Shown here: piece by piece, positions 1 to 64,000 of the stretch
Position numbering within the stretch: position 1 is the first letter of the stretch
How the letters are laid out: each line of letters begins with the position of its first letter
Assembly (NCBI GenBank): GCA_964630685.1
Contig: CAZVVW010000002.1
Location: 25,559-89,558 of the forward strand
Reading direction: 5' to 3'
Source of the DNA: an uncultured Methanosarcinales archaeon
Lineage (GTDB): Archaea > Nanobdellota > Nanobdellia > Woesearchaeales > BS150m-G63
DNA: 64,000 nucleotides
Notes under the pieces: model-generated
What the model was told of the DNA's origin: nothing
The model's input: the letters and a program-made list of their open reading frames with translations, nothing else
Databases searched by the model: none
Translations under genes and position numbers: made by a program

Positions 1-247
1 AAAAGGGATAAATCTTGATGATGGAAAAACTAGTTCTGCAAAAATAAAAAGAATGGACCATAATCGTTACGAAATAATAATTCACGAAGGAAAAAACCGA
101 ATTATAAGAAGAATGATGCAAACTTTGGGAGTAGCAATAAAGACTTTAGAGAGAATTAAAGTTGGCGGTTTGGGATTGAAAGGATTGCAAACAGGTAAGT
201 ATAAAGAATTAGTTAAAAAAGAGATTGATTTGATTTTAAAGAATTAA
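1..247 (+). CDS. C-terminal fragment of an RsuA/RluB-family pseudouridine synthase; the ORF is open to the window start
   Basis: Reading frame open from nt 2 with no stop. C-terminal motif HEGKNRIIRRMMQTLGVAIKTLERIKVGGLGL matches the conserved EGRNRqvRRM...G..V..L.R...G tail of RsuA/RluB-family pseudouridine synthases. Confidence 0.55.
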   Translation, partial: KGINLDDGKTSSAKIKRMDHNRYEIIIHEGKNRIIRRMMQTLGVAIKTLERIKVGGLGLKGLQTGKYKELVKKEIDLILKN

Positions 248-252
248 TTTAA

Positions 253-280
253 GTTTATTATTATTATTATTATTATTATT
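253..280. repeat. (ATT)9 trinucleotide microsatellite between convergent gene ends
   Basis: Direct reading: tattattattattattattattatt in the 38-nt spacer between two convergent CDS ends. Confidence 0.9.
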
Positions 281-285
281 AAATA

Positions 286-1005
286 TTACACTTTTCTTAA
301 AAAAGTGAGAAATCCAGTATGTGATATTAAGGGCGTTATTGGTTTAGCTACTTTTTCTTTGAGTGCCCATTCTCTTTCTGCTGTTTCTTTTGTTTTTACA
401 TGAACGAATTTTTCTGTTTTTATTGCTTTATTTGTGAATTCCAATGCTTGAGTTATTTGGGGAGTATAGGCAACAAGAAATCCTCCTTGTTTTAATGCTT
501 TTGTTGAGTGTTTTATTACTTTCCAAGGTTCTGGTAAATCTAAAGTTATTAGGTTTATATTTTTTTCATCTATTCCTTTGTAAATATCTTTTAATTTTAA
601 TTTGATATTTTTAAGAGCTAAATAGTTTATGTTTGTTTTTACTGTTTTAGCAAAATCTTCTCTTAGTTCATACGCTGTTACTGATTTTGTTATATGGGCA
701 AGATAACAAGAGAGTGCACCAGAACCTGCGCCAGCATCCAGTACTTTACTGTCTTTATTGATTCCAGTTTCTGTGATTATTACACCAATATCTTTTAGAG
801 TTATTATCTGAGCATTTCTTTTTATTTTATGATAGATATCAATAAATTCTGGCTTTAAGATAAAGAATTCTTCCCCTTTGTTGGTAGTTATTTTTCCTTT
901 TGTTTTCTTTAACTCTTTAGCTTTGATTAAACCTTGTTTACAGTGGAAATCTTTGTTAGGTTCTTTTATTAAGAATCTTTTAGTGTTTGATAATAGAAGT
1001 TTCAT
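286..1005 (-). CDS. trmI: tRNA (adenine-N1)-methyltransferase, TrmI/Gcd14 family
   Basis: SAM-binding VLDAGAGSGALS motif and the TrmI-typical DLPEPW motif; length 239 aa; ATGA overlap with the upstream AbrB ORF. Confidence 0.75.
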   Translation of the reverse strand: MKLLLSNTKRFLIKEPNKDFHCKQGLIKAKELKKTKGKITTNKGEEFFILKPEFIDIYHKIKRNAQIITLKDIGVIITETGINKDSKVLDAGAGSGALSCYLAHITKSVTAYELREDFAKTVKTNINYLALKNIKLKLKDIYKGIDEKNINLITLDLPEPWKVIKHSTKALKQGGFLVAYTPQITQALEFTNKAIKTEKFVHVKTKETAEREWALKEKVAKPITPLISHTGFLTFLRKV

Positions 1006-1163
1006 TTTTTTAATTTAACCCTTTTTAGTAGAATTCCTTCTTTAGTTACTGAATATATAGCGAATCCTGTTTTTTTGTTTATACCTAACTCTAGTCTAAT
1101 GTTCTTGGGGATCACAATTTGACCCCTCTTATCGCATTGCACTAATGTTGGGTACCTAGCCAT
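1002..1163 (-). CDS. Small AbrB/SpoVT/MazE-type swapped-hairpin DNA-binding protein (53 aa). Not in the ORF track because it is under 60 aa
   Basis: Hand translation of the minus strand gives MARYPTLVQCDKRGQIVIPKNIRLELGINKKTGFAIYSVTKEGILLKRVKLKK. The looped-hinge-helix motif (C/V)D.RGQ.VIPK.IR..L.I is present. The stop TGA overlaps the ATG of trmI. The protein is a paralogue of the 17508..17795 ORF. Confidence 0.6.
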   Translation of the reverse strand: MARYPTLVQCDKRGQIVIPKNIRLELGINKKTGFAIYSVTKEGILLKRVKLKK

Positions 1164-1204
1164 TTTTTATTTTTGTTTGATTTTTTGCGTTTTTTATTGT
1201 TTTT

Positions 1205-1285
1205 TTCTTTTCTGATTTTCAGAATTTTAATCTGAAAGTCAGTTTTGTTTTCTGAAAATCAGGATTATTTTCTGATTTACTGATT
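1205..1285. promoter_or_regulatory. Array of TTCTGA-N3-TCAGAA type palindromes (candidate operator sites) upstream of the small AbrB-trmI pair
   Basis: ttctgattttcagaa, atctgaaagtcag, ttctgaaaatcagga and ttctgatttactga within 80 nt. The same palindrome family recurs at 17819..17942. Confidence 0.5.
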
Positions 1286-1287
1286 CA

Positions 1288-4200
1288 TTATATTACTGAA
1301 TCTATCACCTCTTTTCCCCACCCTACACTCTGTAAGAGTTGTTTAACCTCGTCAGCTGTTTTTCCTTGTGAAAGCTTGTAGTTGATATATGCTTTCAGTT
1401 GTTTAGTGTCTTGATGGGGTTTGTGAACATTGAATAATAGTAAGTCTGTTATGCCCTCTGACCAACCTTGTTCTAAGAGTGATTGCCGTATTTCTTCTAA
1501 GTTGTAACCTTCAGCATAAGAAGAATTGATGTAGTTTTCTACTGTGCTTAGAGTGTCTTTTAATTCTTTTGAACCGTCTAATGCAACATCTAGAACTTCT
1601 TCTGGCCAACCTTTGATGATTAGGGTTTGTTTTATATGATTTTTATTAAAGCCGTTTGCTAATCTTGTGCTGACGTATTTCTTTAAGTCTTTGAATTTGT
1701 CTTCTTCAGAAGGTTGCTCAACTGGTTTTAATTTTGGTTTAGTTTCGGCTGGTTTGATTTCTTGTTTTGATTCTTTGATTGGTTTTTGTTCAGTTATTGG
1801 TGCTGGTCCCTCTACTGGTATTAGTGTTGGTTTAATTTCAGCAGGTTTAATTTCAGGTCTTTTTGGAGGTAATAATTTACCTCTTAATACAAATCCAATT
1901 ATTGCCACTAAAACGACGATTATTGCGATTAAGTAAGGTATTAGATTAAGTGGGATTATACCAAATAATGGTTGTTCTACTTTTGGACATTTTGAACAAG
2001 GTCCACCACAATCTACCCCTTCTTCCCCTTGATTTTGAATATAATCAGAACATGTTGTGCATTTTGAACAAGGTCCACCACAATCTACCCCTTCTTCCCC
2101 TTGATTTTGAATATTGTCAGAACATGTTGCTCTAACAGTACATGCTGAACAAGGTCCACCACAATCTACCCCTTCTTCCCCTTGGTTTTTGATATTATCT
2201 GAACATGTTGCTGTTGAGCAAGCAGTGTAACAAGGTCCACCACAATCTACCCCTGCTTCGTTTTGGTTTTTTATACCATCATAACAGGTTGGTCCTGGAC
2301 ATGCTGCGCAAACACCACCACAATCAATTCCCATTTCATCTTGATTTTTAATTCCGTCAGTACAGGTTTCTATTGTTTCCATCACTGTGCTTCCGCTTAG
2401 TCCATTTCCACCCCCGCCACCACTTGGTTGTGTTGTTCCACTACTAATCGTTATAGTAATTGTTTCTGATTGTGTTACTGTTTGTTCATATAAGTCTGTT
2501 ATTGTGAGAGTTACTGTATAGTTTCCTGATGAGCTGTAAGTATTAGAATCAGTGAAAGATTCTGATGGATTGCTTGAATTAGTCCCTTCTGAAGTTGTTC
2601 CTTCTCCCCAATTTATTGTCCAAGTGATATTATCTGGGAAAGAATAATTTAAGTTGGAATCATTATATCTGAAAGATAAAATGTAGGTGTTATTTTGACT
2701 TTCACTTTCAGTTAAACTAAAGTAAGTAATTATTGGAGGATAATTAGTTATATTTGCTAAAGGTGTTGTTCCGTTGTTTGTTGTGTTCCAGAGTTCTTCA
2801 TCATCTGAGTTATAAACAGCACCACTATTAAGGAAATCATTAGTTACATTTGCATATCTTAAGATTAGATTACTAATTGTTGATAGATCAACTGAGCTAT
2901 AATATAAATCAGAATTATCTATTTCTGAGTTTGTTACATTGGAATTATTTATGTTTGAATCTGTTACATTTGAATCTATAATTCTTGAACTTCCAGTTAC
3001 ATTTGAATTAGTAACATTTGATGGATCAATAAATGCGCCATCAACATATGTATCTGTTAAGGTTACATGAATTATATCTGAATTAAGTACTGTTGTTCTT
3101 ATTAATGTTGAATCATTTATTGTCGAGTTGAAAACTGTGCTGTCGTTTATGATTATGCTTTCATCTATTGTTGAAAGATTTATGAAGGATTCATTTATGG
3201 TTGTTAGGTTGGTATCTTCTTTGTAGATAGTCGAATCATAAATTTCTGCTAAGTATATTGTTGTTAAATCTGTTCCATCACTGCCATAAGAATCATTGTA
3301 ATCTGTTTCATCTATTGTGGTGTTATATATTCTGTTTAGATATACATTCAAAGCTATGTTGTTGCTTGAATTCCAATATTCTCCATCTGTAACATTGAAA
3401 GATATTTTTTCTTCACCATTCCAACCTGTTGGTTGAGTAAATGTTACAATACTTCCATTTATTGATGCTTTTATTTTATAGTTTGCTGTTAAGTAGATTT
3501 CATAATAAGTTAATTCATCATCTTCTATATCATGGAAGTAATTACTTAAGTCTAAAGTGTGTGAGTTATCCATCCACCAGCTTTGGTTTTCAATTGTTTC
3601 ATTGCCAAAAACTTTTCTTGGAGCGTCATTTACTGGCGTTACATATAAGTTCAGTAGATTGCTTGCTATTTTAGTGAAAGAATCATTTACAAAGAATCTT
3701 ATTCTTTGATATCCAAACCAATCTGTGAATGGAGAGAATGTTGTTGTGACATTATTTGAATCACTTTCATTTATTGTGGTGTTTATCTCTCCATCTGTTG
3801 TGTAAGTTCCGTTTAAGTATATTGTACTATTGTTGTTGTAATCATTCAATAAATCAGTATCGCTTCTTGCATAATCATAGATTGCTAATTCATCTATGTA
3901 TGCATTAGCTTGTTCTGTTTGAGCACCATTTGAACCAATGTAGATTGTTAAATCATTGAAAGTTGTGTTGTCTATATCTGCTAATTCTTCTGAAGTTGTT
4001 CTGTTATCTGTTGTTATTTCATTATTAATTGTTAATGAGATTGTGTCTTCATCCCATCTAGCAGCCACAAAAGTCCATTCTTGATTGTTTAAGTTTGTAA
4101 TGTTTATTTCTGCTTTATCTTCCCTTTCCCTGATTCCAAATACGAATTTGTTGTCTTTTCTTCCTAACCAGAATAAGTCATCTACAGCATCAATTCCTTC

Positions 4201-7200
4201 TTCTGTTTCATTTGATGTGAACCCAAGGACATCATTTGCACTTTCATCGCCTATAAAGATTGTTGCAGATGAACCATCAGTAGTTGTGGTTAAGTTGAAT
4301 GTTGTGTTATCTGCTGTTGCCAGTCCAGGTATTTCTGTGTTTATGGTTTCTACAACTTTATCTACTGTTAAATTTCCTGCACTGAATGAGATGTTGTAAG
4401 AATCTCCGCTAATGGTTATTTCTAATAAAGTGTTATCTGTTGTTGCATCAGCGCCAGTATAAATTTGATTTGTGAATCCCAATAATTCGTTTGCTGTTCC
4501 ATTTAATATTTGGATGAATTTGGTAGAGCCAGTTTCTATTGTTTCTAATTTAATTGAATTATTGGTTGATGTGGATACATTAACTATTTCATTATCTAGA
4601 TTCATATCTAATAATGTTTTTACATCCTCAGCTGTTAGATTCCTATAATCTGTTTTTTCTGTTACTGTAAATGTTCCATTTACTTCTGGATGGAGGGTGA
4701 AAGAGTAATTATAAACTCCTGCTGTTGGGAATAGATGGGTGAAAGATTCTCCATAACTTAAGTCTTCTGTGGATAGATTTTCTGGTCCTGTAAAGCTTAT
4801 ATTATATGTAGCATCATCTAGATTTGTGAAAGTAGTTATGGTTCCTGCTTCTATGGTTGAAGGAAGATTTGTAAGGGCAAGATTTTGAATGAGTACTATC
4901 CGTATTAATGGGTTTTCACTTAGGTTTATTTCTGAGTATTCTCCACTTATATTTACTTTGAACAAATTATTTTCTGGAGTTACACTAAATGGTTCTTGTG
5001 CTGTTCCTGTTATTTCTGAGGGTGTTGCATTTGCTGTTATTGTAAAAATATAAGGGGATTCTCCTGAAGTGAGTACTGCAGGGGTTGCGTCTTCTATCGC
5101 TTCATCTAATCTGATGTCAAAGAATACTGCATCTTCATTTAGTGTTTCTGAGCCATTCCATGTTGGTTTTATGAACATCTCAATTGTTCCTTCTTCTTTG
5201 TTGAAGTTATTTCTAGTTACATTGTACTGAGAGGTTATTGGATAAGTTAATTTTCCAGGTAATCTATGTTCAGCAAGGAATGTGCTTGCATATTCTTTTT
5301 GTTCGAATTGCACCTTATCAATTTTGACCCATGTAGAATTACTGTCGGAATCTATAACGATTTGTGCATAAGCAGATTCTTGTGGGGATGTTAGGGTAAG
5401 AATTCTTCTGCTTGTGCTTTCGTTTATATCAGGCGTTGAAGTTATTGCTATAATACCGCTACAGTTCTGACTGCTTTCACAGTCAAGAGTTGAGCCAAGG
5501 TAAGAAATTGTTTTATTTGTTGTTTCATCAGTTGGGTACAATTCATTGAACCAGTTTATATGCAAGCGACCATTCCCTTGAGTAGAATTAGTAGCCATAT
5601 ATTGGCTTAATGTGTAATTTGTGTTTTCTGTCACTGTTATAAGTTGAGAATAATAATTATGTTCGTTAACTGTTACATATTCTGGGGGGGCATTGTGAGT
5701 GTATACAGGGTAACTGTGTCTTACCCAATCTTGGGGGGTTGTTACGTGTTCTGCATCTTCTGTGCTTTCATTGAAATCTCCATTTAATAGCAAGTTTTCT
5801 ATTTCTGATTGGATTAGGATGCTGTTATTGTTGATTCCGTTTTCTTGATTTATGTTTTCATATGATCCATTATTGAAATCAATTATTTCTGTTAGATTGT
5901 TTAATGAATCATAAAGCAATAATCCTTTTGGATACATAGTGTAAGTGTGAGTTAGATTATCATCTGCATCTGAGAAATAATCAGATAGTGTTAGATTTGT
6001 GTAATCAGTATCTTCTGGCCAGGATATGTCTGCTATGGTGCTATTGAATACTGGTGTTTCTGATGCTACTGTGAAGCTGAACCAGTATGTTTCGTTTGTT
6101 GAACTGTTTGATGTATCTCGCATATTTCCAGCTAGATCGTAAGATATTGATTTCCAATAGATAGTTTCTGTTTTGTTGGTTTCATTTTCTGGAATTGTTC
6201 CAAAGAAAGTGTCATCTAAGAATTCAAGTGTTTCTGAGGATAAGTTCATTTCTTGATGTACATCTGAATTCGAGGTGTTATATGTCCAGATTATGGTTGT
6301 TCTATCTTTGTCTATATTGTTTTCATTTGCATCCCAGATGAACATATTGTTTAACCAATCTATGCTCAAGGTTACATTATCATCATTGTAAACCGTTGAA
6401 GAGTTGGAAGAGGTTGTGATTTTTTGATTAGCATATTCTGGTGCTGTTTTATCTACAACAAACCAAGTTTCTAGTAGCACTGTATTGTTTAAAGTATCTG
6501 TTACATTGAAAACTACATCATATCTTCCATCTGTCCAATCTGGAGTGTTTAATGGAATTGAGTGGTTCCACCAGAATGTTTCAGAAGTGTTTTCTGTTGA
6601 ATTTGTTTTTATTATTGTTCCGGTTTTGTAAATGTTATAACTTAAATTTACAGAATAATTTAATGGGCTTCCAAATGTTGTGTTTGTGCTGTTTACAAAT
6701 GAGTCCATAATTAAATTACTATTGTTGTTTAACCATTGTGCTCTGAATTCCCATTCATCTGGATCTACAACTATGTATGGTGCTAATAAGTCAAGTGCAA
6801 AGTTTCTTGTTGAATTTCCTGAGTTTCCCAAAGAATCATTAGCTGTGATTACTATACTGTAATTTCCACTTGTGAATCCTGTAGGGATCCAAGAAGCATA
6901 ATATTGATTGTTTAAAGATATTAGGAATCCACTTGCAATTGTTTCATTGCTTGAGTTTAATATTTCATAAGTAGGATAATCTACCACTTGATTGAGTGTG
7001 TCTGTTATGTTTGCCCAGAATTCAACTAATATCCCAACTGATTGATCTTCTGTTGGGGAAGTTATATCTATTGTTGGAGATGTTTGGTCTACTTTAAAGG
7101 TTAGATTTATTGATTCTGTGCAGTTGTTGGTGAAACTGCTATTATCACATGATTTTATGTACCAAGTGTAGTTGTTATCTGAATAATCTGTTAAGTTGAT

Positions 7201-10200
7201 TGTGATATTTGAATCTGATGTTTCATTGCTTGATTCTAAAATCTCTGAGGAGTTGTAGATATATAAAGTGTAATTTATTCCATCTTCATCTGCATCTGTT
7301 GAGTCAGTCCAATCAAAGTCTATTGAATCTGTGTGCCATGTATTATTTATTGGAGCTATTTGTGTAGCTGTTGTTGGGATGGAATTGTTTATGTATACTG
7401 TTGAATTGAAATTTGAGTGGTTACTTTGTATAAATCCTGATGAAAGTCCAGTTGTATCTGTAATATTTACTTCACAAATGATATTATCTCCTGCAGAACC
7501 GTTTACAGATAAGTCTAAGTAATCTGTTGTTTGTCCAGTTATTTCTGTTCCATCTATGTACCATTTGTATTGTGTTAGTGAATCATCTACTGTTCCATTT
7601 CCATCTAAATCTGAGCTAATATAATTACAGAATAAGACATCATTTGTTAGTGCATAAGCTGGATTTGTTAGGTTTCTTTCATTAGCTGATGAAGTGTATA
7701 TGGCAATATCTATTGTTAGGTTGTCAACTACAGGTTCATCTGGCCAGTTGACTGTGAAATTGATTTCTGTATTTTCATCTCTACTCTGTTCGTTAGGTAT
7801 CTCTCTATCATCTTGACAGATGATGTAATAAGTGTGATTTCCTTGTGTTAAAGGTTCATCATCTTCATCTGTGATGTTACATGTTAAATTTATTCCTATT
7901 ATTTCAGTGGTTGCATTACAATATTTATCCCCTTTAGTTGAGTCTCTGTCTGCATAATCTTGGTCGTATAAAGAATAATAACAGGTTGAGTTTTCATCAG
8001 CTGTTATATTGATTAAAGTTATATCATCTTCATTAGTGTCTAACCAGCCATCTGATGAATCAGTGTCATTTGCCACTGAATTTATTTCTATTGTTGGAGG
8101 TGTTTGATCATAATAAGTTGTACCAAAGCTTGAGATTGGTGTACTCATTTTACCTATAGTATTAACTGCTGCTATAGTGAAATAATATGATGCTTGGTGG
8201 GTTAATTCATTTGCTTCAAATTCTAATGAATGGGTTAATGTATTTCCTGCGTTGAGCCATTGAGCTTGAGTGTCGTTCCATCCTGATTCATTGTATTCTG
8301 CTGTTCCTGCTGCGATTACATAATAGGAAATATCATATTTGTCATCTGAACTTCCTGTCCAACTTATTGGAATTGTTGGAGAGAAAGAATACAATGGGGC
8401 TGTAACATTTACAGCTGTGGGACCTGTCCCCACATCATAAGGTGGAAAATATTTCATTGCTTGAGTGGTTTTAACATCACTCCAAAGACTCCAATTATAG
8501 ATTTGATATCTTACATTTGCTACATAAATTGTGTGAGGTGTTAGGGTTAGGTTTTCATCTTCATTAGTGTAAAGACTTAGGTTAGTCCATGAACTGGATA
8601 TATTGGAATAACTGATGTAGTCTTCATCAGTGCCGAAACTAGTTAAGTTTCTCCAACCTGTTATTGAGTTCCATCCAGTGTTTGGATAAACTGCTGTACC
8701 TATTGTATATTGTAATGTTCCGTTTGAAGATATGTTTTGGGGTATACTTACATTGAAAGTTAAATTAGTGTTATTGAATTCTGGAGTTGTTCTTACTACA
8801 GTGAATTCTTCTGATGGTGCTGGTGAACTGTTTATCCAATAGTTTGATTTGGTTGTGCTGAAAGTATTCTCTGCACTATCATTAATATTGAATGTTAGAT
8901 TATATGTACCACTTGTTAGATTGAGCACCACTTGACAATCATAATTTGTTGATGATGTAGGTGTACAACTGATATTATCTCCCAGATTGCTCCATTCTGT
9001 TGTGTTGTATGAAGTGTCTGAGGTTACGTGTGTTTTGTTTTGTGTTCCGGTTATGTTTAACAGTAAGGTTGGTAAGTTTATTCCATAATTATCAGTTAAG
9101 TTGAAAGAGATTGTTGGAGTTGTTGATGTTTCATAATTAGGAATATCATTTATGCCTATTGCTGGGTTTTCATTATCACTAAAGGTTTCTTCTGCTGAAG
9201 TCCAATCACCTGTTAAGTTATACCCCCCTTCTATTGTTTTTATTGCTCTTGCTTTTATTGTATTGTCATCAGCATGTAAATTTAAAGTAAAATTAAACCA
9301 TCCTTGTGGTTCTGATGAATTGTAAGCATACACAATAGTTCCTGTGGGTACTGTTTGATTTAGGACTGGTGAGATGTTTATTCTGTATGATTCATCAGGT
9401 ATAATTTCTTGGTGTTCTGTTATTTGATATCTTAGGAAATCTTCTTTATCATGGTTTGCGAATTCTATGTAATTAGTTGTATTGAAATGAGTGTGGTTTG
9501 CATTATTGATTACTACAAAAGAGCTGTTTGTTTCAAATGTATCTATAACAGCTGAAGTGCCTTTGAGTGTTGAGGTTGATAATGTTGTTGTGCTATTATC
9601 TTTTGGATTTGCATATCCTTGCCAGGCATAAGCTTGGATAGTTATGTTGTTTACATTATCTTCTGGTAAATAACCTGTTATTTGTGCATTGTTGTTGTTT
9701 AGTGCATCCAGTGGCCAGAGTGTAGGGGTTGTTGGAGCAGGAATTACTGTTGTGTTTGATGCGTTTTTGAAATCAGTGTCTGTTAATTCCCATTGATCCC
9801 CTACTAATACTCTACATCTGATTACTTCTCCCCCTGTAAATGCCATTGTTAGATTTCTTGAAGTTTCACTTAATTGAGTCCAGTTGCTGTTTAGGTATTC
9901 ATACCATTCGAAGAAAGAATATATGTCGCTCTGTGCGTTAGTTATTTCGGAATCATTTCTATCTGTTGTGAATGTGCTTTCGTGATATGTGAAATTACAA
10001 TGAAGAGTTTCTTCATCTATTTGTATTGTTAATGGGGTGGTTGCGTTTGGTTTGTGATTTACTGCGAAAGAATCGTTATCATAATTTGAAACTTGGCCAT
10101 CACTGTCTACTATCTGTATCGAGTAGTTTGAAGTAGATAAATCTGTTTCAGTTGTGGTGTATGTTAGTGTTATTGGATTTGTGGTTTGAGCATATGCTTG

Positions 10201-13200
10201 AATGTATGCATTTATACATCCACCATTTTCATATCTTCCTTGTTCATCACAGATATAAACTGTTACATTTTCTCCAAAAGGTTGGTCTGCGTCTGTCCAA
10301 GAGATGCTGAAAGTTACTTCTTCACCCACATTTGTGGGATTTGTAGAATTAGAATCTACCATTACTTCAGTTATATTTGGTGTTGTGCCACTTACTTCAT
10401 AATCATAAATATATCTGGGTTCTGAGAACACTTCTTCTCCATAGTTTGTGTCATCATAAGGAGTTAGTCCACATTTCCAGTAATCTCCTGCTAAAGTTTC
10501 TTCATGAGTTAATATTGAACCTGTTGTTACTGCCCATTCAAAATAACCAGAACCTTGGTCAACATACCACCTGTAGGTGATACTTGTGTTATTAAACATT
10601 TCATTATCACTATCTAAATCAGTTAAATTTGTGTAACTACAATTTAAGGTTTCATTATCTAAAGGATAAATGTCTGCAGGTGTGGAGTTATAAACTGTTA
10701 AGTTAGCACTATCTAAAGTTGGAAGATGATTGATGTAAATATTGTTGTTTTGTGCTAAGGAGTTATAATTATTGCTTCTTTCTGTTGAGTCATAGATGTA
10801 CACATAGTAAGATTGGTTTGTGATGTTATTGTTTAGATTTTCACTATCATAAGTGCAAGTGTATGGTGAAGTGCTTGTAGAGGATAATGTACAGAAAGCA
10901 GTATCAAGACATCCTTCTCTGTTGTGATTGGTTGAGTTACAGATAAATAATTCTACTGTTTCTCCGATATTTGAGTCATACCAGTTTACTGTGAAATTGA
11001 TGTTTGCTTCATATACTAATGGAGCTGTTGAATTAGTGTTTAATGCTACACTTGTTATTTCTGGGGTGATTTCTCCTATAGGTATTTCAGAGGAGATGTT
11101 TTCTGTGCTGTTTACATAACCATCAGATACAATAACTCCACATTTCCATGATTCTCCTTCTGCTGTGTGGTCTGAAGAAAGATTTTGAACTGAAGTGTCT
11201 GCGTCTATATTTTGCCAAGTTCCATTGTTGTATTTATACCAGAAGAAATATTGATCCTCTTCTCCTGCGTAATTGGATGCATTAGTGTTATCACCAGAAA
11301 GATTGAAATCTGCATCTGAGAATGTGTAATTACAATTCAAAGTTTCATTTGTGTTAAAGAAAGTTCCTCCAGAGGAATTTATTATTGAAGTGTTTTGTGC
11401 TGTCGGAACATGGTTTACAGAGAAAGTGCTTACATTTGCAGATGAACATAGGTTTGAATCATCACATATCATTACTGTGAAGTTTACTGTGCCATTATCT
11501 GTTGATTGTACTGTGTATGAAGCGTAAATTGGATTATCTGAAGTGAAATCCACTTCAGTGAAACCTTCATATTCACAACCAGCGTTTTCTATGATGCTGT
11601 CATTTTTACATACATAAGCTTCAACCAATTCTCCAAATGGTTGATCTGCATCTGTCCAATTTATTGCAAATGTCACAACATCTCCGACATTTGTTGGCTC
11701 TGTTGCTGTTGAGCTAGAATCTAGTGAAAGTATTTTTGGAGTTTCATTTACACCATACTGTGTAACTGTAACATTATCTGAGTCTACAGGAACACTGCAA
11801 GTGTAGTTATCACATGTTGTTACTGTACATTTCCATCTTTGACCTAATGATGTTTCTCCACTTACCAGTGTTTCATTGTTGGGATAATCATTTAGAAGTT
11901 GAAATCCTGAACCTTGGTCATAATACCAAGAGTAGTTGTAAGTGAGTGTTGCGTTTTCTGCATCATTTGCTGTGGCGCTACATTCAAGATTATTTGAAGG
12001 CTGAGGTGATGTTGGTGTTAAGTTTACTTCGGTAACTTCTGGTTTTCTGTTTAGATGAATTGTTCCTGTTTCAGTGTCTGAGTTTTCATCTTCATCATAA
12101 ATCCTCATAGTGTAATTGAATTGGGTGGTGTTTGCTGATGCTGTTGTCAATGTTGAGCTGTTGAATTCACAAGTTATAGGATCTGTTGTTGTAAAAGTTG
12201 TTGTGCAGTATTCTGTATTGGAACAGCCAGCAGAAGTTATACTAGAATCATTACAGATGAATAAAGTTACTTGAGCATCATTCCATTGTTCTGGGTCTGA
12301 CCAGTCAACTGTGAAGGTGATGTTTTCATTGAAAGTAATTGGTTCGCTTGAATTTGATCCTTGATATGTTGTTGATTGGATTGTTGGTGCATGACTTTCT
12401 ACAATTCCTTCAGCAGAAACTGCTGTGCTGTTTGCATAACCATCGTTTACTATTACTTCACATTTCCATTCATCTCCGTAAGAAGTGTAATCTGTGCTTA
12501 TTGTTTGTGTACTGAAGTCTTGTTTAACCCATACTCCCTGTACTTTTTTATACCAAGAGAAGTATTGGTCTGATTCAGTGTGGTAATCTGAAGAGTTGTT
12601 TCCTCCACCTGAAACATTATGATCTCCATCATCAAAAGTGTAATTACAACTTAAATCATCTGTTTCATTGATATAAGCACCCCCATTTATACTGACAGTT
12701 TCTGCTGTAGGGATATGATTTACAGAGAAATTGTAAGGTCCTTCAGCAGATGAACAATCATAATTTTCATTACAAACCATTGTGTAATAATTTAGGACGT
12801 GGTTAGTGTTATCTCCATAATCTTCATCTTCTGCTGTGTAGGTTATTGTTAATGGATTGTCTGTTGTCCATCCACTGTAACTGAATTGTTTTGAGCCAGC
12901 AGCACATCCTGTTTGAAGAATGTTTGAGCTGTTACAAATATAAGCCATTGCTGAAGTTGTGTTTGGACTTGCCCAAGATATTATGAAAGTGATATCTTCT
13001 CCAACGTTTGTTGGGTATGTTGCATTAGAATTATCTGTTGCATTTACTACGCTAGTTTCAGTTTCTGTTCCGGTTGATTCTGAAATGGTTATGTCGTCAG
13101 ATGTTTTTGATGTTCCATCTGAATATCCATCATTTGGTATGATTTCACATTTCCATTGATCGCCAAGTTCTGTTGCGCTGAAGCTTAATAAATTTGAAGT

Positions 13201-16200
13201 GTTGGATGTTGGACCATACTGCCAGTAAACTTGCCAATCACCTGAACGTTTTAACCACCATTTGTAAGTGTAAGTCATTGTGTCGTTGTCTGAATCTGTG
13301 GAATCATTAACTGCACATTTTATTGTTGAATCATTAGGAACATAATTTCCTGAGACATATGCTGAATTATTATAATAAGTGATATTTAGACTATTAACAA
13401 TAGGAATATGGTTTACAAAGAAACTATATCCAGATTGGTTTCTACAATCATAATCTGCACTACAGAATAAAAGATTATAATTGATTGGGCCATGACTGTT
13501 TGTTAAGTTGAATACAGGAGTATTTGTTCCTGGTGTAACTACTAATTCATCAACTTTAAAAATTGCTTGAGCTGGATTGTTATAAGTTACTGTTCTATTG
13601 AACTCATACCCCCAACAACCAGAGTTTCTTATGTGGGTATCATTATCACAGACATATAATTTTACATAATCATAAGGACCATCCCAAGTTACATTTACAA
13701 TTATGTCATCGCCTATATTTATGGGTGTAAGAGTTCCCGATTCATTATTAGAATTATCAGATACAGCCGTTATTTCTGGTCCACCACCGGTTTCTGGAAT
13801 GTCTTCACCTAAAGCAGCAGTTACATGGATTTCTGAAGAATTCTTTGATTCCCCATATTCCCATTCATCTATGGGTGTGATTTGACATTTCCATTCATCT
13901 CCTGGCATTGTGTTTCCATGAACTAAGATGTCGTTGTAATCATTATCACACCAAAGGAAATCATCACAAGAACTGAATTCTGTATCGCCGAATGGCTTTA
14001 CAAACCATTCATAAGTGTAATTGATTATTTCATTATAAACAGAATTACCTGTTGTAGCATCCCAGATTATGTCTTCTCCAGAATCATAATTATCATTTTC
14101 ATTTGTATCATGGAAATAACATCCAGTTAAAGAAGTGCCATTTGTTCCGCTACTTACAGATGAGAATTGGAGGATAGTTTTCCAATTTTCACTATTATTA
14201 TATATTAGGGTGTCAATATTATAATCATAATTTGAATCATCATTTACATCAATGTATGCTAGATTTGTATCATTACTGCAAGCCAAGATTGCAGTGCCAT
14301 TTTTTAGGTTTGAATCTTTTTGATTCCTAATATCTGCAAAAGGTGTTTCCCAACCATCTGCATCTATCATAATATCTGAAGTTGTGGTGTTTGTTAAATC
14401 TTGATCGCTTCCAGTTCCTTGAATACATTGGAGATTCCAATCATCATTTATATCTGAAGTGTATGTTAAACCTTCATTATAACTAAGATGATTTGTCCCT
14501 ATATTAACCCAGTTTAGTTTGGCTGCGTGGTTGACTGTGAAGTTGCCGTCTCTCCAGATTGAACATGCTCCACCAACATCACAGATTCTCATGTGGTATA
14601 TTACTTCACTATCATCTACATCTTCTGCTGTATAAGTACATGATTGTTGTTTGTCTGGGCTGTAGTCTGTTTCACAATAGGTTTTAGCCCCTGGACAGCT
14701 ACCAGTATCTGAACCAGAAGCTTTATAATTTATCCTTATATTTGCTTGATCATAATGAGGTCCTCCATCTGATGAGGTGTTATCATAAATAATTGAAGCA
14801 GAACCGGTTTCATGTGCAGCTACTTTTACTGAAGAATCATTATAAGGAATTTCTCCTGAAAGTAAACAGTTATCTAAGTATCCTGAATCTGCTACTTTTC
14901 CTGTTATTCCAAAAATTGTTCTAAATGCTTTACCTACCCAATTTATTAAATCCATTAGCCAGTTTCCTGTTGGTTGTATTCTTGCTGTAGCATAACCTAC
15001 TCCACCCATTTCCATGTCTTCTGAAAAAGCAGGGTCATTTGGATCTGCTATACAGAATTTTAGTGATGTGTATTTATCTGGCAATGGTTGGGCATTATAT
15101 TGCATAGTGAATGTTGTCCATTCTCCAACAGTAAAGGTGTTCCAGTCACTTCTTGCTATTCTCATTTCTGTTGAGCCATAATAATCTGGTACATGAGAAG
15201 TTGGAGAGTCAGTCATTGAAGTGTTGTCTGCTTCGTAAGCTATTATTGAAAATATGAAAGGGGTGTTATATCCTGAGGTGCTGTTTGTTATTCCATCAAT
15301 TATTGCTTGCCTTATTTTGATATCTACTGTGTCTATCATTAATCCTGTTTCATTTGTGTAAACATGAGCAAAATTTCCATCACCTCCAAAGGTGATGTTT
15401 TGGGCACAATAAGTGTCGTTATCACAGCTATAATCCTCTATACCTCCTGTTTTGTCACACACCACCATCATTGCTGATTCACCAACATCTGTGTCTAACC
15501 AATGTGAATCAAAGGTTACATCTTCTCCAACGTTTGTTGGATTGGTAGAGTTAGAATCATCTTCATAATCTATTAATTGAGGAATTGAGTTTCCCCCTAT
15601 TATTGTAACAGAAGAATTTTCATATTCATAATAAGTTGATCCATTAAGCCAAGTCCAATTTCTACTTGTGGAATTAAACCAAACTCTTTCATTATAACAA
15701 AGAGGATTACTCACCCAACTCTCATCATAATCACATACACTTATTGCACATTTTATTTTATCGTTTTGATCAAAATAATTATCTAATGTTGGATTAGTTT
15801 CATCTGGAACTTCAACAAAACTATTTATCCCTTCATTGTTAATGTACCATTTGTATGCTGTTGATTTATCATTAACTGAACCATATTCACTTTCAGTATC
15901 TAGATCAATATCATTAAATGTGAAATTACAAGTTAAGGTGTCATTTCCTAATGGATCTGTTGGAGTGACTTCTGCATTTGAAGCATAAGGTGCTGTGTTG
16001 TTTATTGCATACCATCGCGTGTCGCTGTTTTCTCCACTAGATATTTCAGGTCCATCTTCTTTCCCATCATTAGGAACCATTGCACAAGTGATTTTATCTC
16101 CTTTGAAAGTATGAGAATAACTTAACATAGCAGTACATTCCCAAAGATCTGGATTATCTACTATCCCTTCTTCACAATAGATATCATTTAAATTAGGATA

Positions 16201-17511
16201 CTGTGGAATAGTGTCGTTTGGACCTATTGGGCCCAGATTAATACATGTAGCATCCATATTTTCTTCTACATAATTTGTTCCGCCAGAGAATGTTGCAACT
16301 GTAAAAGTATATTTGGCAGTTATTTCATCATTATTTCCATCACACACAAAACCAGTACAATAGATATCATGAGCTGTTTGTGCGTGTCCTTTTAAGGGAT
16401 CGAGATAAATAGTATCATTTGCAAAATAGGGTTCTGCATTAAATGCTGCTGTTACTATTGCAGAATCATCTGATTCTTGGGTGCCGTCCCATGCAGTTAT
16501 GTAGAAATAGAATAAGGTTGTGTTATAATAGCTAGAGACATTCCAAGGTAGAGATGAACTTCCTAGGATGCCAGTAGTAGTAACGTTTCTGAATGATATA
16601 TAGGCTGGTGATGTGTAGTTCCAATGGGTGTTTTCAGAGACAATATTAGTATAATTCATTCCTGATTCTGCTGTTGCAGCGTAGATATAATAGCCTAAAA
16701 CATCATCTGTATCTCCTCCTGCTACACTAGTATCATCACCTACATTAGGTTCATCAGCAGATCTTGTCCAATTAATATCAATTCCTAATTCTCCTTGGTC
16801 ATCTAGATGGTCTGCTGCGTTAACATTTGTTGGAGGATCTGGTGCGTTATTATCTATAGTGGTTGCATTTATACAACTAGATTCGTTTTCATTACCTGAA
16901 GCGTCAACTGAAGTGACTTTAAAACCATAAGTGGTATTTACTTCCAGATTTTCCCAAGTAAAAGAAGAGATTCCTGCAGATACTGAATCATTATAGTTGT
17001 TATTTGTACATGATCCATTAGGGTGCAATTTTATCAAGTAATGGTCTATATAATTTATTCCTTGTCCATCATCTGAAGGTAAAGTCCAGTGTAAATCAAT
17101 TGCAGTTCCTTGATCATTTTCTGTATCTTCTGCATATAATCCTATTACTTCTTGAGGGGTTGTGTTATCTGAAGCAGTTGCATTCCCACTATCCGTATCT
17201 ATTAAACCATTTGTACTGTTATAAGAACTTACAGTGAAGGTATGTTCATTTGTATCTCCTGCAGTATACATATAATCCAGAGTCATACCATTTAGTACTT
17301 GTATACCGTCAATGTATAATTGATAACTTACTGCATTTGTATCATTTGTCCATTCTGCTTTTATTTGCAATTCGTTGTTTTCTTGGTTTTCTAATGTCAG
17401 ATCAGTTGCATTTACAGAATTAGTTAATAATATTAAAAATAAAGCCACAGCTATTAAGAAAACATAACTTTTAAGATTTACTTTCTCCTCTTTTTTTAGT
17501 GCTTTGTTCAT
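1288..17511 (-). CDS. Giant (5,407 aa) secreted, membrane-anchored surface protein; probably an adhesin or S-layer-like glycoprotein
   Basis: Uninterrupted 16.2 kb ORF. N-terminal signal peptide (KSYVFLIAVALFLILLTNSVNA). Extremely N/T/S/D-rich with a very high density of N-x-S/T sequons. About seven tandem ~220-aa repeats (PTNVGE.VTF..W ... WKC....DGY.NST). Five Cys-rich DCGGPC repeats. A single TM helix (IIPLNLIPYLIAIIVVLVAIIGFVL) followed by a ~200-aa charged cytoplasmic tail. Confidence 0.85.
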   Translation of the reverse strand: MNKALKKEEKVNLKSYVFLIAVALFLILLTNSVNATDLTLENQENNELQIKAEWTNDTNAVSYQLYIDGIQVLNGMTLDYMYTAGDTNEHTFTVSSYNSTNGLIDTDSGNATASDNTTPQEVIGLYAEDTENDQGTAIDLHWTLPSDDGQGINYIDHYLIKLHPNGSCTNNNYNDSVSAGISSFTWENLEVNTTYGFKVTSVDASGNENESSCINATTIDNNAPDPPTNVNAADHLDDQGELGIDINWTRSADEPNVGDDTSVAGGDTDDVLGYYIYAATAESGMNYTNIVSENTHWNYTSPAYISFRNVTTTGILGSSSLPWNVSSYYNTTLFYFYITAWDGTQESDDSAIVTAAFNAEPYFANDTIYLDPLKGHAQTAHDIYCTGFVCDGNNDEITAKYTFTVATFSGGTNYVEENMDATCINLGPIGPNDTIPQYPNLNDIYCEEGIVDNPDLWECTAMLSYSHTFKGDKITCAMVPNDGKEDGPEISSGENSDTRWYAINNTAPYASNAEVTPTDPLGNDTLTCNFTFNDIDLDTESEYGSVNDKSTAYKWYINNEGINSFVEVPDETNPTLDNYFDQNDKIKCAISVCDYDESWVSNPLCYNERVWFNSTSRNWTWLNGSTYYEYENSSVTIIGGNSIPQLIDYEDDSNSTNPTNVGEDVTFDSHWLDTDVGESAMMVVCDKTGGIEDYSCDNDTYCAQNITFGGDGNFAHVYTNETGLMIDTVDIKIRQAIIDGITNSTSGYNTPFIFSIIAYEADNTSMTDSPTSHVPDYYGSTEMRIARSDWNTFTVGEWTTFTMQYNAQPLPDKYTSLKFCIADPNDPAFSEDMEMGGVGYATARIQPTGNWLMDLINWVGKAFRTIFGITGKVADSGYLDNCLLSGEIPYNDSSVKVAAHETGSASIIYDNTSSDGGPHYDQANIRINYKASGSDTGSCPGAKTYCETDYSPDKQQSCTYTAEDVDDSEVIYHMRICDVGGACSIWRDGNFTVNHAAKLNWVNIGTNHLSYNEGLTYTSDINDDWNLQCIQGTGSDQDLTNTTTSDIMIDADGWETPFADIRNQKDSNLKNGTAILACSNDTNLAYIDVNDDSNYDYNIDTLIYNNSENWKTILQFSSVSSGTNGTSLTGCYFHDTNENDNYDSGEDIIWDATTGNSVYNEIINYTYEWFVKPFGDTEFSSCDDFLWCDNDYNDILVHGNTMPGDEWKCQITPIDEWEYGESKNSSEIHVTAALGEDIPETGGGPEITAVSDNSNNESGTLTPINIGDDIIVNVTWDGPYDYVKLYVCDNDTHIRNSGCWGYEFNRTVTYNNPAQAIFKVDELVVTPGTNTPVFNLTNSHGPINYNLLFCSADYDCRNQSGYSFFVNHIPIVNSLNITYYNNSAYVSGNYVPNDSTIKCAVNDSTDSDNDTMTYTYKWWLKRSGDWQVYWQYGPTSNTSNLLSFSATELGDQWKCEIIPNDGYSDGTSKTSDDITISESTGTETETSVVNATDNSNATYPTNVGEDITFIISWASPNTTSAMAYICNSSNILQTGCAAGSKQFSYSGWTTDNPLTITYTAEDEDYGDNTNHVLNYYTMVCNENYDCSSAEGPYNFSVNHIPTAETVSINGGAYINETDDLSCNYTFDDGDHNVSGGGNNSSDYHTESDQYFSWYKKVQGVWVKQDFSTQTISTDYTSYGDEWKCEVIVNDGYANSTAVSAEGIVESHAPTIQSTTYQGSNSSEPITFNENITFTVDWSDPEQWNDAQVTLFICNDSSITSAGCSNTEYCTTTFTTTDPITCEFNSSTLTTASANTTQFNYTMRIYDEDENSDTETGTIHLNRKPEVTEVNLTPTSPQPSNNLECSATANDAENATLTYNYSWYYDQGSGFQLLNDYPNNETLVSGETSLGQRWKCTVTTCDNYTCSVPVDSDNVTVTQYGVNETPKILSLDSSSTATEPTNVGDVVTFAINWTDADQPFGELVEAYVCKNDSIIENAGCEYEGFTEVDFTSDNPIYASYTVQSTDNGTVNFTVMICDDSNLCSSANVSTFSVNHVPTAQNTSIINSSGGTFFNTNETLNCNYTFSDADFNLSGDNTNASNYAGEEDQYFFWYKYNNGTWQNIDADTSVQNLSSDHTAEGESWKCGVIVSDGYVNSTENISSEIPIGEITPEITSVALNTNSTAPLVYEANINFTVNWYDSNIGETVELFICNSTNHNREGCLDTAFCTLSSTSTSPYTCTYDSENLNNNITNQSYYVYIYDSTERSNNYNSLAQNNNIYINHLPTLDSANLTVYNSTPADIYPLDNETLNCSYTNLTDLDSDNEMFNNTSITYRWYVDQGSGYFEWAVTTGSILTHEETLAGDYWKCGLTPYDDTNYGEEVFSEPRYIYDYEVSGTTPNITEVMVDSNSTNPTNVGEEVTFSISWTDADQPFGENVTVYICDEQGRYENGGCINAYIQAYAQTTNPITLTYTTTETDLSTSNYSIQIVDSDGQVSNYDNDSFAVNHKPNATTPLTIQIDEETLHCNFTYHESTFTTDRNDSEITNAQSDIYSFFEWYEYLNSNWTQLSETSRNLTMAFTGGEVIRCRVLVGDQWELTDTDFKNASNTTVIPAPTTPTLWPLDALNNNNAQITGYLPEDNVNNITIQAYAWQGYANPKDNSTTTLSTSTLKGTSAVIDTFETNSSFVVINNANHTHFNTTNYIEFANHDKEDFLRYQITEHQEIIPDESYRINISPVLNQTVPTGTIVYAYNSSEPQGWFNFTLNLHADDNTIKARAIKTIEGGYNLTGDWTSAEETFSDNENPAIGINDIPNYETSTTPTISFNLTDNYGINLPTLLLNITGTQNKTHVTSDTSYNTTEWSNLGDNISCTPTSSTNYDCQVVLNLTSGTYNLTFNINDSAENTFSTTKSNYWINSSPAPSEEFTVVRTTPEFNNTNLTFNVSIPQNISSNGTLQYTIGTAVYPNTGWNSITGWRNLTSFGTDEDYISYSNISSSWTNLSLYTNEDENLTLTPHTIYVANVRYQIYNWSLWSDVKTTQAMKYFPPYDVGTGPTAVNVTAPLYSFSPTIPISWTGSSDDKYDISYYVIAAGTAEYNESGWNDTQAQWLNAGNTLTHSLEFEANELTHQASYYFTIAAVNTIGKMSTPISSFGTTYYDQTPPTIEINSVANDTDSSDGWLDTNEDDITLINITADENSTCYYSLYDQDYADRDSTKGDKYCNATTEIIGINLTCNITDEDDEPLTQGNHTYYIICQDDREIPNEQSRDENTEINFTVNWPDEPVVDNLTIDIAIYTSSANERNLTNPAYALTNDVLFCNYISSDLDGNGTVDDSLTQYKWYIDGTEITGQTTDYLDLSVNGSAGDNIICEVNITDTTGLSSGFIQSNHSNFNSTVYINNSIPTTATQIAPINNTWHTDSIDFDWTDSTDADEDGINYTLYIYNSSEILESSNETSDSNITINLTDYSDNNYTWYIKSCDNSSFTNNCTESINLTFKVDQTSPTIDITSPTEDQSVGILVEFWANITDTLNQVVDYPTYEILNSSNETIASGFLISLNNQYYASWIPTGFTSGNYSIVITANDSLGNSGNSTRNFALDLLAPYIVVDPDEWEFRAQWLNNNSNLIMDSFVNSTNTTFGSPLNYSVNLSYNIYKTGTIIKTNSTENTSETFWWNHSIPLNTPDWTDGRYDVVFNVTDTLNNTVLLETWFVVDKTAPEYANQKITTSSNSSTVYNDDNVTLSIDWLNNMFIWDANENNIDKDRTTIIWTYNTSNSDVHQEMNLSSETLEFLDDTFFGTIPENETNKTETIYWKSISYDLAGNMRDTSNSSTNETYWFSFTVASETPVFNSTIADISWPEDTDYTNLTLSDYFSDADDNLTHTYTMYPKGLLLYDSLNNLTEIIDFNNGSYENINQENGINNNSILIQSEIENLLLNGDFNESTEDAEHVTTPQDWVRHSYPVYTHNAPPEYVTVNEHNYYSQLITVTENTNYTLSQYMATNSTQGNGRLHINWFNELYPTDETTNKTISYLGSTLDCESSQNCSGIIAITSTPDINESTSRRILTLTSPQESAYAQIVIDSDSNSTWVKIDKVQFEQKEYASTFLAEHRLPGKLTYPITSQYNVTRNNFNKEEGTIEMFIKPTWNGSETLNEDAVFFDIRLDEAIEDATPAVLTSGESPYIFTITANATPSEITGTAQEPFSVTPENNLFKVNISGEYSEINLSENPLIRIVLIQNLALTNLPSTIEAGTITTFTNLDDATYNISFTGPENLSTEDLSYGESFTHLFPTAGVYNYSFTLHPEVNGTFTVTEKTDYRNLTAEDVKTLLDMNLDNEIVNVSTSTNNSIKLETIETGSTKFIQILNGTANELLGFTNQIYTGADATTDNTLLEITISGDSYNISFSAGNLTVDKVVETINTEIPGLATADNTTFNLTTTTDGSSATIFIGDESANDVLGFTSNETEEGIDAVDDLFWLGRKDNKFVFGIREREDKAEINITNLNNQEWTFVAARWDEDTISLTINNEITTDNRTTSEELADIDNTTFNDLTIYIGSNGAQTEQANAYIDELAIYDYARSDTDLLNDYNNNSTIYLNGTYTTDGEINTTINESDSNNVTTTFSPFTDWFGYQRIRFFVNDSFTKIASNLLNLYVTPVNDAPRKVFGNETIENQSWWMDNSHTLDLSNYFHDIEDDELTYYEIYLTANYKIKASINGSIVTFTQPTGWNGEEKISFNVTDGEYWNSSNNIALNVYLNRIYNTTIDETDYNDSYGSDGTDLTTIYLAEIYDSTIYKEDTNLTTINESFINLSTIDESIIINDSTVFNSTINDSTLIRTTVLNSDIIHVTLTDTYVDGAFIDPSNVTNSNVTGSSRIIDSNVTDSNINNSNVTNSEIDNSDLYYSSVDLSTISNLILRYANVTNDFLNSGAVYNSDDEELWNTTNNGTTPLANITNYPPIITYFSLTESESQNNTYILSFRYNDSNLNYSFPDNITWTINWGEGTTSEGTNSSNPSESFTDSNTYSSSGNYTVTLTITDLYEQTVTQSETITITISSGTTQPSGGGGGNGLSGSTVMETIETCTDGIKNQDEMGIDCGGVCAACPGPTCYDGIKNQNEAGVDCGGPCYTACSTATCSDNIKNQGEEGVDCGGPCSACTVRATCSDNIQNQGEEGVDCGGPCSKCTTCSDYIQNQGEEGVDCGGPCSKCPKVEQPLFGIIPLNLIPYLIAIIVVLVAIIGFVLRGKLLPPKRPEIKPAEIKPTLIPVEGPAPITEQKPIKESKQEIKPAETKPKLKPVEQPSEEDKFKDLKKYVSTRLANGFNKNHIKQTLIIKGWPEEVLDVALDGSKELKDTLSTVENYINSSYAEGYNLEEIRQSLLEQGWSEGITDLLLFNVHKPHQDTKQLKAYINYKLSQGKTADEVKQLLQSVGWGKEVIDSVI
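1987..2364 (-). repeat. Five tandem ~27-aa Cys-rich repeats (C.D.I.NQ.E.GVDCGGPC..C) within the giant protein, membrane-proximal
   Basis: The DNA-level direct repeats (aaggtccaccacaatctaccccttcttccccttg...) are visible. The protein repeats are CSDNIQNQGEEGVDCGGPCSKC and variants. Confidence 0.8.
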
Positions 17512-17795
17512 ATCTCTTCTAGTTTTCCAGTTTTTTCTTGTCGGTATTCTTTAAGGGTTTTCTTGAGATGTTCTTTTTTTATTCCTAGTTTGTCTGACTT
17601 GTTGTCTATTTCTATTATCATCGGTTCTTCTTCTAGAGCTGGCGCTGCTATTTTTTTTAGCAGGATGCCTTCTTCTAAGATAGAATGTAGCCAAAAACCA
17701 GTTCCTTCTTTTATGTTGAGTTCTGCTCTAATGTCTTTAGGAATTACTAGTTGTCCTCTGTCATCACACTGAATTATCTTTGGGTATTTTTTCAT
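17508..17795 (-). CDS. AbrB/SpoVT-family transcriptional regulator (95 aa from the ATG; the ORF track starts at TTG 17810), translationally coupled to the giant surface-protein gene
   Basis: MKKYPKIIQCDDRGQLVIPKDIRAELNIKEGTGFWL is the swapped-hairpin AbrB domain and is paralogous to the 1002..1163 ORF. The stop overlaps the giant gene start as ATGA. Confidence 0.65.
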   Translation of the reverse strand: MKKYPKIIQCDDRGQLVIPKDIRAELNIKEGTGFWLHSILEEGILLKKIAAPALEEEPMIIEIDNKSDKLGIKKEHLKKTLKEYRQEKTGKLEEI

Positions 17796-17798
17796 AGT

Positions 17799-17814
17799 CC
17801 TTTTGCGCAAAAGG
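17799..17814. promoter_or_regulatory. Perfect 16-nt palindrome CCTTTTGCGCAAAAGG immediately 5' of the AbrB ATG, followed by a T-run
   Basis: Direct reading. Forms a 7-bp GC-containing hairpin 4 nt upstream of the start codon. Confidence 0.5.
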
Positions 17815-17818
17815 TTTT

Positions 17819-17942
17819 TTTCTGATTTTCAGAATTTTAATCTGAAAATCATATATATTTTTCTGATATTCAGAATTTTATCTGAAATTCAGATTTCAAA
17901 TTCCCATTTTAGGAATTTTTTTCTGATATTCAGAATTAATCT
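17819..17942. promoter_or_regulatory. Array of at least five TTCTGA-N3-TCAGAA / ATCTGAAA-TCAGA palindromes (candidate AbrB operators) upstream of the AbrB-giant protein operon
   Basis: ttctgattttcagaa, atctgaaaatca, ttctgatattcagaa, atctgaaattcaga, ttctgatattcagaa. Same family as at 1205..1285. Confidence 0.55.
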
Positions 17943-18097
17943 ATGTATTACTATTTAAATGTTTCTATGATTAGTCGAGGAGAAATAACAAAAAGAGTAA
18001 TGGGGCTGGTATATTGAGAAATTTAGGGGGGAAATAAGGTAATTTATTTTATAAAACAGTATAATTTATAAATAATTGAACTTATCTTTTGCGTTAT

Positions 18098-18204
18098 GGG
18101 CCTGTAGCCTAGCCTGGGCAAAAAGAATCATAAATTCTTTTAGGGGCAAATAAGGCGACAGCCTTCTAAGCTGTAGATCGAGGGTTCAAATCCCTCCAGG
18201 CCCG
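18098..18204 (+). tRNA. tRNA-Arg (anticodon TCT) with a ~33-nt intron inside the D-loop
   Basis: GGGCCTG acceptor; D-stem GCCT/AGGC with a D-loop AGCCTGG[intron]TA; anticodon arm ACAGC-CTTCTAA-GCTGT; T-arm GAGGG-TTCAAAT-CCCTC; 3' acceptor CAGGCCC plus discriminator G. Confidence 0.8.
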
Positions 18205-18250
18205 TTTATTTTTTTATTGATTTTATTTTTAATTTTTTATAAGAATTCTT

Positions 18251-19417
<1,167 letters not shown>

Positions 19418-21221
19418 GGGTTCCTTCTTTTCCTATTTTAGCAAATTCTTCATCAAATTCAGTATTTTTTTCTTTGTTAAATTCTACTTTTTCAACCTTG
19501 CCTCTTTGTTGTTCTAATAGGTTTTTTAAGGAGTTTTCTATTGTTATTTTTTGATCTTTTTCAAGAGCAAGTAATTCAATAAGTGCATCTGCTACATGTG
19601 GAATATATTTTTCAATATAACTTCTTTTTTTTATTTCGTCTCCCACTCTTTTCTTTTTGTGAACATATTGCCCAAGTTTTCTTCCACATTCTTGGATTGC
19701 TAATCTTATTTCTTTTATAATTTCTGGATAATGAGCTATTGCTTCTTTTGATTCTGAAGTAAAAGGCACCCAAACTGATGCTATATGTACTGATAAGGTT
19801 AAAGGCCCAACAGGCAATGAACCATTACTTTGACTCAATCCATAATTTCTCCAAGTAGTTGATGTTGTGCCTTTTGCTACTGCTCCTGCACTTTGTTGAT
19901 ATAATAATGGAACACGATTAGCGAACCTCAATAATCTGATTGATTTATCCGATGGTTGTTCTCCACCATAAGCAATAGTCGCTTCAATTATGAATGGATT
20001 TCCCCTATATACTGCAGGTGGTCTTGTAGATGAAGCATAAAATTCTGCATTAACCACTCTTCTCAATCCTTTTTCAAATAAATTAGAACCTATTGGAGAA
20101 ACACTATCTGTTGGAGGATTCATTAGTTTTGTTTTTTTAATTCCTTCCATTAATTGAGTGGACATTTCCCTACTCATTTTTTTAGGTTTAGTTTTAGGTA
20201 ATAATAAAGCATTTTCACAAATTCTTTTTGCAGTTCCGGAACCTACTCTTGTGAATTCTTTTGTAAGAAATGATTGAAGAGTTTTTGCATCTGTGGTGCT
20301 AATCATTTTAATCATAGTACCAGTTTCAACACCATAAGGGTGAGGTTTAGTTTCTTTTGGTTCTTTAGGTAATTTTTCTGTAACTCTTGGAAAAATAATT
20401 TGATTGGCTTTTGGATTTGTATAAATTATTGTGGCATGGGGATTTGTAATTGATGTTTGTTTTAGATATTCATCAACAGATTGTGCTCCTAATTGATAAC
20501 TTCCTTCAAGATCTATTTCTATTTTAGTACCATGATCTTTTTCCCATTCTACTATTTCTGTTTTAACTATTTGTTCTTTGTTTTTTTGGGTGTTAATGTG
20601 AAGTTCATAATAATGCGCTGGTTGGTTTTTTCCAATTTTAGATGTTATTTTAGCTGGTTTTCCTGTAGTCATTTGACCATACATTACAGAAGCAGAAATA
20701 CCAATTCCTTGTTGTCCTCTACTTTGTTTTAATGAATGGAATTTACTTCCATAAAGAAGTTTTGCAAAGATTTTTGGAATTTGAGCTTTTACTATTCCAG
20801 GACCATTATCTTCAATGATTACCTTAAATCTATCTTCTCCTATCTCAATTAATTGGATATTAATTTCAGGTAAAATATTTGCTTCTTCACACGCATCTAA
20901 AGAATTATCTACAGCTTCTTTTATTGTTGTGAGTAAGGCCTTTCTTTTATTATCAAAACCTAATAAGTGCCTATTTCTCGCAAAGAATTCAGCAACACCT
21001 ATATCTCTTTGTTTTTTTGCCAATTCATGAGCTTTTGTTTGAACCGGAGCTGTTTTTTGAGTTTTCTCCCCTTTTTTTTCATCGATAAACGAATCTAAAC
21101 CCATTGTTTTTTCAGACATAACAAAAATTAAATTAGGATTAGTTTAATAAACTTTTCGTTACTAAAATATCTATTATGTTTTTTATGTGTGGATAAAATT
21201 AAGGAGAAATATTATTAAAAT

Positions 21222-21779
21222 TTATTTTTTTTCTATTTTTTTCCCTAAAAGTTCCTGTCTTTTTAGAATTCTTCTTTGTTTTTCTAACCAATTATAAACA
21301 TTTGCATGGGGACTTCCACCGAGTAAAGATTCAATTGCTCTTCTTGCTAATGCAACGTTTTCTTGAAGGCCAATAACACCAATTGTTTTTCCATATACTG
21401 AAATATTTGTTTCGGTAAGTTCTTCTATATGACTTCTTGATTTCCCTTCATTACCTATGACTCTTCCTTTTAGTCTTATAGAATCATTTTTTGTTTTGGC
21501 AAAATCATTTATATTGATTAATTCAAAAATATAATCTGGTTTGAGAGTAAGAAAAGCAATATCTGGATTAAATCCCCTTCCAATTGCTTTGATAACTTCT
21601 CTTACACTGAATAAAGAAAGGGCATCATCACCATCAATAAATACATCTCCATCTTTAGAATCTACAGTTATTTTACTTTTAGTTATTTCTTCTAATTCTT
21701 TTTTAGTTTCTCCTTTTTTACCTATTAAAATTGCCACTCTTTCTTTAGGAATTTTTAATTCATGGGAATATTGAGCCAT
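21222..21779 (-). CDS. Two-KH-domain RNA-binding protein (archaeal Dim2/Pno1-like)
   Basis: Two KH GxxG-type motifs (IGKKGETKK, IGNEGKSRSHIE). Conserved pairing with the Rio kinase gene immediately upstream. Confidence 0.7.
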   Translation of the reverse strand: MAQYSHELKIPKERVAILIGKKGETKKELEEITKSKITVDSKDGDVFIDGDDALSLFSVREVIKAIGRGFNPDIAFLTLKPDYIFELININDFAKTKNDSIRLKGRVIGNEGKSRSHIEELTETNISVYGKTIGVIGLQENVALARRAIESLLGGSPHANVYNWLEKQRRILKRQELLGKKIEKK

Positions 21780-21801
21780 TTTATAGTTGTTTCATCTTGT
21801 T

Positions 21802-22512
21802 TTATTTAGTTTTAGTTATCTTATTTTGTATTTTTTCTTTATCTATTTTTAAACCTTGCTTTTTGAAGAATCTAAATATGTTTTTTACGTCTCTTTCTAC
21901 CCATTCTTGAGCTATGGGGTTTTCAAGAGATGTTGCTTGAGATAAATCAATGAAAACTGGATAATCATTATAGTTTAATATATTGAATTCAGATAAATCT
22001 GAGTGAACATATTTGTTTTGATGTAATATTCTCATGTAATCTATTGTTTTATTGAAAAATTTTTTGATATCTTGAGGAATCATATCTTTTAATTTTGGGG
22101 CAGCTTCTTCATCCCCTATGAATTCCATTATCAATACATTATTTAGCACAGTTATTGGTTTGGGCACTTTGATCCCCATTTGCCTTATTTTTAACATATT
22201 ATAATATTCTCTTTTTGCCCATGCAAAAATTACTTTTCTTCTTTGTTTTTTTAGATTATCAAATCTTGGATCTGTTCTTATGTATTCATACATTCTATTA
22301 AAATCACAAGTTTCAAGACGATAGATTTTTACAGCGACTTTTTTATTATTTTTTGTTAAGGCAGAAAACACTTGAGCTTCTTTCCCTATAGATATTGGGC
22401 TTTGAAGACCTTCAATATGGCCTCTAGTGATCAATCTAAATAAAGTTCTATTTGTGAATTCATCAAATACCCCTCCATAGGTTTTGAATTTTTCTCTTGT
22501 TATTTTAGTCAT
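21802..22512 (-). CDS. rio1: RIO-type serine protein kinase (Rio1-like)
   Basis: SIGKEAQVF glycine loop, VAVKIYR lysine, HSDLSEFNIL catalytic loop; 236 aa with no N-terminal wHTH. Confidence 0.8.
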   Translation of the reverse strand: MTKITREKFKTYGGVFDEFTNRTLFRLITRGHIEGLQSPISIGKEAQVFSALTKNNKKVAVKIYRLETCDFNRMYEYIRTDPRFDNLKKQRRKVIFAWAKREYYNMLKIRQMGIKVPKPITVLNNVLIMEFIGDEEAAPKLKDMIPQDIKKFFNKTIDYMRILHQNKYVHSDLSEFNILNYNDYPVFIDLSQATSLENPIAQEWVERDVKNIFRFFKKQGLKIDKEKIQNKITKTK

Positions 22513-22632
22513 TTTAAGGGTTTTTATATAAATAAGTAAAATTGAGTGTTTTATAAGCTATATTCTTTATTAAAATGACAACATTTATAAACCTTAGTTA
22601 TTTATAATTTTTCATTCAATTGCTTAAATTGA

Positions 22633-22709
22633 GGCCCGTCACGAGAGTTACTCAATGGAGCTACGGCAAAGCCAAGCAATGAGCTTGGGAGTTCGTGTTT
22701 CGGGCTACA
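22633..22709 (+). ncRNA. GC-rich structured element in an otherwise AT-rich intergenic region; candidate single-hairpin H/ACA-like sRNA. Strand uncertain
   Basis: GCCCG..CACGA ... TCGTG..CGGGC closing stems and an inner CCAAGC-AATGA-GCTTGG hairpin. An ACA trinucleotide lies 2 nt 3' of the basal stem. Not compatible with a tRNA cloverleaf. Confidence 0.3.
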
Positions 22710-23018
22710 ATTATACTCATAAATAACAAAATAGAACAAGTAAATTATTATCATTATTATTAATTATTAAATTGTTTGTTGGGGAAAATAGGCCCTTGGT
22801 ATTTAGTAAATATGGAATCTTGTTCTATTTAAAATTGAATAAAATAATATAAAGTTAGAGTAAGTGAATAAGTTAAATAAATCAAAAGCTGTAAGAAAGG
22901 TATCATTATGTTTATCCATTATCCATCATTTGATTATTGGGAATATTTGTTTAAAGAGGATACTATTTCTGATTAAAGCAGCTTTAATATGAACTTATAA
23001 AATTACTGGAGGAAAAAA

Positions 23019-23048
23019 CAAGAAGACTTATTTCATTCGTCTTCAAGG
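23019..23048 (+). promoter_or_regulatory. Conserved hairpin motif CAAGAAGAC-N11-GTCTTCAAGG in the dnaG 5' leader (copy 2 of 3)
   Basis: Same asymmetric motif as at 26141..26166 and 42198..42221 (minus). It lies 36 nt upstream of the dnaG ATG and precedes a GGAGGT Shine-Dalgarno sequence. Confidence 0.5.
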
Positions 23049-23084
23049 TTTTTATAACCTCTCTAACTTTCGGAGGTAAAAAAC

Positions 23085-24365
23085 ATGGGAAAAATAAGTC
23101 CAGTAGCTGCAAAATATGTTGTACACGCTACTATTAAAATTGAAGGAGTTGTTAATAGACCTGATGTTGTTGGGGCCATATTTGGTCAAACAGAAGGATT
23201 ATTAGGATCAGATTTAGAATTAAGAGAATTACAAAGATCAGGAAGGATAGGAAGAATTGAAGTTAGTGTAGATACTAAAGGTGGAAAAACCGAAGGTAAA
23301 ATTGATGTTCCGTCTTCTTTAGATAAAGCAGAAACATCCCTTATTGGTGCAGCTTTAGAAATTATTCAAAGAATAGGTCCTTGTAATGCTAAGATTAAAA
23401 TTGATGGTGTCGAAGATGTTAGAGCTTCAAAACGTGGGGCCGTAATAAAAAGGGCTAAAGAATTATTAAGAAATATGATGGATGACGTCATGCCTGATAG
23501 TTTAGAGTTGGCTAATGAAGTTACTCATTCTGTAAGAGTTATGGATATCCAAGAATATGGAAAAGATAGATTAGCTGCAGGACCAGGAATAGGTGAATCT
23601 GACGAAGTTATTGTTGTTGAAGGCAGAGCAGATGTGTTAAATCTGTTAAAATATGGTATAAAAAATACTATTGCTGTTAACGGGACTTCTATTCCAGAAA
23701 CAGTTATTGGATTAAGTAAAGAAAAGACAATTACTGTGTTTGTTGATGGTGATCGTGGTGGAAAATTAATAATCAAAGAATTATTTGCAGTTGCAGATTT
23801 AGATTATGTTACCATGGCTCCTGATGGGAAAGAAGTTGAAGAGCTTACAAAGAAAGAAATACACCAAGCTTTGAGAAGTAAGATGACTGCAGAACAAGCA
23901 AAGTTAGAATTATTTAAACCTACTAAATCTACCAGTAGATCTATTGGGCAAACTAGGACAACTAGGCTTGTACGAAAACCTATACAGAGAACTTCAACTC
24001 ATCAAAGAACTCCTACTAGAAGACCTGCTCAACCTATAAGGCGTGCACCAGTTCCAAGAAAAGTGAGAATAAGTGTTGATGAAAAGAAATCTTTTAATGA
24101 TTTACTTAATGATTTAGTTGGAACACGTGGAGCTTCTATTTTGGATAAAAATTTAGAAGTTTTAGGAAAAGTACCTATAACTGAACTTTCTACTACTATC
24201 AAAAGTTTAGGTTCTGGAACTTATGCAGTTGTACTTGATGGAGTTATAGATAGTAATTTAGTTTATGCTGCAGAAAGGTCTGGAATTAAATTTTTAGTTG
24301 CTAGAGAAAGTAAGGTTAAGCCAACTGATAGTAGGGTTGGGATACTTGTTGCTGGAGATTTTTAG
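23085..24365 (+). CDS. dnaG: Archaeal DnaG-type primase (TOPRIM domain)
   Basis: N-terminal archaeal DnaG signature ([29 protein letters not shown]). [15 protein letters not shown] ... DGDRGG. Arg-rich linker. Confidence 0.85.
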
Positions 24366-25222
24366 CTGAGCAGAATCAGAAATAAATTTCCATGAATCAT
24401 AGTGACTATAAATGCTATTAAGAAAGATGGAACAAAAGGCATTCCATCTTTTATTAATATTTTTTTTATTTCCCCTTTTTTCCATAATTTAATTAATTTC
24501 TTTATTTGAGCTTCTTCAATACCTAAATCTTTTGGACCACAGATGTATTCTTTGTTAATTTTGATGTCTTTTACTATCCAGTCTCCTTCAGTTAGTTTGT
24601 CTGGAGTGACATACTTGTACATACATACTTTTTCAACTGCTTTTACAAATGCCCAAAGATAATAAGTGAAGTTTATTAGTAATACAAGCACTATCATAGG
24701 GATTATTACTGCAGGATTTCTTGAAAGAGCTAATAGTGTTGCAAAAATTAAAGAAACTACTAGTAAGTAAATTCTAGTCTTTTTTAATTTTTTATTTTTT
24801 AATATTTTTTTAAATGTTTTTGAAAATTCTTTTTTGTTTTTTATTGCTAAAGTGGTGCTCCAAATTAGCCCATAGATAGATCCTATTAACATAATATTTA
24901 TGAAAAATCCAAGTAAAAAATTATTGATTGTTAAATCTAACCCAATCAATGCCCCTAAACCCATTATCATCTTGCTATCTCCACCACCCCATTGACCCAG
25001 ACGATACATGAGATATCCTACTACTAAGAATGTCAGAAAACCAAGTAAACTTTTTATAATAAAAGAAGGATTTTTGAAGATTATTGAATAAATTGTATGA
25101 ATGCTCAATCCTGTGAAGATTAAAGAATAATTAAGCCAGTCAGGCACTTCTCTTGTTTTTAGGTCTGTAAATGAACCTATTATTAGAGCAACAATGCAAA
25201 TTGAGATAATTATTGGAAGCAT
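24362..25222 (-). CDS. A24-family type IV prepilin / preflagellin peptidase (PibD/FlaK-like) with a C-terminal extension
   Basis: Two catalytic Asp motifs ([11 protein letters not shown] and GGGDSKM). Polytopic TM protein. Confidence 0.7.
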
Positions 25223-25307
25223 ACTCTAATCACCTTTTTTATTCTATAGTGAAAAACTTTATAAAGTTTTGTGCTATATTATGTGTGTAAGGGGGGAGCG
25301 TTGATGA

Positions 25308-26015
25308 ATGTTAGATTTAAAGAAGAAAGTAGAAAAATCAAAGAATATTCCTAAACATATTGCTATTTCTATTAGGGGAGTTCGCGAATGGGCAGAAAAA
25401 AAGAAAAAAAATCTGAAGATTGCTCATAAAGAAAGTTTCCTTGCAATAAAAAAATTAATAGGGTTACAAACTAAATTAGATATACCTGTATTAACGTTTG
25501 ATTTATTACCATCCAAAGCAAAAAAAAGAGAAGATTTTCAAGAGATTATTGAATATTTGACTGAATTTTTTAGTGATTTAAGAGAATGGGAATTCATAGA
25601 AGAAAATCAAATTAAAATATCTGTATTAGGTAAATGGTATGATCTTTCAGGTGGATTGGTAGAGGAAATTAAAGACTTAACAATGGAAACCAAAGATTAT
25701 GATAGGTTTTTTGTTAATTTTTGTATTAATTATTGTGGGCAAGAAGAAATAGTTGATGCATTTAGAATTATAGCAAGAAAAGTTAGGGGGGATATACTTG
25801 ATCCAGATGCTATAACTCAAGAAGAAGTAAAAGATAATCTTTATAGTTCTTATTTTGTGCCTCCCGATACTATTTTATTGACTGGGGGAAAGAAAAATTT
25901 AGATGGTTTTTTGTTGTGGGATTGTGTTGGTTCTAGAATTGTTTTTTCTGATAAATTGTGGCCAGAATTTAAAGATGTTGATTTTATAGAAATAATCCAA
26001 AAGCTTTTTAAATAA
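25308..26015 (+). CDS. cis-prenyltransferase (UppS) fold protein with divergent catalytic motifs
   Basis: N-terminal PKHIAISIRGVREWA aligns with the UppS HxAIIMDGNRRWA motif but has RGV in place of DGN. The C-terminal LLTGGKKNLDGFLLWD aligns with RTSGE.RLSNFLLWQ. Confidence 0.5.
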   Translation: MLDLKKKVEKSKNIPKHIAISIRGVREWAEKKKKNLKIAHKESFLAIKKLIGLQTKLDIPVLTFDLLPSKAKKREDFQEIIEYLTEFFSDLREWEFIEENQIKISVLGKWYDLSGGLVEEIKDLTMETKDYDRFFVNFCINYCGQEEIVDAFRIIARKVRGDILDPDAITQEEVKDNLYSSYFVPPDTILLTGGKKNLDGFLLWDCVGSRIVFSDKLWPEFKDVDFIEIIQKLFK

Positions 26016-26039
26016 ACCTGTTTTTCTAGTATTTAACCT

Positions 26040-26093
26040 GTGATTGATGAAGGCTTTGGCCTGAATGAGGGGTTTTCTAATCCCAATCATCAC
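26040..26093 (+). promoter_or_regulatory. K-turn / C-D-box-like element upstream of the L7Ae gene
   Basis: GTGAT...ATCAC terminal complementarity enclosing TGATGA, CTGA and ATGAGG motifs. Archaeal L7Ae autoregulation via a 5'-UTR K-turn is established. Confidence 0.3.
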
Positions 26094-26140
26094 TTAAATT
26101 AAAAAAACTTAATATTGAGGGAGAAAATAAGGCAAGAAGT

Positions 26141-26166
26141 AAGAAGACTTAAAAAACGTCTTCAAG
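26141..26166 (+). promoter_or_regulatory. Conserved hairpin motif AAGAAGAC-N9-GTCTTCAAG in the L7Ae leader (copy 3 of 3)
   Basis: Direct reading: taagaagacttaaaaaacgtcttcaag. Followed by a GGAGG Shine-Dalgarno and the ATG at 26191. Confidence 0.5.
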
Positions 26167-26190
26167 TCTTATTCCTTGGAGGAAAATAAG

Positions 26191-26526
26191 ATGAGTGAAT
26201 TATCAAAAGAACTTATAGATAATGTGTTTGAAGCAATTGAAATTGTAAAAGGTACTGGAAAACTTCATAAAGGAGTTAATGAGGTTACTAAAGTTATTGA
26301 AAGGGGCGATGCTAAATTAGTTGTGGTGGCTGGAGATATTAGTCCTGCAGAAATTACTATGCATTTACCATTACTTTCAAAAGAAAAAGGAATAAAGTGC
26401 GTTACTGTTGATAAGAAAGAAGAACTTGGAGCAGCTGCAGGATTGGGAGTTTCTACTGCTGCAGTAGCAATAGTGAAAGAAGGAGACGCAAAAGATTTGA
26501 TTAAAAAAATAAATAGTCAACTATAG
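26191..26526 (+). CDS. rpl7ae: Ribosomal protein L7Ae. The start is taken at the ATG with a GGAGG Shine-Dalgarno; the ORF track begins at TTG 26176
   Basis: KLVVVAGDISP..ITMHLPLLSKEKGIKCVTV..KEELGAAAG matches the L7Ae/L30e fold. Confidence 0.85.
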   Translation: MSELSKELIDNVFEAIEIVKGTGKLHKGVNEVTKVIERGDAKLVVVAGDISPAEITMHLPLLSKEKGIKCVTVDKKEELGAAAGLGVSTAAVAIVKEGDAKDLIKKINSQL

Positions 26527-26533
26527 TTAGAAA

Positions 26534-26827
26534 ATGGAACCAGATAAAAAACCAGAAAGAAAACGAGATAGGGATCAGAAGAAAGGCGGAGATAAAGATA
26601 AAAATATACTTAGGTTTTCTCATGCTGTCCCTGCAAGAGTTGAAGAAGTAGTTGGTAGGACAGGTAAAAGAGGAGAAGCAACCCAAGTTAGGTGCAAAGT
26701 GCTTGATGGGAGAGATAGTGGTAAAACTTTAAGGAGGAATGTCAAGGGGCCCATTAGGAAAGGAGACACATTAATGTTAAGAGAAACAGAAATAGAAGCT
26801 CATAGTTTGACAAAAGGAAGAAAATGA
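26534..26827 (+). CDS. rps28e: Ribosomal protein S28e with a K/D-rich N-terminal extension
   Basis: [51 protein letters not shown] is the S28e core. Confidence 0.85.
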
Positions 26828-27003
26828 AATGTACATTTTGTGGTAAAATTATTAAAAAAGGAACTGGTAAGATTTATGCTAAAAAAGATGGCAAAATATT
26901 TAATTTTTGTTCATCTAAGTGTGAAAAAAATATATTAAAACTTGGCAGGAAACCTATTTTTACTAGATGGACTGAATATTTTAAAAAGGAAAAAGAAAGG
27001 TGA
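26824..27003 (+). CDS. rpl24e: Ribosomal protein L24e (59 aa; absent from the ORF track)
   Basis: Hand translation gives [44 protein letters not shown]..., the C4 zinc-ribbon L24e. ATGA overlap with S28e. Confidence 0.8.
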
Positions 27004-27009
27004 TTAAAA

Positions 27010-27501
27010 ATGATGGAGAGAACTTTAATTTTATTAAAACCTGATGCTATACAGCGTGGATTAATGGGTAAAATAATTACTAGATTTGAAGACGCTGGAA
27101 TTAAAGTTATTGGGATGAAAATGGTGTGGACAGACGAAGAATTTGCTAAAAAACACTACACTGAAGATATTGCTAAGAGAAGGGGGGAAAAAGTAAGAGA
27201 ACAGTTATTACAATTTATCAGAGATGGACCTGTAGTTGCAATGTGCCTCGAAGGTATACAAGTGATTGAAAATGTTAGAAAAATGGTTGGGGGAACTGAA
27301 CCTAAATCAGCTCAACCTGGTACAATAAGGGGGGATTTTGCACATATGAGTTTTAGTTACGCTGATAAGACAGAAAAAGCAATCCCAAATTTAATTCATG
27401 CTTCCGGAGATAAAAAAGACGCAGAATATGAAGTTAAATTATGGTTTACTGAAGAAGAATTGCATAGCTACACAACAGTGCATGAATTGCATGTGTTTTG
27501 A
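27010..27501 (+). CDS. ndk: Nucleoside diphosphate kinase
   Basis: ERTLILLKPDAIQRGL ... NLIHASGD active-site His region. Confidence 0.85.
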   Translation: MMERTLILLKPDAIQRGLMGKIITRFEDAGIKVIGMKMVWTDEEFAKKHYTEDIAKRRGEKVREQLLQFIRDGPVVAMCLEGIQVIENVRKMVGGTEPKSAQPGTIRGDFAHMSFSYADKTEKAIPNLIHASGDKKDAEYEVKLWFTEEELHSYTTVHELHVF

Positions 27502-27522
27502 TTTTGAATGGAGGTTTAGAAG

Positions 27523-29694
27523 ATGGCAGAAAAAATGAGTGAAAAGGTGATGAGGATTTCTAATAATCCTGAAAATATTAGAAATATTGGTATTTGTGCA
27601 CATATTGATCATGGAAAAACAACTTTTTCCGATAATTTACTTGCTGGGGCAGGTATGATGAGTGAAGAGTTAGCTGGAAAACAGTTAGCTTTAGATTTTC
27701 ATGAAGATGAAGCAGAAAGGGGAATTACAATCGATACTGCTGCAGTATCTATGGTTCATACAATTGAAAATAAAGAATTTTTAATTAATTTACTCGATAC
27801 TCCAGGACACGTTGATTTTGGTGGAGACGTAACTCGAGCTATGAGGGCAGTTGATGGAGCAATTGTGTTGTCTTGTGCTGTTGAAGGGATAATGCCTCAA
27901 ACAGAAACTGTGTTAAGACAAGCTTTGAGGGAAAGAGTAAAACCAATTTTGTTTATTAACAAAGTTGATAGGTTGATTAAAGAATTAAAACTAACTCCTG
28001 AAGCTATGCAAGAGAGATTTATGAAAGTTATTTTTGGTGTAAATAAACTAATTATGGAGATTGCTGAGAAAGAATATGGAAAGAAATGGCAAGTGAATGT
28101 ACAAGATGGAAGTGTTTGTTTTGGAAGTGCGTTCCATAATTGGGCTTTATCTGTAGATTACATGAAGAAGAAGAATATAAGTTTTAAAGATATTATTGAC
28201 GCCTATGAAAATGATACTTGGAAAGAATTGGCGAAAAAGGCTCCTTTACATGAAGTTGTTTTGGATGCAGTAATTGATCATTTACCAGATCCAGTTACAG
28301 CTCAAGCTTATAGAGTGCCAAAAATTTGGCATGGAGATTTAGAAAGTACAGAAGGAAAATCTTTACTTGCTTGTGATCCTAAAGGTCCACTTTATTTTGT
28401 GATTAATAAGATTGTTGTAGATCCTCAAGCAGGAGAAATTTCTGCTGGGAGATTATTTTCTGGAACTATGAAAAAAGGAACAGAAGTTTATTTGAATAGG
28501 GGGAACAAGCCAGCAAGAATTCAACAAGTTTATGTTTATAATGGGGCAAAAAAAGATATTGTTGATGAAATTCCTGCTGGAAGTATTATAGGTGTTGGTG
28601 GTTTAAAATCTTCTCCAGGGGAGACAGTTACAATAACTCCTTCAGAACCTTTTGAAGAGATTACCCATATTTTTGATCCTGTTATTACTAAAGCTATCGA
28701 AGCTAAGAAAGCAAGTGATTTGCCTAAATTGATTGAAGTATTAAGACAAATTGTTAAAGAAGATCCTTCAATTAAAATAGAAATTAATGAAGAAACAGGT
28801 GAACATTTAATGCATGGAATGGGTGAACTTCATTTAGAAATTATTGAAAATAGGATTAAAAGTGAAAAAGGATTAGATATCCAAACTTCTCCGCCTGTTG
28901 TTGTTTATAGGGAAACAATAAACAAACCAGGACAAGAATGTGAAGGTAAAAGTCCAAATAAACATAATAAGCTTTATTTTGTTGTAGAACCATTAAATGA
29001 ACAAATTTCTGAACTTATTAAGAAAGGGGAAATACCTCAAGCAAGAATCAAGAAAAAAGACCTTGAAATAAGAAATAAATTTGTAGAATGTGGTATGGAA
29101 ACTAAAGTTGCTGATAAAGTTAAAGATATTTTTGAAGGAAATATTTTGATAGATAAAACCAGAGGTATTGTGCATATTGGAGAAATCATGGAAATGGTTT
29201 TAGATATGTTTGAAGATGTTATGAAAGCAGGTCCTTTGGCTAGAGAACCATCTGTTAAAATGCAAGTTAGTTTAATGGATTGTAAATTGCACGAAGACGC
29301 AATCCATAGGGGTCCTGCACAATTATATCCTGCTGTAAGAGAAGGTATAAGGGGATCTATTATGACTGCTAATCCTGTGTTGTTTGAACCTAAACAAATA
29401 TTGAGGATAGAAACTCCTGATGAACATATGGGTGATGTGTCTAAGTTGATTAGTAATAAACGAGGACAATTGCTTGAGATGAGTCAAGAAGAAGGATTGA
29501 CAATAATAAATGCTAAATTGCCTGTTGCAGAAATGATTGGATGGAGTTCTGATCTTAGATCTGCTACTGGTGGAAGGGGAATATCATCATTGATTGATCA
29601 GATGTTTGAGAAATTACCTGAAGAAATGCAGAAAAAGATAAGAGACCAGATAGTTAGTAGAAAAGGACTCACAGAAGCTGCACTTGGTGCTTAA
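27523..29694 (+). CDS. fusA: Translation elongation factor 2 (aEF-2)
   Basis: G-domain AHIDHGKTT, DTPGHVDF, NKVD. Domain IV diphthamide region HEDAIHRG. Confidence 0.9.
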   Translation: MAEKMSEKVMRISNNPENIRNIGICAHIDHGKTTFSDNLLAGAGMMSEELAGKQLALDFHEDEAERGITIDTAAVSMVHTIENKEFLINLLDTPGHVDFGGDVTRAMRAVDGAIVLSCAVEGIMPQTETVLRQALRERVKPILFINKVDRLIKELKLTPEAMQERFMKVIFGVNKLIMEIAEKEYGKKWQVNVQDGSVCFGSAFHNWALSVDYMKKKNISFKDIIDAYENDTWKELAKKAPLHEVVLDAVIDHLPDPVTAQAYRVPKIWHGDLESTEGKSLLACDPKGPLYFVINKIVVDPQAGEISAGRLFSGTMKKGTEVYLNRGNKPARIQQVYVYNGAKKDIVDEIPAGSIIGVGGLKSSPGETVTITPSEPFEEITHIFDPVITKAIEAKKASDLPKLIEVLRQIVKEDPSIKIEINEETGEHLMHGMGELHLEIIENRIKSEKGLDIQTSPPVVVYRETINKPGQECEGKSPNKHNKLYFVVEPLNEQISELIKKGEIPQARIKKKDLEIRNKFVECGMETKVADKVKDIFEGNILIDKTRGIVHIGEIMEMVLDMFEDVMKAGPLAREPSVKMQVSLMDCKLHEDAIHRGPAQLYPAVREGIRGSIMTANPVLFEPKQILRIETPDEHMGDVSKLISNKRGQLLEMSQEEGLTIINAKLPVAEMIGWSSDLRSATGGRGISSLIDQMFEKLPEEMQKKIRDQIVSRKGLTEAALGA

Positions 29695-29789
29695 GTTTAG
29701 AATAAGTAATAAGGTTTATATATAACAATAGGTTAGTTATATTAGAACTATTTAAAAAAGAGAGGGAGAACCTTTGAGGTGGAGATAAA

Positions 29790-31004
29790 GTGGAAGAATT
29801 TATTAAAGATTCATTAGAAAAGGAAGATGAGAACATCTATTCTTTTTCAGAAGATAAACTAGATTCAGAACCATTCAAAAGTGAGCCTGAACCTGAACCT
29901 ATTGCTAAGCCTGAACCAGAACCAGTTAGAGAAGTGCCCCAAGCACCAATTAGAAAAGCAGATACAGATAAAGAATTAGAAGATATTTTGTCTAAACAAC
30001 AAGCAACAATTAAAGTTGTTGGTGCAGGTGGAGCAGGAAATAACACTATAAACCGGATAAGTGAAGTGGGAGTTACTGGAGCTGAAATAATTGCAATTAA
30101 TACTGATGCGCAAGATTTACTATACACTACTGCTGATAAAAAATTATTGATAGGGAGAGAAGTCACCAAAGGATTGGGGGCTGGAAGTGTACCTAAGGTT
30201 GGCGAAGAAGCAGCTAAAGAAAGTGAAAGAGAAATTAAAGAAGCATTAGCTGGCGGAGATATGGTATTTATTACCTGTGGTCTTGGTGGTGGAACAGGTA
30301 CAGGAAGCGCACCTATTATAGCAGAAATTGCAAAGAAAAGCGGTGCTTTGACTGTGGGTATTGTCACAATTCCATTTGGAATGGAAGGTCAAAGAAGATA
30401 TGATAATGCGCTTTATGGATTGGAAAGATTAGAGAGTATGGTTGATACTTTAATTGTTATACCTAATGATAAATTATTAGAATTAGCACCTGATTTACCC
30501 TTGCAAACAGCATTTAGGGTAGCAGATGAAATATTAACAAATGCAGTGAAAGGAATTGCCGAACTTGTTACTAAAGCAGGTTTAATTAACCTTGATTTTG
30601 CAGATATTAAAACTGTTATGAATGATGGTGGAGTTGCATTGATCGGGTTAGGTGAATCAGATACTACAGATAGAGCTGTTGAAGCTGTTGAGAAAGCAAT
30701 AACAAATCCATTATTAGATGTTGATATTAGTGGAGCTACAGGGGCTTTGATTAATGTTACTGGTGGTAATGATATGAGTCTTGAAGAAGCAAGAAAAGTT
30801 GTTGAGACAGTTTCAGAGAAAATAGATCCAGATGCAAAATTAATCTGGGGAGCACAGATACAAGAGGATTTACAAAGTACATTGAGAACTATGCTCATAA
30901 TTACTGGCGTAAAGTCTTCTCAAATATTTGGTCCTGGAAGAAGAATATCTGAAAAAAGAAAGAAAGATATAGAGGATGAACTTGGAATAGAGTTTGTAGA
31001 TTAA
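29790..31004 (+). CDS. ftsZ: Cell division GTPase FtsZ with an acidic/Pro-rich N-terminal extension
   Basis: VVGAGGAGNNTINR tubulin signature; GGGTGTGSAP T4 loop. Confidence 0.9.
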   Translation: MEEFIKDSLEKEDENIYSFSEDKLDSEPFKSEPEPEPIAKPEPEPVREVPQAPIRKADTDKELEDILSKQQATIKVVGAGGAGNNTINRISEVGVTGAEIIAINTDAQDLLYTTADKKLLIGREVTKGLGAGSVPKVGEEAAKESEREIKEALAGGDMVFITCGLGGGTGTGSAPIIAEIAKKSGALTVGIVTIPFGMEGQRRYDNALYGLERLESMVDTLIVIPNDKLLELAPDLPLQTAFRVADEILTNAVKGIAELVTKAGLINLDFADIKTVMNDGGVALIGLGESDTTDRAVEAVEKAITNPLLDVDISGATGALINVTGGNDMSLEEARKVVETVSEKIDPDAKLIWGAQIQEDLQSTLRTMLIITGVKSSQIFGPGRRISEKRKKDIEDELGIEFVD

Positions 31005-31006
31005 AG

Positions 31007-31189
31007 ATGTTTGATTCAGCGTGGTTTAAGTTTAAGGGATTTGTAAAAGAATGTGCTAGAGTGTTAAGGATAACTAGAAAACCATCTAATATGGAGTTTA
31101 AGACAATTGTTAAAGTGTCTGGATTAGGTATGCTTCTTATTGGATTTATTGGATTTGTAATACAAGTAATATATAAATTATTTTTTTAG
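31007..31189 (+). CDS. secE: Protein translocase subunit SecE / Sec61-gamma
   Basis: 60 aa with a single C-terminal TM; the ECxRVLRITRKP motif; conserved position between ftsZ and spt5. Confidence 0.75.
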   Translation: MFDSAWFKFKGFVKECARVLRITRKPSNMEFKTIVKVSGLGMLLIGFIGFVIQVIYKLFF

Positions 31190-31197
31190 GTGAAAAA

Positions 31198-31725
31198 ATG
31201 ACAGAAGAAGAAACAAATAACTCAGAAAGTAAGCAAAATGTATCTCAAGAAGATAAAAAAAGCCATATTTTTGCATTAAAGACAACTGCAAATAGAGAAG
31301 ACCAAGTAGTAGATTTTATTGGATCCAATGCTGCTAAAAAGAAACTTGAAGTTTATAGTGTAGTAAGACCACATGGAATGAGGGGATATATTTTTGTTGA
31401 AGCTGCTAGACGAATAGATGCAGAACAAGCGGCATTTAGAATACCTTATGCTGGAAAGATTTTGCCGAGTGAAGTTAATTATGAAGAAATAGAACATATG
31501 CTCGAACAAGTTAAGCGTGAAGTTAATATTGAGAAGAATGATGTTGTTGAGATTATTAGCGGACCATTTAAAGGGGAAAACGCTAAAGTATCAAGAATCG
31601 ATAAAGTTAAGGAAGATGTTGTTGTTGAATTAGTTGAAGCAGCAGTTCCAATTCCAATTACTGTTAAATTAGATGCTGTTAAAGTCATAAGACGAGATAC
31701 AGATGAAACAGGGGAGGGTGAATAG
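31198..31725 (+). CDS. spt5: Transcription elongation factor Spt5 (NusG homologue)
   Basis: NGN domain (IFALKTTANREDQV) and KOW (GPFKGENAKV). Conserved secE-spt5-L11 order. Confidence 0.8.
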   Translation: MTEEETNNSESKQNVSQEDKKSHIFALKTTANREDQVVDFIGSNAAKKKLEVYSVVRPHGMRGYIFVEAARRIDAEQAAFRIPYAGKILPSEVNYEEIEHMLEQVKREVNIEKNDVVEIISGPFKGENAKVSRIDKVKEDVVVELVEAAVPIPITVKLDAVKVIRRDTDETGEGE

Positions 31726-31730
31726 AAAAA

Positions 31731-32498
31731 ATGGCACAAGAAACAATTGAAATCCTTATTGAAGGTGGAAAAGCAAGCGCAGCACCACCATTAGGTCCTG
31801 CTTTAGGTCCTATGGGTGTTAATATTGGTGAAGTTGTTAATACAATTAATAAAAAAACAGCTACATTTAAAGGAATGCAAGTACCTGTTAAAGTTATAAT
31901 TGATACTGAAACTAAAGCTTATGAAATTGAGATTGGTACTCCTCCAGCTAGTTCTCTTATTAAGAAAGAAGCAGGAGTTAAGAAAGGAGCAGCTAATCCC
32001 TTAACTGATAAAGTTGCAGATTTGAAAATAGAGCAATTAATTAAAATTGCAAAGATGAAAGAAACCGATTTACTTGGTAAAACTTTGAAGGAGAAGATAA
32101 GAGAAATTGTAGGAACTTGTCAATCCATGGGAATTCTTGTTGAAGGAGTTCTTGCTCATGACGCTTTTAAGTTAATTGAAGAAGGTAAATTTGATAAAGA
32201 AATCAGGGAAGAGAAAACAGAAATTAGTGCAGAAGAAATGAAAGAATTAGAAGAAGAGAGAGCTAGATTGGCTGAAGAATTGAAAGAAAGACGAGAAGAA
32301 TTCTTAGCTAAAGCAAAAGAGATTGTTGGAGCTATGCAAGGAAAAGAATCTAGTGAAATAAAAGCTAAATTGAAAGAAGCAGAATTGCCTGAAGAAATTA
32401 TTAAAGAAGTAATGCCTGCTGAAGAAGAGAAACCTGCTGAAGGCGGTGAAAAACCTGCTGAAGGCGGTGAAAAACCTGAAGGCGAGAAAAAGGATTAG
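31731..32498 (+). CDS. rpl11: Ribosomal protein L11 with an unusual ~90-aa charged/coiled C-terminal extension
   Basis: N-terminal PPLGPALGPMGVNIGEVV L11 signature to ...GTCQSMGILVEG (~165 aa), then a K/E-rich extension ending EEKPAEGGEKPAEGGEKPEGEKKD. Confidence 0.8.
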   Translation: MAQETIEILIEGGKASAAPPLGPALGPMGVNIGEVVNTINKKTATFKGMQVPVKVIIDTETKAYEIEIGTPPASSLIKKEAGVKKGAANPLTDKVADLKIEQLIKIAKMKETDLLGKTLKEKIREIVGTCQSMGILVEGVLAHDAFKLIEEGKFDKEIREEKTEISAEEMKELEEERARLAEELKERREEFLAKAKEIVGAMQGKESSEIKAKLKEAELPEEIIKEVMPAEEEKPAEGGEKPAEGGEKPEGEKKD

Positions 32499-32536
32499 AA
32501 ATCCTTTGTTTTTTATTTTTTATTTGATTGTCTTAG

Positions 32537-32941
32537 AGTAATACATTAGAAACCCACGAGAAAAAGCAAGGAATCTTTTTTGATGGACAAGTGTTTGATG
32601 CTTACACTTTTGTTTCTGATTTAATACAAAAAGCTGAAAAAGAGATTATTTTAATTGATAATTTTATTGATGACTCTGTCTTAACATTGTTTTCTAAAGT
32701 TAATAAAAATGTGAAAATAAAAATGTATACTAAAAATATCTCTAAACAACTAAAATTAGATGTTGAAAAATTCAATGAGCAGTATGGTCGGATTATTCTT
32801 AAAGAGTTTAATAAAAACCATGATAGGTTCTTAATCATTGATTCAGAAGTTTATCATTTTGGTGCTTCTCTTAAAGATCTTGGTAAGAAATGGTTTGCTT
32901 TCTCTAAGTTTGAAAAAAAAATCTATAAATATATTAAATGA
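32537..32941 (+). pseudogene. Open reading frame with no upstream ATG (the track starts at GTG 32591); possible 5'-truncated gene remnant
   Basis: The frame is open from 32537 with no in-frame ATG. It contains an H-x-R-x4-D-x5-GAS segment (HDRFLIIDSEVYHFGASLKDLGKK). It interrupts the expected L11-L1-L10-L12 gene order. Confidence 0.3.
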
Positions 32942-32952
32942 ATTAAAATCCT

Positions 32953-33546
32953 TTACCTAGAAGCATCAGCTTGTCGTTCTACTTCTTGCTTTTTTCTTAA
33001 AGAATTTGAATTAGGGTTTAAAGAATAAGCTGCGATTATCTCATCAGCTAAAGCAGTTTCTGCCTTGATTTTTGCGTTGAATGTTTTATGGTATGCTCCT
33101 TGAGCCATGTTTTTTAATGCTACGTCCACCCTTCTTTGTGGTGCACACTCAACTGCTCTAGGATATCTTGCTCCACCATATTCAATTGTAACAATTGCTT
33201 CTCTTGGTGCTGCATGTTCTACAGCTTTTACAAATATTTTAATTGGATTTTCTTTTGTCCTTTTTTCAATTATTTCAAAAGCATCTTCTACAATTCTGTA
33301 AGCATTATTTGATTTTCCTGTTATATGACCGCTACTTTTAAAATGTTTTTTCCCTTTATGTCCTGTAACCATTAATTTATTGATTAATCTTTCAACTATA
33401 AATGCTTTTGATTTATGAAATCTTTTTCCAGCATATCTTGCACCAGTTCTAGGTACAATTCTCGGTTGAAGATTTACAACATCAATTAATCCTGGATCTT
33501 CTATTTTAATCCCTTCAACATCCCATCTATCAAACGCCCGAATCAT
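32953..33546 (-). CDS. rps7: Ribosomal protein S7
   Basis: The [20 protein letters not shown]...AI C-terminal region is typical of S7/S5e. Confidence 0.9.
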
Positions 33547-33980
33547 TTTCTAGCTTTATCTACTTTCCCACCTAATAGTGCTTTTAAAGATTGATCATTA
33601 ACTTTTAAAATTTGCCACCTAACTCCAGGAATATCTCCTTTTGCTCTACCCATTTTTCCACCGATACATTCAATAATAACTTCATCGTGCTCATCAATAA
33701 GTTTTGTGGCTCCATCTCCAGGCATGAATGCAGTTACTTGTTTTCCATTTTTAGTTAATTGCACCCTTGCACATTTTCTCATAGCAGAGTTTGGTTGTTT
33801 TGCTTCTAATTGAACCTTTTCAATAACTATTCCTTTAGCTTGAGAAGCCCCACCTAATGGATCTGATTTTTTCTTTAAACCTAAAGCTCTCTTGATGTAT
33901 TTTTTATGCATCCATCTAGATTTATTTCGTCTTTTGTTTAGCTTTTTTGCTGCTCCAAGTCCTGTTGATTTTTTTGCCAT
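33543..33980 (-). CDS. rps12: Ribosomal protein S12
   Basis: [28 protein letters not shown] is the S12/S23e signature. Confidence 0.9.
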
Positions 33981-33989
33981 GTTATTATT

Positions 33990-34406
33990 TTACTTTACAC
34001 TTATTTTATCAAATTTAAAGTATCTCCTCAAGGTATCTTCTATTTTAAGTAGATTTTGGGAGTTTCTACCTATTAATAAACCTTTTGTTTTAACATCTTG
34101 CCCTGTTAAAATCAAGTCTTCATTGACTTTTTTAATTTGGACTTTATTGAAAGGATATATTAAATTTTGTGTAAATTTGACGATATCATCATCAAATTCA
34201 ATAATTTTGATCTTTTTGTTTAATTTTGTTTCTAATCTTTTTACATTCATGCCTTTTTTACCAATCGCTTTCCCTGCTTGGTTTGGCCTAACTACAAAAG
34301 AGATCATATTTTGATCAATTATACAATCTTTTGGATTTGTATGGGTTATATTTTCAAATAAAGTCATATATTTTATATGAGCCATATCAAACTTTATTCT
34401 TACCAT
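33990..34406 (-). CDS. nusA: Archaeal NusA (two KH domains)
   Basis: 138 aa with a KH-type IGKKGMNVKRLE motif. Conserved position between L30e and S12. Confidence 0.75.
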   Translation of the reverse strand: MVRIKFDMAHIKYMTLFENITHTNPKDCIIDQNMISFVVRPNQAGKAIGKKGMNVKRLETKLNKKIKIIEFDDDIVKFTQNLIYPFNKVQIKKVNEDLILTGQDVKTKGLLIGRNSQNLLKIEDTLRRYFKFDKISVK

Positions 34407-34673
34407 TTAGTTTAGAACACCAATCATAGAGATTGAAAAGGGTTTTTTACAAATCACGCCAAGTTCTTTGTTAGGTATATCTACATTTACTAATTCCACT
34501 TTAGATATCTTGGCATATTTTTCTAAATCTGTTTGAACATCTTCTTTGCAATTTGAAGATAAAAAGATTTTTTTTAATTTGCCTTGTTTCATTAATTTAG
34601 TAGTTTGTTCTGCACCTAAAACTACTTTACCGTCTTTCAATGTGTCCTTTACTTCTTTAATTACATCAGTCAT
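34407..34673 (-). CDS. rpl30e: Ribosomal protein L30e
   Basis: 88 aa; [28 protein letters not shown] matches the L30e/L7Ae fold; conserved operon position. Confidence 0.8.
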
Positions 34674-35821
34674 TTTCTTACCTTAGTTACTAAATCAGGT
34701 AGTCCAGTTCCAACTGGTACTGGTTGATTTAACATAACATTTTCTATTACCGAATTTAATGTATCTAATTCGCCAGTTATTCCAGCGTTACAAATATGTT
34801 TTATTGGTGTTTCAAAACTAGCTCTTGCAAGAATTGATGTTTTTTCTTTTACTACACCATATCTTGTAACTCCTTTTACGTTTCCAGTGAAACACATAGT
34901 ATCTGCTATTAATGTGATATGTCTAATATCAATATTTAAACCCTGGCTTTCTATAACTTTTGAAATTTCATTAATAATTGATTGACGAGCAGCTTCTATA
35001 CCTAAGATAGAACTAACTTCAAAAATATCATTAGATGTAGTTCTTGATTCATCAACATATTTTAATGCTAATACTTTTTTCAAATTAGAACCAGCACTTA
35101 TAATTACAAATTCATTTCCTCTTTTTACTGGTAATACTTGTTCAATTCCTTTGATTCCTTGTACAACTACTTCTTTTATGTTTTCTTTTATTTCATAAAG
35201 TTTTTTCATTGCTCCATCTTCTTTAGATTTTAAAGTGATTAAATTTTCTTTTTGTTTTACTAAACAATTAGTTATTTTTTTAGAAGCTTTGATTAATCCT
35301 TTTATATCGTCTAATTTTATATCCATTTCTTTTATTAATTTTGTATTGATTTTAATTTCAACAGTTTGATCAGCAACACTTATTGCGAATTCTGAAATCA
35401 ATTCTTTTAATTTAGTTTCTTTAATTGACCATGCTATTTTTTTAATATCTTTTCCTTTGTTATAAGGAGATTTTAAGTAGATTTCCATCATAGGTGTTTT
35501 AATGGTTTTTCTAGCATCAAGAATTTCTACAATTCTTGGAAGACCCATTGTTACGTTCATTTCCGCAACTCCTGCAAAATGGAATGTATTTAAAGTCATC
35601 TGAGTTCCTGGTTCACCTACAGATTCTGCTGCAATTAACCCTACAGATTCTCCTGGGTCTACTTTAGATTCAATATATTCTAAATATACTGCTTCCATTA
35701 TTTTAGTTAGTTTAGCTGAAGAAACTCCTTTAGGTAAATTTTCTTCTATATCTATTAAAATACTTTCAGGCAGTAAATCTTTGTATTTTTTGATTATTTT
35801 ATCCATTTTATATGTGTTCAA
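34670..35821 (-). CDS. rpoA2: DNA-directed RNA polymerase subunit A''
   Basis: [29 protein letters not shown] trigger-loop region. Confidence 0.9.
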
Positions 35822-38555
35822 TTATTCTTTTTACATTTATTTTACTATTTTCACTTTTTGAAACATCAATTCCATCTTCACCATAGATGAATTGGATTAT
35901 ATTGTTTGTTGCATCTCTAACAGTTTCATCATATTCTACTTTTAAGTCTTGTAGTGCATTAGATAATCTTCTATATAGATAACCAGATTTTGGAGTTCTC
36001 AATGCAGTATCCATTAAAGAATCCCTTCCAGTCATTGCAGCAAAGAAAAATTCGTGAGGTGCAAGTCCAGTCTTAAAACTATTTCTGATAAATCCATGTG
36101 CTTCTGGACTCAAATCATTTCTTTTGAAACAAGACAAAGTTCTTGCGTTAAATCCTTTATCAATTCTTTTACCCCTCATTGCTTGTTGTCCTACACATGC
36201 AGTCATTTGTGCTATGTTAATTATATTTCCTCTTGCGCCAGAATTGGCCATAATTATAATTGGTACATTTTTATTCATAGAAGCTATAACTAATTCTCCC
36301 ACTATATTTCTTGATTTGTTTAATTTTTCTAATATTTTTAATTCAAGAGTTTCTTTCATAGTTTTTCCTGGGAAAACTTCTAATTTCTTTTCATAATATT
36401 GTTGAATTAATTCTTGAACTTCTTTTTCTGATTCTTGAATCGTTTTTTCTACTTTTTCACTTATTTCAGGCAATAAATCAGTATCAGAAATTGCTGTAGT
36501 AAATCCGTGTCTTAGAAGAGTTTCAAGACCTAATCTAAATATTTTTGCAATCATATCTACTGTTTTATCTGCACCATATTTTTTATGTAAACTTCTAAGC
36601 ATCACACCAGAACCTCCTCCCCCAATAGTTTTACTATCTATAGTTCCTTGGATTACATATCCGTTTTTGATTTTAACTTGGTCTCCTTCTTTTGATTTTC
36701 CAGTAAAATTGAAATTTTCTGGGAGGATTGTTGAATAAAGATCACGCCCACATAATTCTTGTTTGTTGGATAATCGAGATACATCATATACACCTATAGA
36801 GTAAAGCATTTGTATAGCATCTTCTCGTTTTAATTTTAATTTTTTACTTAAAATGTAATTTCCAGTTACTGCTCCTTGTATTGCTCCCATAATAGATAGG
36901 CCATATCTTGGACTGATTAATTGAGTTTGAACTTGCATTAATATTTTAGCTTCTGCTCTTGCTTCTTCTGTTTGTGGAATGTGAAGATTCATCTCGTCCC
37001 CATCATAATCTGCGTTATATGGTGCAGCTACACAAGGGTTCATCCTAAACGTTCTATTAGGTAGCACTTTTATTTTATGGCACATCATAGACATTCTGTG
37101 TAGGGAAGGTTGCCTATTGAATATAGCAACATCTCCGTCGATTAAATGTCTTTCTACTTGATAATATAAAGATAATTCTTCTAAAATCTCTTCTTTTGTT
37201 TCATCTGTAATTTTCTTTTTCTTTCCAGCCGGAGTTATAACATAATTTGCTCCAGGATAAACTTCAGGTCCTTTTTTTACAAATTCTTTTAAATAATCCA
37301 CATTCCATTTTGTTACCCTTTCAGGAACTGTGAGGTGCATTGCAATTTTGAATGGTACCCCTACTTCGTTTAATTCTAGGCTGGGATCTGGAGAAATCGC
37401 ACTTCTTGCTGAAAAATTAGTTCGTCTTCCAGCTAAATTATGTCTTATACGTCCTTCTTTGCTTTTAATACGTCCGGCAAGTGTTTTTAATGGTTGTCCT
37501 GAACGATGTCTTGCAGGAGGTAATTGTGCCACTGAATTATTAAAAAATGTAGTAATATGATATTGGAGTAAGTCCCACAAATCTTCAATTATGATTTCTG
37601 GTGCTCCAGCATTTATGTTTTCAAATAATCTTTGATTTATTCTCACAATATCTCCTAATTTGTGAGTTAAATCATCTTCTGAACGCTCTCCAGATTCTAA
37701 AGTAATACTTGGTCTAATAGTTACAGGAGGAATACCTAATATTGTTAATACCATCCATTCAGGTCTTGCTGAAGCTGGATTGAAACCAAAAATTTCAATA
37801 TCTTCATCAAGTATTTTTTCTAATCTTGTTCTGATTTCAATAGGTGTTAATTTTTTTTCATTTTCAACATAAGTTATTGGTTTTTCTATCGAAACTTTTT
37901 GTTGCCTTGCTTTACAATGAGGACATTTATTTACAGTTTTAGTTTTTTTGATTATTTCTTTTATTCTACTTCTTCTTGCCAATACTCCAAATTCTTTTTC
38001 TATATCATCTAATTCTCCCAAGTGTTTTTTGATAACTTCTTCAGGAATTAAGATCCTATTACAAGAACGACAAGTACTTCTTAATAAGTCTAGAATTTCT
38101 CCTACAAAATTTATATGTGTTACAGGTCTTGCTAATTCAATATATCCAAAATGACCTAAACATTCTTTTAATTTTGAACCACAAGTTTTACATCTTAATC
38201 CAGGATCAATAACGCCCATTCTTATGTCCATTAAACCACCATCAACAGGATAACCTTCCCTATCATATAATTCAGGAGTAACAATTTTGGCAGCTGACAT
38301 TTTTTGAATTATTTTTGGACTTAATAATCCAAATTTAATTGCTCCTACTTTTTTATGAGTATACATTTCAAAGAATTCTGGTTCTTTAATTTGTTTTTCT
38401 TTCTTTTCTACGATAGTTTCTTTTTTTTCAGCTTTTTCTTTGCTTTCTTTTTTAACAGTAGATTTTTTTTCTTTAGTTACAGCTATTTTAGGTGTTTTAG
38501 TTACCTTAATTGCTTTCTTTTCAGTTTTTTCTTTTTCTGTTTTTTTAGCTGGCAT
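35808..38555 (-). CDS. rpoA1: DNA-directed RNA polymerase subunit A' with a ~55-aa Lys/Glu-rich N-terminal extension
   Basis: Zinc ribbon CKTCG...C, the [10 protein letters not shown] catalytic loop, the bridge helix. Confidence 0.9.
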
Positions 38556-38559
38556 AGTC

Positions 38560-40359
38560 TTAGTATTTTGCTTTTAATATCATTTTTGGATAAATCCCCA
38601 TACTTTTGAATTCATCAAGTATTAATTTGAATGCATAACTCAATTCAACGTTATTAATATCTGAATCACCACAAACTTTACAATAATAATGATTCTTATA
38701 TTCGTCATAGATTGCAGTTAATCCACATTTTTCACAAACAGGGATTAAAGTTCTATCAGAATCAAATCTTTCTTTGAGCAATAGAGAAGCACCATGTGCT
38801 ATAAAAGTGTCTTTCTCCATCTCTCCTAATCTTAATCCACCTTCTTTTGCTCTACCTTCTGTTGGTTGTCTTGTTAATAATTGAACAGGTCCTAAAGCAC
38901 GACTGTGCATTTTGTTAGAGACCATATGTTTTAATCTTAAGTAATACATGCTTCCAATGTATATTTTTGCTTTTATTTGTTTTCCTGTTTTTGGATTATA
39001 CATCGTTTCTGTGCCATTTTCTCTAAATCCAAGAGAAAGTAACTCATTTCTAATTTCGTTTTGAGGTTCTGAATTAAAAGTAGTACCATCAATATAACGT
39101 CCAGATAAAGATCCTGTTTTTCCAGCAACTAATTCAATTAAATGAGAAATAGTCATTCTGCTTGGAATACCGTGAGGTGAGAAAATTAAATCTGGGGTGA
39201 TTCCAGATGCTGTAAATGGAACATCTGATTGTGGTAAAGTTAACCCAATAATACCTTTTTGACCATGTCTGGAAGTAAATTTATCCCCTATTTCAGGTAT
39301 TTTTTGGTCTCTAACCCTTACTTGGACCATTTTGTTTCCTTCTTCATTTTCACTTAAAAGAACCAAATCTACAACACCTTTTTCTCCATGTTTTAATGCA
39401 ATTGAACTTTCCCTTCTAGTGCTTAATGCTAAATTATATTCATCTAAACTACTTAAGAATCTAGGTGGTGATGTTTTTCCAATAACAACATCTCCTTCTC
39501 TAATTTCTGCTTCTGGATAAATTATTCCATCATCTTCAAGCTGACGATAACTTTTTTCAGTTCTATAACCTTTTGTTTCTTTATCTGGAATTCCAATTTC
39601 ATCCATTAGACCTCCACTATATCTCAATTCTCCTGCTAAAATTGGTCTATAATAAGAACTTCTTGAAAGTCCTCTTTCAATGGATGCTTTATTTATTACT
39701 ATAGCGTCATCCATATTGTAACCCTTATAATCAATAACTGCAACAATAATATTTTGTCCAGATGGGTGTTTATCATAATTTGCTAAATTGTGCATTACAC
39801 TTTGGGTAATAGGCATTTGTGGTTGATGGAGTACATTTACGTCCATATCCATTCTTATTGCAAAATTTGAAGCATATAAACCAAGTGCTTGTTTTTGATT
39901 CTTAGAACCTACACTTAATCTTGCTCCTGGACTGAAATTACCATAAGGTACCAATGAAGTACATAAACTTAACATGCTTAATGGAGCTATTTCTAAATGA
40001 GTGTTTTCTGGAGTTAATTCTTCTTCAGTAAAAGAGACTAAAGAATTTTCTTCTTCTGCAGCATCTAAATATTCAATGACTCCTTGTTTAATAAGATCCG
40101 AAAAAGATATTTTATTTTCACTTAATTGATTGATATGTGCTTCAGTTAGTAAAGGTTTGCCTTCTTTAACCACTATTAAAGGTCTTCTTACCCTTCCTTT
40201 TGAATTTTCAACGTAAACATTTCCATCAAATTGATCATACATCACATTTAGATTAGAACTTAATTTATTATTTCTTCTTTCTTCTACTATTTTATTACGA
40301 AATTCTTCAGGGTTATCTACATTCCCTACATATTTTCCATTTAAGTATATTTCTGACAT
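38560..40359 (-). CDS. rpoB1: DNA-directed RNA polymerase subunit B' (C-terminal half of split RpoB)
   Basis: SRHGQKG and GEMEKD motifs; C-terminal zinc ribbon CEKCG...CKVCG. Confidence 0.9.
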   Translation of the reverse strand: MSEIYLNGKYVGNVDNPEEFRNKIVEERRNNKLSSNLNVMYDQFDGNVYVENSKGRVRRPLIVVKEGKPLLTEAHINQLSENKISFSDLIKQGVIEYLDAAEEENSLVSFTEEELTPENTHLEIAPLSMLSLCTSLVPYGNFSPGARLSVGSKNQKQALGLYASNFAIRMDMDVNVLHQPQMPITQSVMHNLANYDKHPSGQNIIVAVIDYKGYNMDDAIVINKASIERGLSRSSYYRPILAGELRYSGGLMDEIGIPDKETKGYRTEKSYRQLEDDGIIYPEAEIREGDVVIGKTSPPRFLSSLDEYNLALSTRRESSIALKHGEKGVVDLVLLSENEEGNKMVQVRVRDQKIPEIGDKFTSRHGQKGIIGLTLPQSDVPFTASGITPDLIFSPHGIPSRMTISHLIELVAGKTGSLSGRYIDGTTFNSEPQNEIRNELLSLGFRENGTETMYNPKTGKQIKAKIYIGSMYYLRLKHMVSNKMHSRALGPVQLLTRQPTEGRAKEGGLRLGEMEKDTFIAHGASLLLKERFDSDRTLIPVCEKCGLTAIYDEYKNHYYCKVCGDSDINNVELSYAFKLILDEFKSMGIYPKMILKAKY

Positions 40360-40360
40360 T

Positions 40361-41845
40361 TTATTTAATTGATTCTAAACCTAATTTTTTTAGTGATTCT
40401 AATAATCCTTCTTCATTTTCCTTTTGAGATACGCTTGCTAATAAAGCTAAATTTTTTCTTAAACCAATGTTAGTTCCTTCAGGAGTTTCTACTGGTCCAA
40501 GTCTTCCTGCACAAGTACAATGAAGTTCTCTTGCTTCAAAATTTTCTTGCGTTGCTTCTAATGGAGAAACTACTCTTTGTAAATGTGATAATGTATCAAT
40601 AAAATTAATTCTCGCCATTCTTTGACTTATTCCTTTTCTTCCTCCAACCCAAGATCCTGTTGCCATTGAAGAATAAATTCTTGATGTAAGAAGTTTATCT
40701 CTTATTATTACTTTGATGGAGGGGAATTTTCCCCTTTTTACAATTCTTTGGAAATTATAAAGTAAATCCCCAATTAATACTTTAAGATTTACCCTGAATA
40801 AATCTGCTAGTAAATCTCCGCTTAGTTTTAATCTTTTATTCATATAATGGTCTTTATAATCCAAATCTAATTTTCCAGAGGATACTAAGATATATTTTTT
40901 TAATAATTTACATAAATTATATGCTTTGTAAATTCTATCTTCTTTTTTAGTTCCTAAATGGGGTAAAAGATATCTATCTAAGATTTCTCTTGCCCTTTCT
41001 ATTCTAATTTCTTTAGGTTGGGCAATTGGGATTTTTTTTGCTATGAAATCTAAAGCATCGTCTTCAGTTTTAATGTTTGTAAATTCGTAAAGATTTACGA
41101 GAACTTCATCAAGATCTCCATCTTTAGAAATAAATCCAATTATTTCTTCATCTTTTAGTAAACCAAGAGCTTTGATGATCACAGCTATGGGAACTTTTTT
41201 GACTCTAGTGAATGTCAAATAAAATAAATTATCTTTTAATTTTTCAATTGTATGGGGTATTTTAAAAGAACCATGTTCTGAAAATAATTTTCCACTATAT
41301 TTAGAAACCCCTAATTTATTTTTACTAACAAGAAGCTTATTTGATGCTAAATCTTCAATGTTTACAAGAACTTTTTCAGTTCCATTTACTATAAAATATC
41401 CCCCAGGATCATCTGGATCTTCACCTTTTTCAATTAATTGTTTTCTATCTAAATTGTAAATGTTACAATACTTGCTTTTTAACATGATAGGTAATGTACC
41501 AATTTGACTTTCAAAACTATCTCTTTGAACTCCATTTACATATGTACTTACATCAATATGTAATGGAGCAGAATAAGTTAATTTTCTTAATCTTGCTTCA
41601 ATAGGGTAAATTTCTCTTTTTGAACCATCTGCCTCAGTTATTGTGGGTTTTCCAACCCAAATTTTATTAAATCTTATTTTATATTCATCAACGTTTTGAG
41701 GAATTATTGTTGGTTCTATTTCTTTATTTTCTTCAATAATTGTTTGTAATTCTTCTTCAATAAATTGATTAAAAGATTCTATGTTAGATTCTACAAATCC
41801 TTGTTCTTCAAAATATTTGCTAATTATCGTTTTAGTTTTAATCAT
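40361..41845 (-). CDS. rpoB2: DNA-directed RNA polymerase subunit B'' (N-terminal part of split RpoB)
   Basis: RpoB N-terminal protrusion/lobe homology; it ends where B' begins 1 nt downstream. Confidence 0.85.
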   Translation of the reverse strand: MIKTKTIISKYFEEQGFVESNIESFNQFIEEELQTIIEENKEIEPTIIPQNVDEYKIRFNKIWVGKPTITEADGSKREIYPIEARLRKLTYSAPLHIDVSTYVNGVQRDSFESQIGTLPIMLKSKYCNIYNLDRKQLIEKGEDPDDPGGYFIVNGTEKVLVNIEDLASNKLLVSKNKLGVSKYSGKLFSEHGSFKIPHTIEKLKDNLFYLTFTRVKKVPIAVIIKALGLLKDEEIIGFISKDGDLDEVLVNLYEFTNIKTEDDALDFIAKKIPIAQPKEIRIERAREILDRYLLPHLGTKKEDRIYKAYNLCKLLKKYILVSSGKLDLDYKDHYMNKRLKLSGDLLADLFRVNLKVLIGDLLYNFQRIVKRGKFPSIKVIIRDKLLTSRIYSSMATGSWVGGRKGISQRMARINFIDTLSHLQRVVSPLEATQENFEARELHCTCAGRLGPVETPEGTNIGLRKNLALLASVSQKENEEGLLESLKKLGLESIK

Positions 41846-42080
41846 TTACAACAACCCTATAAAAATAAGAAGTACCTGCAGATTGACTCGCTCTAGTTAT
41901 TTTTATAATATCTCCTTCTTTAGTTTTAAGATTTTCTATTGATGTGTCTTTTATTGATATTCTGGGTAAATTTCCTGTAGAAGCATTGTATTTTTTTAAT
42001 AATTTTTCTTTTTCTTTTTCATTTAATTTAGTATGAATTGGAACGAGAACGTGTTTTGATGTGTCAAAGTTTTTTTTCAT
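41838..42080 (-). CDS. rpoH: DNA-directed RNA polymerase subunit H
   Basis: 80 aa with a HVLVPIH...L motif; first gene of the rpoH-B-A operon. Confidence 0.8.
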   Translation of the reverse strand: MKKNFDTSKHVLVPIHTKLNEKEKEKLLKKYNASTGNLPRISIKDTSIENLKTKEGDIIKITRASQSAGTSYFYRVVVND

Positions 42081-42157
42081 TTTAGGTAGTGGTCTGACAA
42101 TGTTTTTTTGTTGTCTTTATATGTTTTTTGGTTTAGTGATGAATTTTGGATTATAAC

Positions 42158-42274
42158 TACAGTTTCGGCTGGGGTTTGCAAAATTTGTTTTGCTAATCCT
42201 TGAAGACGAAGTCTTCTTGAGCTACCGATAAGCGATATAAATCAATTGCGTTGATTTAATCCCTTTACATACCC
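42158..42274. repeat. Repeat copy A (ctacagtttcggctg ... agcgatataaatcaa-N5-ttgatttaatcccttt ... ttgattaatt) in the rpoH operon leader
   Basis: Shares roughly 60 nt of near-identical flanks with copy B at 42769..42874. Contains the TTTATAT box and the GAAGAC hairpin. Confidence 0.7.
42198..42221 (-). promoter_or_regulatory. Conserved hairpin motif CAAGAAGAC-TTC-GTCTTCAAGG (UUCG-type tetraloop), ~120 nt upstream of rpoH (copy 1 of 3)
   Basis: Read on the minus strand: CTCAAGAAGACTTCGTCTTCAAGGATT. Confidence 0.5.
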
Positions 42275-42331
42275 ATTGATTAATTACTTTTTTTTAAAAG
42301 TAATCGTGTTTTGTTTGTTTTTGATTATAAA

Positions 42332-42460
42332 TGGGCCGGACGAGATTTGAACTCGCGACCACTTGATTTCTTGATGTCATATTGCTTGACACTTAAAAGT
42401 CAAGTGCTCTATTGCCCACATTTGGCAATTAAATGCTGTTCCAGGCTGAGCTACCGGCCC
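42332..42460 (-). tRNA. tRNA-Lys (anticodon TTT) with two introns: ~29 nt in the D-loop and ~26 nt in the anticodon loop
   Basis: Minus-strand parse: GGGCCGG-TA-GCTC-AGCCTGG[AACAGCATTTAATTGCCAAATGTGGGCAA]TA-GAGC-A-CTTGA-CTTTTA[intron]A-TCAAG-TGGTC-GCGAG-TTCAAAT-CTCGT-CCGGCCC-A. Confidence 0.75.
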
Positions 42461-42463
42461 AAA

Positions 42464-42584
42464 CGCCCTGGCCGGGACTTTCAATCCTTAGCCATTTGGG
42501 TTAACAAAGGCTAAATAAGGCTTTTTGAACCCGGGTCGAAGCCTCGACAGGGCTTCATGATAGGCCGAACTACACTACCAGGGC
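42464..42584 (-). tRNA. tRNA-Asp (anticodon GTC) with a ~46-nt intron inside the T-loop
   Basis: Minus-strand parse: GCCCTGG-TA-GTGTAGTTCGGCCTATCA-anticodon arm AAGCC-CTGTCGA-GGCTT-T-stem CCGGG-TTCAAA[intron]T-CCCGG-CCAGGGC-G. It lies 3 nt upstream of tRNA-Lys. Confidence 0.75.
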
Positions 42585-42768
42585 ATTGTCTCAATGCAAC
42601 CAGAATAATCCTCTTTTGGCTCATAGGAGCGTTTTTAGACCTTAAATTTTGTCTAGAAGGATTATTTAGGCATGCGGTATTGAAATCTTTAAGGGTTTAT
42701 AAAGCTATCGTAAATAAATAGAGAATAAGGAAAAAACAAAGAAAAACAAGAAAAAAGAAATAAAAGAA

Positions 42769-42874
42769 TCCCCGCTGCCGGATTGGAGACCTACAGTTTC
42801 GGCTGAATAGGCTTCGAGAAGCGATATAAATCAACATAGTTGATTTAATCCCTTTGTACTCTTTTTGATTAATT
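42769..42874. repeat. Repeat copy B carrying an exact 16-nt duplicate of the tRNA-Tyr 3' end (tccccgctgccggatt)
   Basis: 42769..42784 is identical to 42898..42913. The remainder matches copy A's flanks, including the TTTATATCGCTT box and the taaatcaa-N5-ttgattta hairpin. Confidence 0.7.
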
Positions 42875-42897
42875 GCTTTGATTGAAAAGAAAAATGA

Positions 42898-43019
42898 TCC
42901 CCGCTGCCGGATTTGAACCAGCAACCTTTCGGTTACGGCTGATTGTTTTTCATTCTTAGCGGATATGCATAGTCCAACAATCTCTACAGCCGAACGCTCT
43001 ACCGTTGAGCTAAGCGGGG
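42898..43019 (-). tRNA. tRNA-Tyr (anticodon GTA) with a ~50-nt intron at the canonical 37/38 position
   Basis: Minus-strand parse: CCCCGCT-TA-GCTC-AACGGTA-GAGC-G-TTCGG-CTGTAG[intron]A-CCGAA-AGGTT-GCTGG-TTCAAAT-CCGGC-AGCGGGG-A. Confidence 0.75.
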
Positions 43020-43046
43020 ATAAGATTGGAGAAAAGGGCTTTACTT

Positions 43047-43559
43047 TTAAATATTTCTGATTTTATTGAATATTAGTTTAACAGATTCTTCTGGATTAAG
43101 TTTATTAGAATCTATAGTTATCAAAGGATTTTCTTCTTTTTTATATGGAGCATTGATTCCTGGAAGAGATATTTCACCTTGCTTTGCCCTGAGATATAGA
43201 TTATGGATTCCTGGCTCATTGATTCTCTTGTTCTCTCTTTCTTCACAAATTTTTATCGGACAATCTATCTGAATCACAAAAAAATCTCGAATTAGTTCTT
43301 TTGCTTTTTTTCTACCTACCTGCAGATTATCTGTTGCATCAATGATTATATTCTGCTCTTGGGATAGTTCTGCTGCCTTTTTTGCTAATTTAGTGTAAAC
43401 AAAAATTCTTTCTTGTTCATCATATTTTGGCTCTGAAACTATTTCTTTTCTGAATTTGTCGAGGTGAAGAACTTGAGCATTTATTTTTTCAGCTAAAAAT
43501 TTTGCAATCGTACTTTTTCCAGAACCGGGGAGCCCAGTTATCCAAATTGCGAAGAACAT
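43047..43559 (-). CDS. Adenylyl-sulfate (APS) kinase-like P-loop kinase
   Basis: IWITGLPGSGKST P-loop. The C-terminal ICEEREN...LYLRAKQGEISLPGINAPYKKEENPLITID is co-linear with the CysC ICEARD..GLYKKARAGEL.NFTGID. Confidence 0.55.
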   Translation of the reverse strand: MFFAIWITGLPGSGKSTIAKFLAEKINAQVLHLDKFRKEIVSEPKYDEQERIFVYTKLAKKAAELSQEQNIIIDATDNLQVGRKKAKELIRDFFVIQIDCPIKICEERENKRINEPGIHNLYLRAKQGEISLPGINAPYKKEENPLITIDSNKLNPEESVKLIFNKIRNI

Positions 43560-44635
43560 TCTAAGTATTTTTCTATTTTGTCTAAATTAAATTGTTTATC
43601 TTTTAATATCGCGTGTGAAAAATTGAATAACTTTCTTCTTAATTCATTTGGATTATGTTTGTATCCAATATCTTTGAACCATTTATCTGGATAAAAAATA
43701 GGATTTGCAACTACAATGGCTCTAAAAGTGAAAAAAGGTTGAATTATTTCCATCATTTCTTTATCTTTTGTTTTATCTAAGTATGTTTTGAAGAAAATGT
43801 CAAATAATTCTTTGAACTCTGCCCTAAAACAGTTATATTTTACTAATGACCAAAATATAAAATTTATTGCTAATGCTGTTAGGTCGTCTGCGGCTTCACC
43901 ATACTCCCCCCTGCTTCTATCGAGCACTATAAAATCTGTTTTATTTTTATCTTTGAATAAGATGTTGAATGGATGAAAATCTCCATGTACTTGACATAAC
44001 CGATGAGTTTTTGCTTTGATTATTGGCCAAAAGTTTAATGCTTCTTTTACCAATCTTGTAATTTCTTCTTGATTCGCAAAACTCTTTTCAGGATAACCGT
44101 CGAGAACCCCCATTATATATTCTCCATGACTCACGAGATCTCTCGCCCTTCTTTTGTACAAGAGCGGAGAGTCTTTCTTTTTTGAATGGATGTCTGTTAA
44201 ATATTCGGCCATTGCTTTCACTCTTTTTTTATCTAGCTCTGTGATGCCTTTTTTGAGAATTTCATTCAAATCGTGATTATATTCTTTTCCTTTTGCTTCT
44301 TCAACTAATATATAATACTCTTCTGCATCACCCATAGAAATTAGGTTTTTATTTTTGTCTACACCTAATACATCAAAAGATTCTATATGATTAGGAAGTT
44401 TACAATATGCCTTGTTTTCCCATAATAAAATTCCTGCAATATCTGTCGGGTGTTCGTGACCGAATGCACCAAGCGCCATTGTTTTTAATACGAGCCTTTT
44501 GTGTTCTTTTTCTGTATTGAAATCTATAATGTACGCAGTTCCATAAACTCCTTTCCCTAATTGCTTGAATTCATTTATCTCTACTTGAGAGCTGAATTTT
44601 TTTTCAAGGTATTTTTTTAGTTTTTCTCGGTTCAT
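43538..44635 (-). CDS. Protein-kinase-like phosphotransferase (APH/ChoK family)
   Basis: HGDFHPFNILF catalytic loop and DRSRGEYGEAADDL activation segment. The 22-nt overlap with the APS-kinase-like gene suggests an operon. Confidence 0.55.
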   Translation of the reverse strand: MNREKLKKYLEKKFSSQVEINEFKQLGKGVYGTAYIIDFNTEKEHKRLVLKTMALGAFGHEHPTDIAGILLWENKAYCKLPNHIESFDVLGVDKNKNLISMGDAEEYYILVEEAKGKEYNHDLNEILKKGITELDKKRVKAMAEYLTDIHSKKKDSPLLYKRRARDLVSHGEYIMGVLDGYPEKSFANQEEITRLVKEALNFWPIIKAKTHRLCQVHGDFHPFNILFKDKNKTDFIVLDRSRGEYGEAADDLTALAINFIFWSLVKYNCFRAEFKELFDIFFKTYLDKTKDKEMMEIIQPFFTFRAIVVANPIFYPDKWFKDIGYKHNPNELRRKLFNFSHAILKDKQFNLDKIEKYLECSSQFG

Positions 44636-44641
44636 AGAATT

Positions 44642-45172
44642 CTATAATCTTGATTTAACAGCCTTATCTGATATTATTGCAGAATTTCCACTTGGATCTT
44701 CCATGGTTAATTTAATTTTTTCCTGGCCGAAAAGGATTTTATTAAGTTTTTTAATTAGTTTTATTGCTTTTATCTTATCTGATTTTTCATCTGCAGATTC
44801 TTTAGTTTGTTGAATTACATCTTTTATTTTATTAAGAACTCCTTCTATGTTACTAATATAACCTTGCGATGCAGGCCCAGGAGTTATTGTCATAATTCTT
44901 GGTAACTTGATGGTTGCTTGACTTGATTTAATTAATCTTACATTTAAGTCTTCTTCTGAACTAATTTCAAAAACATATTTAGAAGGTTCTTTTTGTTCTG
45001 CTGATTCTATATCTGCTTTTTTATATTTGCAATTAGAACATTCCATTGAAAATAGAAATGCAGTTCCAAAAAAAGGAATATCCATTTCACTTTCCATTAA
45101 TGTCAAATTGTTAGTTTGACACATAGGACAAGGTTGTTTTTCTAATTTTTCTATTGATTTTTCTTCCCCCAT
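44642..45172 (-). CDS. ZPR1-type zinc finger domain protein
   Basis: CPMC...(30 aa)...CSNC zinc ribbon followed by a ZPR1 beta-domain. 176 aa, typical of archaeal ZPR1. Confidence 0.6.
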   Translation of the reverse strand: MGEEKSIEKLEKQPCPMCQTNNLTLMESEMDIPFFGTAFLFSMECSNCKYKKADIESAEQKEPSKYVFEISSEEDLNVRLIKSSQATIKLPRIMTITPGPASQGYISNIEGVLNKIKDVIQQTKESADEKSDKIKAIKLIKKLNKILFGQEKIKLTMEDPSGNSAIISDKAVKSRL

Positions 45173-45224
45173 ATCTATTAGATAGATTTTATCTTATTAT
45201 ATACTTTTTGGTTTTTTGTTATAA

Positions 45225-45473
45225 CTATTTAAGGGAATATTTTGCATCAATTATTTTTGGAGATTTTTTCTTTTTTCCTTTTTTATGATTCTTTTTTTTA
45301 AATTTCCTTTTTATGTAAAAATAAATTAATGGGATGGTTATTAATACAATAATTATTGGGAGAAAGAAGAAGATTAATCTAAAAATTAAAACAATCATTG
45401 CTATGAAAATGAAAAATATTGCAATGATGAAAAATAAGGATTTCCAACCAAACATATAAAGTTTTTTTATCAT
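45225..45473 (-). CDS. Small hydrophobic membrane protein (82 aa) with a basic tail
   Basis: Two predicted TM helices and a KKKNHKKGKKKKSPK tail. Confidence 0.35.
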   Translation of the reverse strand: MIKKLYMFGWKSLFFIIAIFFIFIAMIVLIFRLIFFFLPIIIVLITIPLIYFYIKRKFKKKNHKKGKKKKSPKIIDAKYSLK

Positions 45474-45594
45474 TTAAAAGATTATATTTTTTTAGTTTAT
45501 AAAGGTATCTTGTTGAAAATTACTACTGGCTGAAACCTCTAAATTTGGCCATTACAGCGCCTGTAGTCACAAATTATAATCGAAAGATTTATAA

Positions 45595-47529
<1,935 letters not shown>

Positions 47530-47605
47530 TTAAGTTAAGATTAACCTAATTAATGCTATATCTCTACGAAAGTTTTTTAAATGCTTTCAATTCCCCTAAC
47601 TAAAC

Positions 47606-48361
47606 ATGGCTAAAGTAAGAAAAAAAGTATTAAAAACAAAGAAAAAGTTTTGGTTTAAAATAGTTGCACCTAAAATTTTTGGTGAAAGAATTATTGGAGA
47701 ATCTTATGTTACTGAATCAAGTTTAATTAAAGGTAAATATGTTTCTGTTAATTTAAGAGAATTAGCAGATAAAGTAGGTAGACAAAATATTCAAGTTAAT
47801 TTTAAAGTTAATGAAGTTAAAGACAATAAAGCATATTGTAAGGTTTTGGGTTACGAGTTTTTGCCATCTTCTGTTAAAAGATTATCATCTAAAAATAAAT
47901 CTAAAATAAATGATTCTTTTGTTTACAAAACTGCTGATAATAAATTAGCAAGATTAAAAGTCGTATTAGTTACATTAAATAAAGTAAGTAAATCTATTTT
48001 AACTAGTATAAGAAAAGAATCAAAACAAATTTTAGAAGAAAAAGTTAGTTCAATGAGTTATGAATCATTGATTGAAAATTTAATTCGTTATAATTTACAA
48101 CCTTTTTTGAAAAAAGGACTAAAAAAAGTTTATCCTGTCAGGTTATGTGAAGTTAGGAGTGTAAGTTTAGAAATGGATAAACGTGCTAGACGTGTTTCTG
48201 AAGAAGAGATTTCCAAAGAAGAATCTAAAAAAGAAGAGAAAAAATCTCTTCAAGACTCTGGAAAGCAGAGCCAAGAAGAGAAATCAGAAGAGAAAGAAAT
48301 AGTAGAGAAAAAGAAAACAAAAAAAATTAATACAAAAACAAAAAAAACTAAGAAAGAATAA
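47606..48361 (+). CDS. rps3ae: Ribosomal protein S3Ae (S1e) with a K/E-rich C-terminal tail
   Basis: The N-terminal KKKFWFKIVAPKIFGERIIGE motif is characteristic of S3Ae. Confidence 0.75.
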   Translation: MAKVRKKVLKTKKKFWFKIVAPKIFGERIIGESYVTESSLIKGKYVSVNLRELADKVGRQNIQVNFKVNEVKDNKAYCKVLGYEFLPSSVKRLSSKNKSKINDSFVYKTADNKLARLKVVLVTLNKVSKSILTSIRKESKQILEEKVSSMSYESLIENLIRYNLQPFLKKGLKKVYPVRLCEVRSVSLEMDKRARRVSEEEISKEESKKEEKKSLQDSGKQSQEEKSEEKEIVEKKKTKKINTKTKKTKKE

Positions 48362-48363
48362 AA

Positions 48364-48948
48364 ATGGGATTCTATCAATATTTAAAACAAATGTGGAAAA
48401 AACCTAAACAAGGTTTAGGCGATGCTTGGAAAGAAAGATTGATAGAATGGAGAAGACAAGGTTCTTTTGTTAAATTAGATAAACCAACTAGATTAGATAA
48501 GGCAAGAGGTTTAGGTTATAGAGCTAAACAAGGAATTATAATTATAAGGTCAAGAGTTCCAAGGGGAGGTAAGAAAAGATCAACTATTGGACGAAGAGGA
48601 AGAAGGCCAAAAAGATTTGGTCACAGACTTGTTTTAAGTAAAAATTATCAACGGGTTGCCGAAGAAAGAACTGCTAAAAAATATAAAAATTTAGAAGTGC
48701 TTAATAGTTATTATGTTATTAAAGATGGAAATTATATCTGGTTTGAGGTTATAATGATTGACTGGGCACATCCAGTTATTAGGAAGGATAAAAAATTAAA
48801 ATGGATTATTAATAAACCTGGAAGAGCATTCAAAGGTTTAACATCTTCAGGTAGAAAATCTAGGGGTTTAAAGCACAAAGGTAAAGGTGCTGAAAAATTA
48901 AGACCTAGTAGAAATTCTCATATTAAAAGAAAGTTGGCTAAAAAATAA
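48364..48948 (+). CDS. rpl15e: Ribosomal protein L15e
   Basis: MGFYQYLKQMWKK...DKARGLGYRAKQGIIIIRSRVPRGG matches L15e. Confidence 0.85.
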   Translation: MGFYQYLKQMWKKPKQGLGDAWKERLIEWRRQGSFVKLDKPTRLDKARGLGYRAKQGIIIIRSRVPRGGKKRSTIGRRGRRPKRFGHRLVLSKNYQRVAEERTAKKYKNLEVLNSYYVIKDGNYIWFEVIMIDWAHPVIRKDKKLKWIINKPGRAFKGLTSSGRKSRGLKHKGKGAEKLRPSRNSHIKRKLAKK

Positions 48949-49004
48949 AATAAACTTTTTGATTTCTAAATTTAAAAATAGATATGTTTAAATATTTGTT
49001 TTAA

Positions 49005-49991
49005 TTGATTCTTTTTATGGGTGATGAAATAGATAAAGAGGGAATGTATGAAGTTCTTTTGAGTTTTCCTAAACAGATAGAGAAAGCTATGAAACTTGGT
49101 AAGAATATTAATATTAAAGATGTTGATAAGATTGTTGTTGCTGGAATGGGTGGTTCTGGAATGGGTGGGGAGATTCTGAAAGATTATCTTGAGCTTAAAA
49201 TTCCTATTTTTGTAAATAAACATTATGGATTGCCAGAGTTTGTCAATTCTCATACATTAGTTTTTGTGGTTTCTTATTCTGGAAATACAGAGGAAACAAT
49301 TTCTGCTTATAGAGCTGCTTTGCGTAAGGGGTGTAAAATAGTTGCGATTACATCTGGAGGAAAATTGGAAGGGTTGTGCGAACAACAAGGTAAATTTTGT
49401 GTTAAGGTTCCGTCTGGAATACAGCCAAGAGCTTCTTTAGGTTATTTATTTTTTCCAATGCTTAATGTGTTAAGTGGTTCTGGTTTAATTGATGATCAAA
49501 ATGAGTATGTTAAAGGATTAGTGAAGGTATTGAAAAAAGAAGTTTTTAGGGAAAAAGGGAAAAAATTAGCTAAAAGAATGGCTGATAAAGTTCCTTTGAT
49601 ATATGCTTCTGATAGGTTTAAGTCTGTTGTTTATAGATGGAAATGTGAGCTTAATGAAAATGCTAAGGTTCATGCTTTTTATAATATTATTCCAGAGATG
49701 AATCATAATGAGATGGTTGGGTTTACTAGCTTGAAGGGTTATTATTATGCTGTGATTATTAAAGATGAATCTGACTTGCCTCAAGTTAGGAAAAGGATGG
49801 ATCTTACTAAAGAAATTATTAGGAAGTCAGGAGTGGATGTGATTGAGATTGGAATCACTGGCGGTTGTTTGTTAACTAAATTATTTTCTGCTATTTATAT
49901 TGGTGACTGGGCTAGTTATTATCTTGCTTTAGAGTACGAGACAGACCCAAGTCCTGTTGATGTTATTGAAGAGTTTAAGAAAAGATTGTAA
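49005..49991 (+). CDS. Bifunctional phosphoglucose/phosphomannose isomerase (SIS domain)
   Basis: Two SIS-like halves (VVAGMGGSGMGGE and VSYSGNTEET), about 330 aa. Confidence 0.65.
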   Translation: MILFMGDEIDKEGMYEVLLSFPKQIEKAMKLGKNINIKDVDKIVVAGMGGSGMGGEILKDYLELKIPIFVNKHYGLPEFVNSHTLVFVVSYSGNTEETISAYRAALRKGCKIVAITSGGKLEGLCEQQGKFCVKVPSGIQPRASLGYLFFPMLNVLSGSGLIDDQNEYVKGLVKVLKKEVFREKGKKLAKRMADKVPLIYASDRFKSVVYRWKCELNENAKVHAFYNIIPEMNHNEMVGFTSLKGYYYAVIIKDESDLPQVRKRMDLTKEIIRKSGVDVIEIGITGGCLLTKLFSAIYIGDWASYYLALEYETDPSPVDVIEEFKKRL

Positions 49992-50012
49992 GAATTATTG
50001 GAGGTGATTACT

Positions 50013-50063
50013 ATGGGATGTTGCGGATGTGGATCTGATAAAGAAAAAAAAGGTAAAAAATAA
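50013..50063 (+). CDS. Tiny Cys-rich peptide MGCCGCGSDKEKKGKK with a strong Shine-Dalgarno (speculative)
   Basis: GGAGGTGA lies 5 nt upstream of the ATG. The peptide is 16 aa. Confidence 0.2.
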   Translation: MGCCGCGSDKEKKGKK

Positions 50064-50082
50064 AAAAATAATTAAAAAATGA

Positions 50083-50883
50083 TTATGCTAATTCAGCTAT
50101 TATTTTAGCACCTAGTTTGGATGTTAAGTTGTTTTTATCTTTTTCTGGATTTATTTCAACTAGGTCAATTATCTTTATGTTTTTTAAGTTTTTAATTCTA
50201 TGAAGAATATATAAAAATTGTCTGGGTGTGAGTCCTGCTGGTTCTGGGTAACCTGTTCCAGGGGCAAAAGCAGGATCAATTACATCAATATCAATTGAGA
50301 TGTAGAGTGGTGAGAACTTTTTTGCTATGTACATTATTGAATCTGTAATGTCATGTAGATTTTCTTGGGTCAAATCTTTCATTGGAAAATATCTTATTTT
50401 ATTCTTTTTTAGAAATTCATATTCATCTTTGTGCCAGTTTCTTAAACCAACTAGGATTAGGTTTTCTTTTTTTAAGTGGTTTTTGTTTATGAGCACTTTG
50501 ACAAAATCTTCATGGGTTGGAGGTTCAAAGTCTTGCATGCAATCTGGATGTGCATCAAAGATTAGAAGTCCAGGGTTTGAAGTGTTTGAATTTTTAGAAT
50601 CTGAAATTGCTTTGAATGCTGAATAAGTAATTGAATGGTCTCCCCCTAAAATAATTGTTTTTTGGTTTGTAAGATTTTCTTTTACTTTTTTAGTGATTAC
50701 TTTATTTGTTTCTTCAATATTGGATTGATTGATTTTTACTTCTTCTGCATGGATAACTGGAAGTGTGCCTGATTCATTTAAGTAAAACTCTTTCAAGTGT
50801 TTTAAAATTTTATCTGGAGCAAGTTCTGTTCCTTTGGTTTTACCTAATCCCCCTGCAGAAAAAGGAATTTTTAGAAGTTTCAT
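50083..50883 (-). CDS. Arginase/agmatinase-family ureohydrolase
   Basis: Mn-binding motifs GGDHSIT, DAHPD, SIDIDVIDP. Confidence 0.75.
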   Translation of the reverse strand: MKLLKIPFSAGGLGKTKGTELAPDKILKHLKEFYLNESGTLPVIHAEEVKINQSNIEETNKVITKKVKENLTNQKTIILGGDHSITYSAFKAISDSKNSNTSNPGLLIFDAHPDCMQDFEPPTHEDFVKVLINKNHLKKENLILVGLRNWHKDEYEFLKKNKIRYFPMKDLTQENLHDITDSIMYIAKKFSPLYISIDIDVIDPAFAPGTGYPEPAGLTPRQFLYILHRIKNLKNIKIIDLVEINPEKDKNNLTSKLGAKIIAELA

Positions 50884-52106
50884 TTTTTAATTAATCTAAT
50901 CTCATCAATTCTTTGTTGTTCTGTTTTTTCTATGATTGCTATGGCTTTATTGAGGTTAATCCTTTCTCCTTTCTTAGGAATTCTTCCTAAGGTATCTAGA
51001 ATTAATCCTCCAATTGTTGTTGATTCTTCTAGTTCCTTTAAATGTAACTTTAGTTTTCTATTAACTAAATCAAGTTCTGTACTTCCTTTTACTAGGAAAG
51101 TTTTGTTGTCTATTTTTCTTATGGGCCTTTCAATTATATCATCTTCATCATAGATTTCTCCAATTATTTCTTCTAATAAATCTTCAAGAGTTACTACGCC
51201 TTCTATCCCTCCATATTCATCAACTACAATTGCCATGTGATTTTTCCTATTTTGAAATTCCTTTAGTAGATTGTCTATTCTTTTATTTCTTGGAATGAAG
51301 AATGCTGGACGAATTATCTCATTAAGTTTTATTCTTGGTTTTTTATGATTTATGTAAGGTAAGAGATCTTTTACATATAAAATTCCTTTAATATTATCTA
51401 TCATGTCTTCATAAACTGGAATTCTTGAAAATCCAGTATTTTTTATTGTTGATATGACTTCTTTTATTTCTGTTTTGATATCTAATGCTAAAATCTCAGT
51501 TCTTGGAGTCATTACTTCCCATGCATCAATATCATTAAAAGTAAAAATGTTGTGAATCATTTCTTTTTCTACTTTTTCGATTGCGCCTTCTTCTTCACCC
51601 ATAGTAATCAAGGTTTTGATTTCTTCTTCTGTAACTTTTTCATCTTTTCCCCCTTTGGTGATTAAATGAGTAATACCATCAAAGAATTTAATTAAAGGAG
51701 TTATAATAATTCCAATTATATAAATTGGCTTAGCTACACTTAATGCAATAGATTCTGCATTTCTTGTTGCTAGTGTTTTAGGAATTATTTCTCCAAAAGT
51801 TAGCACAAGAAAAGTCATAACTCCTGTTGCTATTCCTACACCATAACTTCCGAATAATTTAATCGATACTGCTGTTGCAAAAGACGCTGCAAAAATATTT
51901 ACAATATTGTTTGCGATAGCAATATTAATTAACAATCTGTGAGGGTCTTTTTTTAATCTAGCTATTGTGCCTGCCCCTTTTCTTCTTTTTTCTAATAAAT
52001 GACGCACATCTAATTTGTTTAATGAAATTAGTGCTATCTCACTGCTTGAAAAAAAAGCTGACAAGAACAGCATTATTATCAAAATTAGTAGATCTATTAA
52101 GTACAT
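50880..52106 (-). CDS. CNNM/CorC-family membrane protein (DUF21 TM domain, CBS pair, CorC_HlyC C-terminus)
   Basis: Four N-terminal TM helices, tandem CBS motifs, a C-terminal transporter-associated domain. Confidence 0.75.
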   Translation of the reverse strand: MYLIDLLILIIMLFLSAFFSSSEIALISLNKLDVRHLLEKRRKGAGTIARLKKDPHRLLINIAIANNIVNIFAASFATAVSIKLFGSYGVGIATGVMTFLVLTFGEIIPKTLATRNAESIALSVAKPIYIIGIIITPLIKFFDGITHLITKGGKDEKVTEEEIKTLITMGEEEGAIEKVEKEMIHNIFTFNDIDAWEVMTPRTEILALDIKTEIKEVISTIKNTGFSRIPVYEDMIDNIKGILYVKDLLPYINHKKPRIKLNEIIRPAFFIPRNKRIDNLLKEFQNRKNHMAIVVDEYGGIEGVVTLEDLLEEIIGEIYDEDDIIERPIRKIDNKTFLVKGSTELDLVNRKLKLHLKELEESTTIGGLILDTLGRIPKKGERINLNKAIAIIEKTEQQRIDEIRLIKK

Positions 52107-52109
52107 TGC

Positions 52110-53810
52110 TTACATCTCCTCTAAAGGTTGAATTCCAAGTAATTGTAACCCATTTTTAATAGTTTCTTTTATTGAATAAATTAGTATGAGTCTTGCCAAT
52201 TCAATATCTTTGCTTTCTTGAATTACTTTGGTAGAATGGTAGTAAGTGTTAAATTCTTGGCATAATTCTGTGAGATAGTTTGGAAGAAGAGAAACTTTGT
52301 AAGTTTCAGTTATTTTTTCTATGATATTAGGAAAATCAGTTAGTTTTTTGATTAGGTTAATTTCTGATTCTAATTTTAGGAAATTGAGATTTGCTTTTTT
52401 TATCAGGTTTCCATCTATTTTAGTTGTGCTTTTATTTATTATGCTGTTGATTCTAGTACAAGTGTATTGGATATAAGGTCCTGTTTCTCCCTCAAAAGAT
52501 ATTGATTCTTTAGGGTCAAAGAGTATGTCTTTAATAGGATCAAATTTAATTAGGTAGAATCTTAGTGCAGCCATTGCTATTTTTTCTGCCCTTTCTTCTG
52601 CTTCTTTTTTTGGAAGTTTGTGTCTTGTTTTAATTGCTTGTTCTGCTAGTTCTTTTAATTCATCGATTAAAGTATCTATATCAACTATTGTGCCCTCTCT
52701 TGACTTCATCTTGCCTGTTGTAAGATTTACCATTCCATAAGCAAAATGATGACATTTGTCTGCGAAAGGATATTTGAGTTTTTTGAGTATTTCAAATAGA
52801 ACTTTGAAATGATAATTCTGTTCTGTTGCTACAACATAAATCAATTTATCAAATTTATAATCTTTGTAACGTGCATTAGCAAGATACATATCTTGAGTTA
52901 TGTAAACTGTTGTGCCGTCAGATCTTAGAAGTACTTTTTCTCCATAGCCTTCTTTTTCTAGGTTGATTATTACTGCTCCTGTATCGTCTTGTTTGAATAT
53001 TTTCTTTTTCAACCCTTCTTGTACAATTTTTTTACCTTTTTCATACATTTCACTTTCATAATATTCTTTTTGAAATTTGATGTTGAATTTTTTATATGTT
53101 TCTTGAAATCCTTTGAATGCCCATTTGTTCATCTTTTTCCAGAGGGCGATTGTTTTTGGGTCTTTTGCTTCCCATTTATGTAATAACTCTTTTGCTTCTT
53201 CTTCTAATTTAGGGTTGTCTTTTACTTTTTGAGCAAATAATACATAGTACTTTCCAACAAAAAAATCTGGCTTTAATTTAGCTTTTTCTGGAGTGCTGTT
53301 TCTTCCATATTTTTGATAAGCCAACATGGACTTGCACACGTGAATTCCTCTGTCGTTGTTGATGTTAGTGGGGATGATTTTTTTCCCACCAAATTCTAGG
53401 ATATTACATAACGCTTGTCCTAGACACATGTTCCTTGCATGTCCTAGATGAAGAGGTTTGTTTGTGTTTGGTCCGGGATATTCAATCAGCACTTTTTGTG
53501 TTGTTGGTTTTACTTTTCCATAATTTTCTTTTTCTTTGAATATTTTTTTGAGTGTTTTTTCTGTTAGATTTGTTTTGCTGATAAAGAAATTTAAATAAGG
53601 GCCATTTGCCACTATTTTTGAAATGTTTCCTTCTGGTTCTATTTTTGAAAGGTCTTGAGCTATCTCTACTGGAGCTCTTTTTAATTTTTTAGATAAGATA
53701 AAGCAAGGAAAAGCATAGTCTCCAAATTTAGTATCTGGAGGTATCTCTAATGGAATTTCCTCTAATTTAGTCTCTTTTTTTAATAGTTTGATAATGTCTT
53801 GGTCAAACAT
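52110..53810 (-). CDS. argS: Arginyl-tRNA synthetase
   Basis: PNTNKPLHLGHARN (HIGH-type) and the C-terminal DALR anticodon-binding domain. Confidence 0.85.
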   Translation of the reverse strand: MFDQDIIKLLKKETKLEEIPLEIPPDTKFGDYAFPCFILSKKLKRAPVEIAQDLSKIEPEGNISKIVANGPYLNFFISKTNLTEKTLKKIFKEKENYGKVKPTTQKVLIEYPGPNTNKPLHLGHARNMCLGQALCNILEFGGKKIIPTNINNDRGIHVCKSMLAYQKYGRNSTPEKAKLKPDFFVGKYYVLFAQKVKDNPKLEEEAKELLHKWEAKDPKTIALWKKMNKWAFKGFQETYKKFNIKFQKEYYESEMYEKGKKIVQEGLKKKIFKQDDTGAVIINLEKEGYGEKVLLRSDGTTVYITQDMYLANARYKDYKFDKLIYVVATEQNYHFKVLFEILKKLKYPFADKCHHFAYGMVNLTTGKMKSREGTIVDIDTLIDELKELAEQAIKTRHKLPKKEAEERAEKIAMAALRFYLIKFDPIKDILFDPKESISFEGETGPYIQYTCTRINSIINKSTTKIDGNLIKKANLNFLKLESEINLIKKLTDFPNIIEKITETYKVSLLPNYLTELCQEFNTYYHSTKVIQESKDIELARLILIYSIKETIKNGLQLLGIQPLEEM

Positions 53811-53883
53811 GTGTTTTAAAAAAGAGACGTGGTTTATATTATTTTTGTTGTTTTATCCGAAAACTTTTAAATAAAGCGAGATA

Positions 53884-54780
53884 TTGAGGGATTATATGGA
53901 AAACGAACAAGATTATATCAAGGCAGGTGAAATAGCTGCTAAAGCATTGAAATATGGTGCTGAGTTGATTAAGCCAGGGGCTAGTTGGATTGAGGTAGCT
54001 GATAAAATAGAGGCTAAAATACATGAGTTGGGTGGAGAAATTGCTTTTCCTGCTCAAATGTCTTTAAATGATGTTGCTGCACATTTTATTCCTGCTTTGG
54101 GAGAAGATGTGGTGTTTAAAGATGAAGTTGTTTGTTTAGATGTGGGGGTTCATATCAATGGTTTTGTAGGGGATAATGCTTGTACTGTGGATTTGAGCGG
54201 AAAAAATGGTGAGTTGGTTAAAGCTTCAAGAGAGGCGTTAAATGCTGCTTTGAAGTTAGTTAAGCCAGGAGTGGAGCTTAGGGAAATTGGTGCTAAAATA
54301 CATGAAGTTATCACTAGTTATGGTTTTTCTCCTGTAAGAAATTTAAGTGGACACGGAGTTGAAGAGTATAAGATTCATACTCATCCGAGTATTCCTAATT
54401 ATGATAATGGGGATAGAACTAAATTAATGGAAGGAATGGTGATTGCTATAGAGCCGTTTGCTAGTGCAGGTGCAGGAATAATCTACGAATCTGGAGACCC
54501 CAATATTTTTGTTTTAGGAGATAAAAAACCAGTACGTAATATGATGACTCGTGCTGTGTTAAAAGAGATTGAAAAATTCAAAGGATTGCCATTTACATTA
54601 AGGTGGTTGGTTGATAAATTTGGTGAATCTAGAGTAAAGTTTGCAATAAGAGAGATGTTGAATCTTAAGATGCTTGATCAATATCCTTCATTACCTGATA
54701 AAAATCATGGATTGGTGAGCCAGGCAGAACACACGGTTATTGTTAAAGATAAACTTATTGTGACAACATTATTAAAATGA
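53884..54780 (+). CDS. map: Methionine aminopeptidase, type 2 (archaeal)
   Basis: Pita-bread fold metal ligands (DVGVHINGFVGD, HGVEEYKIHT, EPFAS). Confidence 0.85.
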   Translation: MRDYMENEQDYIKAGEIAAKALKYGAELIKPGASWIEVADKIEAKIHELGGEIAFPAQMSLNDVAAHFIPALGEDVVFKDEVVCLDVGVHINGFVGDNACTVDLSGKNGELVKASREALNAALKLVKPGVELREIGAKIHEVITSYGFSPVRNLSGHGVEEYKIHTHPSIPNYDNGDRTKLMEGMVIAIEPFASAGAGIIYESGDPNIFVLGDKKPVRNMMTRAVLKEIEKFKGLPFTLRWLVDKFGESRVKFAIREMLNLKMLDQYPSLPDKNHGLVSQAEHTVIVKDKLIVTTLLK

Positions 54781-55046
54781 GAAATTTTGTAAATTGTAAA
54801 AATCAAGGGTGTATAAATGTTCTTGAAGGATTGGTGGATTTACGACTTAATTCAGAATTAAATGAATTCAAACTTAATGAGATTTCCGATAATGTTGTTG
54901 GTTTAAGATATTATTTTAGAATGTATAATAAAATTTTTAATACAGAAAATTTTGAACAAAAAAGGAAATATTGTGTAGGTAGGATTAAAGCACATGTTTC
55001 ACAATTAAATTATTATATTTCTACTGGAAAAATTAAGAAAAGATAA
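54777..55046 (+). CDS. Hypothetical protein (89 aa)
   Basis: ORF with an ATGA overlap to map; no recognisable motif. Confidence 0.3.
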   Translation: MRNFVNCKNQGCINVLEGLVDLRLNSELNEFKLNEISDNVVGLRYYFRMYNKIFNTENFEQKRKYCVGRIKAHVSQLNYYISTGKIKKR

Positions 55047-55232
55047 TTATTTTTTGAGGAGTCTGGGAATTCTAACTATAAATTTCCAATGCTGAATTGT
55101 GTGGGTGATTATTAAAATTAAGAATATTGGTTGAATAAATGTTAATGAGGTTAATTTAAAAATTTTAGAGATAATCATGACTATAAGTGCTAAAAGTAAT
55201 AAGATGTCTATGATTATTATTGATTTTTTCAT
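55047..55232 (-). CDS. Hypothetical small membrane protein (61 aa)
   Basis: Two hydrophobic segments; weak support. Confidence 0.25.
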   Translation of the reverse strand: MKKSIIIIDILLLLALIVMIISKIFKLTSLTFIQPIFLILIITHTIQHWKFIVRIPRLLKK

Positions 55233-55252
55233 AATTTTGGTTTGTTTAAGAG

Positions 55253-56527
55253 TTATAAAAACTTTTTGATTAATTTGTCCATACTTAGATATTCTTCTTT
55301 GCCTGTTTCCATGTTTTTTAGTTTTAGTTTATCTTTTTTGAGTTCATCAGGTCCTATGAAAAGAACATAAGGAATATCTAAGTTGTTTGCGTAATCAAGA
55401 TTTTTTGAGATGCCTCTCTTCATTATATCAAATGCTGTTTTAATGTTATTTTCTCTTAATTGTTGGGCAATCTTTAAACTTTCTTTTTGTGTTTGTATGG
55501 GGATTATGTATAGTTGGGCAACTGAACTTTTGTTTTTTGATTTTATTGCATCTGAAAGCACATCTAATCCAAAAGAGATGCCTACTGCAGGGAATTCTTT
55601 TTTAGTGTCCAGAAGTTGAGGAATCATGTTATCATATCTTCCTCCTGCAGAGATTGCGCTTTTTATCTCTGAATTGATTAGGAATATCTCAAAAACAGTT
55701 CCTGTGTAATATGCTAATCCTCTTGCAAGTGAGATGTCAAAAGTGGTTTTTGCTTTGTAATTGTTTAGATATTTGAATAATTCTTCTAGTTCTTCTAACC
55801 CTTGTTTTCCAATATCTGAAGTTATTAATTTTTTTAGTTTTGAGAGTTTTTCTTTGTTAGTTCCTTTTATGTTGAGTATTTTTTTTATTTTTGAGAGCTG
55901 TGTTGGTGAAATTCCTTTTTCTTTTAGTTCTTTTTCAACTGTTTTTATTCCAAATTTTTCTAATTTGTCAATTGAAAGGATGACTGTCTCATCTTTTTCT
56001 TTTGGTACTTCTGCGAAATCCAAAATTCCATTTAAGAGTTTTCTGTTATTTATTCTTATCTCGGCTTTTAGCTTGAGTTTTTTTAGGATTGTTGATGAGA
56101 TTGCGAGTATCTCTGCATCTGCACTCATTTTTTTACAACCAATAATATCAACATCACATTGCCAGAATTCACGGTAACGCCCTAGTTTTATAGGGCCATC
56201 TCTGAATACTTTTCCTATTTGATATCTTCTGAAAGGAATCTTTAATTGAGGATTCATCCCAATATATCTGCTTAATGGAACTGTGAGATCATATCTTAAA
56301 CCCAAATCTCTTTTTCCTTGATCTTTTAGTATGAACATTTCTTTAAGAATTTCTTCGCCACCTGCATATTTTGAGGAGAGCACTTCCTGTCTTTCTAGCA
56401 TCGGAGTTTCTAATGGGTTGTAACCATAAAGCTCAAAAACATTTCTTAGAGTTTCCACTATTTCTTGCTTTTGTATCTTTTCTTTAGGATCTACATCCCT
56501 TACTCCTTTTGCTAATTGCAGTTTCAT
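55253..56527 (-). CDS. hisS: Histidyl-tRNA synthetase
   Basis: Class II motifs (FRYQIGKVFRDGP, GGRYD) and a C-terminal anticodon-binding domain. Confidence 0.85.
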   Translation of the reverse strand: MKLQLAKGVRDVDPKEKIQKQEIVETLRNVFELYGYNPLETPMLERQEVLSSKYAGGEEILKEMFILKDQGKRDLGLRYDLTVPLSRYIGMNPQLKIPFRRYQIGKVFRDGPIKLGRYREFWQCDVDIIGCKKMSADAEILAISSTILKKLKLKAEIRINNRKLLNGILDFAEVPKEKDETVILSIDKLEKFGIKTVEKELKEKGISPTQLSKIKKILNIKGTNKEKLSKLKKLITSDIGKQGLEELEELFKYLNNYKAKTTFDISLARGLAYYTGTVFEIFLINSEIKSAISAGGRYDNMIPQLLDTKKEFPAVGISFGLDVLSDAIKSKNKSSVAQLYIIPIQTQKESLKIAQQLRENNIKTAFDIMKRGISKNLDYANNLDIPYVLFIGPDELKKDKLKLKNMETGKEEYLSMDKLIKKFL

Positions 56528-56631
56528 GTTGTCTATTTTGTTGCTTTTTATTTATATAATTTTGTGTTTTAAAGGGGTTTTAAGGCAATTTATCGAAATC
56601 TTTTTAAAGCCACCAAAATTCCAAACAAGTT

Positions 56632-57195
56632 ATGGCAAAGCTAAGAAAGGGAATAGCGTATAGTAAGACCTTTGTTAGGAACAAAGGTGCTAAAAAAGTA
56701 AGGCTAGAAAGAGCTTATACTAGGAAAAGTAAGTATAGGAGTAAGAGTTTTATTAGAGCTGCACCTAGAAATAGAATTATTAGGTTTGAAGGCGGAAATA
56801 TAAAGAAAAAATTTGAATATCAATTAGATCTTGTTTCTAAAGAACTTGTCCAAATAAGAGATAATGCAGTTGAAGCTGCAAGACAGACGAGTAATAGATT
56901 TTTAGAAAGAAATGTAGGTAAAACAGAATTCTTTTCTAAAATTAGAATATACCCTCATCATGTTTTAAGAGAAAATCCTTTGGCAAGCGGTGCAGGAGCA
57001 GATAGGATGAGTACTGGTATGAAGAAGAGTTTTGGAAAAAATATAGGTATTGCAGCGAGAGTTAAGGTTGGACAAGTGCTATGGACACTTAAAGTTAACA
57101 AACCCCATGTTGAGTTTGCTAGAAAAGCATTATTGAAATTTTCTCATAAATTACCTTGTAAATGTGCTATTCAATCTAAAGAGATTAAAGAGTGA
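56632..57195 (+). CDS. rpl10e: Ribosomal protein L10e (uL16)
   Basis: IRIYPHHVLRENPLASGAGADRMSTGMKKSFGK matches L10e/L16. Confidence 0.85.
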   Translation: MAKLRKGIAYSKTFVRNKGAKKVRLERAYTRKSKYRSKSFIRAAPRNRIIRFEGGNIKKKFEYQLDLVSKELVQIRDNAVEAARQTSNRFLERNVGKTEFFSKIRIYPHHVLRENPLASGAGADRMSTGMKKSFGKNIGIAARVKVGQVLWTLKVNKPHVEFARKALLKFSHKLPCKCAIQSKEIKE

Positions 57196-57246
57196 TTCGA
57201 GATAATTTGATTTAATAATCCTAGTTTTTAACCACAACATATTTAT

Positions 57247-58338
57247 ATGATTTCTTGTTTATTATTTTTTATGGATATTAATGCTATGGCTGTAATGGAT
57301 GTGGTTAATACTGTTTTAGGCAATAAAGCACTCACATCTTTAGTTGTTTTTCTTATTTATGCAGTGTTACTTGCACCAGTCACTAAATTAATTGAAGTGA
57401 TTGTGCTTAGATTGACTATTCATACTAAAACAAAGATTGATAATTTGTTAGTTAAAAGATTGTATAAATGGTTTTTTTACTTCTTGTTGTTCATAGGATT
57501 AAGAATATCTTTTGTTTATTCGGAACTTTTTTTGAGCCTTAAATCTACAATTACAATTGGTATTGATTCTATTTTAGTGTTACTCGTAGCTTATACTATT
57601 TATGTGATTATTGATGTATTCATCGAAGTTGGTGGAAAAAAATGGGCATCTAAAACCAAATCAACGGTTGATGATAGTTTGATACCTTTAGCAAGAAAAT
57701 TCACTAAATTGTTATTTATGGTTTTTGGTGTGTTGATAGTGCTTTCTAAATGGGGTATTGATGTAACTGCATTGGTTGCAGGATTGGGAGTAGCTGGAAT
57801 AGCAATAAGTTTTGCAGTAAAAGATTCCTTAGCCAATATTTTTGGTGGAATTTCAATTATTTTAGATCAGAGTTTTAGGGTTGGAGATAAAATTAAATTA
57901 GAATCTGGCGAAGTGGGTGTTGTTGAAGATATTGGGTTGAGAAGCACTAAAGTCAAAAATTATGATAATCAGATAATTATTTTACCTAATGGGAAAATGG
58001 CAAATGCTAAAATTATTAATTATGCTAAACCAAATAACTTGATTAAGTTTAGGGTTAATTTTGGAGTTGAATATGGCACTAAACCTGAAAAAGTTAAAAA
58101 AGTGGTTATTGATGTTTTGAGTAAAATAGAAAAAGTTATTGAAGATCCTGCACCTAGTGTGATATTTAGAGAAATGGGCGATTCTGCTTTAGTTTTCCAA
58201 GCAATGGCTTGGGTTGACGATTATAATGACGCTTTTTTAACAAAAGAAGAAGCTACTTCTAAAATTTATTTGGCTTTGAATAAGGCTAAGATTGGGATAC
58301 CTTTCCCTCAGATGGATGTGCATCTGAAAAAAAGATAA
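57247..58338 (+). CDS. Small-conductance mechanosensitive channel (MscS family)
   Basis: TM3 pore helix TALVAGLGVAGIAISFA and an MscS beta-domain. Confidence 0.8.
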   Translation: MISCLLFFMDINAMAVMDVVNTVLGNKALTSLVVFLIYAVLLAPVTKLIEVIVLRLTIHTKTKIDNLLVKRLYKWFFYFLLFIGLRISFVYSELFLSLKSTITIGIDSILVLLVAYTIYVIIDVFIEVGGKKWASKTKSTVDDSLIPLARKFTKLLFMVFGVLIVLSKWGIDVTALVAGLGVAGIAISFAVKDSLANIFGGISIILDQSFRVGDKIKLESGEVGVVEDIGLRSTKVKNYDNQIIILPNGKMANAKIINYAKPNNLIKFRVNFGVEYGTKPEKVKKVVIDVLSKIEKVIEDPAPSVIFREMGDSALVFQAMAWVDDYNDAFLTKEEATSKIYLALNKAKIGIPFPQMDVHLKKR

Positions 58339-58705
58339 GATATTAAAAAATAAACTATTTTTTAAGTTATTTACCCAAAGATTTATAAACCCCCCCTTAC
58401 CAACAAGAAGATAGTAATATGTGTGAGAGAGCATTGGTAACAAATATTATATTTTTTAAAAATTAAAATATTATACTTTTCGCTTTTTCTGTTGATCATA
58501 TTTAATATAAATAGAAGGGAACAAAAATTTACAAAAAATTTTGTCCTCTTCAATCATAGTAGGTGTATATAATTTATTAATAATTTATGTCCACTACTAA
58601 AATTAAGTAATATTGTATGGATAAATTATGTGGATAAAATTTAGAAAATTTATATCTTTAAAATTAATGATTTCATAAATAAAGAGATATTACAGAGGTA
58701 AAAAA

Positions 58706-59926
58706 ATGTCAAATGAAAATAAATTTGAAGAGCTCAATTTAGATGAGCAATTGATGAAAGCAATCAATAGATTAGGGTTTACAGAACCCACAAAAATACA
58801 AAAAGATTCAATTCCTTTAATATTAGATGGTAAAGATGTAATTGGAGAATCTGCTACTGGAAGTGGTAAAACATTAGCTTTTGGTGCAGGAATTATAAAG
58901 GAGTGTACTCCAGGTGAAGGAGTACAAGCAATTGTTTTGGTACCAACAAGAGAGTTGGCAGAACAAGTAAAAGATGAGATAATCAAACTTTCTTATGGAA
59001 AACAAATAGGAATTCTTGCAATTTATGGCGGAGTTTCTATTAATCCACAAATAGATGGTTTAAGAAAATCAGAAGTTGTTATTGCAACACCTGGAAGATT
59101 ATTGGACCATATGGAAAGAAGAACTATAGATACTTCTAAAGTAAAACTATTTGTATTAGATGAAGCTGATAGAATGGTGGATATGGGTTTTATAGATGAT
59201 GTTGAAAGAATTATAAGCGCTTGTCCAAGAGATAGACAAACTTTGTTATTTTCTGCAACTATGTATGAATCTACAGAACATATTGCAAGGAAATATATGA
59301 AAAATCCTACAAAAGTGCAAGCTACTAAGATGGTAGATCCAACTAAATTAAGACAAACATATTATGATGTCCCTGCAAATCTGAAAAAAGAACTATTAAT
59401 CAATTTGTTGAAAAAAGAAAAATCAGATTTAGTGATGGTTTTTTGTAATACCAGAAGAATGACTGATATAGTTGTAGATGTTCTTAAAGCAAATGGTGTC
59501 AAAGCTGTTGGAATTCATGGCGGATTGAATCAACCAAAAAGATTGAAAACTATTGAGATGTTTCATCAAGGTAAATTTAGTGTTTTAGTTTGTACAGATG
59601 TGGCTGCTAGAGGATTAGATATAAAAGATGTAACACACATTTATAATTATGATGTTCCTTCTGAACCAGGGGATTATGTGCATAGAATTGGTAGAACAGC
59701 AAGAGCTGGAGAAGATGGCTTAGTGATTAATCTGATTTCTTATAGGGATTATGATAATTTTTCTAGATTGGTGAATACTCATAGGGATTATGATATCCAA
59801 AAAGAAGAAAGACCTTTTTTAAAACCAACAATTAAGGTTGAGAAAAGTTCTGGTGGTAGATCAAATAAGGGATATGGTGGAAGAAGAGGATCTAGAAGAA
59901 AATTTTTTAACAGAGGAAGAAGATAG
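58706..59926 (+). CDS. DEAD-box ATP-dependent RNA helicase with a C-terminal RGG/Arg-rich tail
   Basis: Q-motif, GSGKT, DEAD, SAT, HRIGRTAR. Confidence 0.9.
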   Translation: MSNENKFEELNLDEQLMKAINRLGFTEPTKIQKDSIPLILDGKDVIGESATGSGKTLAFGAGIIKECTPGEGVQAIVLVPTRELAEQVKDEIIKLSYGKQIGILAIYGGVSINPQIDGLRKSEVVIATPGRLLDHMERRTIDTSKVKLFVLDEADRMVDMGFIDDVERIISACPRDRQTLLFSATMYESTEHIARKYMKNPTKVQATKMVDPTKLRQTYYDVPANLKKELLINLLKKEKSDLVMVFCNTRRMTDIVVDVLKANGVKAVGIHGGLNQPKRLKTIEMFHQGKFSVLVCTDVAARGLDIKDVTHIYNYDVPSEPGDYVHRIGRTARAGEDGLVINLISYRDYDNFSRLVNTHRDYDIQKEERPFLKPTIKVEKSSGGRSNKGYGGRRGSRRKFFNRGRR

Positions 59927-59932
59927 TTTGGT

Positions 59933-60853
59933 TTAAATCCAACCAAATAATAGCATTACTAAAAATCCAGCTAAGCAACCTAAAGATAGGAAAGGCATTG
60001 CTGGATAAAATTTGTCTTTTTTTGCTTTTATTAATAATAAAAATAGTGCTATTGAAACGGATATTGGAATTGTCATGGTTTTTAGGAATCCAATTAAGTA
60101 TTCGTTGGTGAGCATTATTGTTTTAAGGATAACGCCTGCAAAGATTAGTGGGAAAATAATGTCTCCTCCACCCAAAATTGCGCTTTTTACATTTACTTTT
60201 TTCTGTTTTTTGTTTAATTTTTTTGTTAGTTTGACAAAATGTGCTTTTCCTTTTTTTAGTGAATAAGGGATCGCTAAACCTGCAAATGCTTTTGCATTTG
60301 TTTGGAATTTTGCTAGTTTTATCATGTGTTTTGACTGCCATACTGCAATCATATCATAGATTGAAATTAGAATTAATAGGATTGCTATTGATTGAAGATT
60401 CATTATTGGTACAAAAATAGATGCAATTCCCCCATATATGAATAGTTCTGTAATGTTGTGCACTATGATGTTTTGTCTGAATACTTTGTAGAATGATAGA
60501 ATCAGTGCCAACGCAGCTGCAATATATGTTCCGATGAATACATTAAATGCAATCGTTAATCCAAGAAAAACTGCCAGAAAAAACCAAATTTTCCAGACGT
60601 TTGTTTTTTTGAATTTGAATAAAAGATAAACTATTGCTGTTGCAATAAGTACTGCCGTGATTATGTATATGTAAGAAGTTGATTCTTCTATTTCAGGTCT
60701 TTCTAGATTGAGTGGTAGTGCTGTGTAAGTTAGGTTTCCTGTTTCTGTTGTCGTTTGATGGTCAATGTATTTGTTGATGATAATTAAACCAAATAGTTGG
60801 GAGAAGAAGAATAATAAAATGATAGTGAGTGTTATGTTAAAATTATGTTTCAT
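59933..60853 (-). CDS. Presenilin/signal-peptide-peptidase-like GxGD intramembrane aspartyl protease (polytopic)
   Basis: YD motif (SIYDMIAV), GxGD (LGGGDIIFP), and a PAL-like PAMP motif, within 8-9 predicted TM helices. Confidence 0.5.
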   Translation of the reverse strand: MKHNFNITLTIILLFFFSQLFGLIIINKYIDHQTTTETGNLTYTALPLNLERPEIEESTSYIYIITAVLIATAIVYLLFKFKKTNVWKIWFFLAVFLGLTIAFNVFIGTYIAAALALILSFYKVFRQNIIVHNITELFIYGGIASIFVPIMNLQSIAILLILISIYDMIAVWQSKHMIKLAKFQTNAKAFAGLAIPYSLKKGKAHFVKLTKKLNKKQKKVNVKSAILGGGDIIFPLIFAGVILKTIMLTNEYLIGFLKTMTIPISVSIALFLLLIKAKKDKFYPAMPFLSLGCLAGFLVMLLFGWI

Positions 60854-60946
60854 GTTTTTTTGTAATGTTGCAGAGTTTATATAATTTATTGTTGGATAGG
60901 GTAAATTTTAAATAGTTTTTTAAACAAAAAGAGTTCTTAGATCGTT

Positions 60947-61180
60947 ATGGAAAACTATATTTTACATGAAAGAGAGAATTGCATAGGGTGTGGTGCATGT
61001 GTTTCACTTGATGAAGATAATTGGGAAATGGGAGACGATGGAAAATCTCAGTTGAAAGGTAGTGATGATGAGAATAAGAAAGAGATAAAACTTGATGAAG
61101 TGGAAGAATGTAAGGAAACTGCAGAAGCATGTCCTGTTAATGTGATTCACATCTATAAAGAAAACAAAAAAATAATTTGA
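60947..61180 (+). CDS. Small ferredoxin-like Cys-cluster protein
   Basis: CIGCGAC ... CKETAEACP arrangement. 77 aa. Confidence 0.5.
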   Translation: MENYILHERENCIGCGACVSLDEDNWEMGDDGKSQLKGSDDENKKEIKLDEVEECKETAEACPVNVIHIYKENKKII

Positions 61181-61187
61181 GGATAGG

Positions 61188-62510
61188 ATGGTAGAACTTC
61201 TTGCACCTGTAGGGGATTATGAAACTTTAGCTAGTGCGATTAATGCTGGAGCAGATTCTGTTTATTTTGGAATAGAATGGATAAATATGAGGTCAGCTTC
61301 TGCTAGAAATTTTAAGCTATCTGAATTGAAAAAAGTTATGAAAAAATTACATGATTTTGGTGTAAAAGGATATCTAACTTTGAATACAGTTGTTTTTGAT
61401 CATGAATTAGAAAGGGTTAAAAAGATTTTAGAAGAAGCTAAAAAGGCAAAAGTAGACGCAATTATTGCTGCAGATATCGCAGTTATTAAATTAGGTTGTG
61501 AACAAGGTATAGAAGTGCATGTTAGTACACAATTATCTGTGGCTAATTATGAATCAATTAAGTTTTTTTCTGAGTTTTCTCCAAGAATTGTTTTAGCTAG
61601 AGAGTGTACTTTAGATCAAATTAAATCTATGAAAAAAAAGATTAAAAAAGATGGGTTGAAATTTAAAGGTAGAGAGATTGAATTAGAAACATTTATTCAT
61701 GGTTCTTTGTGTGTGGCTTATTCTGGAAGATGTTTTATGAGTCAATATCATAATAGGTTATCTGCAAATAAGGGGCAATGTTTGCAAGAGTGTAGAAGGC
61801 AATATAATGTGATTGATGTTGAAGATTCTAGACGAGAATTTATTCTTGAAGGGGAATATATCATGTCGCCTAAAGATTTGTGTACTTTACCTATTTTGGA
61901 TAAATTAATTTCTGCTGGAATCAATGTTTTTAAGATTGAAGGGCGTGCTAAAGGGGCTGAATATGTGTATAAAGTTACAAAAGCATATCGGGAAGCGATA
62001 GATTTAATTGATAAAGGGAAATTTGGTTCTAAAGAGAAATTAAGATTGGTTAAAGAATTGGGTGACGTTTTTAATAGGGGTTTTTCAGATAATTTTTATT
62101 TGGGAGTACCGACAAATGATTCTTGGACAAAATATTATGGTTCTGCTGCTAAAACAAGAAAAGAAAAAATTGGTTTTGTTACTAATTATTATAATAAGTT
62201 GGGTGTTGTTGCAATAAAAGTTGAACAAAATTCTTTTAGTGAAGGCGATAAGATTTGTTTTATTGGAAAAACAACAGGATATTTTGAAGAAAAAGTTAAA
62301 GAGATACTTTTAGAAGGTAAGAAAGTTAAGATTGCTAAAAAAGGAGACGAAGTGAGTGTAAAGATTTCTGAGAAAGTTAGAGAGAATGATAATGTGTTTG
62401 TTGTGAAAGAAAGAGATGTAAATATTGAAGAGGAAAAGATTAAAACCCAATTAAGAAAAGTTGGCGTACATAAACCATTTAAAGACATTAAAAAGAAAGG
62501 AATGAACTGA
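61188..62510 (+). CDS. Peptidase U32-family protein
   Basis: ELLAPVGDYETLASAINAGADSVYFG N-terminal U32 signature. 440 aa. Confidence 0.75.
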   Translation: MVELLAPVGDYETLASAINAGADSVYFGIEWINMRSASARNFKLSELKKVMKKLHDFGVKGYLTLNTVVFDHELERVKKILEEAKKAKVDAIIAADIAVIKLGCEQGIEVHVSTQLSVANYESIKFFSEFSPRIVLARECTLDQIKSMKKKIKKDGLKFKGREIELETFIHGSLCVAYSGRCFMSQYHNRLSANKGQCLQECRRQYNVIDVEDSRREFILEGEYIMSPKDLCTLPILDKLISAGINVFKIEGRAKGAEYVYKVTKAYREAIDLIDKGKFGSKEKLRLVKELGDVFNRGFSDNFYLGVPTNDSWTKYYGSAAKTRKEKIGFVTNYYNKLGVVAIKVEQNSFSEGDKICFIGKTTGYFEEKVKEILLEGKKVKIAKKGDEVSVKISEKVRENDNVFVVKERDVNIEEEKIKTQLRKVGVHKPFKDIKKKGMN

Positions 62511-64000
62511 TTAAACTGTGTTTTTTCCTATTCTATAAATTGTGCTATCAGAAATACCTATTCCGTGTCTTTTACAATGTTTTTTTATTGATTTGTAGCT
62601 TATACTATTTTCATACATTGTTTTGATGTCTTCTATTAAACCAGATGCTTCAGCGTAATCTTTATCAAATCTTTTACTGTAAGCGGAATCATTTTCTATT
62701 CCTTCTTTGATGGTATCGACTAATATAGATTTTTCTAAATCAGAGAATTCTTTTTGAACTGTTTTGAATCTTTTATTGCTATTATAATTCTCAATTATTT
62801 TATCATAAGGAAGTTCATAAATTTCTTTTTCTTCTTCTGCCTTATTTTCTGATTCAATAGATGTAGAATCTGTATTTACAATATTGTCTATAGTGTATTC
62901 GGTTCCTTCTGGATTGAATCCATTATTATATCTGATAGAACTGATTTCTCCTGCTTTTACTTCTAAGGTATATGTTCTATTTTCTGAGAAATATGTATCC
63001 ATATCTTCTTCTGACCTTTGGAATGTTATGTCATAAGTTCCAGGTGGAAGTTCAATTCCCCTTATAGGTGTTCTTCCATATCCTTCCCCATTGATTAAGA
63101 TATTTGCCCAAGGTTCTGGTCCTAAATTAATTTTTCCGACATCGATTCTACGTTCAACATTGAGATTTAGTTCATCCCCTTCAGAAAAAATCACTTGTCC
63201 TAAATAATTATTTTCTTCAAAATCATTTGTTTCTAATATTCTTTCAATATTATTTGAATTTATTAATTTTACTTTATCAAATAATAATAATTTATAATCT
63301 TGATTTTCTGGTATATTGAGGTCATAATAATCTAATGAAGCAGTTCCTTGATTATGATCATGTGCTAAAACATTTCTACAGCTCAAAACTTCATTATTTT
63401 CATTTGTTATTGCAACAGTATATACATTTCCAGAAATAATGTTTTCTAAATTGATTGTGAGATCTGGTTCCTGGAGCTCTTCTATTTGTTCAACTAAATT
63501 TATTGCTCCACCCAAATTTTCTTCAGCAAAGGCTTTTCTATCATCAGTTATAGAAGGATCATAACCTTGCGCTATCATAACATCATAAGCAGTATTGAAT
63601 TGTTCTTCATGTAATTCATCAATATGTTTGACAAAATTTTCTCTTTCTTCTGAAGTGTTGAATTCCTCTATATTTGAATAATCTGTTCTAAAATTATAAG
63701 TTAGGTCATCAATTAAGATGTTGGGATTCACTCCAGGGTTATCTTGTTCAAAAGTTCTAATTGCAGTATAAACATCAACATCTGGATGATTTGCATTAAA
63801 GTAATTTATCAAGCAATAATTGCCTGTATCTTCCCATTTGTGCGAAACTAAATTGTTTTGTTCTTTTTGTGTATTTATTTCGGCTATTCTTTGTCTAATT
63901 GATTCAGTATTTTGAATATAAGAATTTAAGGAATCTGTAACAATATTATTTTGTTCAATATTTTCTGTTGCATATATGTTTTTGATTAGTTCATCATTGT
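62511..64000 (-). CDS. Hypothetical protein with a PEGA-like beta-sandwich segment; 5' end beyond the window (the track's 63812 start is TTG and the frame stays open upstream)
   Basis: GPEPWANILINGEGYGRTPIRGIELPPGTYDITFQ is PEGA-like. No stop upstream of 63812 to the window end. Confidence 0.5.
   Translation of the reverse strand, partial: NDELIKNIYATENIEQNNIVTDSLNSYIQNTESIRQRIAEINTQKEQNNLVSHKWEDTGNYCLINYFNANHPDVDVYTAIRTFEQDNPGVNPNILIDDLTYNFRTDYSNIEEFNTSEERENFVKHIDELHEEQFNTAYDVMIAQGYDPSITDDRKAFAEENLGGAINLVEQIEELQEPDLTINLENIISGNVYTVAITNENNEVLSCRNVLAHDHNQGTASLDYYDLNIPENQDYKLLLFDKVKLINSNNIERILETNDFEENNYLGQVIFSEGDELNLNVERRIDVGKINLGPEPWANILINGEGYGRTPIRGIELPPGTYDITFQRSEEDMDTYFSENRTYTLEVKAGEISSIRYNNGFNPEGTEYTIDNIVNTDSTSIESENKAEEEKEIYELPYDKIIENYNSNKRFKTVQKEFSDLEKSILVDTIKEGIENDSAYSKRFDKDYAEASGLIEDIKTMYENSISYKSIKKHCKRHGIGISDSTIYRIGKNTV

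Follow-up and report, generated by a model that had tools for sequence, protein, structure and literature searches.

Ultrasmall DPANN archaea have for the most part not been cultured, Woesearchaeota among them, and how they recognize and grip other cells is an open question. What does a gene of more than 16 kb encode in such a genome, and could its product take hold of another cell? We analyzed a window of 64 kb (the whole 64,000-nucleotide stretch of DNA, to which all positions refer) in which one open reading frame, 1288..17511 on the minus strand, begins with ATG, contains zero internal stops, and encodes a protein of 5,407 aa (601 kDa; pI 4.05), here called the giant.

The giant gene and its host

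An exhaustive HMMER search, followed by local BLAST against its matches, revealed a family of collinear giant homologs of 5,068 to 6,404 aa in Candidatus Woesearchaeota/Nanoarchaeota metagenome-assembled genomes (MAGs). On this evidence, we rejected the idea that the protein has an orphan ectodomain. A word-indexed search returned one distant bacterial match and missed the true orthologs when queried with two repeat units, and returned two matches when queried with the tail. Across Woesearchaeota, the family keeps its synteny beside housekeeping genes, and relatives were sampled in metagenomes of the marine water column and of trenches. The window itself carries archaeal housekeeping genes, which, together with the homologs in these MAGs, supports the DPANN origin named in the original prediction. 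Judged from this sequence evidence, the host of the giant gene is a marine woesearchaeotal (DPANN) archaeon.

The claim that the reading frame is one intact gene is borne out by independent assemblies and by orthologs, with no frameshifts or stops. The 3′ 9 kb of the gene is 100% identical across three other assemblies. A full-length ortholog of 5,418 aa is collinear at 82.7% identity, keeps 96 of 96 cysteines, and has an equal number of repeat units, and the reading frame stays open in orthologs from 83% down to ∼27% identity. The sole assembly-dependent feature is the number of Cys-rich repeats: assemblies carry five, four, or three, each time differing by whole in-frame units, and one scaffold is interrupted in this region by a gap of 100 N. 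This variability could be taken to mean that the open reading frame is a product of misassembly or a pseudogene in decay. Against it stand the open frame in assemblies and distant orthologs, the conservation of every cysteine, and the selection on glycosylation sequons described below, and we regard such an origin as extremely improbable.

Topology

The hydropathy profile contains two hydrophobic segments only, at aa ∼15-35 and aa 5182-5215. Signal peptide and transmembrane (TM) helix were called solely from hydropathy and the (−3,−1) rule, which place a signal-like segment at the N terminus and one TM segment near the C terminus, so that neither a secretion signal nor an anchor is lacking. 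The signal-like layout matches that of the N terminus of ortholog P0274, and the TM segment is followed by RGKLLPPKRP. Cysteines and sequons are confined to the ectodomain, apart from a single sequon in the tail. The type I topology first proposed, with a signal-like segment and one TM helix followed by positive charges, thus holds, and so does the order of five Cys-rich repeats, one TM helix, and a tail (192 aa, where about 200 had been claimed). These data support the reading of the giant as a type I membrane-anchored surface protein with predicted Sec-type export.

Table 1. Features of the giant gene, from the N terminus of its product, and of the adjoining DNA
Feature	Coordinates	Strand	Basis or remark
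Signal-peptide-like N terminus, aa 1-35	17407..17511	-	Lys-rich n-region, hydrophobic core, VNA|T; hydropathy
Membrane-distal tip and FN3-like region, aa 36-380	16372..17406	-	fn3 at aa 132-212, 29.3 bits (cutoff 25)
Lone Ig-like domains of B type (aa ∼381-644), then the first A-B unit, which is expanded (aa 645-1237)	13801..16371	-	Self-BLAST, motif scan
Six regular tandem A-B units, ∼225 aa each, aa 1238-2600	9712..13800	-	Two Ig-like beta-sandwiches per unit
Central nonrepetitive beta-rich region, aa 2601-3859	5935..9711	-	Big_3_3, 38.2 bits (cutoff 27); fn3 sub-threshold
CBM_4_9-like module, aa ∼3900-4075	5287..5814	-	Conservation profile
LamG/ConA-like lectin domain, aa 4085-4560	3832..5259	-	Laminin_G_3, 33.1 bits (cutoff 27.6)
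Cadherin/Big_9/tandem-95-like domain(s), beta-solenoid-like stretch, PKD domain	2449..3831	-	All matches sub-threshold
Five four-Cys repeats, 22-23 aa, aa 5050-5175	1987..2364	-	Membrane-proximal stalk; CxDxIxNQxExGxDCGGxCxxC
Single transmembrane helix, aa 5182-5215	1867..1968	-	Hydropathy; positive charges on C-terminal side
Pro/Lys/Glu-rich cytoplasmic linker, aa 5216-5268	1708..1866	-	23% Pro, 19% Lys, 15% Glu
Three RecX-type three-helix repeats, aa 5269-5407	1291..1707	-	Conserved cytoplasmic tail module
95-aa AbrB/SpoVT/MazE-fold small protein	17508..17795	-	Stop overlaps giant ATG (ATGA)
Palindrome cluster, four TCTGAwwwTCAGA and one degenerate copy	17821..17934	.	Putative operator; outer copies 101 bp apart
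Two more palindromes (one exact, one with a mismatch)	1211..1263	.	Between giant stop and second AbrB-like gene
53-aa AbrB/SpoVT-like paralog	1002..1163	-	PF04014, 25.1 bits (cutoff 24.7); stop overlaps methyltransferase start
GCD14/TrmI-like methyltransferase	286..1005	-	Downstream neighbor of giant; same neighbor in L007, L009, L010

A modular ectodomain with a lectin-like core

The ectodomain (∼5,100 aa, acidic) consists mostly of Ig/FN3/PKD-like beta-sandwiches. Such a modular composition had been expected, and fn3 and Big_3_3 profiles match it above their cutoffs, with PKD_4 sub-threshold. Evolution is fastest in the first 200 aa of the protein, where identity to the full-length ortholog is 51% versus 83% overall. 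Where about seven tandem repeats of ∼220 aa had been predicted, six are the regular units of Table 1 and the seventh is the expanded unit. Alternate units are the most alike (42% identity), and further lone B-type domains lie at aa ∼380-640 and 3284-3352. Variation in repeat copy number among relatives did not extend to the A-B units, whose number is equal in the two full-length orthologs; only the Cys repeats vary. The central region combines FN3-like and Big_3_3 domains with one extra B-type domain and is collinear with its orthologs at 28% identity. Searches of PDB sequences with the two halves of the protein gave chance-level matches only.

In a conservation profile of the family, no other part of the ectodomain is as well conserved as the CBM_4_9-like module. 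PF02018 (CBM_4_9) is matched by 2 of 8 aligned orthologous segments (best E = 1.6e-5), the window copy being unmatched, and a profile of the module found no match in the PDB. Laminin_G_3 (PF13385) matches the adjacent domain above the gathering score at aa 4446-4553 (profile positions 47-149 of 151). This domain is split by a lineage-specific insert of 310 aa (aa 4136-4444), with its N-terminal third lying before the insert. The insert is missing in P0127 and P0146, and L009 has a different one at the equivalent place. Within the insert is a weak cupredoxin-like stretch. Orthologs of the giant are named LamG-like by NCBI. Taken together, profile matches and conservation point to a LamG domain paired with a putative CBM4/9-like module, conserved in the membrane-proximal third of the giant; the window's copy of the CBM-like module reaches no Pfam threshold.

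Between this pair and the stalk, all matches are sub-threshold: 22.1 bits for Cadherin_5, 23.0 bits for PKD_4 (PKD domain at aa 4960-5021), and 38.8 bits for tand_rpt_95. An N/S/T-rich, beta-solenoid-like stretch at aa ∼4770-4900 has a likewise sub-threshold match to designed pentapeptide solenoids in the PDB (E ∼ 0.01). The four-Cys repeats of the stalk form an 81-nt tandem repeat in the DNA and share the core consensus CxDxxxNxxExGxDCGGxC. We found this DCGG repeat, which is unmatched in Pfam, NCBIfam, and the PDB, in more than 2,000 proteins, usually next to the membrane; bacterial secreted GH10 xylanases and CBM-bearing proteins share it.

Could the giant be a tether to polysaccharide or marine particles, serving nutrient capture or particle attachment instead of contact with a host cell? 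The CBM4/9-like and LamG pair, the Cys repeat shared with bacterial xylanases and CBM-bearing proteins, and the marine water-column and trench origin of its relatives all speak for such a role. However, Pfam and NCBIfam scans detected no catalytic glycoside hydrolase domain in the 5,407 aa, and a passive tether needs neither a cytoplasmic tail nor tight regulation. We consider this role unlikely.

Glycosylation sequons

The ectodomain had been described as saturated with N-x-S/T sequons. It contains 266, versus 123 ± 9.5 expected from 1,000 shuffles (z = 15; 2.2-fold), while the reversed control motif S/T-x-N (134 occurrences) is not enriched and the remaining proteins of the window carry 38 sequons versus 51 expected. 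Sequons are also selectively conserved between the giant and its ortholog: Asn residues in sequons are conserved at 87.7% versus 76.7% for other Asn (Fisher P = 7e-4), and the +2 Ser/Thr at 95.5% versus 81.6% for other Ser/Thr (P = 1e-9). Enrichment and conservation both uphold the claim of saturation, and from them we predict that the giant is heavily N-glycosylated. No oligosaccharyltransferase (AglB/STT3) gene lies within the 64-kb window.

A dense, conserved sequon coat on an acidic ectodomain, a C-terminal TM anchor like that of some archaeal S-layer glycoproteins, and a family conserved across Woesearchaeota in synteny with housekeeping genes would also suit a structural envelope or glycocalyx protein, that is, a glycosylated canopy or spacer, protective or substituting for an S-layer, with no specific partner cell. 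Several features fit this less well. With 600 kDa and ∼45 tandem domains, the giant is far above lattice-forming S-layer proteins, and its TM helix leads into a folded tail of 192 aa instead of a PGF-CTERM/archaeosortase-type end. Conservation within the ectodomain is highest in the lectin-like CBM and LamG modules; the distal tip diverges fastest, which suits recognition better than packing. Finally, the presence of a dedicated regulator of repressor type suggests conditional and not constitutive expression. A purely structural role is therefore a possibility that we take seriously but think doubtful. As an S-layer subunit proper, the giant was rejected on its mass of 601 kDa, its folded 192-aa tail after the TM helix, and its lack of a PGF-CTERM/archaeosortase-type end.

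A RecX-like cytoplasmic tail

The tail of 192 aa comprises a 53-aa linker and three repeats of ∼45 aa, and its structure model is all-helical. RecX_HTH1 scores 22.3 bits against the tail (cutoff, 26) and the NCBIfam RecX model 25.1 bits against the giant (cutoff, 146); the similarity covers a single repeat at a time, with 47 residues aligned. A Foldseek search of the PDB with the three-repeat tail gave no global match. We conclude that the repeats are RecX-type three-helix motifs whose similarity is per repeat and sub-threshold to the curated families. The label "GW-type," given to these repeats in the original prediction, is misleading: they are alpha-helical, unlike the beta-rich GW module of Listeria, which they do not match. 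That module (∼80 aa, SH3-like beta fold) was rejected as a relative: no GW family matched at E ≤ 0.5, the model is all-helical, and a conserved Gly-Trp dipeptide is the sole feature in common.

The tail is nevertheless a genuine intracellular module, as had been supposed, and it is conserved in relatives. Its repeat forms the C-terminal anchor of many sequon-rich proteins of 1,000 to 6,400 aa, and soluble cytoplasmic proteins built of 3 to 13 copies (of the P0141, P0145, and P0161 type) also exist.

AbrB-like genes and palindromes

The 95-aa protein encoded upstream of the giant scores 25.0 bits against PF04014 (cutoff, 24.7), a family matched by 7 of 7 aligned homologs, and carries a helical C-terminal extension of 45 aa. 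Among 33 metagenome homologs of this type, 25 have a downstream open reading frame that overlaps by 4 nt and begins with a signal-like N terminus, and an upstream palindrome is present at 23 of 31 loci. Autoregulators of the AbrB/SpoVT/MazE fold typically adjoin palindromic DNA. When TCTGAwwwTCAGA was scanned on both strands of the 64 kb with at most one mismatch, 12 matches were found versus 1.67 expected, all of them at 17821-17934 or 1211-1263. The motif and its spacing also occur at loci L007-L011. TATA-like elements near the palindromes are not evidence on a 30% GC background.

The cassette thus reads: palindromes, AbrB-like gene, giant (4-nt overlap), AbrB-like gene and/or palindromes, and TrmI-like methyltransferase. 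The arrangement of palindromes and a 95-aa AbrB-like gene coupled to a giant gene recurs in ∼30 further loci, and homologs of the 53-aa paralog in L045-L049 are followed by an open reading frame of 235 to 239 aa whose N terminus is that of the methyltransferase here. From the ATGA overlap, the giant gene appears to be translationally coupled to the 95-aa AbrB-like gene. In L007-L009, the AbrB-like gene follows the giant gene and the palindromes follow the AbrB-like gene, so a model with the operator upstream of the giant is not general. The coupled AbrB-like gene and the palindromes sit just outside 1288-17511 and were absent from the original prediction. A type II toxin-antitoxin module (MazEF/VapBC-like) was rejected, there being no adjacent toxin gene; what lies downstream is the giant and the methyltransferase. 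Topo VI is among the neighbors of the giant gene. Rfam reports three tRNAs in the window, and ARAGORN reports none.

Proposed function and significance

We consider it probable that the giant is a Sec-exported, heavily N-glycosylated, type I surface fibre of marine Woesearchaeota, to which we would add, by inference, lectin-like binding, tail docking, and autoregulation by the AbrB-like protein. Shielded by glycans, the giant would form a rod reaching on the order of 100 to 200 nm beyond the cell, and its lectin-like modules and variable tip may bind another cell or a particle by its glycans or surface structures. Attachment to a host, in a possible episymbiosis, is a plausible use of such a fibre. 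Inside the cell, the helical tail could link the fibre to a partner in the cytoplasm, for which the soluble multi-repeat proteins of the tail-repeat family are candidates. The AbrB-like protein would bind the TCTGAwwwTCAGA palindromes (TCTGAAAATCAGA) and autoregulate the operon; we propose that this very costly protein would then be made under certain conditions only.

A more far-reaching idea, which we offer as a long shot, is that the RecX-like tail and the soluble proteins of 3 to 13 repeats form a hitherto unrecognized archaeal membrane-to-cytoplasm scaffold that couples giant fibres to the cell interior, with the whole apparatus switched on by an AbrB-like repressor on TCTGAwwwTCAGA operators, perhaps when a partner cell is touched. 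It would amount to a DPANN-specific organelle of cell-cell contact with outside-in coupling, functionally parallel to integrin-talin and cadherin-catenin.

The family offers a testable handle in the form of glycoprotein-like fibres with a lectin-like core and a variable tip. Its portable anchor (four-Cys stalk, TM helix, and RecX-like tail) marks such giants in metagenomes, and the candidate regulator-operator pair could report fibre expression. Two of these modules, the four-Cys repeat (DCGG) and the helical repeat of the tail, occur widely but have no entry in Pfam/NCBIfam; describing them would improve the annotation of thousands of proteins.

Comparison with known systems

Archaeal S-layer glycoproteins are N-glycosylated, acidic, and C-terminally anchored, as is predicted for the giant, which differs in being 5 to 10 times larger, in its folded cytoplasmic tail, and in having no PGF-CTERM/archaeosortase signal. 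With bacterial giant adhesins (RTX/Bap/"tandem-95 repeat") it shares acidic tandem beta-sandwiches and lectin-like modules near one end. It differs from them in that neither an RTX or T1SS signal nor an LPXTG motif nor an anchor for an outer membrane was seen; instead, predicted Sec-type export and N-glycosylation sequons go together with a TM helix near the C terminus and a tail in the cytoplasm.

For the SPEARE giants of Nanohaloarchaeota (SVXNc_0300, 9,409 aa; BNXNv_0298, 8,880 aa), effector delivery into a host in concert with VirB4/TraG-like ATPases has been proposed (PMC10266531). Could the giant be a counterpart of this secretion "straw"? The plan described for those two proteins (PMC10266531), with Sec signal, tandem Ig/FN3-like domains, membrane anchor, and cytoplasmic end, recurs in the giant and speaks for it. 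Both systems are found in DPANN archaea, both have very long acidic ectodomains (pI ∼4), and for each a contact with another cell has been proposed. We saw no sequence relationship between them, however. SPEARE proteins carry a VirB4/TraG-like ATPase domain and have an adjacent VirB4-like ATPase gene, whereas the giant has three RecX-like repeats and lacks both: scanning the full-length giant against Pfam and NCBIfam (E ≤ 0.5) gave no ATPase or P-loop domain, the cytoplasmic part amounts to 192 aa of linker and helical repeats, and the neighbors are AbrB-like, TrmI-like methyltransferase, and Topo VI genes with no VirB4-like ATPase among them. The four-Cys stalk, the CBM-LamG core, and the coupled AbrB-like gene are features of the giant family by which SPEARE differs. 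A secretion straw is, in our view, very unlikely.

At the gathering threshold, PF04014, the swapped-hairpin domain of AbrB/SpoVT/MazE-fold proteins, matches both of the small proteins encoded beside the giant, and their genes adjoin palindromic DNA; here, the coupled downstream gene encodes a giant secreted protein and there is no toxin partner. RecX (PDB 3c1d, 3e3v, 3dfg, and 3d5l; Pfam RecX_HTH1/2/3) consists of three tandem three-helix repeats, as does the tail of the giant. RecX is a bacterial regulator of RecA, and archaea have RadA in place of RecA; the RecX-like repeats in relatives of the giant are archaeal and number 1 to 13 copies. Whereas RecX is a stand-alone cytoplasmic protein of ∼150 aa, the RecX-like module described here forms the C-terminal tail of a membrane protein 5,407 aa long.

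The giant gene is real and conserved

The giant ORF (1288..17511, minus strand) is open from its ATG with zero internal stops and encodes a single product of 5,407 aa (computed 601 kDa, pI 4.05), as originally predicted. Could it be an artefact? The window sequence is contained in JGI metagenome contig Ga0105000_1000228, and the same gene occurs, with its frame intact, in three other assemblies, where the 3' 9 kb is 100% identical. The differences between the products (5,407, 5,383 and 5,356 aa) are explained by clean loss of one Cys repeat or of two; at the DNA level the Cys repeats are an 81-nt tandem repeat. An ortholog of 5,418 aa from another assembly (P0274) aligns end to end and collinearly at 82.7% identity, with indels of only 1-8 aa, an equal number of repeat units and 96/96 Cys conserved. 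Distant collinear homologs of 5,068-6,404 aa, annotated in Candidatus Woesearchaeota MAGs, share 25-30% identity across the repeat array, central region, lectin region and tail. The giant gene is real and conserved.

When each species was represented by a single genome, a scan revealed six loci; the titles of five read Woesearchaeota, Nanoarchaeota or unclassified archaeon, and that of the sixth reads "uncultured Methanosarcinales archaeon." The window is archaeal, with 30% GC, and carries Topo VI A/B, RIO1, aEF-2, a split RNA polymerase and intron-bearing tRNAs. Three tRNAs were located with Rfam, none of which was reported by ARAGORN on the window; two are 122-129 nt long and therefore intron-bearing, and the third, a 61-nt match, is apparently one piece of a longer intron-split gene beginning near 18095. 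A bacterial-type DNA gyrase B subunit is encoded in the same 64 kb as Topo VI A/B.

Modular architecture and glycosylation signal

A Kyte-Doolittle scan found exactly two hydrophobic segments in the giant, in agreement with the proposed signal peptide and single TM helix. The five DCGG Cys-rich repeats were present, and the approximately seven tandem ~220-aa repeats resolved into six regular units and an expanded one, with self-comparison placing the tandem array at aa ~1130 to 2600. Each unit comprises an A half (NVGEDxTF..W..YxC..GC) and a B half (VNHxP..LxCNY.F.D.D..YxWY..GDxWKCxV..DG).

Coordinates of features in the giant protein, the window and related loci (L007 to L011)
Feature	Position	Remarks
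N-terminal hydrophobic segment	aa ~15-35	Kyte-Doolittle; Lys-rich stretch before, VNA|T after
fn3	aa 132-212	Pfam, above cutoff
Lone B-type domains	aa ~380-640 and 3284-3352	extra
Expanded repeat unit	aa 645-1237	one
Regular repeat units	aa 1238-2600	six, ~225 aa
Big_3_3	aa ~3435-3572	Pfam, above cutoff
Laminin_G_3 (LamG)	aa 4446-4553	Pfam, above cutoff
Four-Cys repeats	aa 5050-5175	five, CxDxIxNQxExGxDCGGxCxxC
Second hydrophobic segment	aa 5182-5215	Kyte-Doolittle; RGKLLPPKRP after
Tail, 192 aa		53-aa linker (23% Pro, 19% Lys, 15% Glu), three ~45-aa repeats
TCTGAwwwTCAGA copies	window 17821-17934; 1211-1263	four; two
Outermost palindromes	window 17821-17934; L007 14063/14166; L008 14058/14161; L009 15608/15711; L010 3184/3285; L011 30-131	
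Methyltransferase gene (GCD14/TrmI-like)	window 286-1005 (-); L007 15438-16160; L009 15747-16466; L010 12271-12984	
tRNAs	window 42332-42460 (-); 42898-43019 (-); 18144-18204 (+)	Rfam
Gyrase B; Topo VI A/B	window 45622-47529 (+); 18251-21119 (-)	
Prepilin-peptidase-like; cis-prenyltransferase	window 24362-25222 (-); 25308-26015 (+)	

Matches to Cadherin_5/Big_9, PKD and "tandem-95" were all sub-threshold. The most conserved stretch across the family, aa ~3900-4075, is matched by CBM_4_9 in two of eight orthologous segments (E=1.6e-5), the window copy giving no match, and is followed by LamG. In this lineage LamG is split by a 310-aa insert (aa 4136-4444; window 4180-5106, -) that is absent from the distant homologs P0127 and P0146 and contains a Cys-less cupredoxin-like stretch at aa ~4220-4284. 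The giant of L009 (ORF 89-15253) has a different insert, with beta-propeller-like repeats, at the same position; LamG is an insertion hot spot. The first 200 aa share 51% identity with P0274, versus 83% overall. We infer that the ectodomain is a rod of ~45 sandwich-sized modules, lectin-like at its core and variable at its distal tip; when extended, it would measure roughly 100-200 nm. A rival reading is that the giant tethers the cell to particles or polysaccharide.

The ectodomain is indeed saturated with N-x-S/T sequons: it contains 266, versus 123 ± 9.5 in shuffles (z=15), and 134 reversed S/T-x-N motifs. The tail has one sequon, and 24 other window proteins have 38 (51 expected). Between the giant and P0274, 85% of sequons are kept as sequons. 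Because sequon Asn is conserved above other Asn (87.7% versus 76.7%; Fisher p=7e-4) and the +2 Ser/Thr above other Ser/Thr (95.5% versus 81.6%; p=1e-9), the motif itself, beyond mere composition, is under purifying selection. An envelope or glycocalyx role is a rival explanation for such a protein. Two genes located 7-8 kb upstream of the giant have a bearing on surface structures and glycosylation in general: one encodes a type IV prepilin-peptidase-like protein and the other a cis-prenyltransferase (polyprenyl/dolichyl carrier synthesis).

Membrane-proximal stalk and cytoplasmic tail

The four-Cys repeat is matched by >2,000 proteins, among them Woesearchaeota, Nanoarchaeota and Myxococcota proteins, GH10 xylanases and CBM-bearing proteins, with zero matches in Pfam, NCBIfam or PDB sequences. 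Among the best 120 of these matches, the array begins in the first 60 residues in 66 and lies at most 40 residues from a hydrophobic segment in 54. This position relative to termini and hydrophobic segments fits a membrane-proximal stalk that would be stabilised by disulfides.

With aa 5269-5407 as query, exhaustive HMMER searching yielded 240 cluster representatives. Among the matches listed, 53 proteins have at least 1,000 aa; in these, a TM helix precedes the tail module in 50 (median distance, 42 residues), the module is at the extreme C-terminus in 52, and the parts upstream show a median 2.4-fold sequon excess, with DCGG repeats in 16. Two tail-bearing proteins (P0048 and P0065) have an N-terminal module, then a TM helix, then extracellular Cys repeats, and this mirror topology confirms the predicted cytoplasmic location of the module.

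The repeat (consensus hddLekLkkYIkkaLkkGYskeeIkkaLlkaGWpeevIdkvl) occurs in 1-13 copies per protein and also makes up TM-less multi-repeat proteins without any hydrophobic segment. Four such proteins of ~480 aa (P0141, P0145, P0161 and P0168) carry several repeats, flanked by a conserved domain at the N-terminus and a Cys-containing, zinc-ribbon-like one at the C-terminus; proteins of this type are possible cytoplasmic partners of the tail. The window's ribosomal protein L11 gene (31731-32498, +) encodes 255 aa; beyond the L11 domains, which finish at aa ~137, is a highly charged extension of 118 aa that the repeat HMM matches weakly and in part (E=3e-4).

An AlphaFold2 model (33 sequences; pLDDT 83.4) has nine helices in three repeats, which bears out the predicted three helical repeats; the label "GW-type" does not denote the Listeria GW module. 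Foldseek found zero global matches for the three-repeat tail, and the RecX-like resemblance is therefore limited to the single-repeat level. A SPEARE-like secretion device is a further rival. If the tail is truly a membrane-to-cytoplasm coupling device, the locus would be of greater interest.

A putative autoregulated cassette

Directly upstream of the giant, outside the originally described interval, a 95-aa ORF on the same strand (17508..17795) encodes an AbrB/SpoVT/MazE domain and ends in ATGA, four bases common to the giant's start. A 53-aa paralog (1002..1163), situated past the stop codon of the giant, shares an overlap with the start of the methyltransferase gene. Within the 64-kb window, TCTGAwwwTCAGA is confined to the stretches upstream of the two small genes (12 matches versus 1.67 expected; 12 never reached in shuffles).

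Related loci preserve this layout. In L010, palindromes are followed by an AbrB-like gene, a 2,893-aa gene and the methyltransferase gene, with a 4-nt overlap between successive genes. L007 to L009 have an AbrB-like gene that overlaps the stop codon of the giant, with two palindromes after it at a spacing of 103 bp. In L009 the next gene is that of the methyltransferase; in L007 a 366-aa ORF comes in between. That the methyltransferase gene follows the giant in distant relatives too may reflect either synteny alone or a functional link. Just downstream of the L009 cassette is a gene for a 446-aa secreted Lamin-Tail-Domain protein (16565-17905, +).

A metagenome scan revealed 33 loci with a 94-97-aa AbrB-like homolog, 25 of which have an ORF starting with a 4-nt overlap. 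The ORFs of 60 aa or more downstream of these 94-97-aa homologs all have a signal-like hydrophobic segment at their start (28/28). Sequons are enriched in most of them, about 2-fold among the longer ones, and the ORFs reach 1,986, 2,318 or >3,333 aa where the contig permits. The same arrangement was seen in L042, with a 64-aa AbrB-like form and a 2,277-aa ORF. A palindrome lies within 300 nt upstream in 23/31 loci, and palindromes are found nowhere else in most long loci. The outermost palindromes are 101-103 bp apart, ~ten helical turns, in every locus checked, a spacing suggestive of cooperative binding, or of DNA looping, by the AbrB-like protein. We infer that the cassette is an autoregulated operon with this protein as its putative DNA-binding regulator.

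A candidate adhesion fibre

The best-supported reading of these sequence data is that the giant would be a glycan-shielded, conditionally expressed surface fibre with lectin-like modules, which the four-Cys stalk and TM helix would anchor and the RecX-like tail would dock inside the cell. We came across no account in the searchable literature of this family or its RecX-like anchor, and none of the DCGG repeat or of the AbrB-like cassette. A lectin-like core, rapid evolution at the tip and the precedent set by giant surface proteins known from cultivated DPANN (PMC10266531) make adhesion to another cell the most likely function of the fibre.

Follow-up and report, generated by a model that had tools for sequence, protein, structure and literature searches.

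Three copies of a short hairpin motif, H, lie 5' of dnaG, the L7Ae operon and rpoH in a 64,000-nt stretch of archaeal DNA (the window). With roughly even confidence, we interpret H as the core of a miniature palindromic insertion element, comparable to REP or MITE sequences and specific to one lineage, a small, uncultured clade of marine Woesearchaeota. Close relatives, species that lie about 10% apart, differ in whether H is present at orthologous sites, and filled sites consist of H, a variable filler and a duplicate of the preceding 13-17 nt (35 nt in one case). Presence/absence, locus-specific duplication, one decayed copy and restriction to a small clade together form the signature of inserted mobile DNA and not of a conserved regulon signal. 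The ancestral H is about 21 nt long, AAGAAGAY-TTAC-RTCTTCAAG, and its insertion in front of the three genes is most likely recent.

The window comes from an uncultured Woesearchaeota (DPANN) archaeon with a G+C content of about 31%. Its sequence is part of a 111-kb metagenome contig (JGI 3300007511, Ga0105000_1000228) and was also recovered from several other samples. By L11, the nearest named genomes are Woesearchaeota/Nanoarchaeota MAGs of at most 72% identity; the 79 GTDB loci retrieved by L11 (at most 72% identity), none of which has dnaG or L7Ae nearby, were used as a background set only. Syntenic congeners with 84-95% protein identity to the window were obtained from exact-protein look-ups: L136/L143, a single 92-kb contig (DnaG 90%, RpoB'' 89%); L141 (RpoB'' 91%); L144/L145 (RpoB'' 84%); and L086 and L140, which belong to the same NCBI metagenome assembly, GCA_014874595.1 (L7Ae 95%, DnaG 89%). 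L270 (DnaG 70%), L272 (69%) and L274 (RpoB'' 79%) served as outgroups. Pfam places DnaG/Toprim (23085-24365) on the plus strand, followed by L7Ae (26191-26526), S28e, L24e, NDK, EF2, FtsZ, SecE, Spt5 and L11, and on the minus strand RIO1 and the series RpoH (Rpb5_C; 41838-42080)-RpoB''-RpoB'-RpoA'-RpoA''-L30e-NusA-S12-S7. Over 19.5 kb aligned between the window and L136 (blastn, default scoring parameters), other large intergenic indels were few.

The pattern AAGAAGAC-N(11/9/3)-GTCTTCAAG has exactly three matches in the window, all on the sense strand. Copy 1 (AAGAAGAC-TTATTTCATTC-GTCTTCAAG; 23020..23047, plus strand) has an 11-nt loop and lies 38 nt 5' of the dnaG ATG. Copy 2 (AAGAAGAC-TTAAAAAAC-GTCTTCAAG; 26141..26166, plus strand) has a 9-nt loop and lies 25 nt 5' of the L7Ae ATG. 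Copy 3 (AAGAAGAC-TTC-GTCTTCAAG; 42199..42218, minus strand) has a loop of only 3 nt, so that its 10-nt arms abut, and lies 119 nt 5' of the rpoH ATG. The initial annotation had reported the copies at 23019..23048, 26141..26166 and 42198..42221, one to three flanking bases away from our limits, and its naming of the three genes agrees with Pfam. It was also right that the motif is not random, because no match arose in 100 dinucleotide-preserving shuffles of the window and the three copies are the only GAAGAC...GTCTTC inverted pairs there; single half-sites showed no enrichment in the window. The pattern search that it had proposed yielded no further copy in 82 kb of the source contig, where the total is three, and a relaxed scan gave a fourth, near-match within a gene only in the Lys/Glu-rich C-terminal coding tail of S3Ae (48231-48254, AAGAAGAG-N7-CTCTTCAAG), where the peptide ...KEEKKSLQD... 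accounts for the sequence.

The arms of the window copies extend to 10+10 nt, AAGAAGACTT-N-CGTCTTCAAG, with 8, 6 and 0 nt between them in copies 1, 2 and 3. As had been noted, only loop length varies: there are no changes over 51 arm positions, whereas the adjacent duplications differ at one to four positions. Folded as RNA, H has a 6-bp stem, GAAGAC/GUCUUC, under the variable loop and, at the stem base, a 2x2 A.A/A.A internal loop whose closing pair is C-G in copies 1 and 3 and U.G in copy 2. The flanks read (C/T)AAG...CAAG(G/T), with the unpaired AA...AAG and the loop ends (T...C) conserved. Conservation of non-palindromic flanks, another earlier claim, applies to this non-complementary AA...AAG but not to the outer C...G, which occurs in copies 1 and 3 only and is T...T in copy 2. 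H is a weak hairpin: the leaders that contain it fold no better than shuffles (z -0.5 to -1.7), and no Rfam family matches it at E<=5. We rejected H as a k-turn, as it has no 3-nt bulge and, in all registers, the G.A/A.G positions are Watson-Crick (G-C, A-U) or the 3' strand has no GA; as an integron attC site, CRISPR repeat, dif site or bulge-helix-bulge motif, it does not fit in size, spacing or context. GAAGAC, a BbsI-type restriction site, is neither avoided nor enriched in the window (31 sites compared to 23 expected).

Comparison with relatives resolves the dnaG leader of the window into the left flank found in L136 and L140, 65 added bases (23020..23084, plus strand) and then ATGGGA. 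The added bases, absent from both congeners, comprise H, a 24-nt filler GTTTTTATAACCTCTCTAACTTTC (23048-23071) and a duplicated SD segment GGAGGTAAAAAAC (23072-23084), and end exactly at the ATG. The upstream member of the duplication pair GGAGGAAAAAAC / GGAGGTAAAAAAC lies at 23008..23019 (plus strand) and equals the lone SD-spacer of L136 and L140, in which the empty sites read ...TTACTGGAGGAAAAAAC-ATGGGA (L136, DnaG 90% identical) and ACTGGAGGAAAAAA-ATGGGA (L140). Copy 1 sits directly before the dnaG start, in a divergent intergenic region, with T5 (GGTTTTT) after its stem. The outgroup L270 carries two H copies 5' of dnaG, AAGAAGAT-TTAC-ATCTTCAAG and AAGAAGAT-TAAC-GTCTTCAAG, flanked by GGGAAAATAAAAT / GGAGGAAAATAAAAT; GGGAAAATAAAAT, before the first copy, duplicates the segment from SD to start, GGAGGAAAATAAAAT(G). 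In the second L270 copy, the filler is partly like that of the window (GGTTTT..., ...TTCG..TAAAAAAC) in a comparison that was made manually, a MAFFT alignment of the insert units having been misled by the loops. The dnaG copy may be ancestral, with loss in both L136 and L140, or may have been inserted twice at the same kind of site. Because the congener identities are near-equal (87-90%), either history needs two events, and the insertion in the window is therefore indistinguishable from precise loss in L136 and L140.

At L7Ae, a 59-nt insertion (26132..26190, plus strand) that again ends exactly at the ATG is absent from L086, L136, L270 and L272, whose leaders have the conserved leader element, a single SD and the ATG, without a hairpin. 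It is made up of GCAAGAAGT, H, TCTTATTCCTT and the duplicated SD segment GGAGGAAAATAAG (26178-26190). Alignment with relatives locates the upstream, partly decayed copy of this target, GAGGGAGAAAATAAG, at 26117..26131 (plus strand); in the pair GAGGGAGAAAATAAG / GGAGGAAAATAAG, as at dnaG, the duplicated SD segments measure 13-15 nt. A metagenome scan of L7Ae gave, among the matches listed, one close relative (L086) and about 50 distant leaders, and among the approximately 50 leaders so compared H was found in the window species only. Separate from H, a k-turn/box C/D-like stem-loop (UGAUGA...CUGA) common to many Woesearchaeota lies at about 26038-26093 in the L7Ae leader. An autoregulatory role of L7Ae would fit this stem-loop and not H; the insertion adds about 60 nt to the distance between the k-turn operator and the functional L7Ae SD.

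Further members of the family occur upstream of the L7Ae leader, at the end of UPPS. In L086, the stretch from UPPS to the L7Ae promoter contains AAGAAGAC-GTAAC-ATCTTCAAG with a direct repeat of 35 nt on either side (33/35 identical; p=0.001 when compared to random positions of the window), and L136 has a decayed relic of H, AAGAACTATTCAAG, at the equivalent place. L270 has AAGAAGAG-GGGT-ATCTTCAAG at the UPPS end, where it is read as C-terminal codons (...NKKRGIFKP*) and is flanked by TCCAAACGATTTTTAAC / GCCAAAAGATTTTTAAAT. L270 and L086 resemble each other in the bases that follow the hairpin (CCATAAATCTTTCTAAATAAG vs CCAAAAATCTTTTTAATAAC), so the insertion at the UPPS end is an old one. In the window and L272 the target occurs there once and without interruption, as the L7Ae TATA region overlapping the UPPS stop, implying that in the window H was either lost precisely or never present at this place.

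The rpoH-side insertion, of about 47 nt (H + GATTAGCAAAACAAATTTTGCAAACCC; 42172..42218, minus strand), interrupts a copy of a repeat associated with tRNA 3' ends. H and 27 bases split the repeat as ...GATTAAATCAAC-N4-TTGATTTATATCGCTTATCGAAGCCTA|CAGCCGAAACTGTAG; the uninterrupted form, ...TATCGAAGCCTA-CAGCCGAAACTGTAG, is found in four other copies (one in the window, one in L143 and two in L141). The repeat as a whole is missing from L141 and L144 at the rpoH site, and H is absent from the rpoH leaders of L141, L143, L144 and L274. Target duplication at copy 3 was not significant. A TATA-like segment, CATATAAAGAC, conserved in L141 and L143, lies about 40 nt before the rpoH ATG and 3' of the hairpin, with copy 3 80-100 nt 5' of it. 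Because this conserved promoter is downstream of copy 3, the copy falls outside the rpoH leader unless it is transcribed from further upstream. Placement of H in gene leaders, as the initial annotation had it, is therefore plausible for dnaG and L7Ae, where promoter-like TATA segments suggest that copies 1 and 2 are probably within 5' UTRs, but not for rpoH. Its broader proposal, a signal common to replication, transcription and ribosome genes, does not survive the comparison, given the absence of H from dnaG in L136 and L140, from L7Ae in L086, L136, L270 and L272 and from rpoH in the four relatives just named, and given that the window copies are 47-65-nt insertions with a duplicated target, the rpoH copy lying inside another repeat.

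Across the clade, AAGAAGAN-N(2-14)-NTCTTCAAG had 10 matches in 210 kb, compared to one in 1.34 Mb of other Woesearchaeota loci, an enrichment of about 60-fold; reversed-sequence controls gave 0 and 2 matches, and 2 of the 10 clade matches are the S3Ae coding motif (window 48231 and L144). The relatives hold three to four non-coding copies, and H also occurs in them at unrelated places, the 3' coding ends of UPPS and of a tRNA-deacylase gene. Every copy (three in the window, L086, three in L270, L136/L143) lies on the sense strand with respect to its neighbouring genes, in line with the orientation first described for the window. Arm spacing is 1-2 nt in relatives and 0, 6 or 8 nt in the window. 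Covariation, which had been put forward as a check, was seen at the top stem pair (C-G; U-A in L270-A; A-U in L143; U.G in L270-B), with compensation at that one pair only. The loops are related (TTAC, TAAC, GTAAC, TTC, TT-A6-C), from which it follows that the whole unit of about 21 nt was copied from one source. The bases following H tend to reverse-complement those preceding it, as in GGAGGaAAAAAC/GTTTTTataaCCTCT at dnaG and AAAGATTTTT/AAAAATCTTT in L086; individual p values for flank complementarity range from 0.008 to 0.56, and their Fisher combination is about 0.005. Searches for the fillers elsewhere returned only chance 10-13-mers, and IMG/VR pattern scans for H only single unrelated matches (one in a contig of 49% GC). 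No long element bounded by both 10-nt arms was found in 1.56 Mb of archaeal loci or in IMG/VR, nor any transposase, integrase, RAYT-like or Y1_Tnp Pfam domain among the called genes in 82 kb of the source contig.

We infer that H would be moved in trans by an enzyme that recognises, on one strand, the hairpin in folded form together with its unpaired AA/AAG flanks; such recognition would account for arms that are constant, loops that are free to vary in length and an orientation that is always the same. A staggered cut in the target, once filled in, would produce the duplication. The palindrome may later have been extended outwards by template-switch correction of quasipalindromes, a known mutational process, which would account for post-H sequence reverse-complementing pre-H sequence. 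The sites before dnaG, L7Ae and rpoH would then be places where insertion is tolerated or targeted (A-rich SD/TATA segments) and would not reflect common regulation. Since the preceding segment is duplicated, an insertion just 5' of a start codon restores the SD, and one at a TATA box restores the promoter. In the window, two insertions stop exactly at the start codon, and in one relative an insertion lies on the TATA box, so restoration of the signal may be the reason that these insertions survive. As a side effect, the 5' UTRs of dnaG and L7Ae would have gained a stem-loop and a spare SD.

Among known systems, H appears to behave most like a REP or a very small MITE. With bacterial REP/RAYT sequences it shares an imperfect palindrome of 20-40 nt (the three window copies and those of relatives are 20-28-nt repeated palindromes, mostly extragenic), a conserved non-complementary 5' flank, a variable loop and features of strand-specific recognition of a folded single strand. 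REPs too lie between genes, are confined to particular lineages and can influence mRNA although they are not essential. Unlike REPs, H has AAG...CAAG in place of the hallmark 5'-GTAG, has target duplications of 13-17 bp (up to 35 bp), which are not reported for REPs, and has a far lower copy number in an archaeal (DPANN) host with no RAYT/Y1 gene found in 82 kb. The likeness to MITEs lies in non-autonomous short insertions with inverted repeats, target-site duplications, presence/absence polymorphism and intergenic or promoter insertion; flanking duplications (not significant at copy 3) and empty sites in relatives were both observed. MITEs are usually 50-500 nt long, whereas the shared unit of H is only about 21-28 nt. 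H further departs from them in its non-complementary outer bases, its unique fillers, the lack of a parent IS in 1.56 Mb of archaeal loci or IMG/VR, and a duplication that far exceeds the 2-10 bp usual in IS-derived MITEs. Casposase target duplications are about 14-15 bp and the repeat duplication of Cas1-Cas2 is about 30 bp, so that casposons and off-target Cas1-type integration would give similar lengths of duplication around inserted DNA. Casposons, however, are kilobases long with long TIRs, whereas H is the same short hairpin each time, and we saw no Cas1 or casposon genes. A k-turn stem-loop in the L7Ae 5' UTR is autoregulatory (Daume et al. 2017, PMC5539422; Huang, Ashraf and Lilley 2019, PMC6298567). 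H is likewise an RNA stem-loop near the Shine-Dalgarno sequence of an L7Ae leader, but it has neither a 3-nt bulge nor tandem G.A/A.G pairs (G4-C and A5-U are Watson-Crick), and no relative has it in the L7Ae leader, where the conserved element (26038-26093) is a separate one.

The mobile-element reading has its own difficulties: copy number is low, and only the hairpin is shared while the fillers are unique, which is unusual for copy-and-paste elements. A mobile unit of 20-28 nt with target duplications of 13-17 bp has no match among described elements. Moreover, the divergence of the targets at one to four positions beside unchanged arms requires either that the arms are under selection or that gap filling is error-prone. 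Selection is the core of an alternative to which we give a minor but real share of the probability, that H is a cis-acting RNA hairpin (an RNA-binding protein site, or a stability or translation element) recruited repeatedly and possibly of mobile origin. Sense-strand orientation of every copy, conserved unpaired flanks and loop ends, the covarying top pair, invariant arms next to diverged duplications and the probable 5'-UTR location of copies 1 and 2 all favour it, as does L270, in which H precedes dnaG at the same SD-ATG-proximal place with a partly similar filler despite only 70% DnaG identity and may be an old, retained copy. The sense-strand-only copies and the two L270 copies before dnaG fit a selected RNA function equally well. 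The ends of REP/RAYT and IS200/IS605 elements are recognised as single-stranded DNA by a strand-specific enzyme, and orientation, conserved flanks and loop ends, unchanged arms and the L270 dnaG copies are equally expected under such an enzyme or under RNA selection. The earlier suggestion of an RNA-level element or directional protein site is thus borne out in so far as orientation and flanks fit recognition of RNA or ssDNA in a folded, single-stranded form, or a directional site, but not as a conserved leader signal. H is absent at all three sites in congeners and was retained or re-inserted before dnaG only in L270, which is not the pattern of a cis-regulatory regulon signal; its absence from orthologous dnaG, L7Ae and rpoH leaders at 84-95% protein identity shows that these genes do not need it. 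Also contrary to a selected RNA are the decayed orthologous copy in L136, the position of copy 3 upstream of the conserved rpoH promoter, the members in coding 3' ends of unrelated genes, and a stem of only 6 bp, in leaders that fold no better than shuffles, that bears no k-turn signature and matches nothing in Rfam.

The constant arms with variable spacing (0, 6 and 8 nt in the window, 1-2 nt in relatives), their direct abutment in copy 3 and the flanking target duplications would also suit an excision footprint, in which the two 10-nt ends (AAGAAGACTT..., ...CGTCTTCAAG) of a departed cut-and-paste transposon remain with its target duplication. We consider this improbable, as the loops are related and not random, the outermost arm bases are non-complementary (AA vs AAG), extra unique filler separates the hairpin from the right-hand duplication, and neither the 1.56 Mb of related loci nor IMG/VR gave a full-length element with H ends; we know of no prokaryotic transposon that leaves such scars. 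A little less probable still is that H is a terminator or insulator hairpin, or the DNA operator of a dimeric transcription factor, between transcription units. T-runs follow copy 1 (GGTTTTT), L270-A (CTTTATTTTTT) and the L143 copy at a gene 3' end (ATTTTTT), and two relatives' copies lie at the UPPS 3' end just before the L7Ae promoter. Nevertheless, H does not fit an intrinsic terminator, which has a G+C-rich stem, a loop of 3-8 nt and a T-run right behind the stem (T5 follows copy 1 only; copies 2 and 3 have no T-run), a terminator scan of 22500-26300 flagged neither copy 1 nor copy 2, copy 1 directly precedes the start of dnaG between divergent genes, and sister species have no H. A dimeric operator of fixed geometry would not allow the spacing of half-sites to range from 0 to 8 nt between the 10-nt arms. 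That the three copies arose by chance in an AT-rich genome we regard as negligible: AAGAAGA and TCTTCAAG are common in Lys/Glu-rich coding sequence, which accounts for the two matches at window 48231 and in L144, but the shuffles (0/100) and the clade enrichment of about 60-fold with its controls refute chance.

We return, then, to the insertion element as the preferred reading. A more specific version of it, which we offer only tentatively, is that H is an undescribed archaeal mobile hairpin of about 21 nt, inserting strand-specifically into A-rich SD-ATG/TATA signals at cuts 13-17 nt (up to 35) apart and so duplicating ribosome-binding sites or promoters, with some copies (that of dnaG, maybe kept across about 30% protein divergence) domesticated as RNA elements.

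The case is a caution for motif-based prediction of regulons, since a motif found in three informational leaders of one genome is not conserved in the next species. DPANN genomes are tiny and streamlined, and, as far as we know, their mobile DNA and gene regulation have hardly been described. If the insertion reading is true, a miniature hairpin element would remodel even the most conserved neighbourhoods of such a genome, those of primase, RNA polymerase and the ribosomal operons. Copying a ribosome-binding site or promoter on insertion would be a simple route to spare expression signals, and new 5'-UTR structure would arise along with it, including an L7Ae SD moved away from its k-turn operator.

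Two hairpins with compensated stems in related genomes are candidate variants of family H, the short palindrome, probably an insertion element, found in the window upstream of dnaG, L7Ae and rpoH. In the syntenic congener, whose single 92-kb contig supplies loci L136 and L143, the hairpin AAGAAGAA-ttaaagaa-TTCTTCAAG (L136 1719-1743, minus strand; L143 20043-20067, plus strand) forms the final codons of a tRNA-deacylase gene and has a T-run after it. The second, AAGAAGAG-taaaaaaa-CTCTTCATG, lies on the plus strand of the outgroup locus L272 (10247-10271), between L24e and NDK and inside a longer palindrome of an A-tract and a T-tract.

The 5' leader of L7Ae contains a conserved stem-loop that resembles a box C/D element or a k-turn (window 26038-26093, plus strand; CCUGUGAUUGAUGAAGGCuuuGGCCUGAAUGAGGGG...CCCAAUCAUCAC); upstream of it, a TATA-like CTTTTTAAATAA (about 26004-26015) overlaps the stop codon of UPPS, the preceding gene. 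A search of Rfam did not detect this stem-loop. The pattern ACCUAUGA..AUGA-hairpin-GAAUGAGG recurs in the L7Ae leaders of many Woesearchaeota, and the window element is probably the published L7Ae autoregulatory k-turn (PMC5539422, PMC6298567).

In the spacer between RIO1 and dnaG, a conserved block of about 80-100 nt (window about 22630-22712, plus strand) is a candidate small RNA. It is nearly identical in L136, where a single C/T change separates the two sequences over about 100 nt. The outgroup loci L270 and L272 keep the block too; its flanking sequence diverges. The block is preceded by ATTTATAAACC and its 3' end reads ...GGGCUACAA; because of this ACA tail, the candidate RNA is possibly H/ACA-like. 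Rfam returned no match to the block, and no compensatory pairs have been seen so far. Further along the same spacer, directly upstream of the dnaG promoter region, lies an ORF of 22 codons with a Shine-Dalgarno-like GAAAGG (22908-22976, plus strand; MFIHYPSFDYWEYLFKEDTISD), which is conserved in L136 as MIINYPLFDYWKHLFKEDTISD and has no recognisable counterpart in L270 or L272.

A single minus-strand ORF of 5407 residues (1288-17511) gave weak fibronectin-III matches and nothing else; giant surface-type proteins of this kind are typical of DPANN archaea. L11 (255 residues; 31731-32498, plus strand) continues at its C-terminus for about 100 residues past its two Pfam domains, and its length is preserved among relatives at 251-264 aa. 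The 116-residue ORF that follows it (32591-32941, plus strand) had no match in a Pfam search, and at its position L136/L143 have the tRNA-deacylase gene, of 272 residues. An (ATT)n trinucleotide microsatellite of about 14 units (19340-19385), located where two minus-strand genes adjoin, exceeds the L136 run in length. An (AAT)n microsatellite at about 10730-10780 of L266/L267, loci from two samples of one species, differs between the samples by 27 nt.

Intron-containing tRNA genes and a tRNA-like gene occupy window 42332-42460, 42898-43019 and 42470-42660 on the minus strand and 18144-18204 on the plus strand. The intron-containing genes, 122-129 nt long, were detected by Rfam and missed by ARAGORN under all models; the intron of the gene at 42332-42460 is 26 nt longer than in L143 and in L141, from another congener. 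Between two of them sits a third gene, tRNA-like, that seems to be interrupted by an insertion at a non-canonical position; its Rfam match is partial (18 bits, 42528-42584).

Another repeated element, roughly 70-110 nt long, lies 3' of tRNA genes on the minus strand (window about 42157-42331 and about 42765-42895) and recurs in relatives (L141 8800-9320, as three tandem copies; L143 9440-9560; L136 5289-5404). It reads ...AATCAATGGGTATGTAAAGGGATTAAATCAAC-N4-TTGATTTATATCGCTTATCGAAGCCTACAGCCGAAACTGTAG, carries a TATA-like box, and is followed downstream either by a duplicated tRNA 3' end (for example TCCAATCCGGCAGCGGGGA) or by a short direct repeat (TTATAATCNAAAA). The repeat stands beside a tRNA in L136 but is absent from the window counterpart (about 18231). 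This repeat resembles a miniature integrative element, or the remnant of one, aimed at tRNA 3' ends.

Follow-up and report, generated by a model that had tools for sequence, protein, structure and literature searches.

Repeat copies bracketing a tRNA-Asp/tRNA-Lys pair as probable members of a small family of non-coding insertion elements in a marine Woesearchaeota lineage

Why should two copies of a repeat bracket the tRNA-Asp and tRNA-Lys genes in front of an RNA polymerase operon, and why should one of them be followed by an exact duplicate of the end of a third tRNA gene? For this locus, which lies within a 64,000-nucleotide stretch of DNA that was analysed as a whole (the window), the original prediction offered two readings, namely the scar or att-like site of a past integration, or a promoter cassette duplicated ahead of each of two transcription units. 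We found that both copies are lineage-specific insertions, and because a duplicated stretch of the insertion site stands on either side of each copy, we read them as the footprint of small mobile DNA and not as a shared promoter or the scar of a virus. Our preferred explanation, to which we assign a probability of roughly 0.62, is that one marine Woesearchaeota lineage harbours a small family of non-coding, non-autonomous insertion elements, of which copies A and B are members.

Every gene at the locus, like both repeat copies, is on the minus strand. Read in that direction, tRNA-Tyr(GTA) (42898..43019) is followed by copy B, tRNA-Asp(GTC) (42464..42586), tRNA-Lys(TTT) (42332..42460), copy A, and rpoH (41838..42080; Pfam RNA_pol_Rpb5_C, E = 2e-24), the first gene of an operon comprising rpoH, rpoB'', rpoB', rpoA', and rpoA''. 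Default ARAGORN reported zero tRNAs in the window and, with introns permitted, misplaced the introns and called Leu and Asn; the assignments were settled by taking positions from Rfam and running ARAGORN on sequences from which the introns had been removed manually, which returned tRNA-Tyr, tRNA-Asp, and tRNA-Lys, respectively. The tRNA-Tyr gene (Rfam tRNA, 56.9 bits) has a 50-nt intron at the canonical 37/38 position and, by direct reading of the sequence, C1-G72 and A73. The tRNA-Lys gene (Rfam, 50.4 bits) has introns in its D-loop and anticodon loop, and the tRNA-Asp gene, with an intron in the T-loop and a weak Rfam match of 18 bits, is kept in 80 related loci. The same arrangement was found again in independent assemblies (L001, L002, and L005-L007), identical or one base off over the 967-nt spacer, and a 10-kb extension of the window (L103/L104) contained no further tRNA or repeat copy.

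The predicted presence of two repeat copies around the tRNA-Asp/tRNA-Lys pair was borne out. Copy A spans 42157..42317 and copy B 42785..42896, and the blocks that they share, AAAGGGATTAAATCAA-N5-TTGATTTATATCGCT (42231-42266 and 42820-42855; chance expectation 0) and CAGCCGAAACTGTAG (42157-42171 and 42791-42805), each occur exactly twice, both times on the minus strand. The core contains a palindrome, P1 (GATTAAATCAAC-NNN-GTTGATTTATATC; 42235-42259 in copy A and 42824-42848 in copy B), with arms of 8-12 bp. The stable hairpin of the original prediction can be recognized in this palindrome, but the TTTATAT box that was listed beside it is not a separate element, being the right arm of P1. Copy B further contains the segment ATCGCTTCTCGAAGCC, a second palindrome with a TT bulge (P2; 42790-42811), and a short T-arm-like spacer, GTCTCC. 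Alignment of the two copies leaves an insert of ~45-48 nt that is present only in copy A, where a 48-nt nested insert with two hairpins (42172-42219) splits P2 and leaves CAGCCGAAACTGTAG at 42157-42171.

Across the family, members are mosaic, non-coding units of ~110-160 nt without an ORF inside the module, in which a variable left part is followed by P1, a short linker, an optional nested hairpin pair, and the invariant right terminus CAGCCGAAACTGTAG, which is retained even when the 5' arm of its hairpin has been destroyed, as in copy A. Copy A runs from the terminus CAAACAAAAC to the terminus CTGTAG, and its ends match those of a copy at a DUF1003 gene in the sister species (L095/L096); CAAACAAAAY and CTGTAG are both common to copy A and the L095 copy. 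Because left ends vary among copies, the description of the termini as defined rests on these two copies. The ends do not form terminal inverted repeats, since inverting CAAACAAAAY does not give CCGAAACTGTAG, and the palindromes are internal.

Both copies lie between the arms of a direct repeat drawn from the insertion site. At copy B, the 16-mer AATCCGGCAGCGGGGA is found at the 3' end of tRNA-Tyr (42898-42913) and again at 42769-42784, where 0.04 occurrences would be expected. The exact 16-nt duplicate that had been predicted is thus present, and the identity extends to 17 nt: the upstream arm (DR1-B, 42897/8-42913) comprises the last 16-17 nt of tRNA-Tyr, and the downstream arm (DR2-B, 42768..42784) is an exact 17-nt copy that contains the T-loop AAT, the 3' strands of the T-stem and acceptor stem, A73, and one further base. 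The 16-mers, given as 110 bp apart, are separated by 113 nt (129 nt start to start). After DR2-B comes a T-rich trailer resembling the native trailer of tRNA-Tyr, and in the counterpart from the sister lineage (L091; ATCTGCAGCAGGGATTCATTTTTCTT versus ATCCGGCAGCGGGGATTCATTTTTCTT) the repeat covers ~27 nt of tRNA end plus trailer. At copy A, the duplication consists of 13 nt of the tRNA-Lys trailer, with the upstream arm TTTATAATCAAAAA (DR1-A, 42318..42331) directly after the tRNA-Lys 3' end and the downstream arm TTATAATCCAAAA (DR2-A, 42144..42156); TTATAATC(C)AAAA thus stands on each side of copy A, versus one copy in L091, where the empty site reads CCCATTTCATAATACCC. When copy A and one arm are taken out, the remaining spacer aligns with the L091 empty site, apart from a few indels and substitutions. 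As the target is duplicated, the interrupted gene end would therefore be restored upstream of the element and a useless second copy left downstream.

Comparison with relatives showed the same Tyr-Asp-Lys-rpoH layout together with insertion polymorphism, which the original prediction had proposed to look for. The closest reference genome (L011; RpoB'' 84% identical) has tRNA-Tyr, the promoter, tRNA-Asp, tRNA-Lys, and rpoH with neither copy, and L091 has copy B and a single-copy empty site at the position of copy A, so that, as for an integrative element, presence and absence alternate over intact empty sites. BLAST returned no match to copy A or B in 80 related loci. Copy B is 86-91% identical to the copies in L091 and L092. 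The window and L091 share 89% identity in the module core, compared with 57-61% in the flanking spacers and 68% in the junction and leftover tRNA fragment; this conservation of the core could stem from use by the host rather than from a need of mobility.

A role in transcription was the other half of the original prediction, in which copy A was the rpoH leader and the repeat a promoter cassette placed before two transcription units. The first claim is incorrect and the second found no support in the form proposed, since the native promoters are separate from the repeat and remain conserved where relatives have no copy of it. The rpoH TATA box ACATATAAAGAC (42113..42124, minus strand) lies downstream of copy A, ~35-45 nt upstream of the rpoH ATG, and has the same sequence and position in L091 without copy A. 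Likewise, the TATA box TTTATAAA of the tRNA-Asp/tRNA-Lys unit (42696..42703, minus strand) is outside the repeat in a promoter block that is 89-92% identical in L091 and L011, and the leader of tRNA-Asp (~90 nt) is 93% identical in L091. From archaeal promoters, transcription starts some 25-30 nt downstream of the TATA box. The TATA-like boxes of the repeat lie ~115 nt (copy A) and ~125 nt (copy B) upstream of these separate native boxes, and in copy B T5-T6 runs occur within about 60 nt downstream of the box. Oligo-T runs terminate archaeal transcription, and the T-rich run between copy B and the tRNA-Asp promoter (42727..42767; T6, T5, and T6 on the minus strand) is likely to stop any transcript begun in copy B. 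Judged from sequence, the TATA-like box may fire but does not serve as the promoter of the neighbouring genes.

More elaborate host functions can be built on the same features. Copies of a regulatory cassette (either a small-RNA gene or a promoter that includes an operator palindrome) might have been duplicated before highly expressed units, namely tRNA-Asp/tRNA-Lys, the rpoH operon, and tRNA-Cys, with the tRNA-end copy incidental. Such a cassette would account for a TTTATAT box equal to the TATA boxes of the genome's tRNA and rpoH promoters, for the orientation of all copies along their downstream genes, and for a core conserved at 89%, which is like real promoters (92%) and far above the spacers. 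We nevertheless consider it improbable: besides the native tRNA-Asp and rpoH promoters downstream, conserved in relatives without the cassette, and the T5-T6 runs between copy B and the next promoter, the start site predicted from tRNA-promoter spacing falls in P2 or the nested inserts, so that no conserved RNA product would result. The predicted copy B RNA also folds no better than shuffled sequences (z = +1.1), Rfam returned no family here, and the TATA-like box amounts to no more than an arm of a palindrome, mirrored in the opposite arm.

Several RNA-based and other identities for the repeat were considered and rejected. A split-tRNA 3' half gene of the Nanoarchaeum type has its own promoter, a leader complementary to the trailer of the 5' half, tRNA positions 38-73, and an intact T-arm; copy B is joined to only 16 nt of tRNA sequence without the 5' strand of the T-stem, and an intact tRNA-Tyr adjoins it. 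Neither such a half nor a tRNA-like minihelix fits copy B, which lacks a T-arm and any complement to the acceptor strand and has a fold z-score of +1.1. Minihelix-like hairpins do exist in other lineages (L047 and L063/65/68). The derivation of CAGCCGAAACTGTAG from a decayed piece of tRNA-Tyr (intron end plus anticodon loop) was unsupported by local alignment against shuffles (p = 0.04-0.66). For a C/D-box sRNA, reading revealed no convincing C and D boxes, and 41800-43200 matched no Rfam family at E up to 10. A DGR template/variable repeat pair was discarded because the identical repeats show no adenine-specific differences, the vicinity contains no reverse transcriptase, and tRNA ends would make implausible targets. 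In an SSV-type arrangement, the module promoter would read into an integrase N-terminal fragment, for which there is no start codon and no ORF.

The repeat is not confined to this locus. In the window's species, family members follow tRNA-Tyr, tRNA-Lys, and tRNA-Phe (L098:19451), and in the sister species they follow tRNA-Tyr, DUF1003, and tRNA-Cys. All three copies in ~95 kb of the window's species lie within ~100 nt downstream of a tRNA gene, and no others were found there; a generic element upstream of many genes, the outcome that would have made the repeat an ordinary promoter, does not match this placement. Copy number differs within the sister species, with two tandem units in L092 versus one in L095/L096 and, at tRNA-Cys, one unit versus at least three. 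The nested hairpin pair (49-52 nt) is 85% identical between L095 and L098, and copy A has a different nested insert at that position.

Target duplications differ from site to site. They measure 13 nt at copy A, 17-27 nt at copy B, 19 nt at tRNA-Cys, and 47 nt, with one mismatch, at the DUF1003 ORF end, and the tRNA-Phe copy has no clear duplication (about 0-5 nt). Because this length is so variable, no single known transposase fits, and because the duplicated sequences (tRNA-Tyr end, tRNA-Lys trailer, DUF1003 ORF end, and tRNA-Cys end) differ and share no att core, a single site-specific integrase is argued against. The DUF1003 site of the window's species itself has an unrelated 49-nt filler between perfect 72-nt repeats. 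When we scanned 80 related Woesearchaeota loci and the window for T-arm-like motifs, an exact copy of at least 13 nt of the tRNA 3' end occurred 70-860 nt downstream on the same strand for 10 of 211 motifs; the reverse-complement control gave 0 and the upstream control 1 match, a spurious one. A ParE-toxin cassette lies in one of these inserts (L078).

We next turn to what could have moved these units. The ~45 ORFs of the 64-kb window and the genes called on neighbouring contigs contained no integrase, transposase, Cas1, or viral domain, and no recombinase was found there. The window, related loci, viral contigs, phages, and plasmids yielded no autonomous element that shares the ends of the repeat: scans of viral contigs gave only two chance matches, one to a GC-rich phage and one to a coding region, and BLAST against phages and plasmids gave nothing. 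The idea of an integration footprint nevertheless holds in the main, given the polymorphism seen with L011 and L091 and a duplication that runs into the trailer. The locus is no classical scar of an integrase or a prophage, however, because the DNA between the repeats is ~112 nt long and itself a dispersed repeat, other sites have differing duplications, and the window contains no integrase or viral gene.

Under the preferred reading of a small family of insertion elements, the units would land at or just after gene 3' ends, almost always beside tRNA genes, and insert with a direct target duplication of 13 to ~47 nt, the 16-17-nt tRNA-Tyr fragment after copy B being the probable leftover duplicate. 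The insertion of copy B would predate the split from the sister lineage, or else the same site would have been hit twice, and copy A would have been inserted later, directly behind tRNA-Lys. We infer that a recombinase with its gene elsewhere mobilizes the elements in trans, and the conserved right terminus and the palindromes may serve as its recognition sites. As to the agent, we give about equal odds to an enzyme of the tyrosine-integrase type that uses att-like gene ends and to a transposase or host repair process that produces long duplications, staggered or templated. A bolder version, which we regard as rather doubtful, is that Woesearchaeota harbour an undescribed class of tiny non-coding elements that home to the 3' flanks of tRNA and other genes with long variable duplications (13-70 nt) and are neither classical integrase nor classical transposase elements. 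One such mechanism might be an insertion, primed by a hairpin or templated, at the ends of heavily transcribed genes; the window repeat would be one active family, and the hairpin-plus-tRNA-end inserts at about 5% of relatives' tRNA genes would be other families, some with toxin cassettes.

Two further histories compete with this reading. A large integrative element (a virus or plasmid) could have entered tRNA-Tyr via a tyrosine integrase and then lost nearly all of its DNA, so that copy B would be attL/attR plus a remnant of one arm, and the other copies would derive from related elements at other att sites, in the manner of 'cis-mobilizable elements' whose decay has spared nothing but the att sites. 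The duplications do begin in the T-loop or the 3' strand of the T-stem and continue beyond the end of the gene, the customary layout of integrase identity blocks, and the sequence that leads into the second repeat imitates a T-arm (window, GGTCTCC|AATCC; L092, GGTTCCC|AATCC). Tandem arrays resemble site-specific accretion (CIME definition in PMC5704250), inserts of 0.5-0.85 kb with small ORFs occur at tRNA-Asp in L078 (ParE toxin) and L068, kb-scale tRNA-fragment scars are well known in archaea (PMC9897764), and a common right end with differing left ends would be expected if deletions ran inward from attL. This history is unlikely, however, given near-identical modules at four or more targets: as the duplicated sequences at those targets are unrelated, several integrase specificities would be required in a very small genome. 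Moreover, neither an integrase or fragment of one in the sequence examined nor a full-length element with these ends was found, copy A does not have the tRNA-Tyr fragment expected from a B-type attP, and independent deletions should not leave co-linear remnants of ~100 nt with the same left terminus (copy A and L095).

Host repair or replication might alternatively have produced the inserts with no dedicated mobile element at all: where gene ends are heavily transcribed, repair of breaks or stalled forks by template switching would duplicate the gene end, the junction would be filled with captured or fold-back-templated DNA, and the module would be a frequently captured filler. Highly variable duplication lengths (13-72 nt), the unrelated 49-nt filler between perfect 72-nt repeats at the DUF1003 site, and the inverted copy of the start of the duplicated segment in several fillers (L047, z = -4.5; L063/65/68) all speak for such an origin. 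We judge it very improbable, in that random capture would not predict a module of at least 100 nt with a conserved terminus at several sites in two species, and copies A and B have no inverted copy of the duplicated segment.

Mobile DNA is little described in DPANN archaea, whose genomes are very compact, and we found no description of small repeat families of this kind in these archaea in the literature searched. Here, the spacer before an RNA polymerase operon has recently taken up insertions, and tRNA 3' flanks are preferred landing sites. In the annotation of metagenome-assembled genomes, the orphan tRNA ends left behind could pass for split-tRNA halves, for tRNA fragments, or for the borders of a prophage, and differences in presence and copy number offer strain-level markers. 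If a new insertion mechanism makes the long variable duplications, the family would be a tractable way into that mechanism; if a trans-acting integrase is responsible, the window elements would be the smallest att-bounded passengers in archaea known to us.

Among known systems, MITEs have terminal inverted repeats and a short, fixed-length target duplication, and REP/BIME elements have no duplication. The window family resembles MITEs, Correia, BOX, and REP/BIME elements in being short, non-coding, multi-copy (three copies in ~95 kb, and three sites with up to 2-3 tandem units in the sister species), and hairpin-rich, a mosaic of exchangeable sub-modules (P1, P2, nested hairpin pairs, and alternative left modules) that lies between genes at their 3' ends with possible promoter-like boxes and nested insertions. 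It differs from them in having no inverted termini, in duplications that are long and of no fixed length, and in a strong preference for tRNA 3' flanks; unlike REP/BIME elements, most copies have duplications, and the window ORFs contain no RAYT or other transposase domain. Casposons (Cas1-solo transposons) insert at tRNA ends, as in Aciduliprofundum boonei, where the target is the 3' end of tRNA-Pro and the duplication is 15 bp (PMC5137440). The target directly at the tRNA 3' end, with the T-loop region upstream and a duplication overlapping or adjoining the tRNA end, is shared, the 13-nt and 16-17-nt duplications of copies A and B are near casposon size, and tandem insertion is possible in both. 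Casposons, however, are large and have terminal inverted repeats, Cas1, and PolB, all of which the window elements lack, and family duplications of 27-47 nt fall outside a 15-bp ruler; with no inverted termini, variable duplications, and no Cas1 in the window, only the target position at a tRNA 3' end is casposon-like. Integration of archaeal viruses, plasmids, and islands leaves tRNA-gene fragments, as with PYG1 in Pyrococcus yayanosii (reviewed in PMC9897764). Like those scars, the copy B locus has inserted DNA flanked by a direct repeat of a tRNA 3' end, one arm in the intact gene and one orphan downstream, that begins in the T-loop or T-stem and is polymorphic among relatives. Archaeal integrase elements are 9-23 kb and encode their integrase, whereas the insert here is ~112 nt of non-coding dispersed repeat with no integrase in or beside it and no recombinase domain in the window ORFs, and other sites have different duplications, including the end of a protein-coding gene. 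CIMEs are decayed integrative elements that retain attL and attR without an integrase (PMC5704250), and they share with the window family integrase-less DNA within att-like direct repeats at gene 3' ends and tandem 'accretion' arrays; they are kb-sized bacterial islands with one att site and a known ICE family, whereas in the family described here the targets differ between copies.

Every gene around copies A (42157-42317) and B (42785-42896) is encoded on the minus strand. Followed in the direction of transcription, the locus reads kinase-like gene (43559-43047), tRNA-Tyr (43019-42898), copy B, a T-rich run, a TATA box, a leader of ~90 nt, tRNA-Asp (42586-42464), tRNA-Lys (42460-42332), copy A, a second TATA box, and rpoH (42080-41838), followed by rpoB'', rpoB', and rpoA. 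The repeat is real and far above chance: the pattern AAAGGGATTAAATCAA-N5-TTGATTTATATCGCT, with 31 specified bases, was found exactly twice (0 expected), and the 15-mer CAGCCGAAACTGTAG likewise has exactly two occurrences. The suspected duplicate of the tRNA-Tyr end is also present: the 16-mer AATCCGGCAGCGGGGA, located at the tRNA 3' end, recurs 129 nt downstream (0.04 expected), with identity reaching 17 nt. On the coding strand, the module opens with a left arm, followed by palindrome P1 (GATTAAATCAAC-NNN-GTTGATTTATATC), in which the TTTATAT box forms the right arm, then by the linker ATCGCTTATCG(A/G)(A/T)AGC and by palindrome P2 (CCTACAG-CCGAAA-CTGTAGG). Relatives have a perfect P2; that of copy B has a TT bulge, and that of copy A is interrupted by a 48-nt insert of two hairpins. 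In the A/B alignment, copy A is longer by an extra 45-48 nt.

The source is a marine Woesearchaeote (DPANN; window GC content 31.6%), for which several independent marine metagenome assemblies hold identical or near-identical contigs. The nearest reference loci are from Woesearchaeota/Nanoarchaeota MAGs, the best being L011, with an RpoB'' identity of 84%. Elsewhere in the window, a (TAA)n microsatellite beside a methyltransferase gene (about 233-281; about 10725-10790 in L103/L104, contigs of the window's species) shows a 27-nt difference between two assemblies of one population. A giant ORF of 5407 aa (1288-17511, minus strand) contains five tandem repeats of 72-81 nt (1983-2366) encoding repeated protein modules, and arrays of the palindrome TTCTGA-N4-TCAGAA lie at both of its ends (1205-1305 and 17815-17936), one upstream and one at the 3' end; these look like repeated sites bound by a dimeric regulator.

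Introns interrupt all four tRNA genes of the window, not always at the canonical position: two in tRNA-Lys (D-loop and anticodon loop), one in the T-loop of tRNA-Asp, one in the D-loop of tRNA-Arg(TCT) (18099-18206), and one at the canonical site of tRNA-Tyr. Because of these introns, ARAGORN with default settings found no tRNA in the window; Rfam found two of the Tyr, Asp, and Lys tRNAs outright and tRNA-Asp weakly, and manual splicing yielded the calls Tyr(GTA), Asp(GTC), and Lys(TTT), with Arg(TCT) elsewhere in the window. Default tRNA finders overlook or mis-call them. The anticodon-loop intron of tRNA-Lys is present in L011 and missing in the sister-lineage contig L091, and is therefore polymorphic by gain or loss.

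Comparison with related loci established that copies A and B are both insertions. In L011, tRNA-Tyr, the tRNA-Asp promoter and leader, tRNA-Asp, tRNA-Lys, and rpoH are all conserved and both copies are absent, leaving ~50 nt between tRNA-Tyr and the Asp promoter and ~40 nt between tRNA-Lys and rpoH. By BLAST, neither copy matched any of 80 related loci, though the tRNAs matched well. A metagenome scan with the module pattern recovered two sister-lineage contigs: L091, which shares the window's synteny and has a copy-B-like module behind tRNA-Tyr and an empty site behind tRNA-Lys, and L092, in which the module is located elsewhere. When copy A and one TTATAATC(C)AAAA were deleted in silico, the remaining spacer aligned to that of L091 apart from a few indels and substitutions; copy A is therefore a simple insertion directly behind tRNA-Lys that duplicated 13 nt or more of its target. 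For copy B, the L091 duplication starts in the T-loop, spans the tRNA end, and extends into the trailer (ATCCGGCAGCGGGGATTCATTTTTCTT versus ATCTGCAGCAGGGATTCATTTTTCTT), so that the 16-mer of the original prediction is a piece of a longer target duplication. The junction and tRNA fragment are 68% identical between window and L091; the downstream duplicate is decaying in L091, and its tRNA part is still perfect in the window.

Further members occupy other sites. Using the CysRS gene of L092 as a handle, we obtained the corresponding locus of the sister species (L095, L096) and of the window's species in the same samples (L098-L102). In the sister species, the module lies behind a DUF1003 gene, within a 47-nt duplication of the ORF end that includes the stop codon and with no tRNA sequence in its flanks. 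L092 has two tandem units at this site; L095 and L096 have a single unit with a nested 49-nt hairpin pair where copy A holds a different nested insert. The termini CAAACAAAAY and CTGTAG are common to copy A and the DUF1003-site copy. Downstream of tRNA-Cys in the sister species is a relative whose similarity to the module is confined to the right 40 nt (ATATCGGTAGCTACAACCGAAAAGGTAGG), with 19 nt of the tRNA-Cys end duplicated in its flanks; this unit of ~110 nt, tRNA-Cys end plus hairpin insert, occurs once in L092 (481-620) and L096 (5850-5975) and as a tandem array of at least three in L095 (5580-5990). All three are assemblies of one species, the third array being broken by an assembly gap. 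The tRNA-Cys of the window's species has no module-type element, and a third member was found behind its tRNA-Phe (L098), built from a tRNA-Cys-type left part, a nested hairpin pair 85% identical to that of L095, and CAGCCGAAACTGTA; no clear duplication was found in its flanks. The ~95 kb examined of the window's species (window, L098, and L103) contain three copies, each just behind a tRNA gene, and none in any other position. The family has inserted at multiple sites with target duplication, is polymorphic within and between species, and prefers tRNA flanks.

The proposal that the repeat is a promoter cassette for the neighboring genes is not supported, since these have separate, native TATA boxes downstream of copy B (42696-42703, minus strand, serving tRNA-Asp/Lys) and copy A (42113-42124, minus strand, serving rpoH), conserved in L091 and/or L011 in the absence of the copies; T6/T5/T6 runs lie between copy B and the next promoter. 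The TATA box of this genome's tRNA promoters begins ~34 nt ahead of the mature 5' end, a spacing that would start a module transcript inside P2 or, in copy A and L095, in the nested inserts, from which we infer that the module yields no conserved RNA product. The putative RNA of copy B folded no better than shuffled sequence (z = +1.1), and Rfam found no family in the module. Between window and L091, identity is 89% in the module core, 92% in the tRNA-Asp promoter, and 93% in the leader, against 57-61% in the surrounding spacers. The right terminus, the best-kept piece across all copies, is retained in copy A despite the loss of its hairpin partner, which points to a sequence-specific site rather than merely a hairpin. 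Such conservation fits recognition sites of a mobile element, and would fit host use too. The leader itself (window 42587-42695, minus strand) is partly conserved in L011, contains the stem AATAATCCTTCT / AGAGGATTATT, and had no Rfam match; it may correspond to a processed leader RNA or to a small RNA transcribed together with the tRNAs.

Duplication of a gene 3' end around a small insert is common in Woesearchaeota, as indicated by a scan for tRNA ends and by the DUF1003 site. The scan covered 211 T-arm-like motifs from the window and the related loci. For 10 of them, an exact repeat of the tRNA 3' end, 13 nt or longer, lay 70-860 nt downstream on the same strand; controls gave no match on the reverse complement and one spurious match upstream. 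The inserts are unrelated in sequence from lineage to lineage, and most are hairpin-rich and 50-200 nt long, with a hairpin ending 4-7 nt ahead of the orphan (downstream) tRNA end. Some hold an inverted copy of the tRNA end, forming a long hairpin that resembles an acceptor/T-stem minihelix, with the duplicated tRNA 3' end as 3' arm and a near-complement as 5' arm. These lie behind tRNA-Lys and upstream of rpoH in L047 (5440-5525; z = -4.5) and in three groundwater lineages, L063 (5590-5690), L065 (5541-5635), and L068 (5474-5562), among which the hairpin is conserved in a three-species alignment. The orphan copy in the latter three follows the acceptor-stem changes of its own species, which implies independent insertions or concerted evolution. 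Larger inserts with small ORFs lie directly behind tRNA-Asp in L078 (1-600; ~0.5 kb) and L068 (2297-3195; ~0.85 kb), bordered by tRNA end plus trailer repeats of 26 nt and ~32 nt, respectively; the former encodes a ParE-family toxin (Pfam, 25.9 bits) and a small upstream ORF, and the two small ORFs of the latter had no Pfam match. At the DUF1003 site of the window's species (L098:9630-9822), a 49-nt insert unrelated to the module lies within perfect 72-nt repeats of the gene 3' end and holds GTGTCTTC, the inverted counterpart of GAAGACAT, with which the duplicated segment begins. Within this pattern, the window's repeat represents one family, recurrent and conserved.

As for the agent, the integration footprint originally predicted is essentially right, but the inserted entity is a tiny, repeated stretch of non-coding DNA rather than a virus or island. 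A scar of the classical prophage or integrase type is unlikely: the window ORFs encode housekeeping functions (RNA polymerase, ribosomal proteins, topoisomerase VI, gyrase B, aminoacyl-tRNA synthetases, FtsZ, EF-2, and others), and a search of them gave no integrase, transposase, Cas1, or viral domain; the inserted DNA of copy B is only ~112 nt; the flanking duplications of related copies are unrelated to one another; and no module relatives were found in viral contigs, phages, or plasmids. The elements would have been moved in trans, for which two routes seem about equally likely. An integrase-like site-specific recombinase may work on att-like gene ends, as suggested by the position and length of the repeats, which start in the T-loop or T-stem and extend past the gene end, by T-arm mimicry in the bases just before the orphan copy (GGTCTCC|AATCC, GGTTCCC|AATCC), and by the tandem arrays; the many different targets weaken this case. 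Alternatively, the duplication may be made at insertion, by a transposase with long staggered cuts or by repair-linked templated insertion. This route is supported by one and the same element having site-specific duplications and shared termini, and by the fold-back-like fillers of the relatives; it is weakened by the lack of inverted termini and the variable duplication length.

The main points of note are the DPANN host, the targeting of tRNA flanks, and the unusually long target duplications of variable length. Casposons, with a 15-bp duplication at tRNA-Pro (PMC5137440), offer the closest precedent for a duplication that adjoins a tRNA 3' end, although casposon-defining features are absent from the module. 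On the integrase side, the nearest precedents are CIMEs, which are decayed att-only elements (PMC5704250), and the archaeal tRNA scars of kb scale (PMC9897764). In kind, the module belongs with known small non-autonomous insertion elements and att-bounded remnants.

Follow-up and report, generated by a model that had tools for sequence, protein, structure and literature searches.

The stretch of DNA analysed here, a window of 64 kb, comes from the chromosome of a Woesearchaeota (DPANN) archaeon and contains four tRNA genes, every one of which is interrupted (4/4), with five short insertions in total. The genes for tRNA-Tyr(GUA), tRNA-Asp(GUC) and tRNA-Lys(UUU) sit upstream of rpoH, and a gene for tRNA-Arg(UCU) is found at 18098. 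Three of the insertions occupy non-canonical sites, namely the D-loop in tRNA-Lys and tRNA-Arg and the T-loop in tRNA-Asp. The taxonomic placement was made through protein comparisons: the window encodes split archaeal RNA polymerase genes, Topo VI, S3Ae and L15e, and the nearest kin of its RpoB'' are Woesearchaeota/Nanoarchaeota genome bins, some records of which are filed under other names. The features at the locus are listed below.

43045 to 43054, reverse strand: TATA-like box ATATTTAAAA, about 26-35 nt upstream of tRNA-Tyr
42898 to 43019, reverse strand: tRNA-Tyr(GUA) gene, 122 nt, two exons (43019-42984 and 42933-42898)
42934 to 42983, reverse strand: tRNA-Tyr intron, 50 nt, after position 37 (37/38); a repeated A makes 38/39 equally possible
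42950 to 42974, reverse strand: K-turn-like motif in the tRNA-Tyr intron, made up of GA-C, a hairpin and G-AAU-GA, with a flanking helix AUUGUU/AACAAU
42696 to 42703, reverse strand: TATA-like box TTTATAAA, upstream of the Asp-Lys pair
42464 to 42584, reverse strand: tRNA-Asp(GUC) gene, 121 nt, two exons (42584-42524 and 42477-42464)
42478 to 42523, reverse strand: tRNA-Asp T-loop intron, 46 nt, at 59/60, between TTCAAA and T
42332 to 42460, reverse strand: tRNA-Lys(UUU) gene, 129 nt, three exons
42412 to 42440, reverse strand: tRNA-Lys D-loop intron, 29 nt, between G19 and U20
42368 to 42393, reverse strand: tRNA-Lys anticodon-loop intron, 26 nt, at 37/38
18098 to 18204, forward strand: tRNA-Arg(UCU) gene, 107 nt, two exons
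18118 to 18149, forward strand: tRNA-Arg D-loop intron, 32 nt, at the same site as the tRNA-Lys D-loop intron

In its default mode ARAGORN reported no tRNAs in the 64 kb, and with the -i option it returned two wrong calls, Leu(caa) and Asn(gtt), and was unusable for these genes. Covariance-model calling, which had been suggested as a check on the initial, sequence-only reading of this DNA, was successful in part: the Rfam tRNA model called tRNA-Tyr (56.9 bits) and tRNA-Lys (50.4 bits, with two insertions), both with large insertions, but gave only a partial match to tRNA-Arg (34.7 bits) and left the unspliced tRNA-Asp below threshold (18.1 bits). Once the five insertions are deleted, ARAGORN calls Tyr(gta) of 72 nt, Asp(gtc) of 75 nt, Lys(ttt) of 74 nt and Arg(tct) of 75 nt as regular cloverleaves, whereas the unspliced forms yield none. 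The spliced tRNA-Lys and tRNA-Asp also align without gaps to intron-less Woesearchaeota orthologues, with 69 of 74 and 70 of 75 positions identical, respectively. The sequence-only reading had proposed that tRNA-Lys needs two excisions, one in the D-loop between GG and UA and the other at 37/38, and both the coordinates and the spliced cloverleaf agree with this; the insertion that it placed inside the T-loop of tRNA-Asp (TTCAAA...T) and the 50-nt canonical intron that it described for tRNA-Tyr were likewise confirmed, at 42523-42478 and 42983-42934. Split or permuted tRNA genes were not seen, every exon being colinear within 107-129 nt. Self-splicing group I and group II introns have a ribozyme core of hundreds of nucleotides; the insertions are just 26-50 nt long, and there was no match to an Rfam intron family in the window.

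The BHB motif consists of two 3-nt bulges with a 4-bp helix between them and flanking helices on either side, and cleavage takes place after the second nucleotide of the bulge. The motifs at the five junctions are written out below, with helices in square brackets, bulges in parentheses and a slash at the cut.

tRNA-Lys D-loop: D-stem-A-[GCCU](GG/A)[ACA]...[UGU][GGGC](AA/U)-A-D-stem
tRNA-Arg D-loop: [GCCU](GG/G)[CAAAAAGA]...[UCUUUUAG][GGGC](AA/A)
tRNA-Asp T-loop: [CCGGG][UUCA](AA/A)[AGCCUUA]...[UAAGGAU][UGAA](AG/U)[CCCGG]
tRNA-Lys anticodon loop: [CUUGA][CUUU](UA/A)[GUGUCA]...[UGACAU][CAAG](AA/A)[UCAAG]
tRNA-Tyr anticodon loop: central helix C32-U35/GCCG with a U33-C mismatch, and an extra A opposite the 5' bulge

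In our junction tables the central helix is fully paired (4/4) and the bulges are of 3 nt in the tRNA-Lys D-loop, tRNA-Arg D-loop and tRNA-Asp T-loop introns, and just three of the four central pairs form, giving a relaxed BHB, in the tRNA-Lys anticodon intron and the tRNA-Tyr intron. The outer helices contain single mismatches, and an A14-A21 mismatch lies between the D-stem and the central helix in both tRNA-Lys and tRNA-Arg. At the non-canonical sites it is the conserved tRNA sequence that supplies half of the motif, as the D-loop GCCU together with the D-stem in tRNA-Lys and tRNA-Arg, and as the T-loop UUCA together with the T-stem in tRNA-Asp; all that is left for the intron to provide is the complementary end, GGGC-AA or UGAA-AG, and a short helix formed within itself. 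Plain minimum-energy folding recovered the tRNA-Lys anticodon and D-loop motifs roughly and led to alternative pairings for tRNA-Asp and tRNA-Tyr, and in the minimum-energy fold of pre-tRNA-Tyr a helix between C29-G34 and the intron sequence CAGCCG is favoured over the BHB register. A BHB motif search had also been recommended as a check. When the scan was rigid and strict, requiring 4/4 central pairs and outer helices that run for 2 bp or more without a break, it returned chance matches and passed over the true sites; it was replaced by fixed-register junction tables and covariation counts.

The BHB helices covary among 15-16 orthologues. For the D-loop motif, in whose alignment (A2) the tRNA-Arg intron forms one row, 87% of cells are paired compared with 71% in shuffles, with none of 500 shuffles as high; when the partner columns are slid, pairing falls to 21-41%, and double changes occur in 8/8 of the intron-helix pairs. 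The corresponding values for the T-loop motif are 81% and 71%, again with 0/500 shuffles as high. Among the orthologues of the tRNA-Asp T-loop intron the T-stem is paired in 100%, the central helix in 95% and the intron-side helix in 62%, and the observed covariation was reached by none of 500 shuffles. The central helix of the tRNA-Lys anticodon intron is paired in 75 of 80 cells across 20 orthologues. Within tRNA-Tyr, the last four nucleotides ahead of the 3' bulge have the form G-[C/U]-N-G, and in each of the 14 orthologues they form pairs with U35, G34 and C32; MAFFT combined with RNAalifold recovered only the invariant exon/intron helix from these introns.

The TATA-like box upstream of tRNA-Tyr was read from the sequence and is conserved in L001, the closest species-level relative. 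Following the box upstream of the Asp-Lys pair, whose two genes are separated by only UUU (42463-42461), is a 53-nt leader segment (42692-42640) which is also conserved with L001. No structure is predicted for this leader, which precedes tRNA-Asp (z = 0.45), and it occurs elsewhere in L001 only. We infer that the two boxes may function as promoters and that the leader may have a role of its own. Two repeated elements flank Asp-Lys. They are absent from 80/80 related loci, a pattern scan of metagenomes found none, and matches to viral contigs stop at about 30 nt, which is consistent with chance; no support was found for these repeats as a split tRNA, a viral attachment site or a known RNA family. 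Elsewhere in the window, a weak match to Rfam sR4 at 32594-32642 lies inside a plausible ORF and was judged to have arisen by chance.

We consider it highly probable, from the sequence comparisons, that these are four functional tRNA genes, each interrupted by archaeal BHB introns, in a Woesearchaeota chromosome. The locus has the attributes of tRNA genes with non-canonical or multiple introns, having introns at sites other than 37/38 and, in the case of tRNA-Lys, at least two introns in one gene. Given that standard tools fail on these genes, one might instead regard them as decaying pseudogenes carrying junk insertions, with functional intron-free copies elsewhere in the genome, beyond the 64 kb that the analysis covered. 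We view this as very improbable, since the exons are 95.0% identical to those of L001 whereas the introns are only 69.5% identical, compensatory changes are found in the acceptor and anticodon stems among orthologues, and the insertions obey the BHB geometry, with covariation. Interrupted genes are also found at the matching syntenic position in many species, the order Tyr-Asp-Lys-rpoH being retained over many loci, and all four tRNA genes of the window are interrupted. The window probably derives from a metagenome-assembled genome, which raises the question of whether the insertions are artefacts of assembly, such as chimeric joins or misassembled repeats. This we find scarcely credible, because the 966-nt intergenic block containing the island recurs at 100% identity in four other, independent metagenome assemblies that come from different samples, and at 99.9%, with one base changed, in a fifth, and because L001 has introns at the same sites. 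The population is represented in samples of the ENA SUTE22-1 series and in JGI 3300009106 and 3300009128.

If these genes follow established archaeal tRNA processing, tRNA-Tyr would be transcribed alone and tRNA-Asp and tRNA-Lys together, after which the ends would be trimmed by RNase P and RNase Z. EndA would cut after the second nucleotide in each bulge, RtcB would ligate the exons, and CCA, which is not encoded in the genes, would then be added. The elbow formed between G18G19 and the T-loop would presumably be blocked until the D-loop and T-loop introns had been removed. The sequence-only reading had pointed to a splicing endonuclease of the heterotetrameric type. Kaneta et al. (2018) surveyed DPANN, including Pacearchaeota and Woesearchaeota, and linked tRNA disruption instead to an alpha4-type EndA bearing an L3 insertion (PMC5829648), L3 being, with L1/CSL and L2/ASL, an insertion that broadens EndA specificity, and so the enzyme to be expected here, judged by this literature, would be a broad-specificity DPANN EndA of that alpha4 type. 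The window has 53 ORFs with a length of 90 aa or more, and a scan of 42 of them turned up no EndA, RtcB or other splicing gene.

Orthologues of tRNA-Lys and tRNA-Asp in other Woesearchaeota contain zero, one or two introns at the corresponding sites, which points to frequent gain and loss; the introns are evolutionarily labile. The double-intron layout of tRNA-Lys (D-loop and anticodon loop) is shared by 11 orthologues, a count that leaves out L018 on inspection. The D-loop introns of tRNA-Lys and tRNA-Arg end in GGGCAA at a common insertion point, as the sequence-only reading had stated, and this had been taken to suggest a mobile or related intron family. A single family transposing between tRNA genes would fit with the presence/absence polymorphism among orthologues, and for Thermoproteales it has been suggested that introns move from one tRNA species to another (Fujishima 2010, as relayed in PMC4033280 and PMC4090602). 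However, the end is common to both introns because GGGC pairs with the D-loop GCCU and AA are the bulge nucleotides before the cut. The intron GGGC also tracks changes in the exon GCCU, such that the exon and intron sides of the central helix read GCUU/GAGU in the L049 orthologue and GUCC/GGAU in L021. When the last 6 nt are left out, the tRNA-Lys and tRNA-Arg introns are 46% identical; the mean for shuffles is 50%, and an equally high score is reached by 773 of 1000 of them. With the end being set by BHB pairing and the remainder unrelated, the claim of a mobile family is not supported, and we regard such an origin as decidedly improbable. An old common origin of the two introns, which have since diverged, may apply; the comparison involves one tRNA-Arg gene.

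For DPANN, a Woesearchaeote among them, earlier work has already recorded tRNA introns that are non-canonical or multiple, and the earlier statement that they are known in some Thermoproteales and a few DPANN lineages is in line with the literature (PMC5829648, PMC4090602), where positions 20/21 and 59/60 are listed as known non-canonical intron sites (PMC4090602). The disrupted tRNA genes of DPANN (ARMAN-2/Micrarchaeum, Nanoarchaeota, Pacearchaeota and Woesearchaeota; PMC5829648 and PMC3239211, the latter being Fujishima et al. 2011) resemble those described here in having non-canonical BHB introns and more than one per gene. That literature ties the phenomenon to EndA variants with a broad substrate range; the 42 window ORFs scanned here gave no EndA. 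Those papers give counts per genome, to which the present locus adds site-level detail: D-loop introns at 19/20 and a T-loop intron at 59/60, their covariation, presence and absence at one syntenic locus, and the K-turn of the tRNA-Tyr intron. The multi-intron tRNA genes of Thermoproteales (Sugahara et al. 2008; Fujishima et al. 2010), as they are portrayed in PMC4033280 and PMC4090602, also have up to several BHB introns in a gene, some of them in the D-arm and T-arm, and they too gain and lose introns rapidly. They differ in belonging to hyperthermophilic Crenarchaeota with an (alpha-beta)2 EndA that has a Crenarchaea-specific loop, and, going by the same two sources, in that similar introns recur in different tRNAs through transposition, whereas the two D-loop introns here share junction nucleotides only. 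The nuclear tRNA genes of the red alga Cyanidioschyzon merolae likewise carry BHB-dependent introns that are ectopic and multiple, lying in the D-arm and T-arm as well as in the anticodon arm (PMC3728597, PMC9602550); this is a eukaryote with another endonuclease, and some of its genes are permuted, unlike the present genes, which show no permutation or splitting.

The tRNA-Tyr intron has a further conserved feature. The K-turn box pair NNGA-C ... G-NRU-GA is conserved in 13/13 orthologues, in all of which the GA and UGA are invariant. The distance from UGA to a conserved CAG is 8 nt in every one of the 13, taking the first CAG as the anchor (L053, L055 and L058 were read by hand), so that the K-turn keeps a constant distance from the 3' strand of the splice motif. 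The closing pair is G-C in 12 orthologues and A-U in L004, and the flanking helix covaries. A conserved K-turn of the L7Ae type in a tRNA-Tyr intron was not found described in the literature that we searched. The window itself encodes an L7Ae, at 26176-26526. One possibility, which we put forward tentatively on the basis of these sequence features, is that L7Ae binds the K-turn, which might then scaffold the weak, AT-rich BHB for the endonuclease, or might, by forming a small RNP, keep the intron stable once it has been excised and probably circularised.

The same boxes could be read as those of a complete box C/D guide RNA for tRNA 2'-O-methylation, for which the tRNA-Trp intron of Euryarchaeota is the precedent (Clouet-d'Orval et al. 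2001; Singh et al. 2004; as presented in PMC7994747); like the tRNA-Tyr intron, it is an anticodon-loop intron with K-turn-forming boxes, presumably bound by L7Ae. The conserved pair of D'-like NNGA and C'-like RAUGA would be consistent with this, as would the perfect CUGA...GUGAUGA...CUGA arrangement in some orthologues (L040, L047), the constant 11-nt spacing from UGA to the D-like box, and the weak, sub-threshold matches of the L040 intron to sR30 and sR39 (13.2 and 12.4 bits, respectively, with E of about 1-2). We nonetheless consider a complete guide RNA unlikely. The terminal C box is absent, since tandem G-A pairs need an A that the anticodon loop CUGUAGA does not have; in the window, as in its nearest relatives, the D-like box reads CCGU or UCGU, and no Rfam family scored above threshold. 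The two segments that would serve as guides are paired to one another and are free to covary, which prevents them from targeting a conserved site. What the intron has is the K-turn-forming pair, without the terminal C/D pair or N+5 target guides. Set beside the tRNA-Trp intron as depicted in PMC7994747, it lies in tRNA-Tyr, has an internal D'/C'-like pair only, and has flanks that pair mutually rather than with exon targets.

Should the K-turn prove functional, it would tie L7Ae to the splicing of tRNAs in a lineage whose RNA is very AT-rich, and if the tentative role that we propose for it is true, this would be a form of archaeal tRNA splicing that is assisted by a protein and that differs from the guide-RNA intron of tRNA-Trp. 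The recurrent presence and absence of introns at the same D-loop and T-loop sites fits with conserved tRNA loops acting as a ready-made half of the splice motif and hence as hot spots for intron gain, and one syntenic locus followed over dozens of species provides clean data from which to date when introns were gained and lost. Default tRNA finders miss each of the tRNAs in the 64-kb window, and because of this Woesearchaeota bins will look tRNA-poor unless intron-aware archaeal models are used, an apparent poverty that affects both completeness estimates and claims of missing tRNAs in DPANN.

All four tRNA genes of the window are interrupted, since a structure-based scan for an intact T-arm and acceptor stem found no further tRNA-like gene in it. 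ARAGORN reports no tRNA in the window in its default mode and miscalls two genes when introns are allowed. The Rfam tRNA model gives three matches at its gathering threshold, at 43019-42898 (-), aligned with a large anticodon-loop insertion, at 42460-42332 (-), aligned with insertions in both the D-loop and the anticodon loop, and, in part only, at 18144-18204 (+); a further match at 42584-42528 (18.1 bits) is sub-threshold and loses the T-arm. The genes and the motif discussed below, with all gene and insertion coordinates confirmed by re-extraction, are:

43019-42898, minus strand: tRNA-Tyr(GUA), 50 extra nt after position 37
42584-42464, minus strand: tRNA-Asp(GUC), 46 nt inserted in the T-loop, separating TTCAAA from T
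42460-42332, minus strand: tRNA-Lys(UUU), insertions of 29 nt (G19/U20) and 26 nt (37/38)
18098-18204, plus strand: tRNA-Arg(UCU), 32 nt in the D-loop, placed as in Lys
42950-42974, minus strand: predicted K-turn (box D'/C'-like) motif within the Tyr intron (42934-42983)

Deleting the five stretches lets ARAGORN call four regular cloverleaves of 72, 75, 74 and 75 nt (Tyr, Asp, Lys and Arg) with the expected anticodons, and it finds nothing in the unspliced sequences. The earlier reading of the four genes, on the minus strand and at the Arg locus, agrees exactly with ours, insertions included: Lys does need two excisions to form a cloverleaf, Asp is split inside its T-loop, and Tyr carries a 50-nt intron. 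Its observation of interrupted tRNA genes is confirmed and its core interpretation was right.

In the archaeal bulge-helix-bulge (BHB) motif each strand comprises an outer helix, a 4-bp central helix, a 3-nt bulge and an outer helix, and is cut after the second bulge nucleotide (arrows). The Lys D-loop intron fits this as D-stem GCUC-A-[GCCU](GG↓A)[ACA] ... [UGU][GGGC](AA↓U)-A-GAGC, and that of Arg as GCCU-A-[GCCU](GG↓G)[CAAAAAGA] ... [UCUUUUAG][GGGC](AA↓A). The Asp motif, [CCGGG][UUCA](AA↓A)[AGCCUUA] ... [UAAGGAU][UGAA](AG↓U)[CCCGG], uses the T-stem as one outer helix and has one G-A mismatch in its intron-side helix. The Lys anticodon intron lies in the canonical register, [CUUGA][CUUU](UA↓A)[GUGUCA] ... 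[UGACAU][CAAG](AA↓A)[UCAAG], with three of four central pairs formed. The Tyr motif is relaxed: C32-U35 makes three of four pairs with GCCG, U33 being mismatched, the 5' bulge faces one extra A, and the minimum-energy fold of pre-tRNA-Tyr favours an alternative helix in which C29-G34 pairs with CAGCCG of the intron.

These junctions were examined in fixed-register mini-alignments of orthologues recovered in 80 related loci found by an RpoB'' search (L001 and similar handles below), comprising 15 Lys genes and the window's Arg for the D-loop motif and 15 Asp genes for the T-loop motif. Standard pairs fill 87.1% of cells in the D-loop motif, compared with 70.9% when the 3' letters are shuffled, and 81.2% compared with 71.4% in the T-loop motif; no shuffle out of 500 reached the observed pairing in either case, and sliding the partner columns left 21-41% and 28-57% paired, respectively. 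The D-stem and T-stem, which are the exon-side outer helices, are 100% paired, the central helices 98% and 95%, and the intron-side helices 75% and 62%. The exon side, being tRNA, is strict and invariant; the intron side is looser. Double changes occur in 8/8 intron-helix pairs of the D-loop motif (for example ACA/UGU, GAAACAU/AUGUUUC, AAACC/GGUUU, GCGGCGCA/UGCGUCGC and AGUUUUUU/GAAAAACU); the second intron-side pair of the T-loop motif is recurrently mismatched. Among Lys anticodon introns (n=20), 75/80 central-helix cells are paired.

Were the insertions assembly artefacts, they would not be expected in independent material, yet four other metagenome assemblies carry the 966-nt intergenic block with the Tyr, Asp and Lys genes at 100% identity and a fifth at 99.9%, all from different samples (ENA SUTE22-1 series; JGI 3300009106, 3300009128), and in L001, the closest relative, these three genes precede rpoH in unchanged order, interrupted at the same four positions. 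Decay into pseudogenes is at odds with the comparison to L001, where exons are 95.0% identical (210/221) against 69.5% for the insertions (114/164) and stem differences are compensatory (for example U7-A66 to G7-C66 in the Tyr acceptor stem), and with the gapless alignment of spliced Lys (69/74 identical) and Asp (70/75) to intron-less orthologues of other species. Taken together, these data exclude both explanations, and the genes are under selection. As to the proposal that the Lys and Arg D-loop introns form a mobile or related family, they do share a site and a GGGCAA end, as had been noted, but GGGC forms the intron side of the central helix, pairing with the D-loop GCCU common to both tRNAs, and AA supplies two bulge nucleotides. 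The intron end tracks the exon in L049 (GCUU with GAGU-AA) and L021 (GUCC with GGAU-AA), and once the last six nucleotides are set aside the introns share 46% identity, below the shuffle mean of 50% (773/1000 shuffles were as high). The common end, judged from these sequences, is a structural necessity and therefore no evidence for such a family, which is not supported; an old common origin may still apply, in a comparison of two sequences only.

The Tyr intron contains a further conserved motif, X - N-GA-C - hairpin - G-(N R U)-GA - N N - X' - CAG, in 13/14 aligned introns (the window, L001, L004, L005, L012, L040, L047, L048, L053, L055, L058, L066 and L080; L078 does not fit). GA and UGA are invariant, as is the U before GA, which follows a purine, and the hairpin-closing pair is G-C in 12 and, by compensatory change, A-U in L004. 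The flanking X/X' helix covaries (AUUGUU/AACAAU in the window, AACAAU/AUUGUU in L048, ACUCGC/GCGAGU in L053, ACGCA/UGCGU in L012), averaging 5.5 in length for cognate and 3.3 for mismatched partners, and UGA lies 8 nt from the invariant CAG in 13/13 (counted by hand from the first CAG in L053, L055 and L058). A K-turn has a closing G-C pair, a 3-nt bulge and tandem G-A/A-G pairs, and by its sequence the motif corresponds to this consensus as a box D'/C'-like pair. L7Ae, encoded at 26176-26526, could plausibly bind it. An intronic guide RNA of the tRNA-Trp type is suggested by perfect CUGA ... GUGAUGA ... CUGA in L040 and L047 and by weak, sub-threshold matches of L040 to the Rfam archaeal C/D families sR30 and sR39. 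However, the window's intron has no terminal C box, its D-like box is CCGU and its would-be guides pair with each other, and so it does not qualify as a guide of that type (PMC7994747). In the literature searched we found no description of this K-turn, the sole such feature of the locus.

Gene content and RpoB'' relatives identify the host, on sequence grounds, as a DPANN archaeon of the Woesearchaeota. The window (G+C ~31%) encodes a split archaeal RNA polymerase (rpoH, B'', B', A', A''), topoisomerase VI, ribosomal proteins S3Ae, L15e, L7Ae and S28e, EF-2 and FtsZ; relatives whose organism name is informative are genome bins of Woesearchaeota/Nanoarchaeota, many other loci being deposited under other names, and the nearest is Yap5000.bin1.9 (L001; 84% amino-acid identity). 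A single ORF of 5407 aa (1288-17511 (-)) would encode a giant protein of a sort common in DPANN, and the 100-aa ORF before it (17508-17810 (-)) has a MazE/AbrB-type domain. A gyrase B gene (45622-47529 (+)) lacks an adjoining gyrA and is followed by the S3Ae gene, with both topoisomerase VI subunits in the same window (18251-21119 (-)). A 116-aa ORF (32591-32941 (+)) has no Pfam match; the weak Rfam sR4 (C/D box) match inside it (32594-32642; 20.8 bits, E = 2.3) was judged chance.

With gene structure, splice geometry and conservation established, processing can be sketched from established archaeal tRNA pathways. Tyr would be transcribed from its own TATA-like box (43054-43045), and Asp and Lys, 3 nt apart, co-transcribed from a TTTATAAA box (42703-42696), the leader being roughly 85 nt long. 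The ends would be trimmed by RNase P and RNase Z, the bulges cleaved by the endonuclease EndA and the exons joined by RtcB; CCA would be added post-transcriptionally, because none of the four genes encodes it, and the G18G19/T-loop elbow could form only after removal of the D-loop and T-loop introns. A scan of 42 ORFs of the window revealed neither EndA nor RtcB. Interrupted tRNAs of this kind are already known, as the sequence-only reading had stated: 20/21 and 59/60 are among listed non-canonical positions (PMC4090602), multiple-intron tRNAs and proposed intron transposition are described for Thermoproteales (PMC4033280), and Kaneta et al. 2018 (PMC5829648) predicted the tRNA genes of DPANN archaea that include a Woesearchaeote. 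In the last study more tRNA disruption in DPANN is associated with an alpha4-type EndA bearing an L3 insertion, rather than the heterotetramer that had been expected, an expectation that should be revised.

A 53-nt stretch (42640-42692 (-)) between the TTTATAAA box and tRNA-Asp, some 55 nt before the gene, is about 85% identical to L001, whereas its flanks have diverged. No structure is predicted for it (z = 0.45), no Rfam family matches, and it was not found in the other 79 loci; it could be a leader element or small RNA. Two copies of another element (42716-42876 and 42083-42325 (-)) lie just downstream of tRNA-Tyr and tRNA-Lys. A 78-nt direct repeat (42226-42303/42815-42892) accompanies them. 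Common to both are the 15-mer CAGCCGAAACTGTAG and a palindrome that overlaps a TATA-like box (TAAATCAAC..GTTGATTTATATCGC), and at the end of the first copy the tRNA-Tyr 3' half is duplicated in degenerate form (..TCCAATCCGGCAGCGGGGA, 42806-42769). Both are absent from L001, and no relatives were found in the related loci, a metagenome scan or viral contigs; the element may have been left by integration at the tRNA gene, or be a miniature mobile element or small RNA gene.

Intron sites among parsed orthologues (Lys and Asp counts corrected on inspection)
Lys (37): no intron, 8; D-loop only, 4; anticodon loop only, about 12; D-loop and anticodon loop, 11; other, L018 and L072
Asp (24): no intron, 1; T-loop only, 8; anticodon loop only, 3; D-loop only (at another site), 3; anticodon loop and T-loop, 7; D-loop and anticodon loop, 2; other, none
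Tyr (15): intron absent in 1 (L064)

A second insertion, in the T-arm, occurs in Tyr of L004 (4712-4868) and L075 (5060-5231). In Lys of L018 (5286-5420) two insertions flank the anticodon; the T-loop intron of L011 Asp (132-390) reaches 135 nt and the D-loop intron of L025 Lys (5541-5728) 85 nt. The presence and absence counts show the same sites of one syntenic gene repeatedly filled or empty, which fits the idea that conserved tRNA loops provide a ready-made half of the splice motif. The main value of the locus is practical, for tRNA annotation in DPANN bins, and comparative, for following intron turnover at fixed sites.
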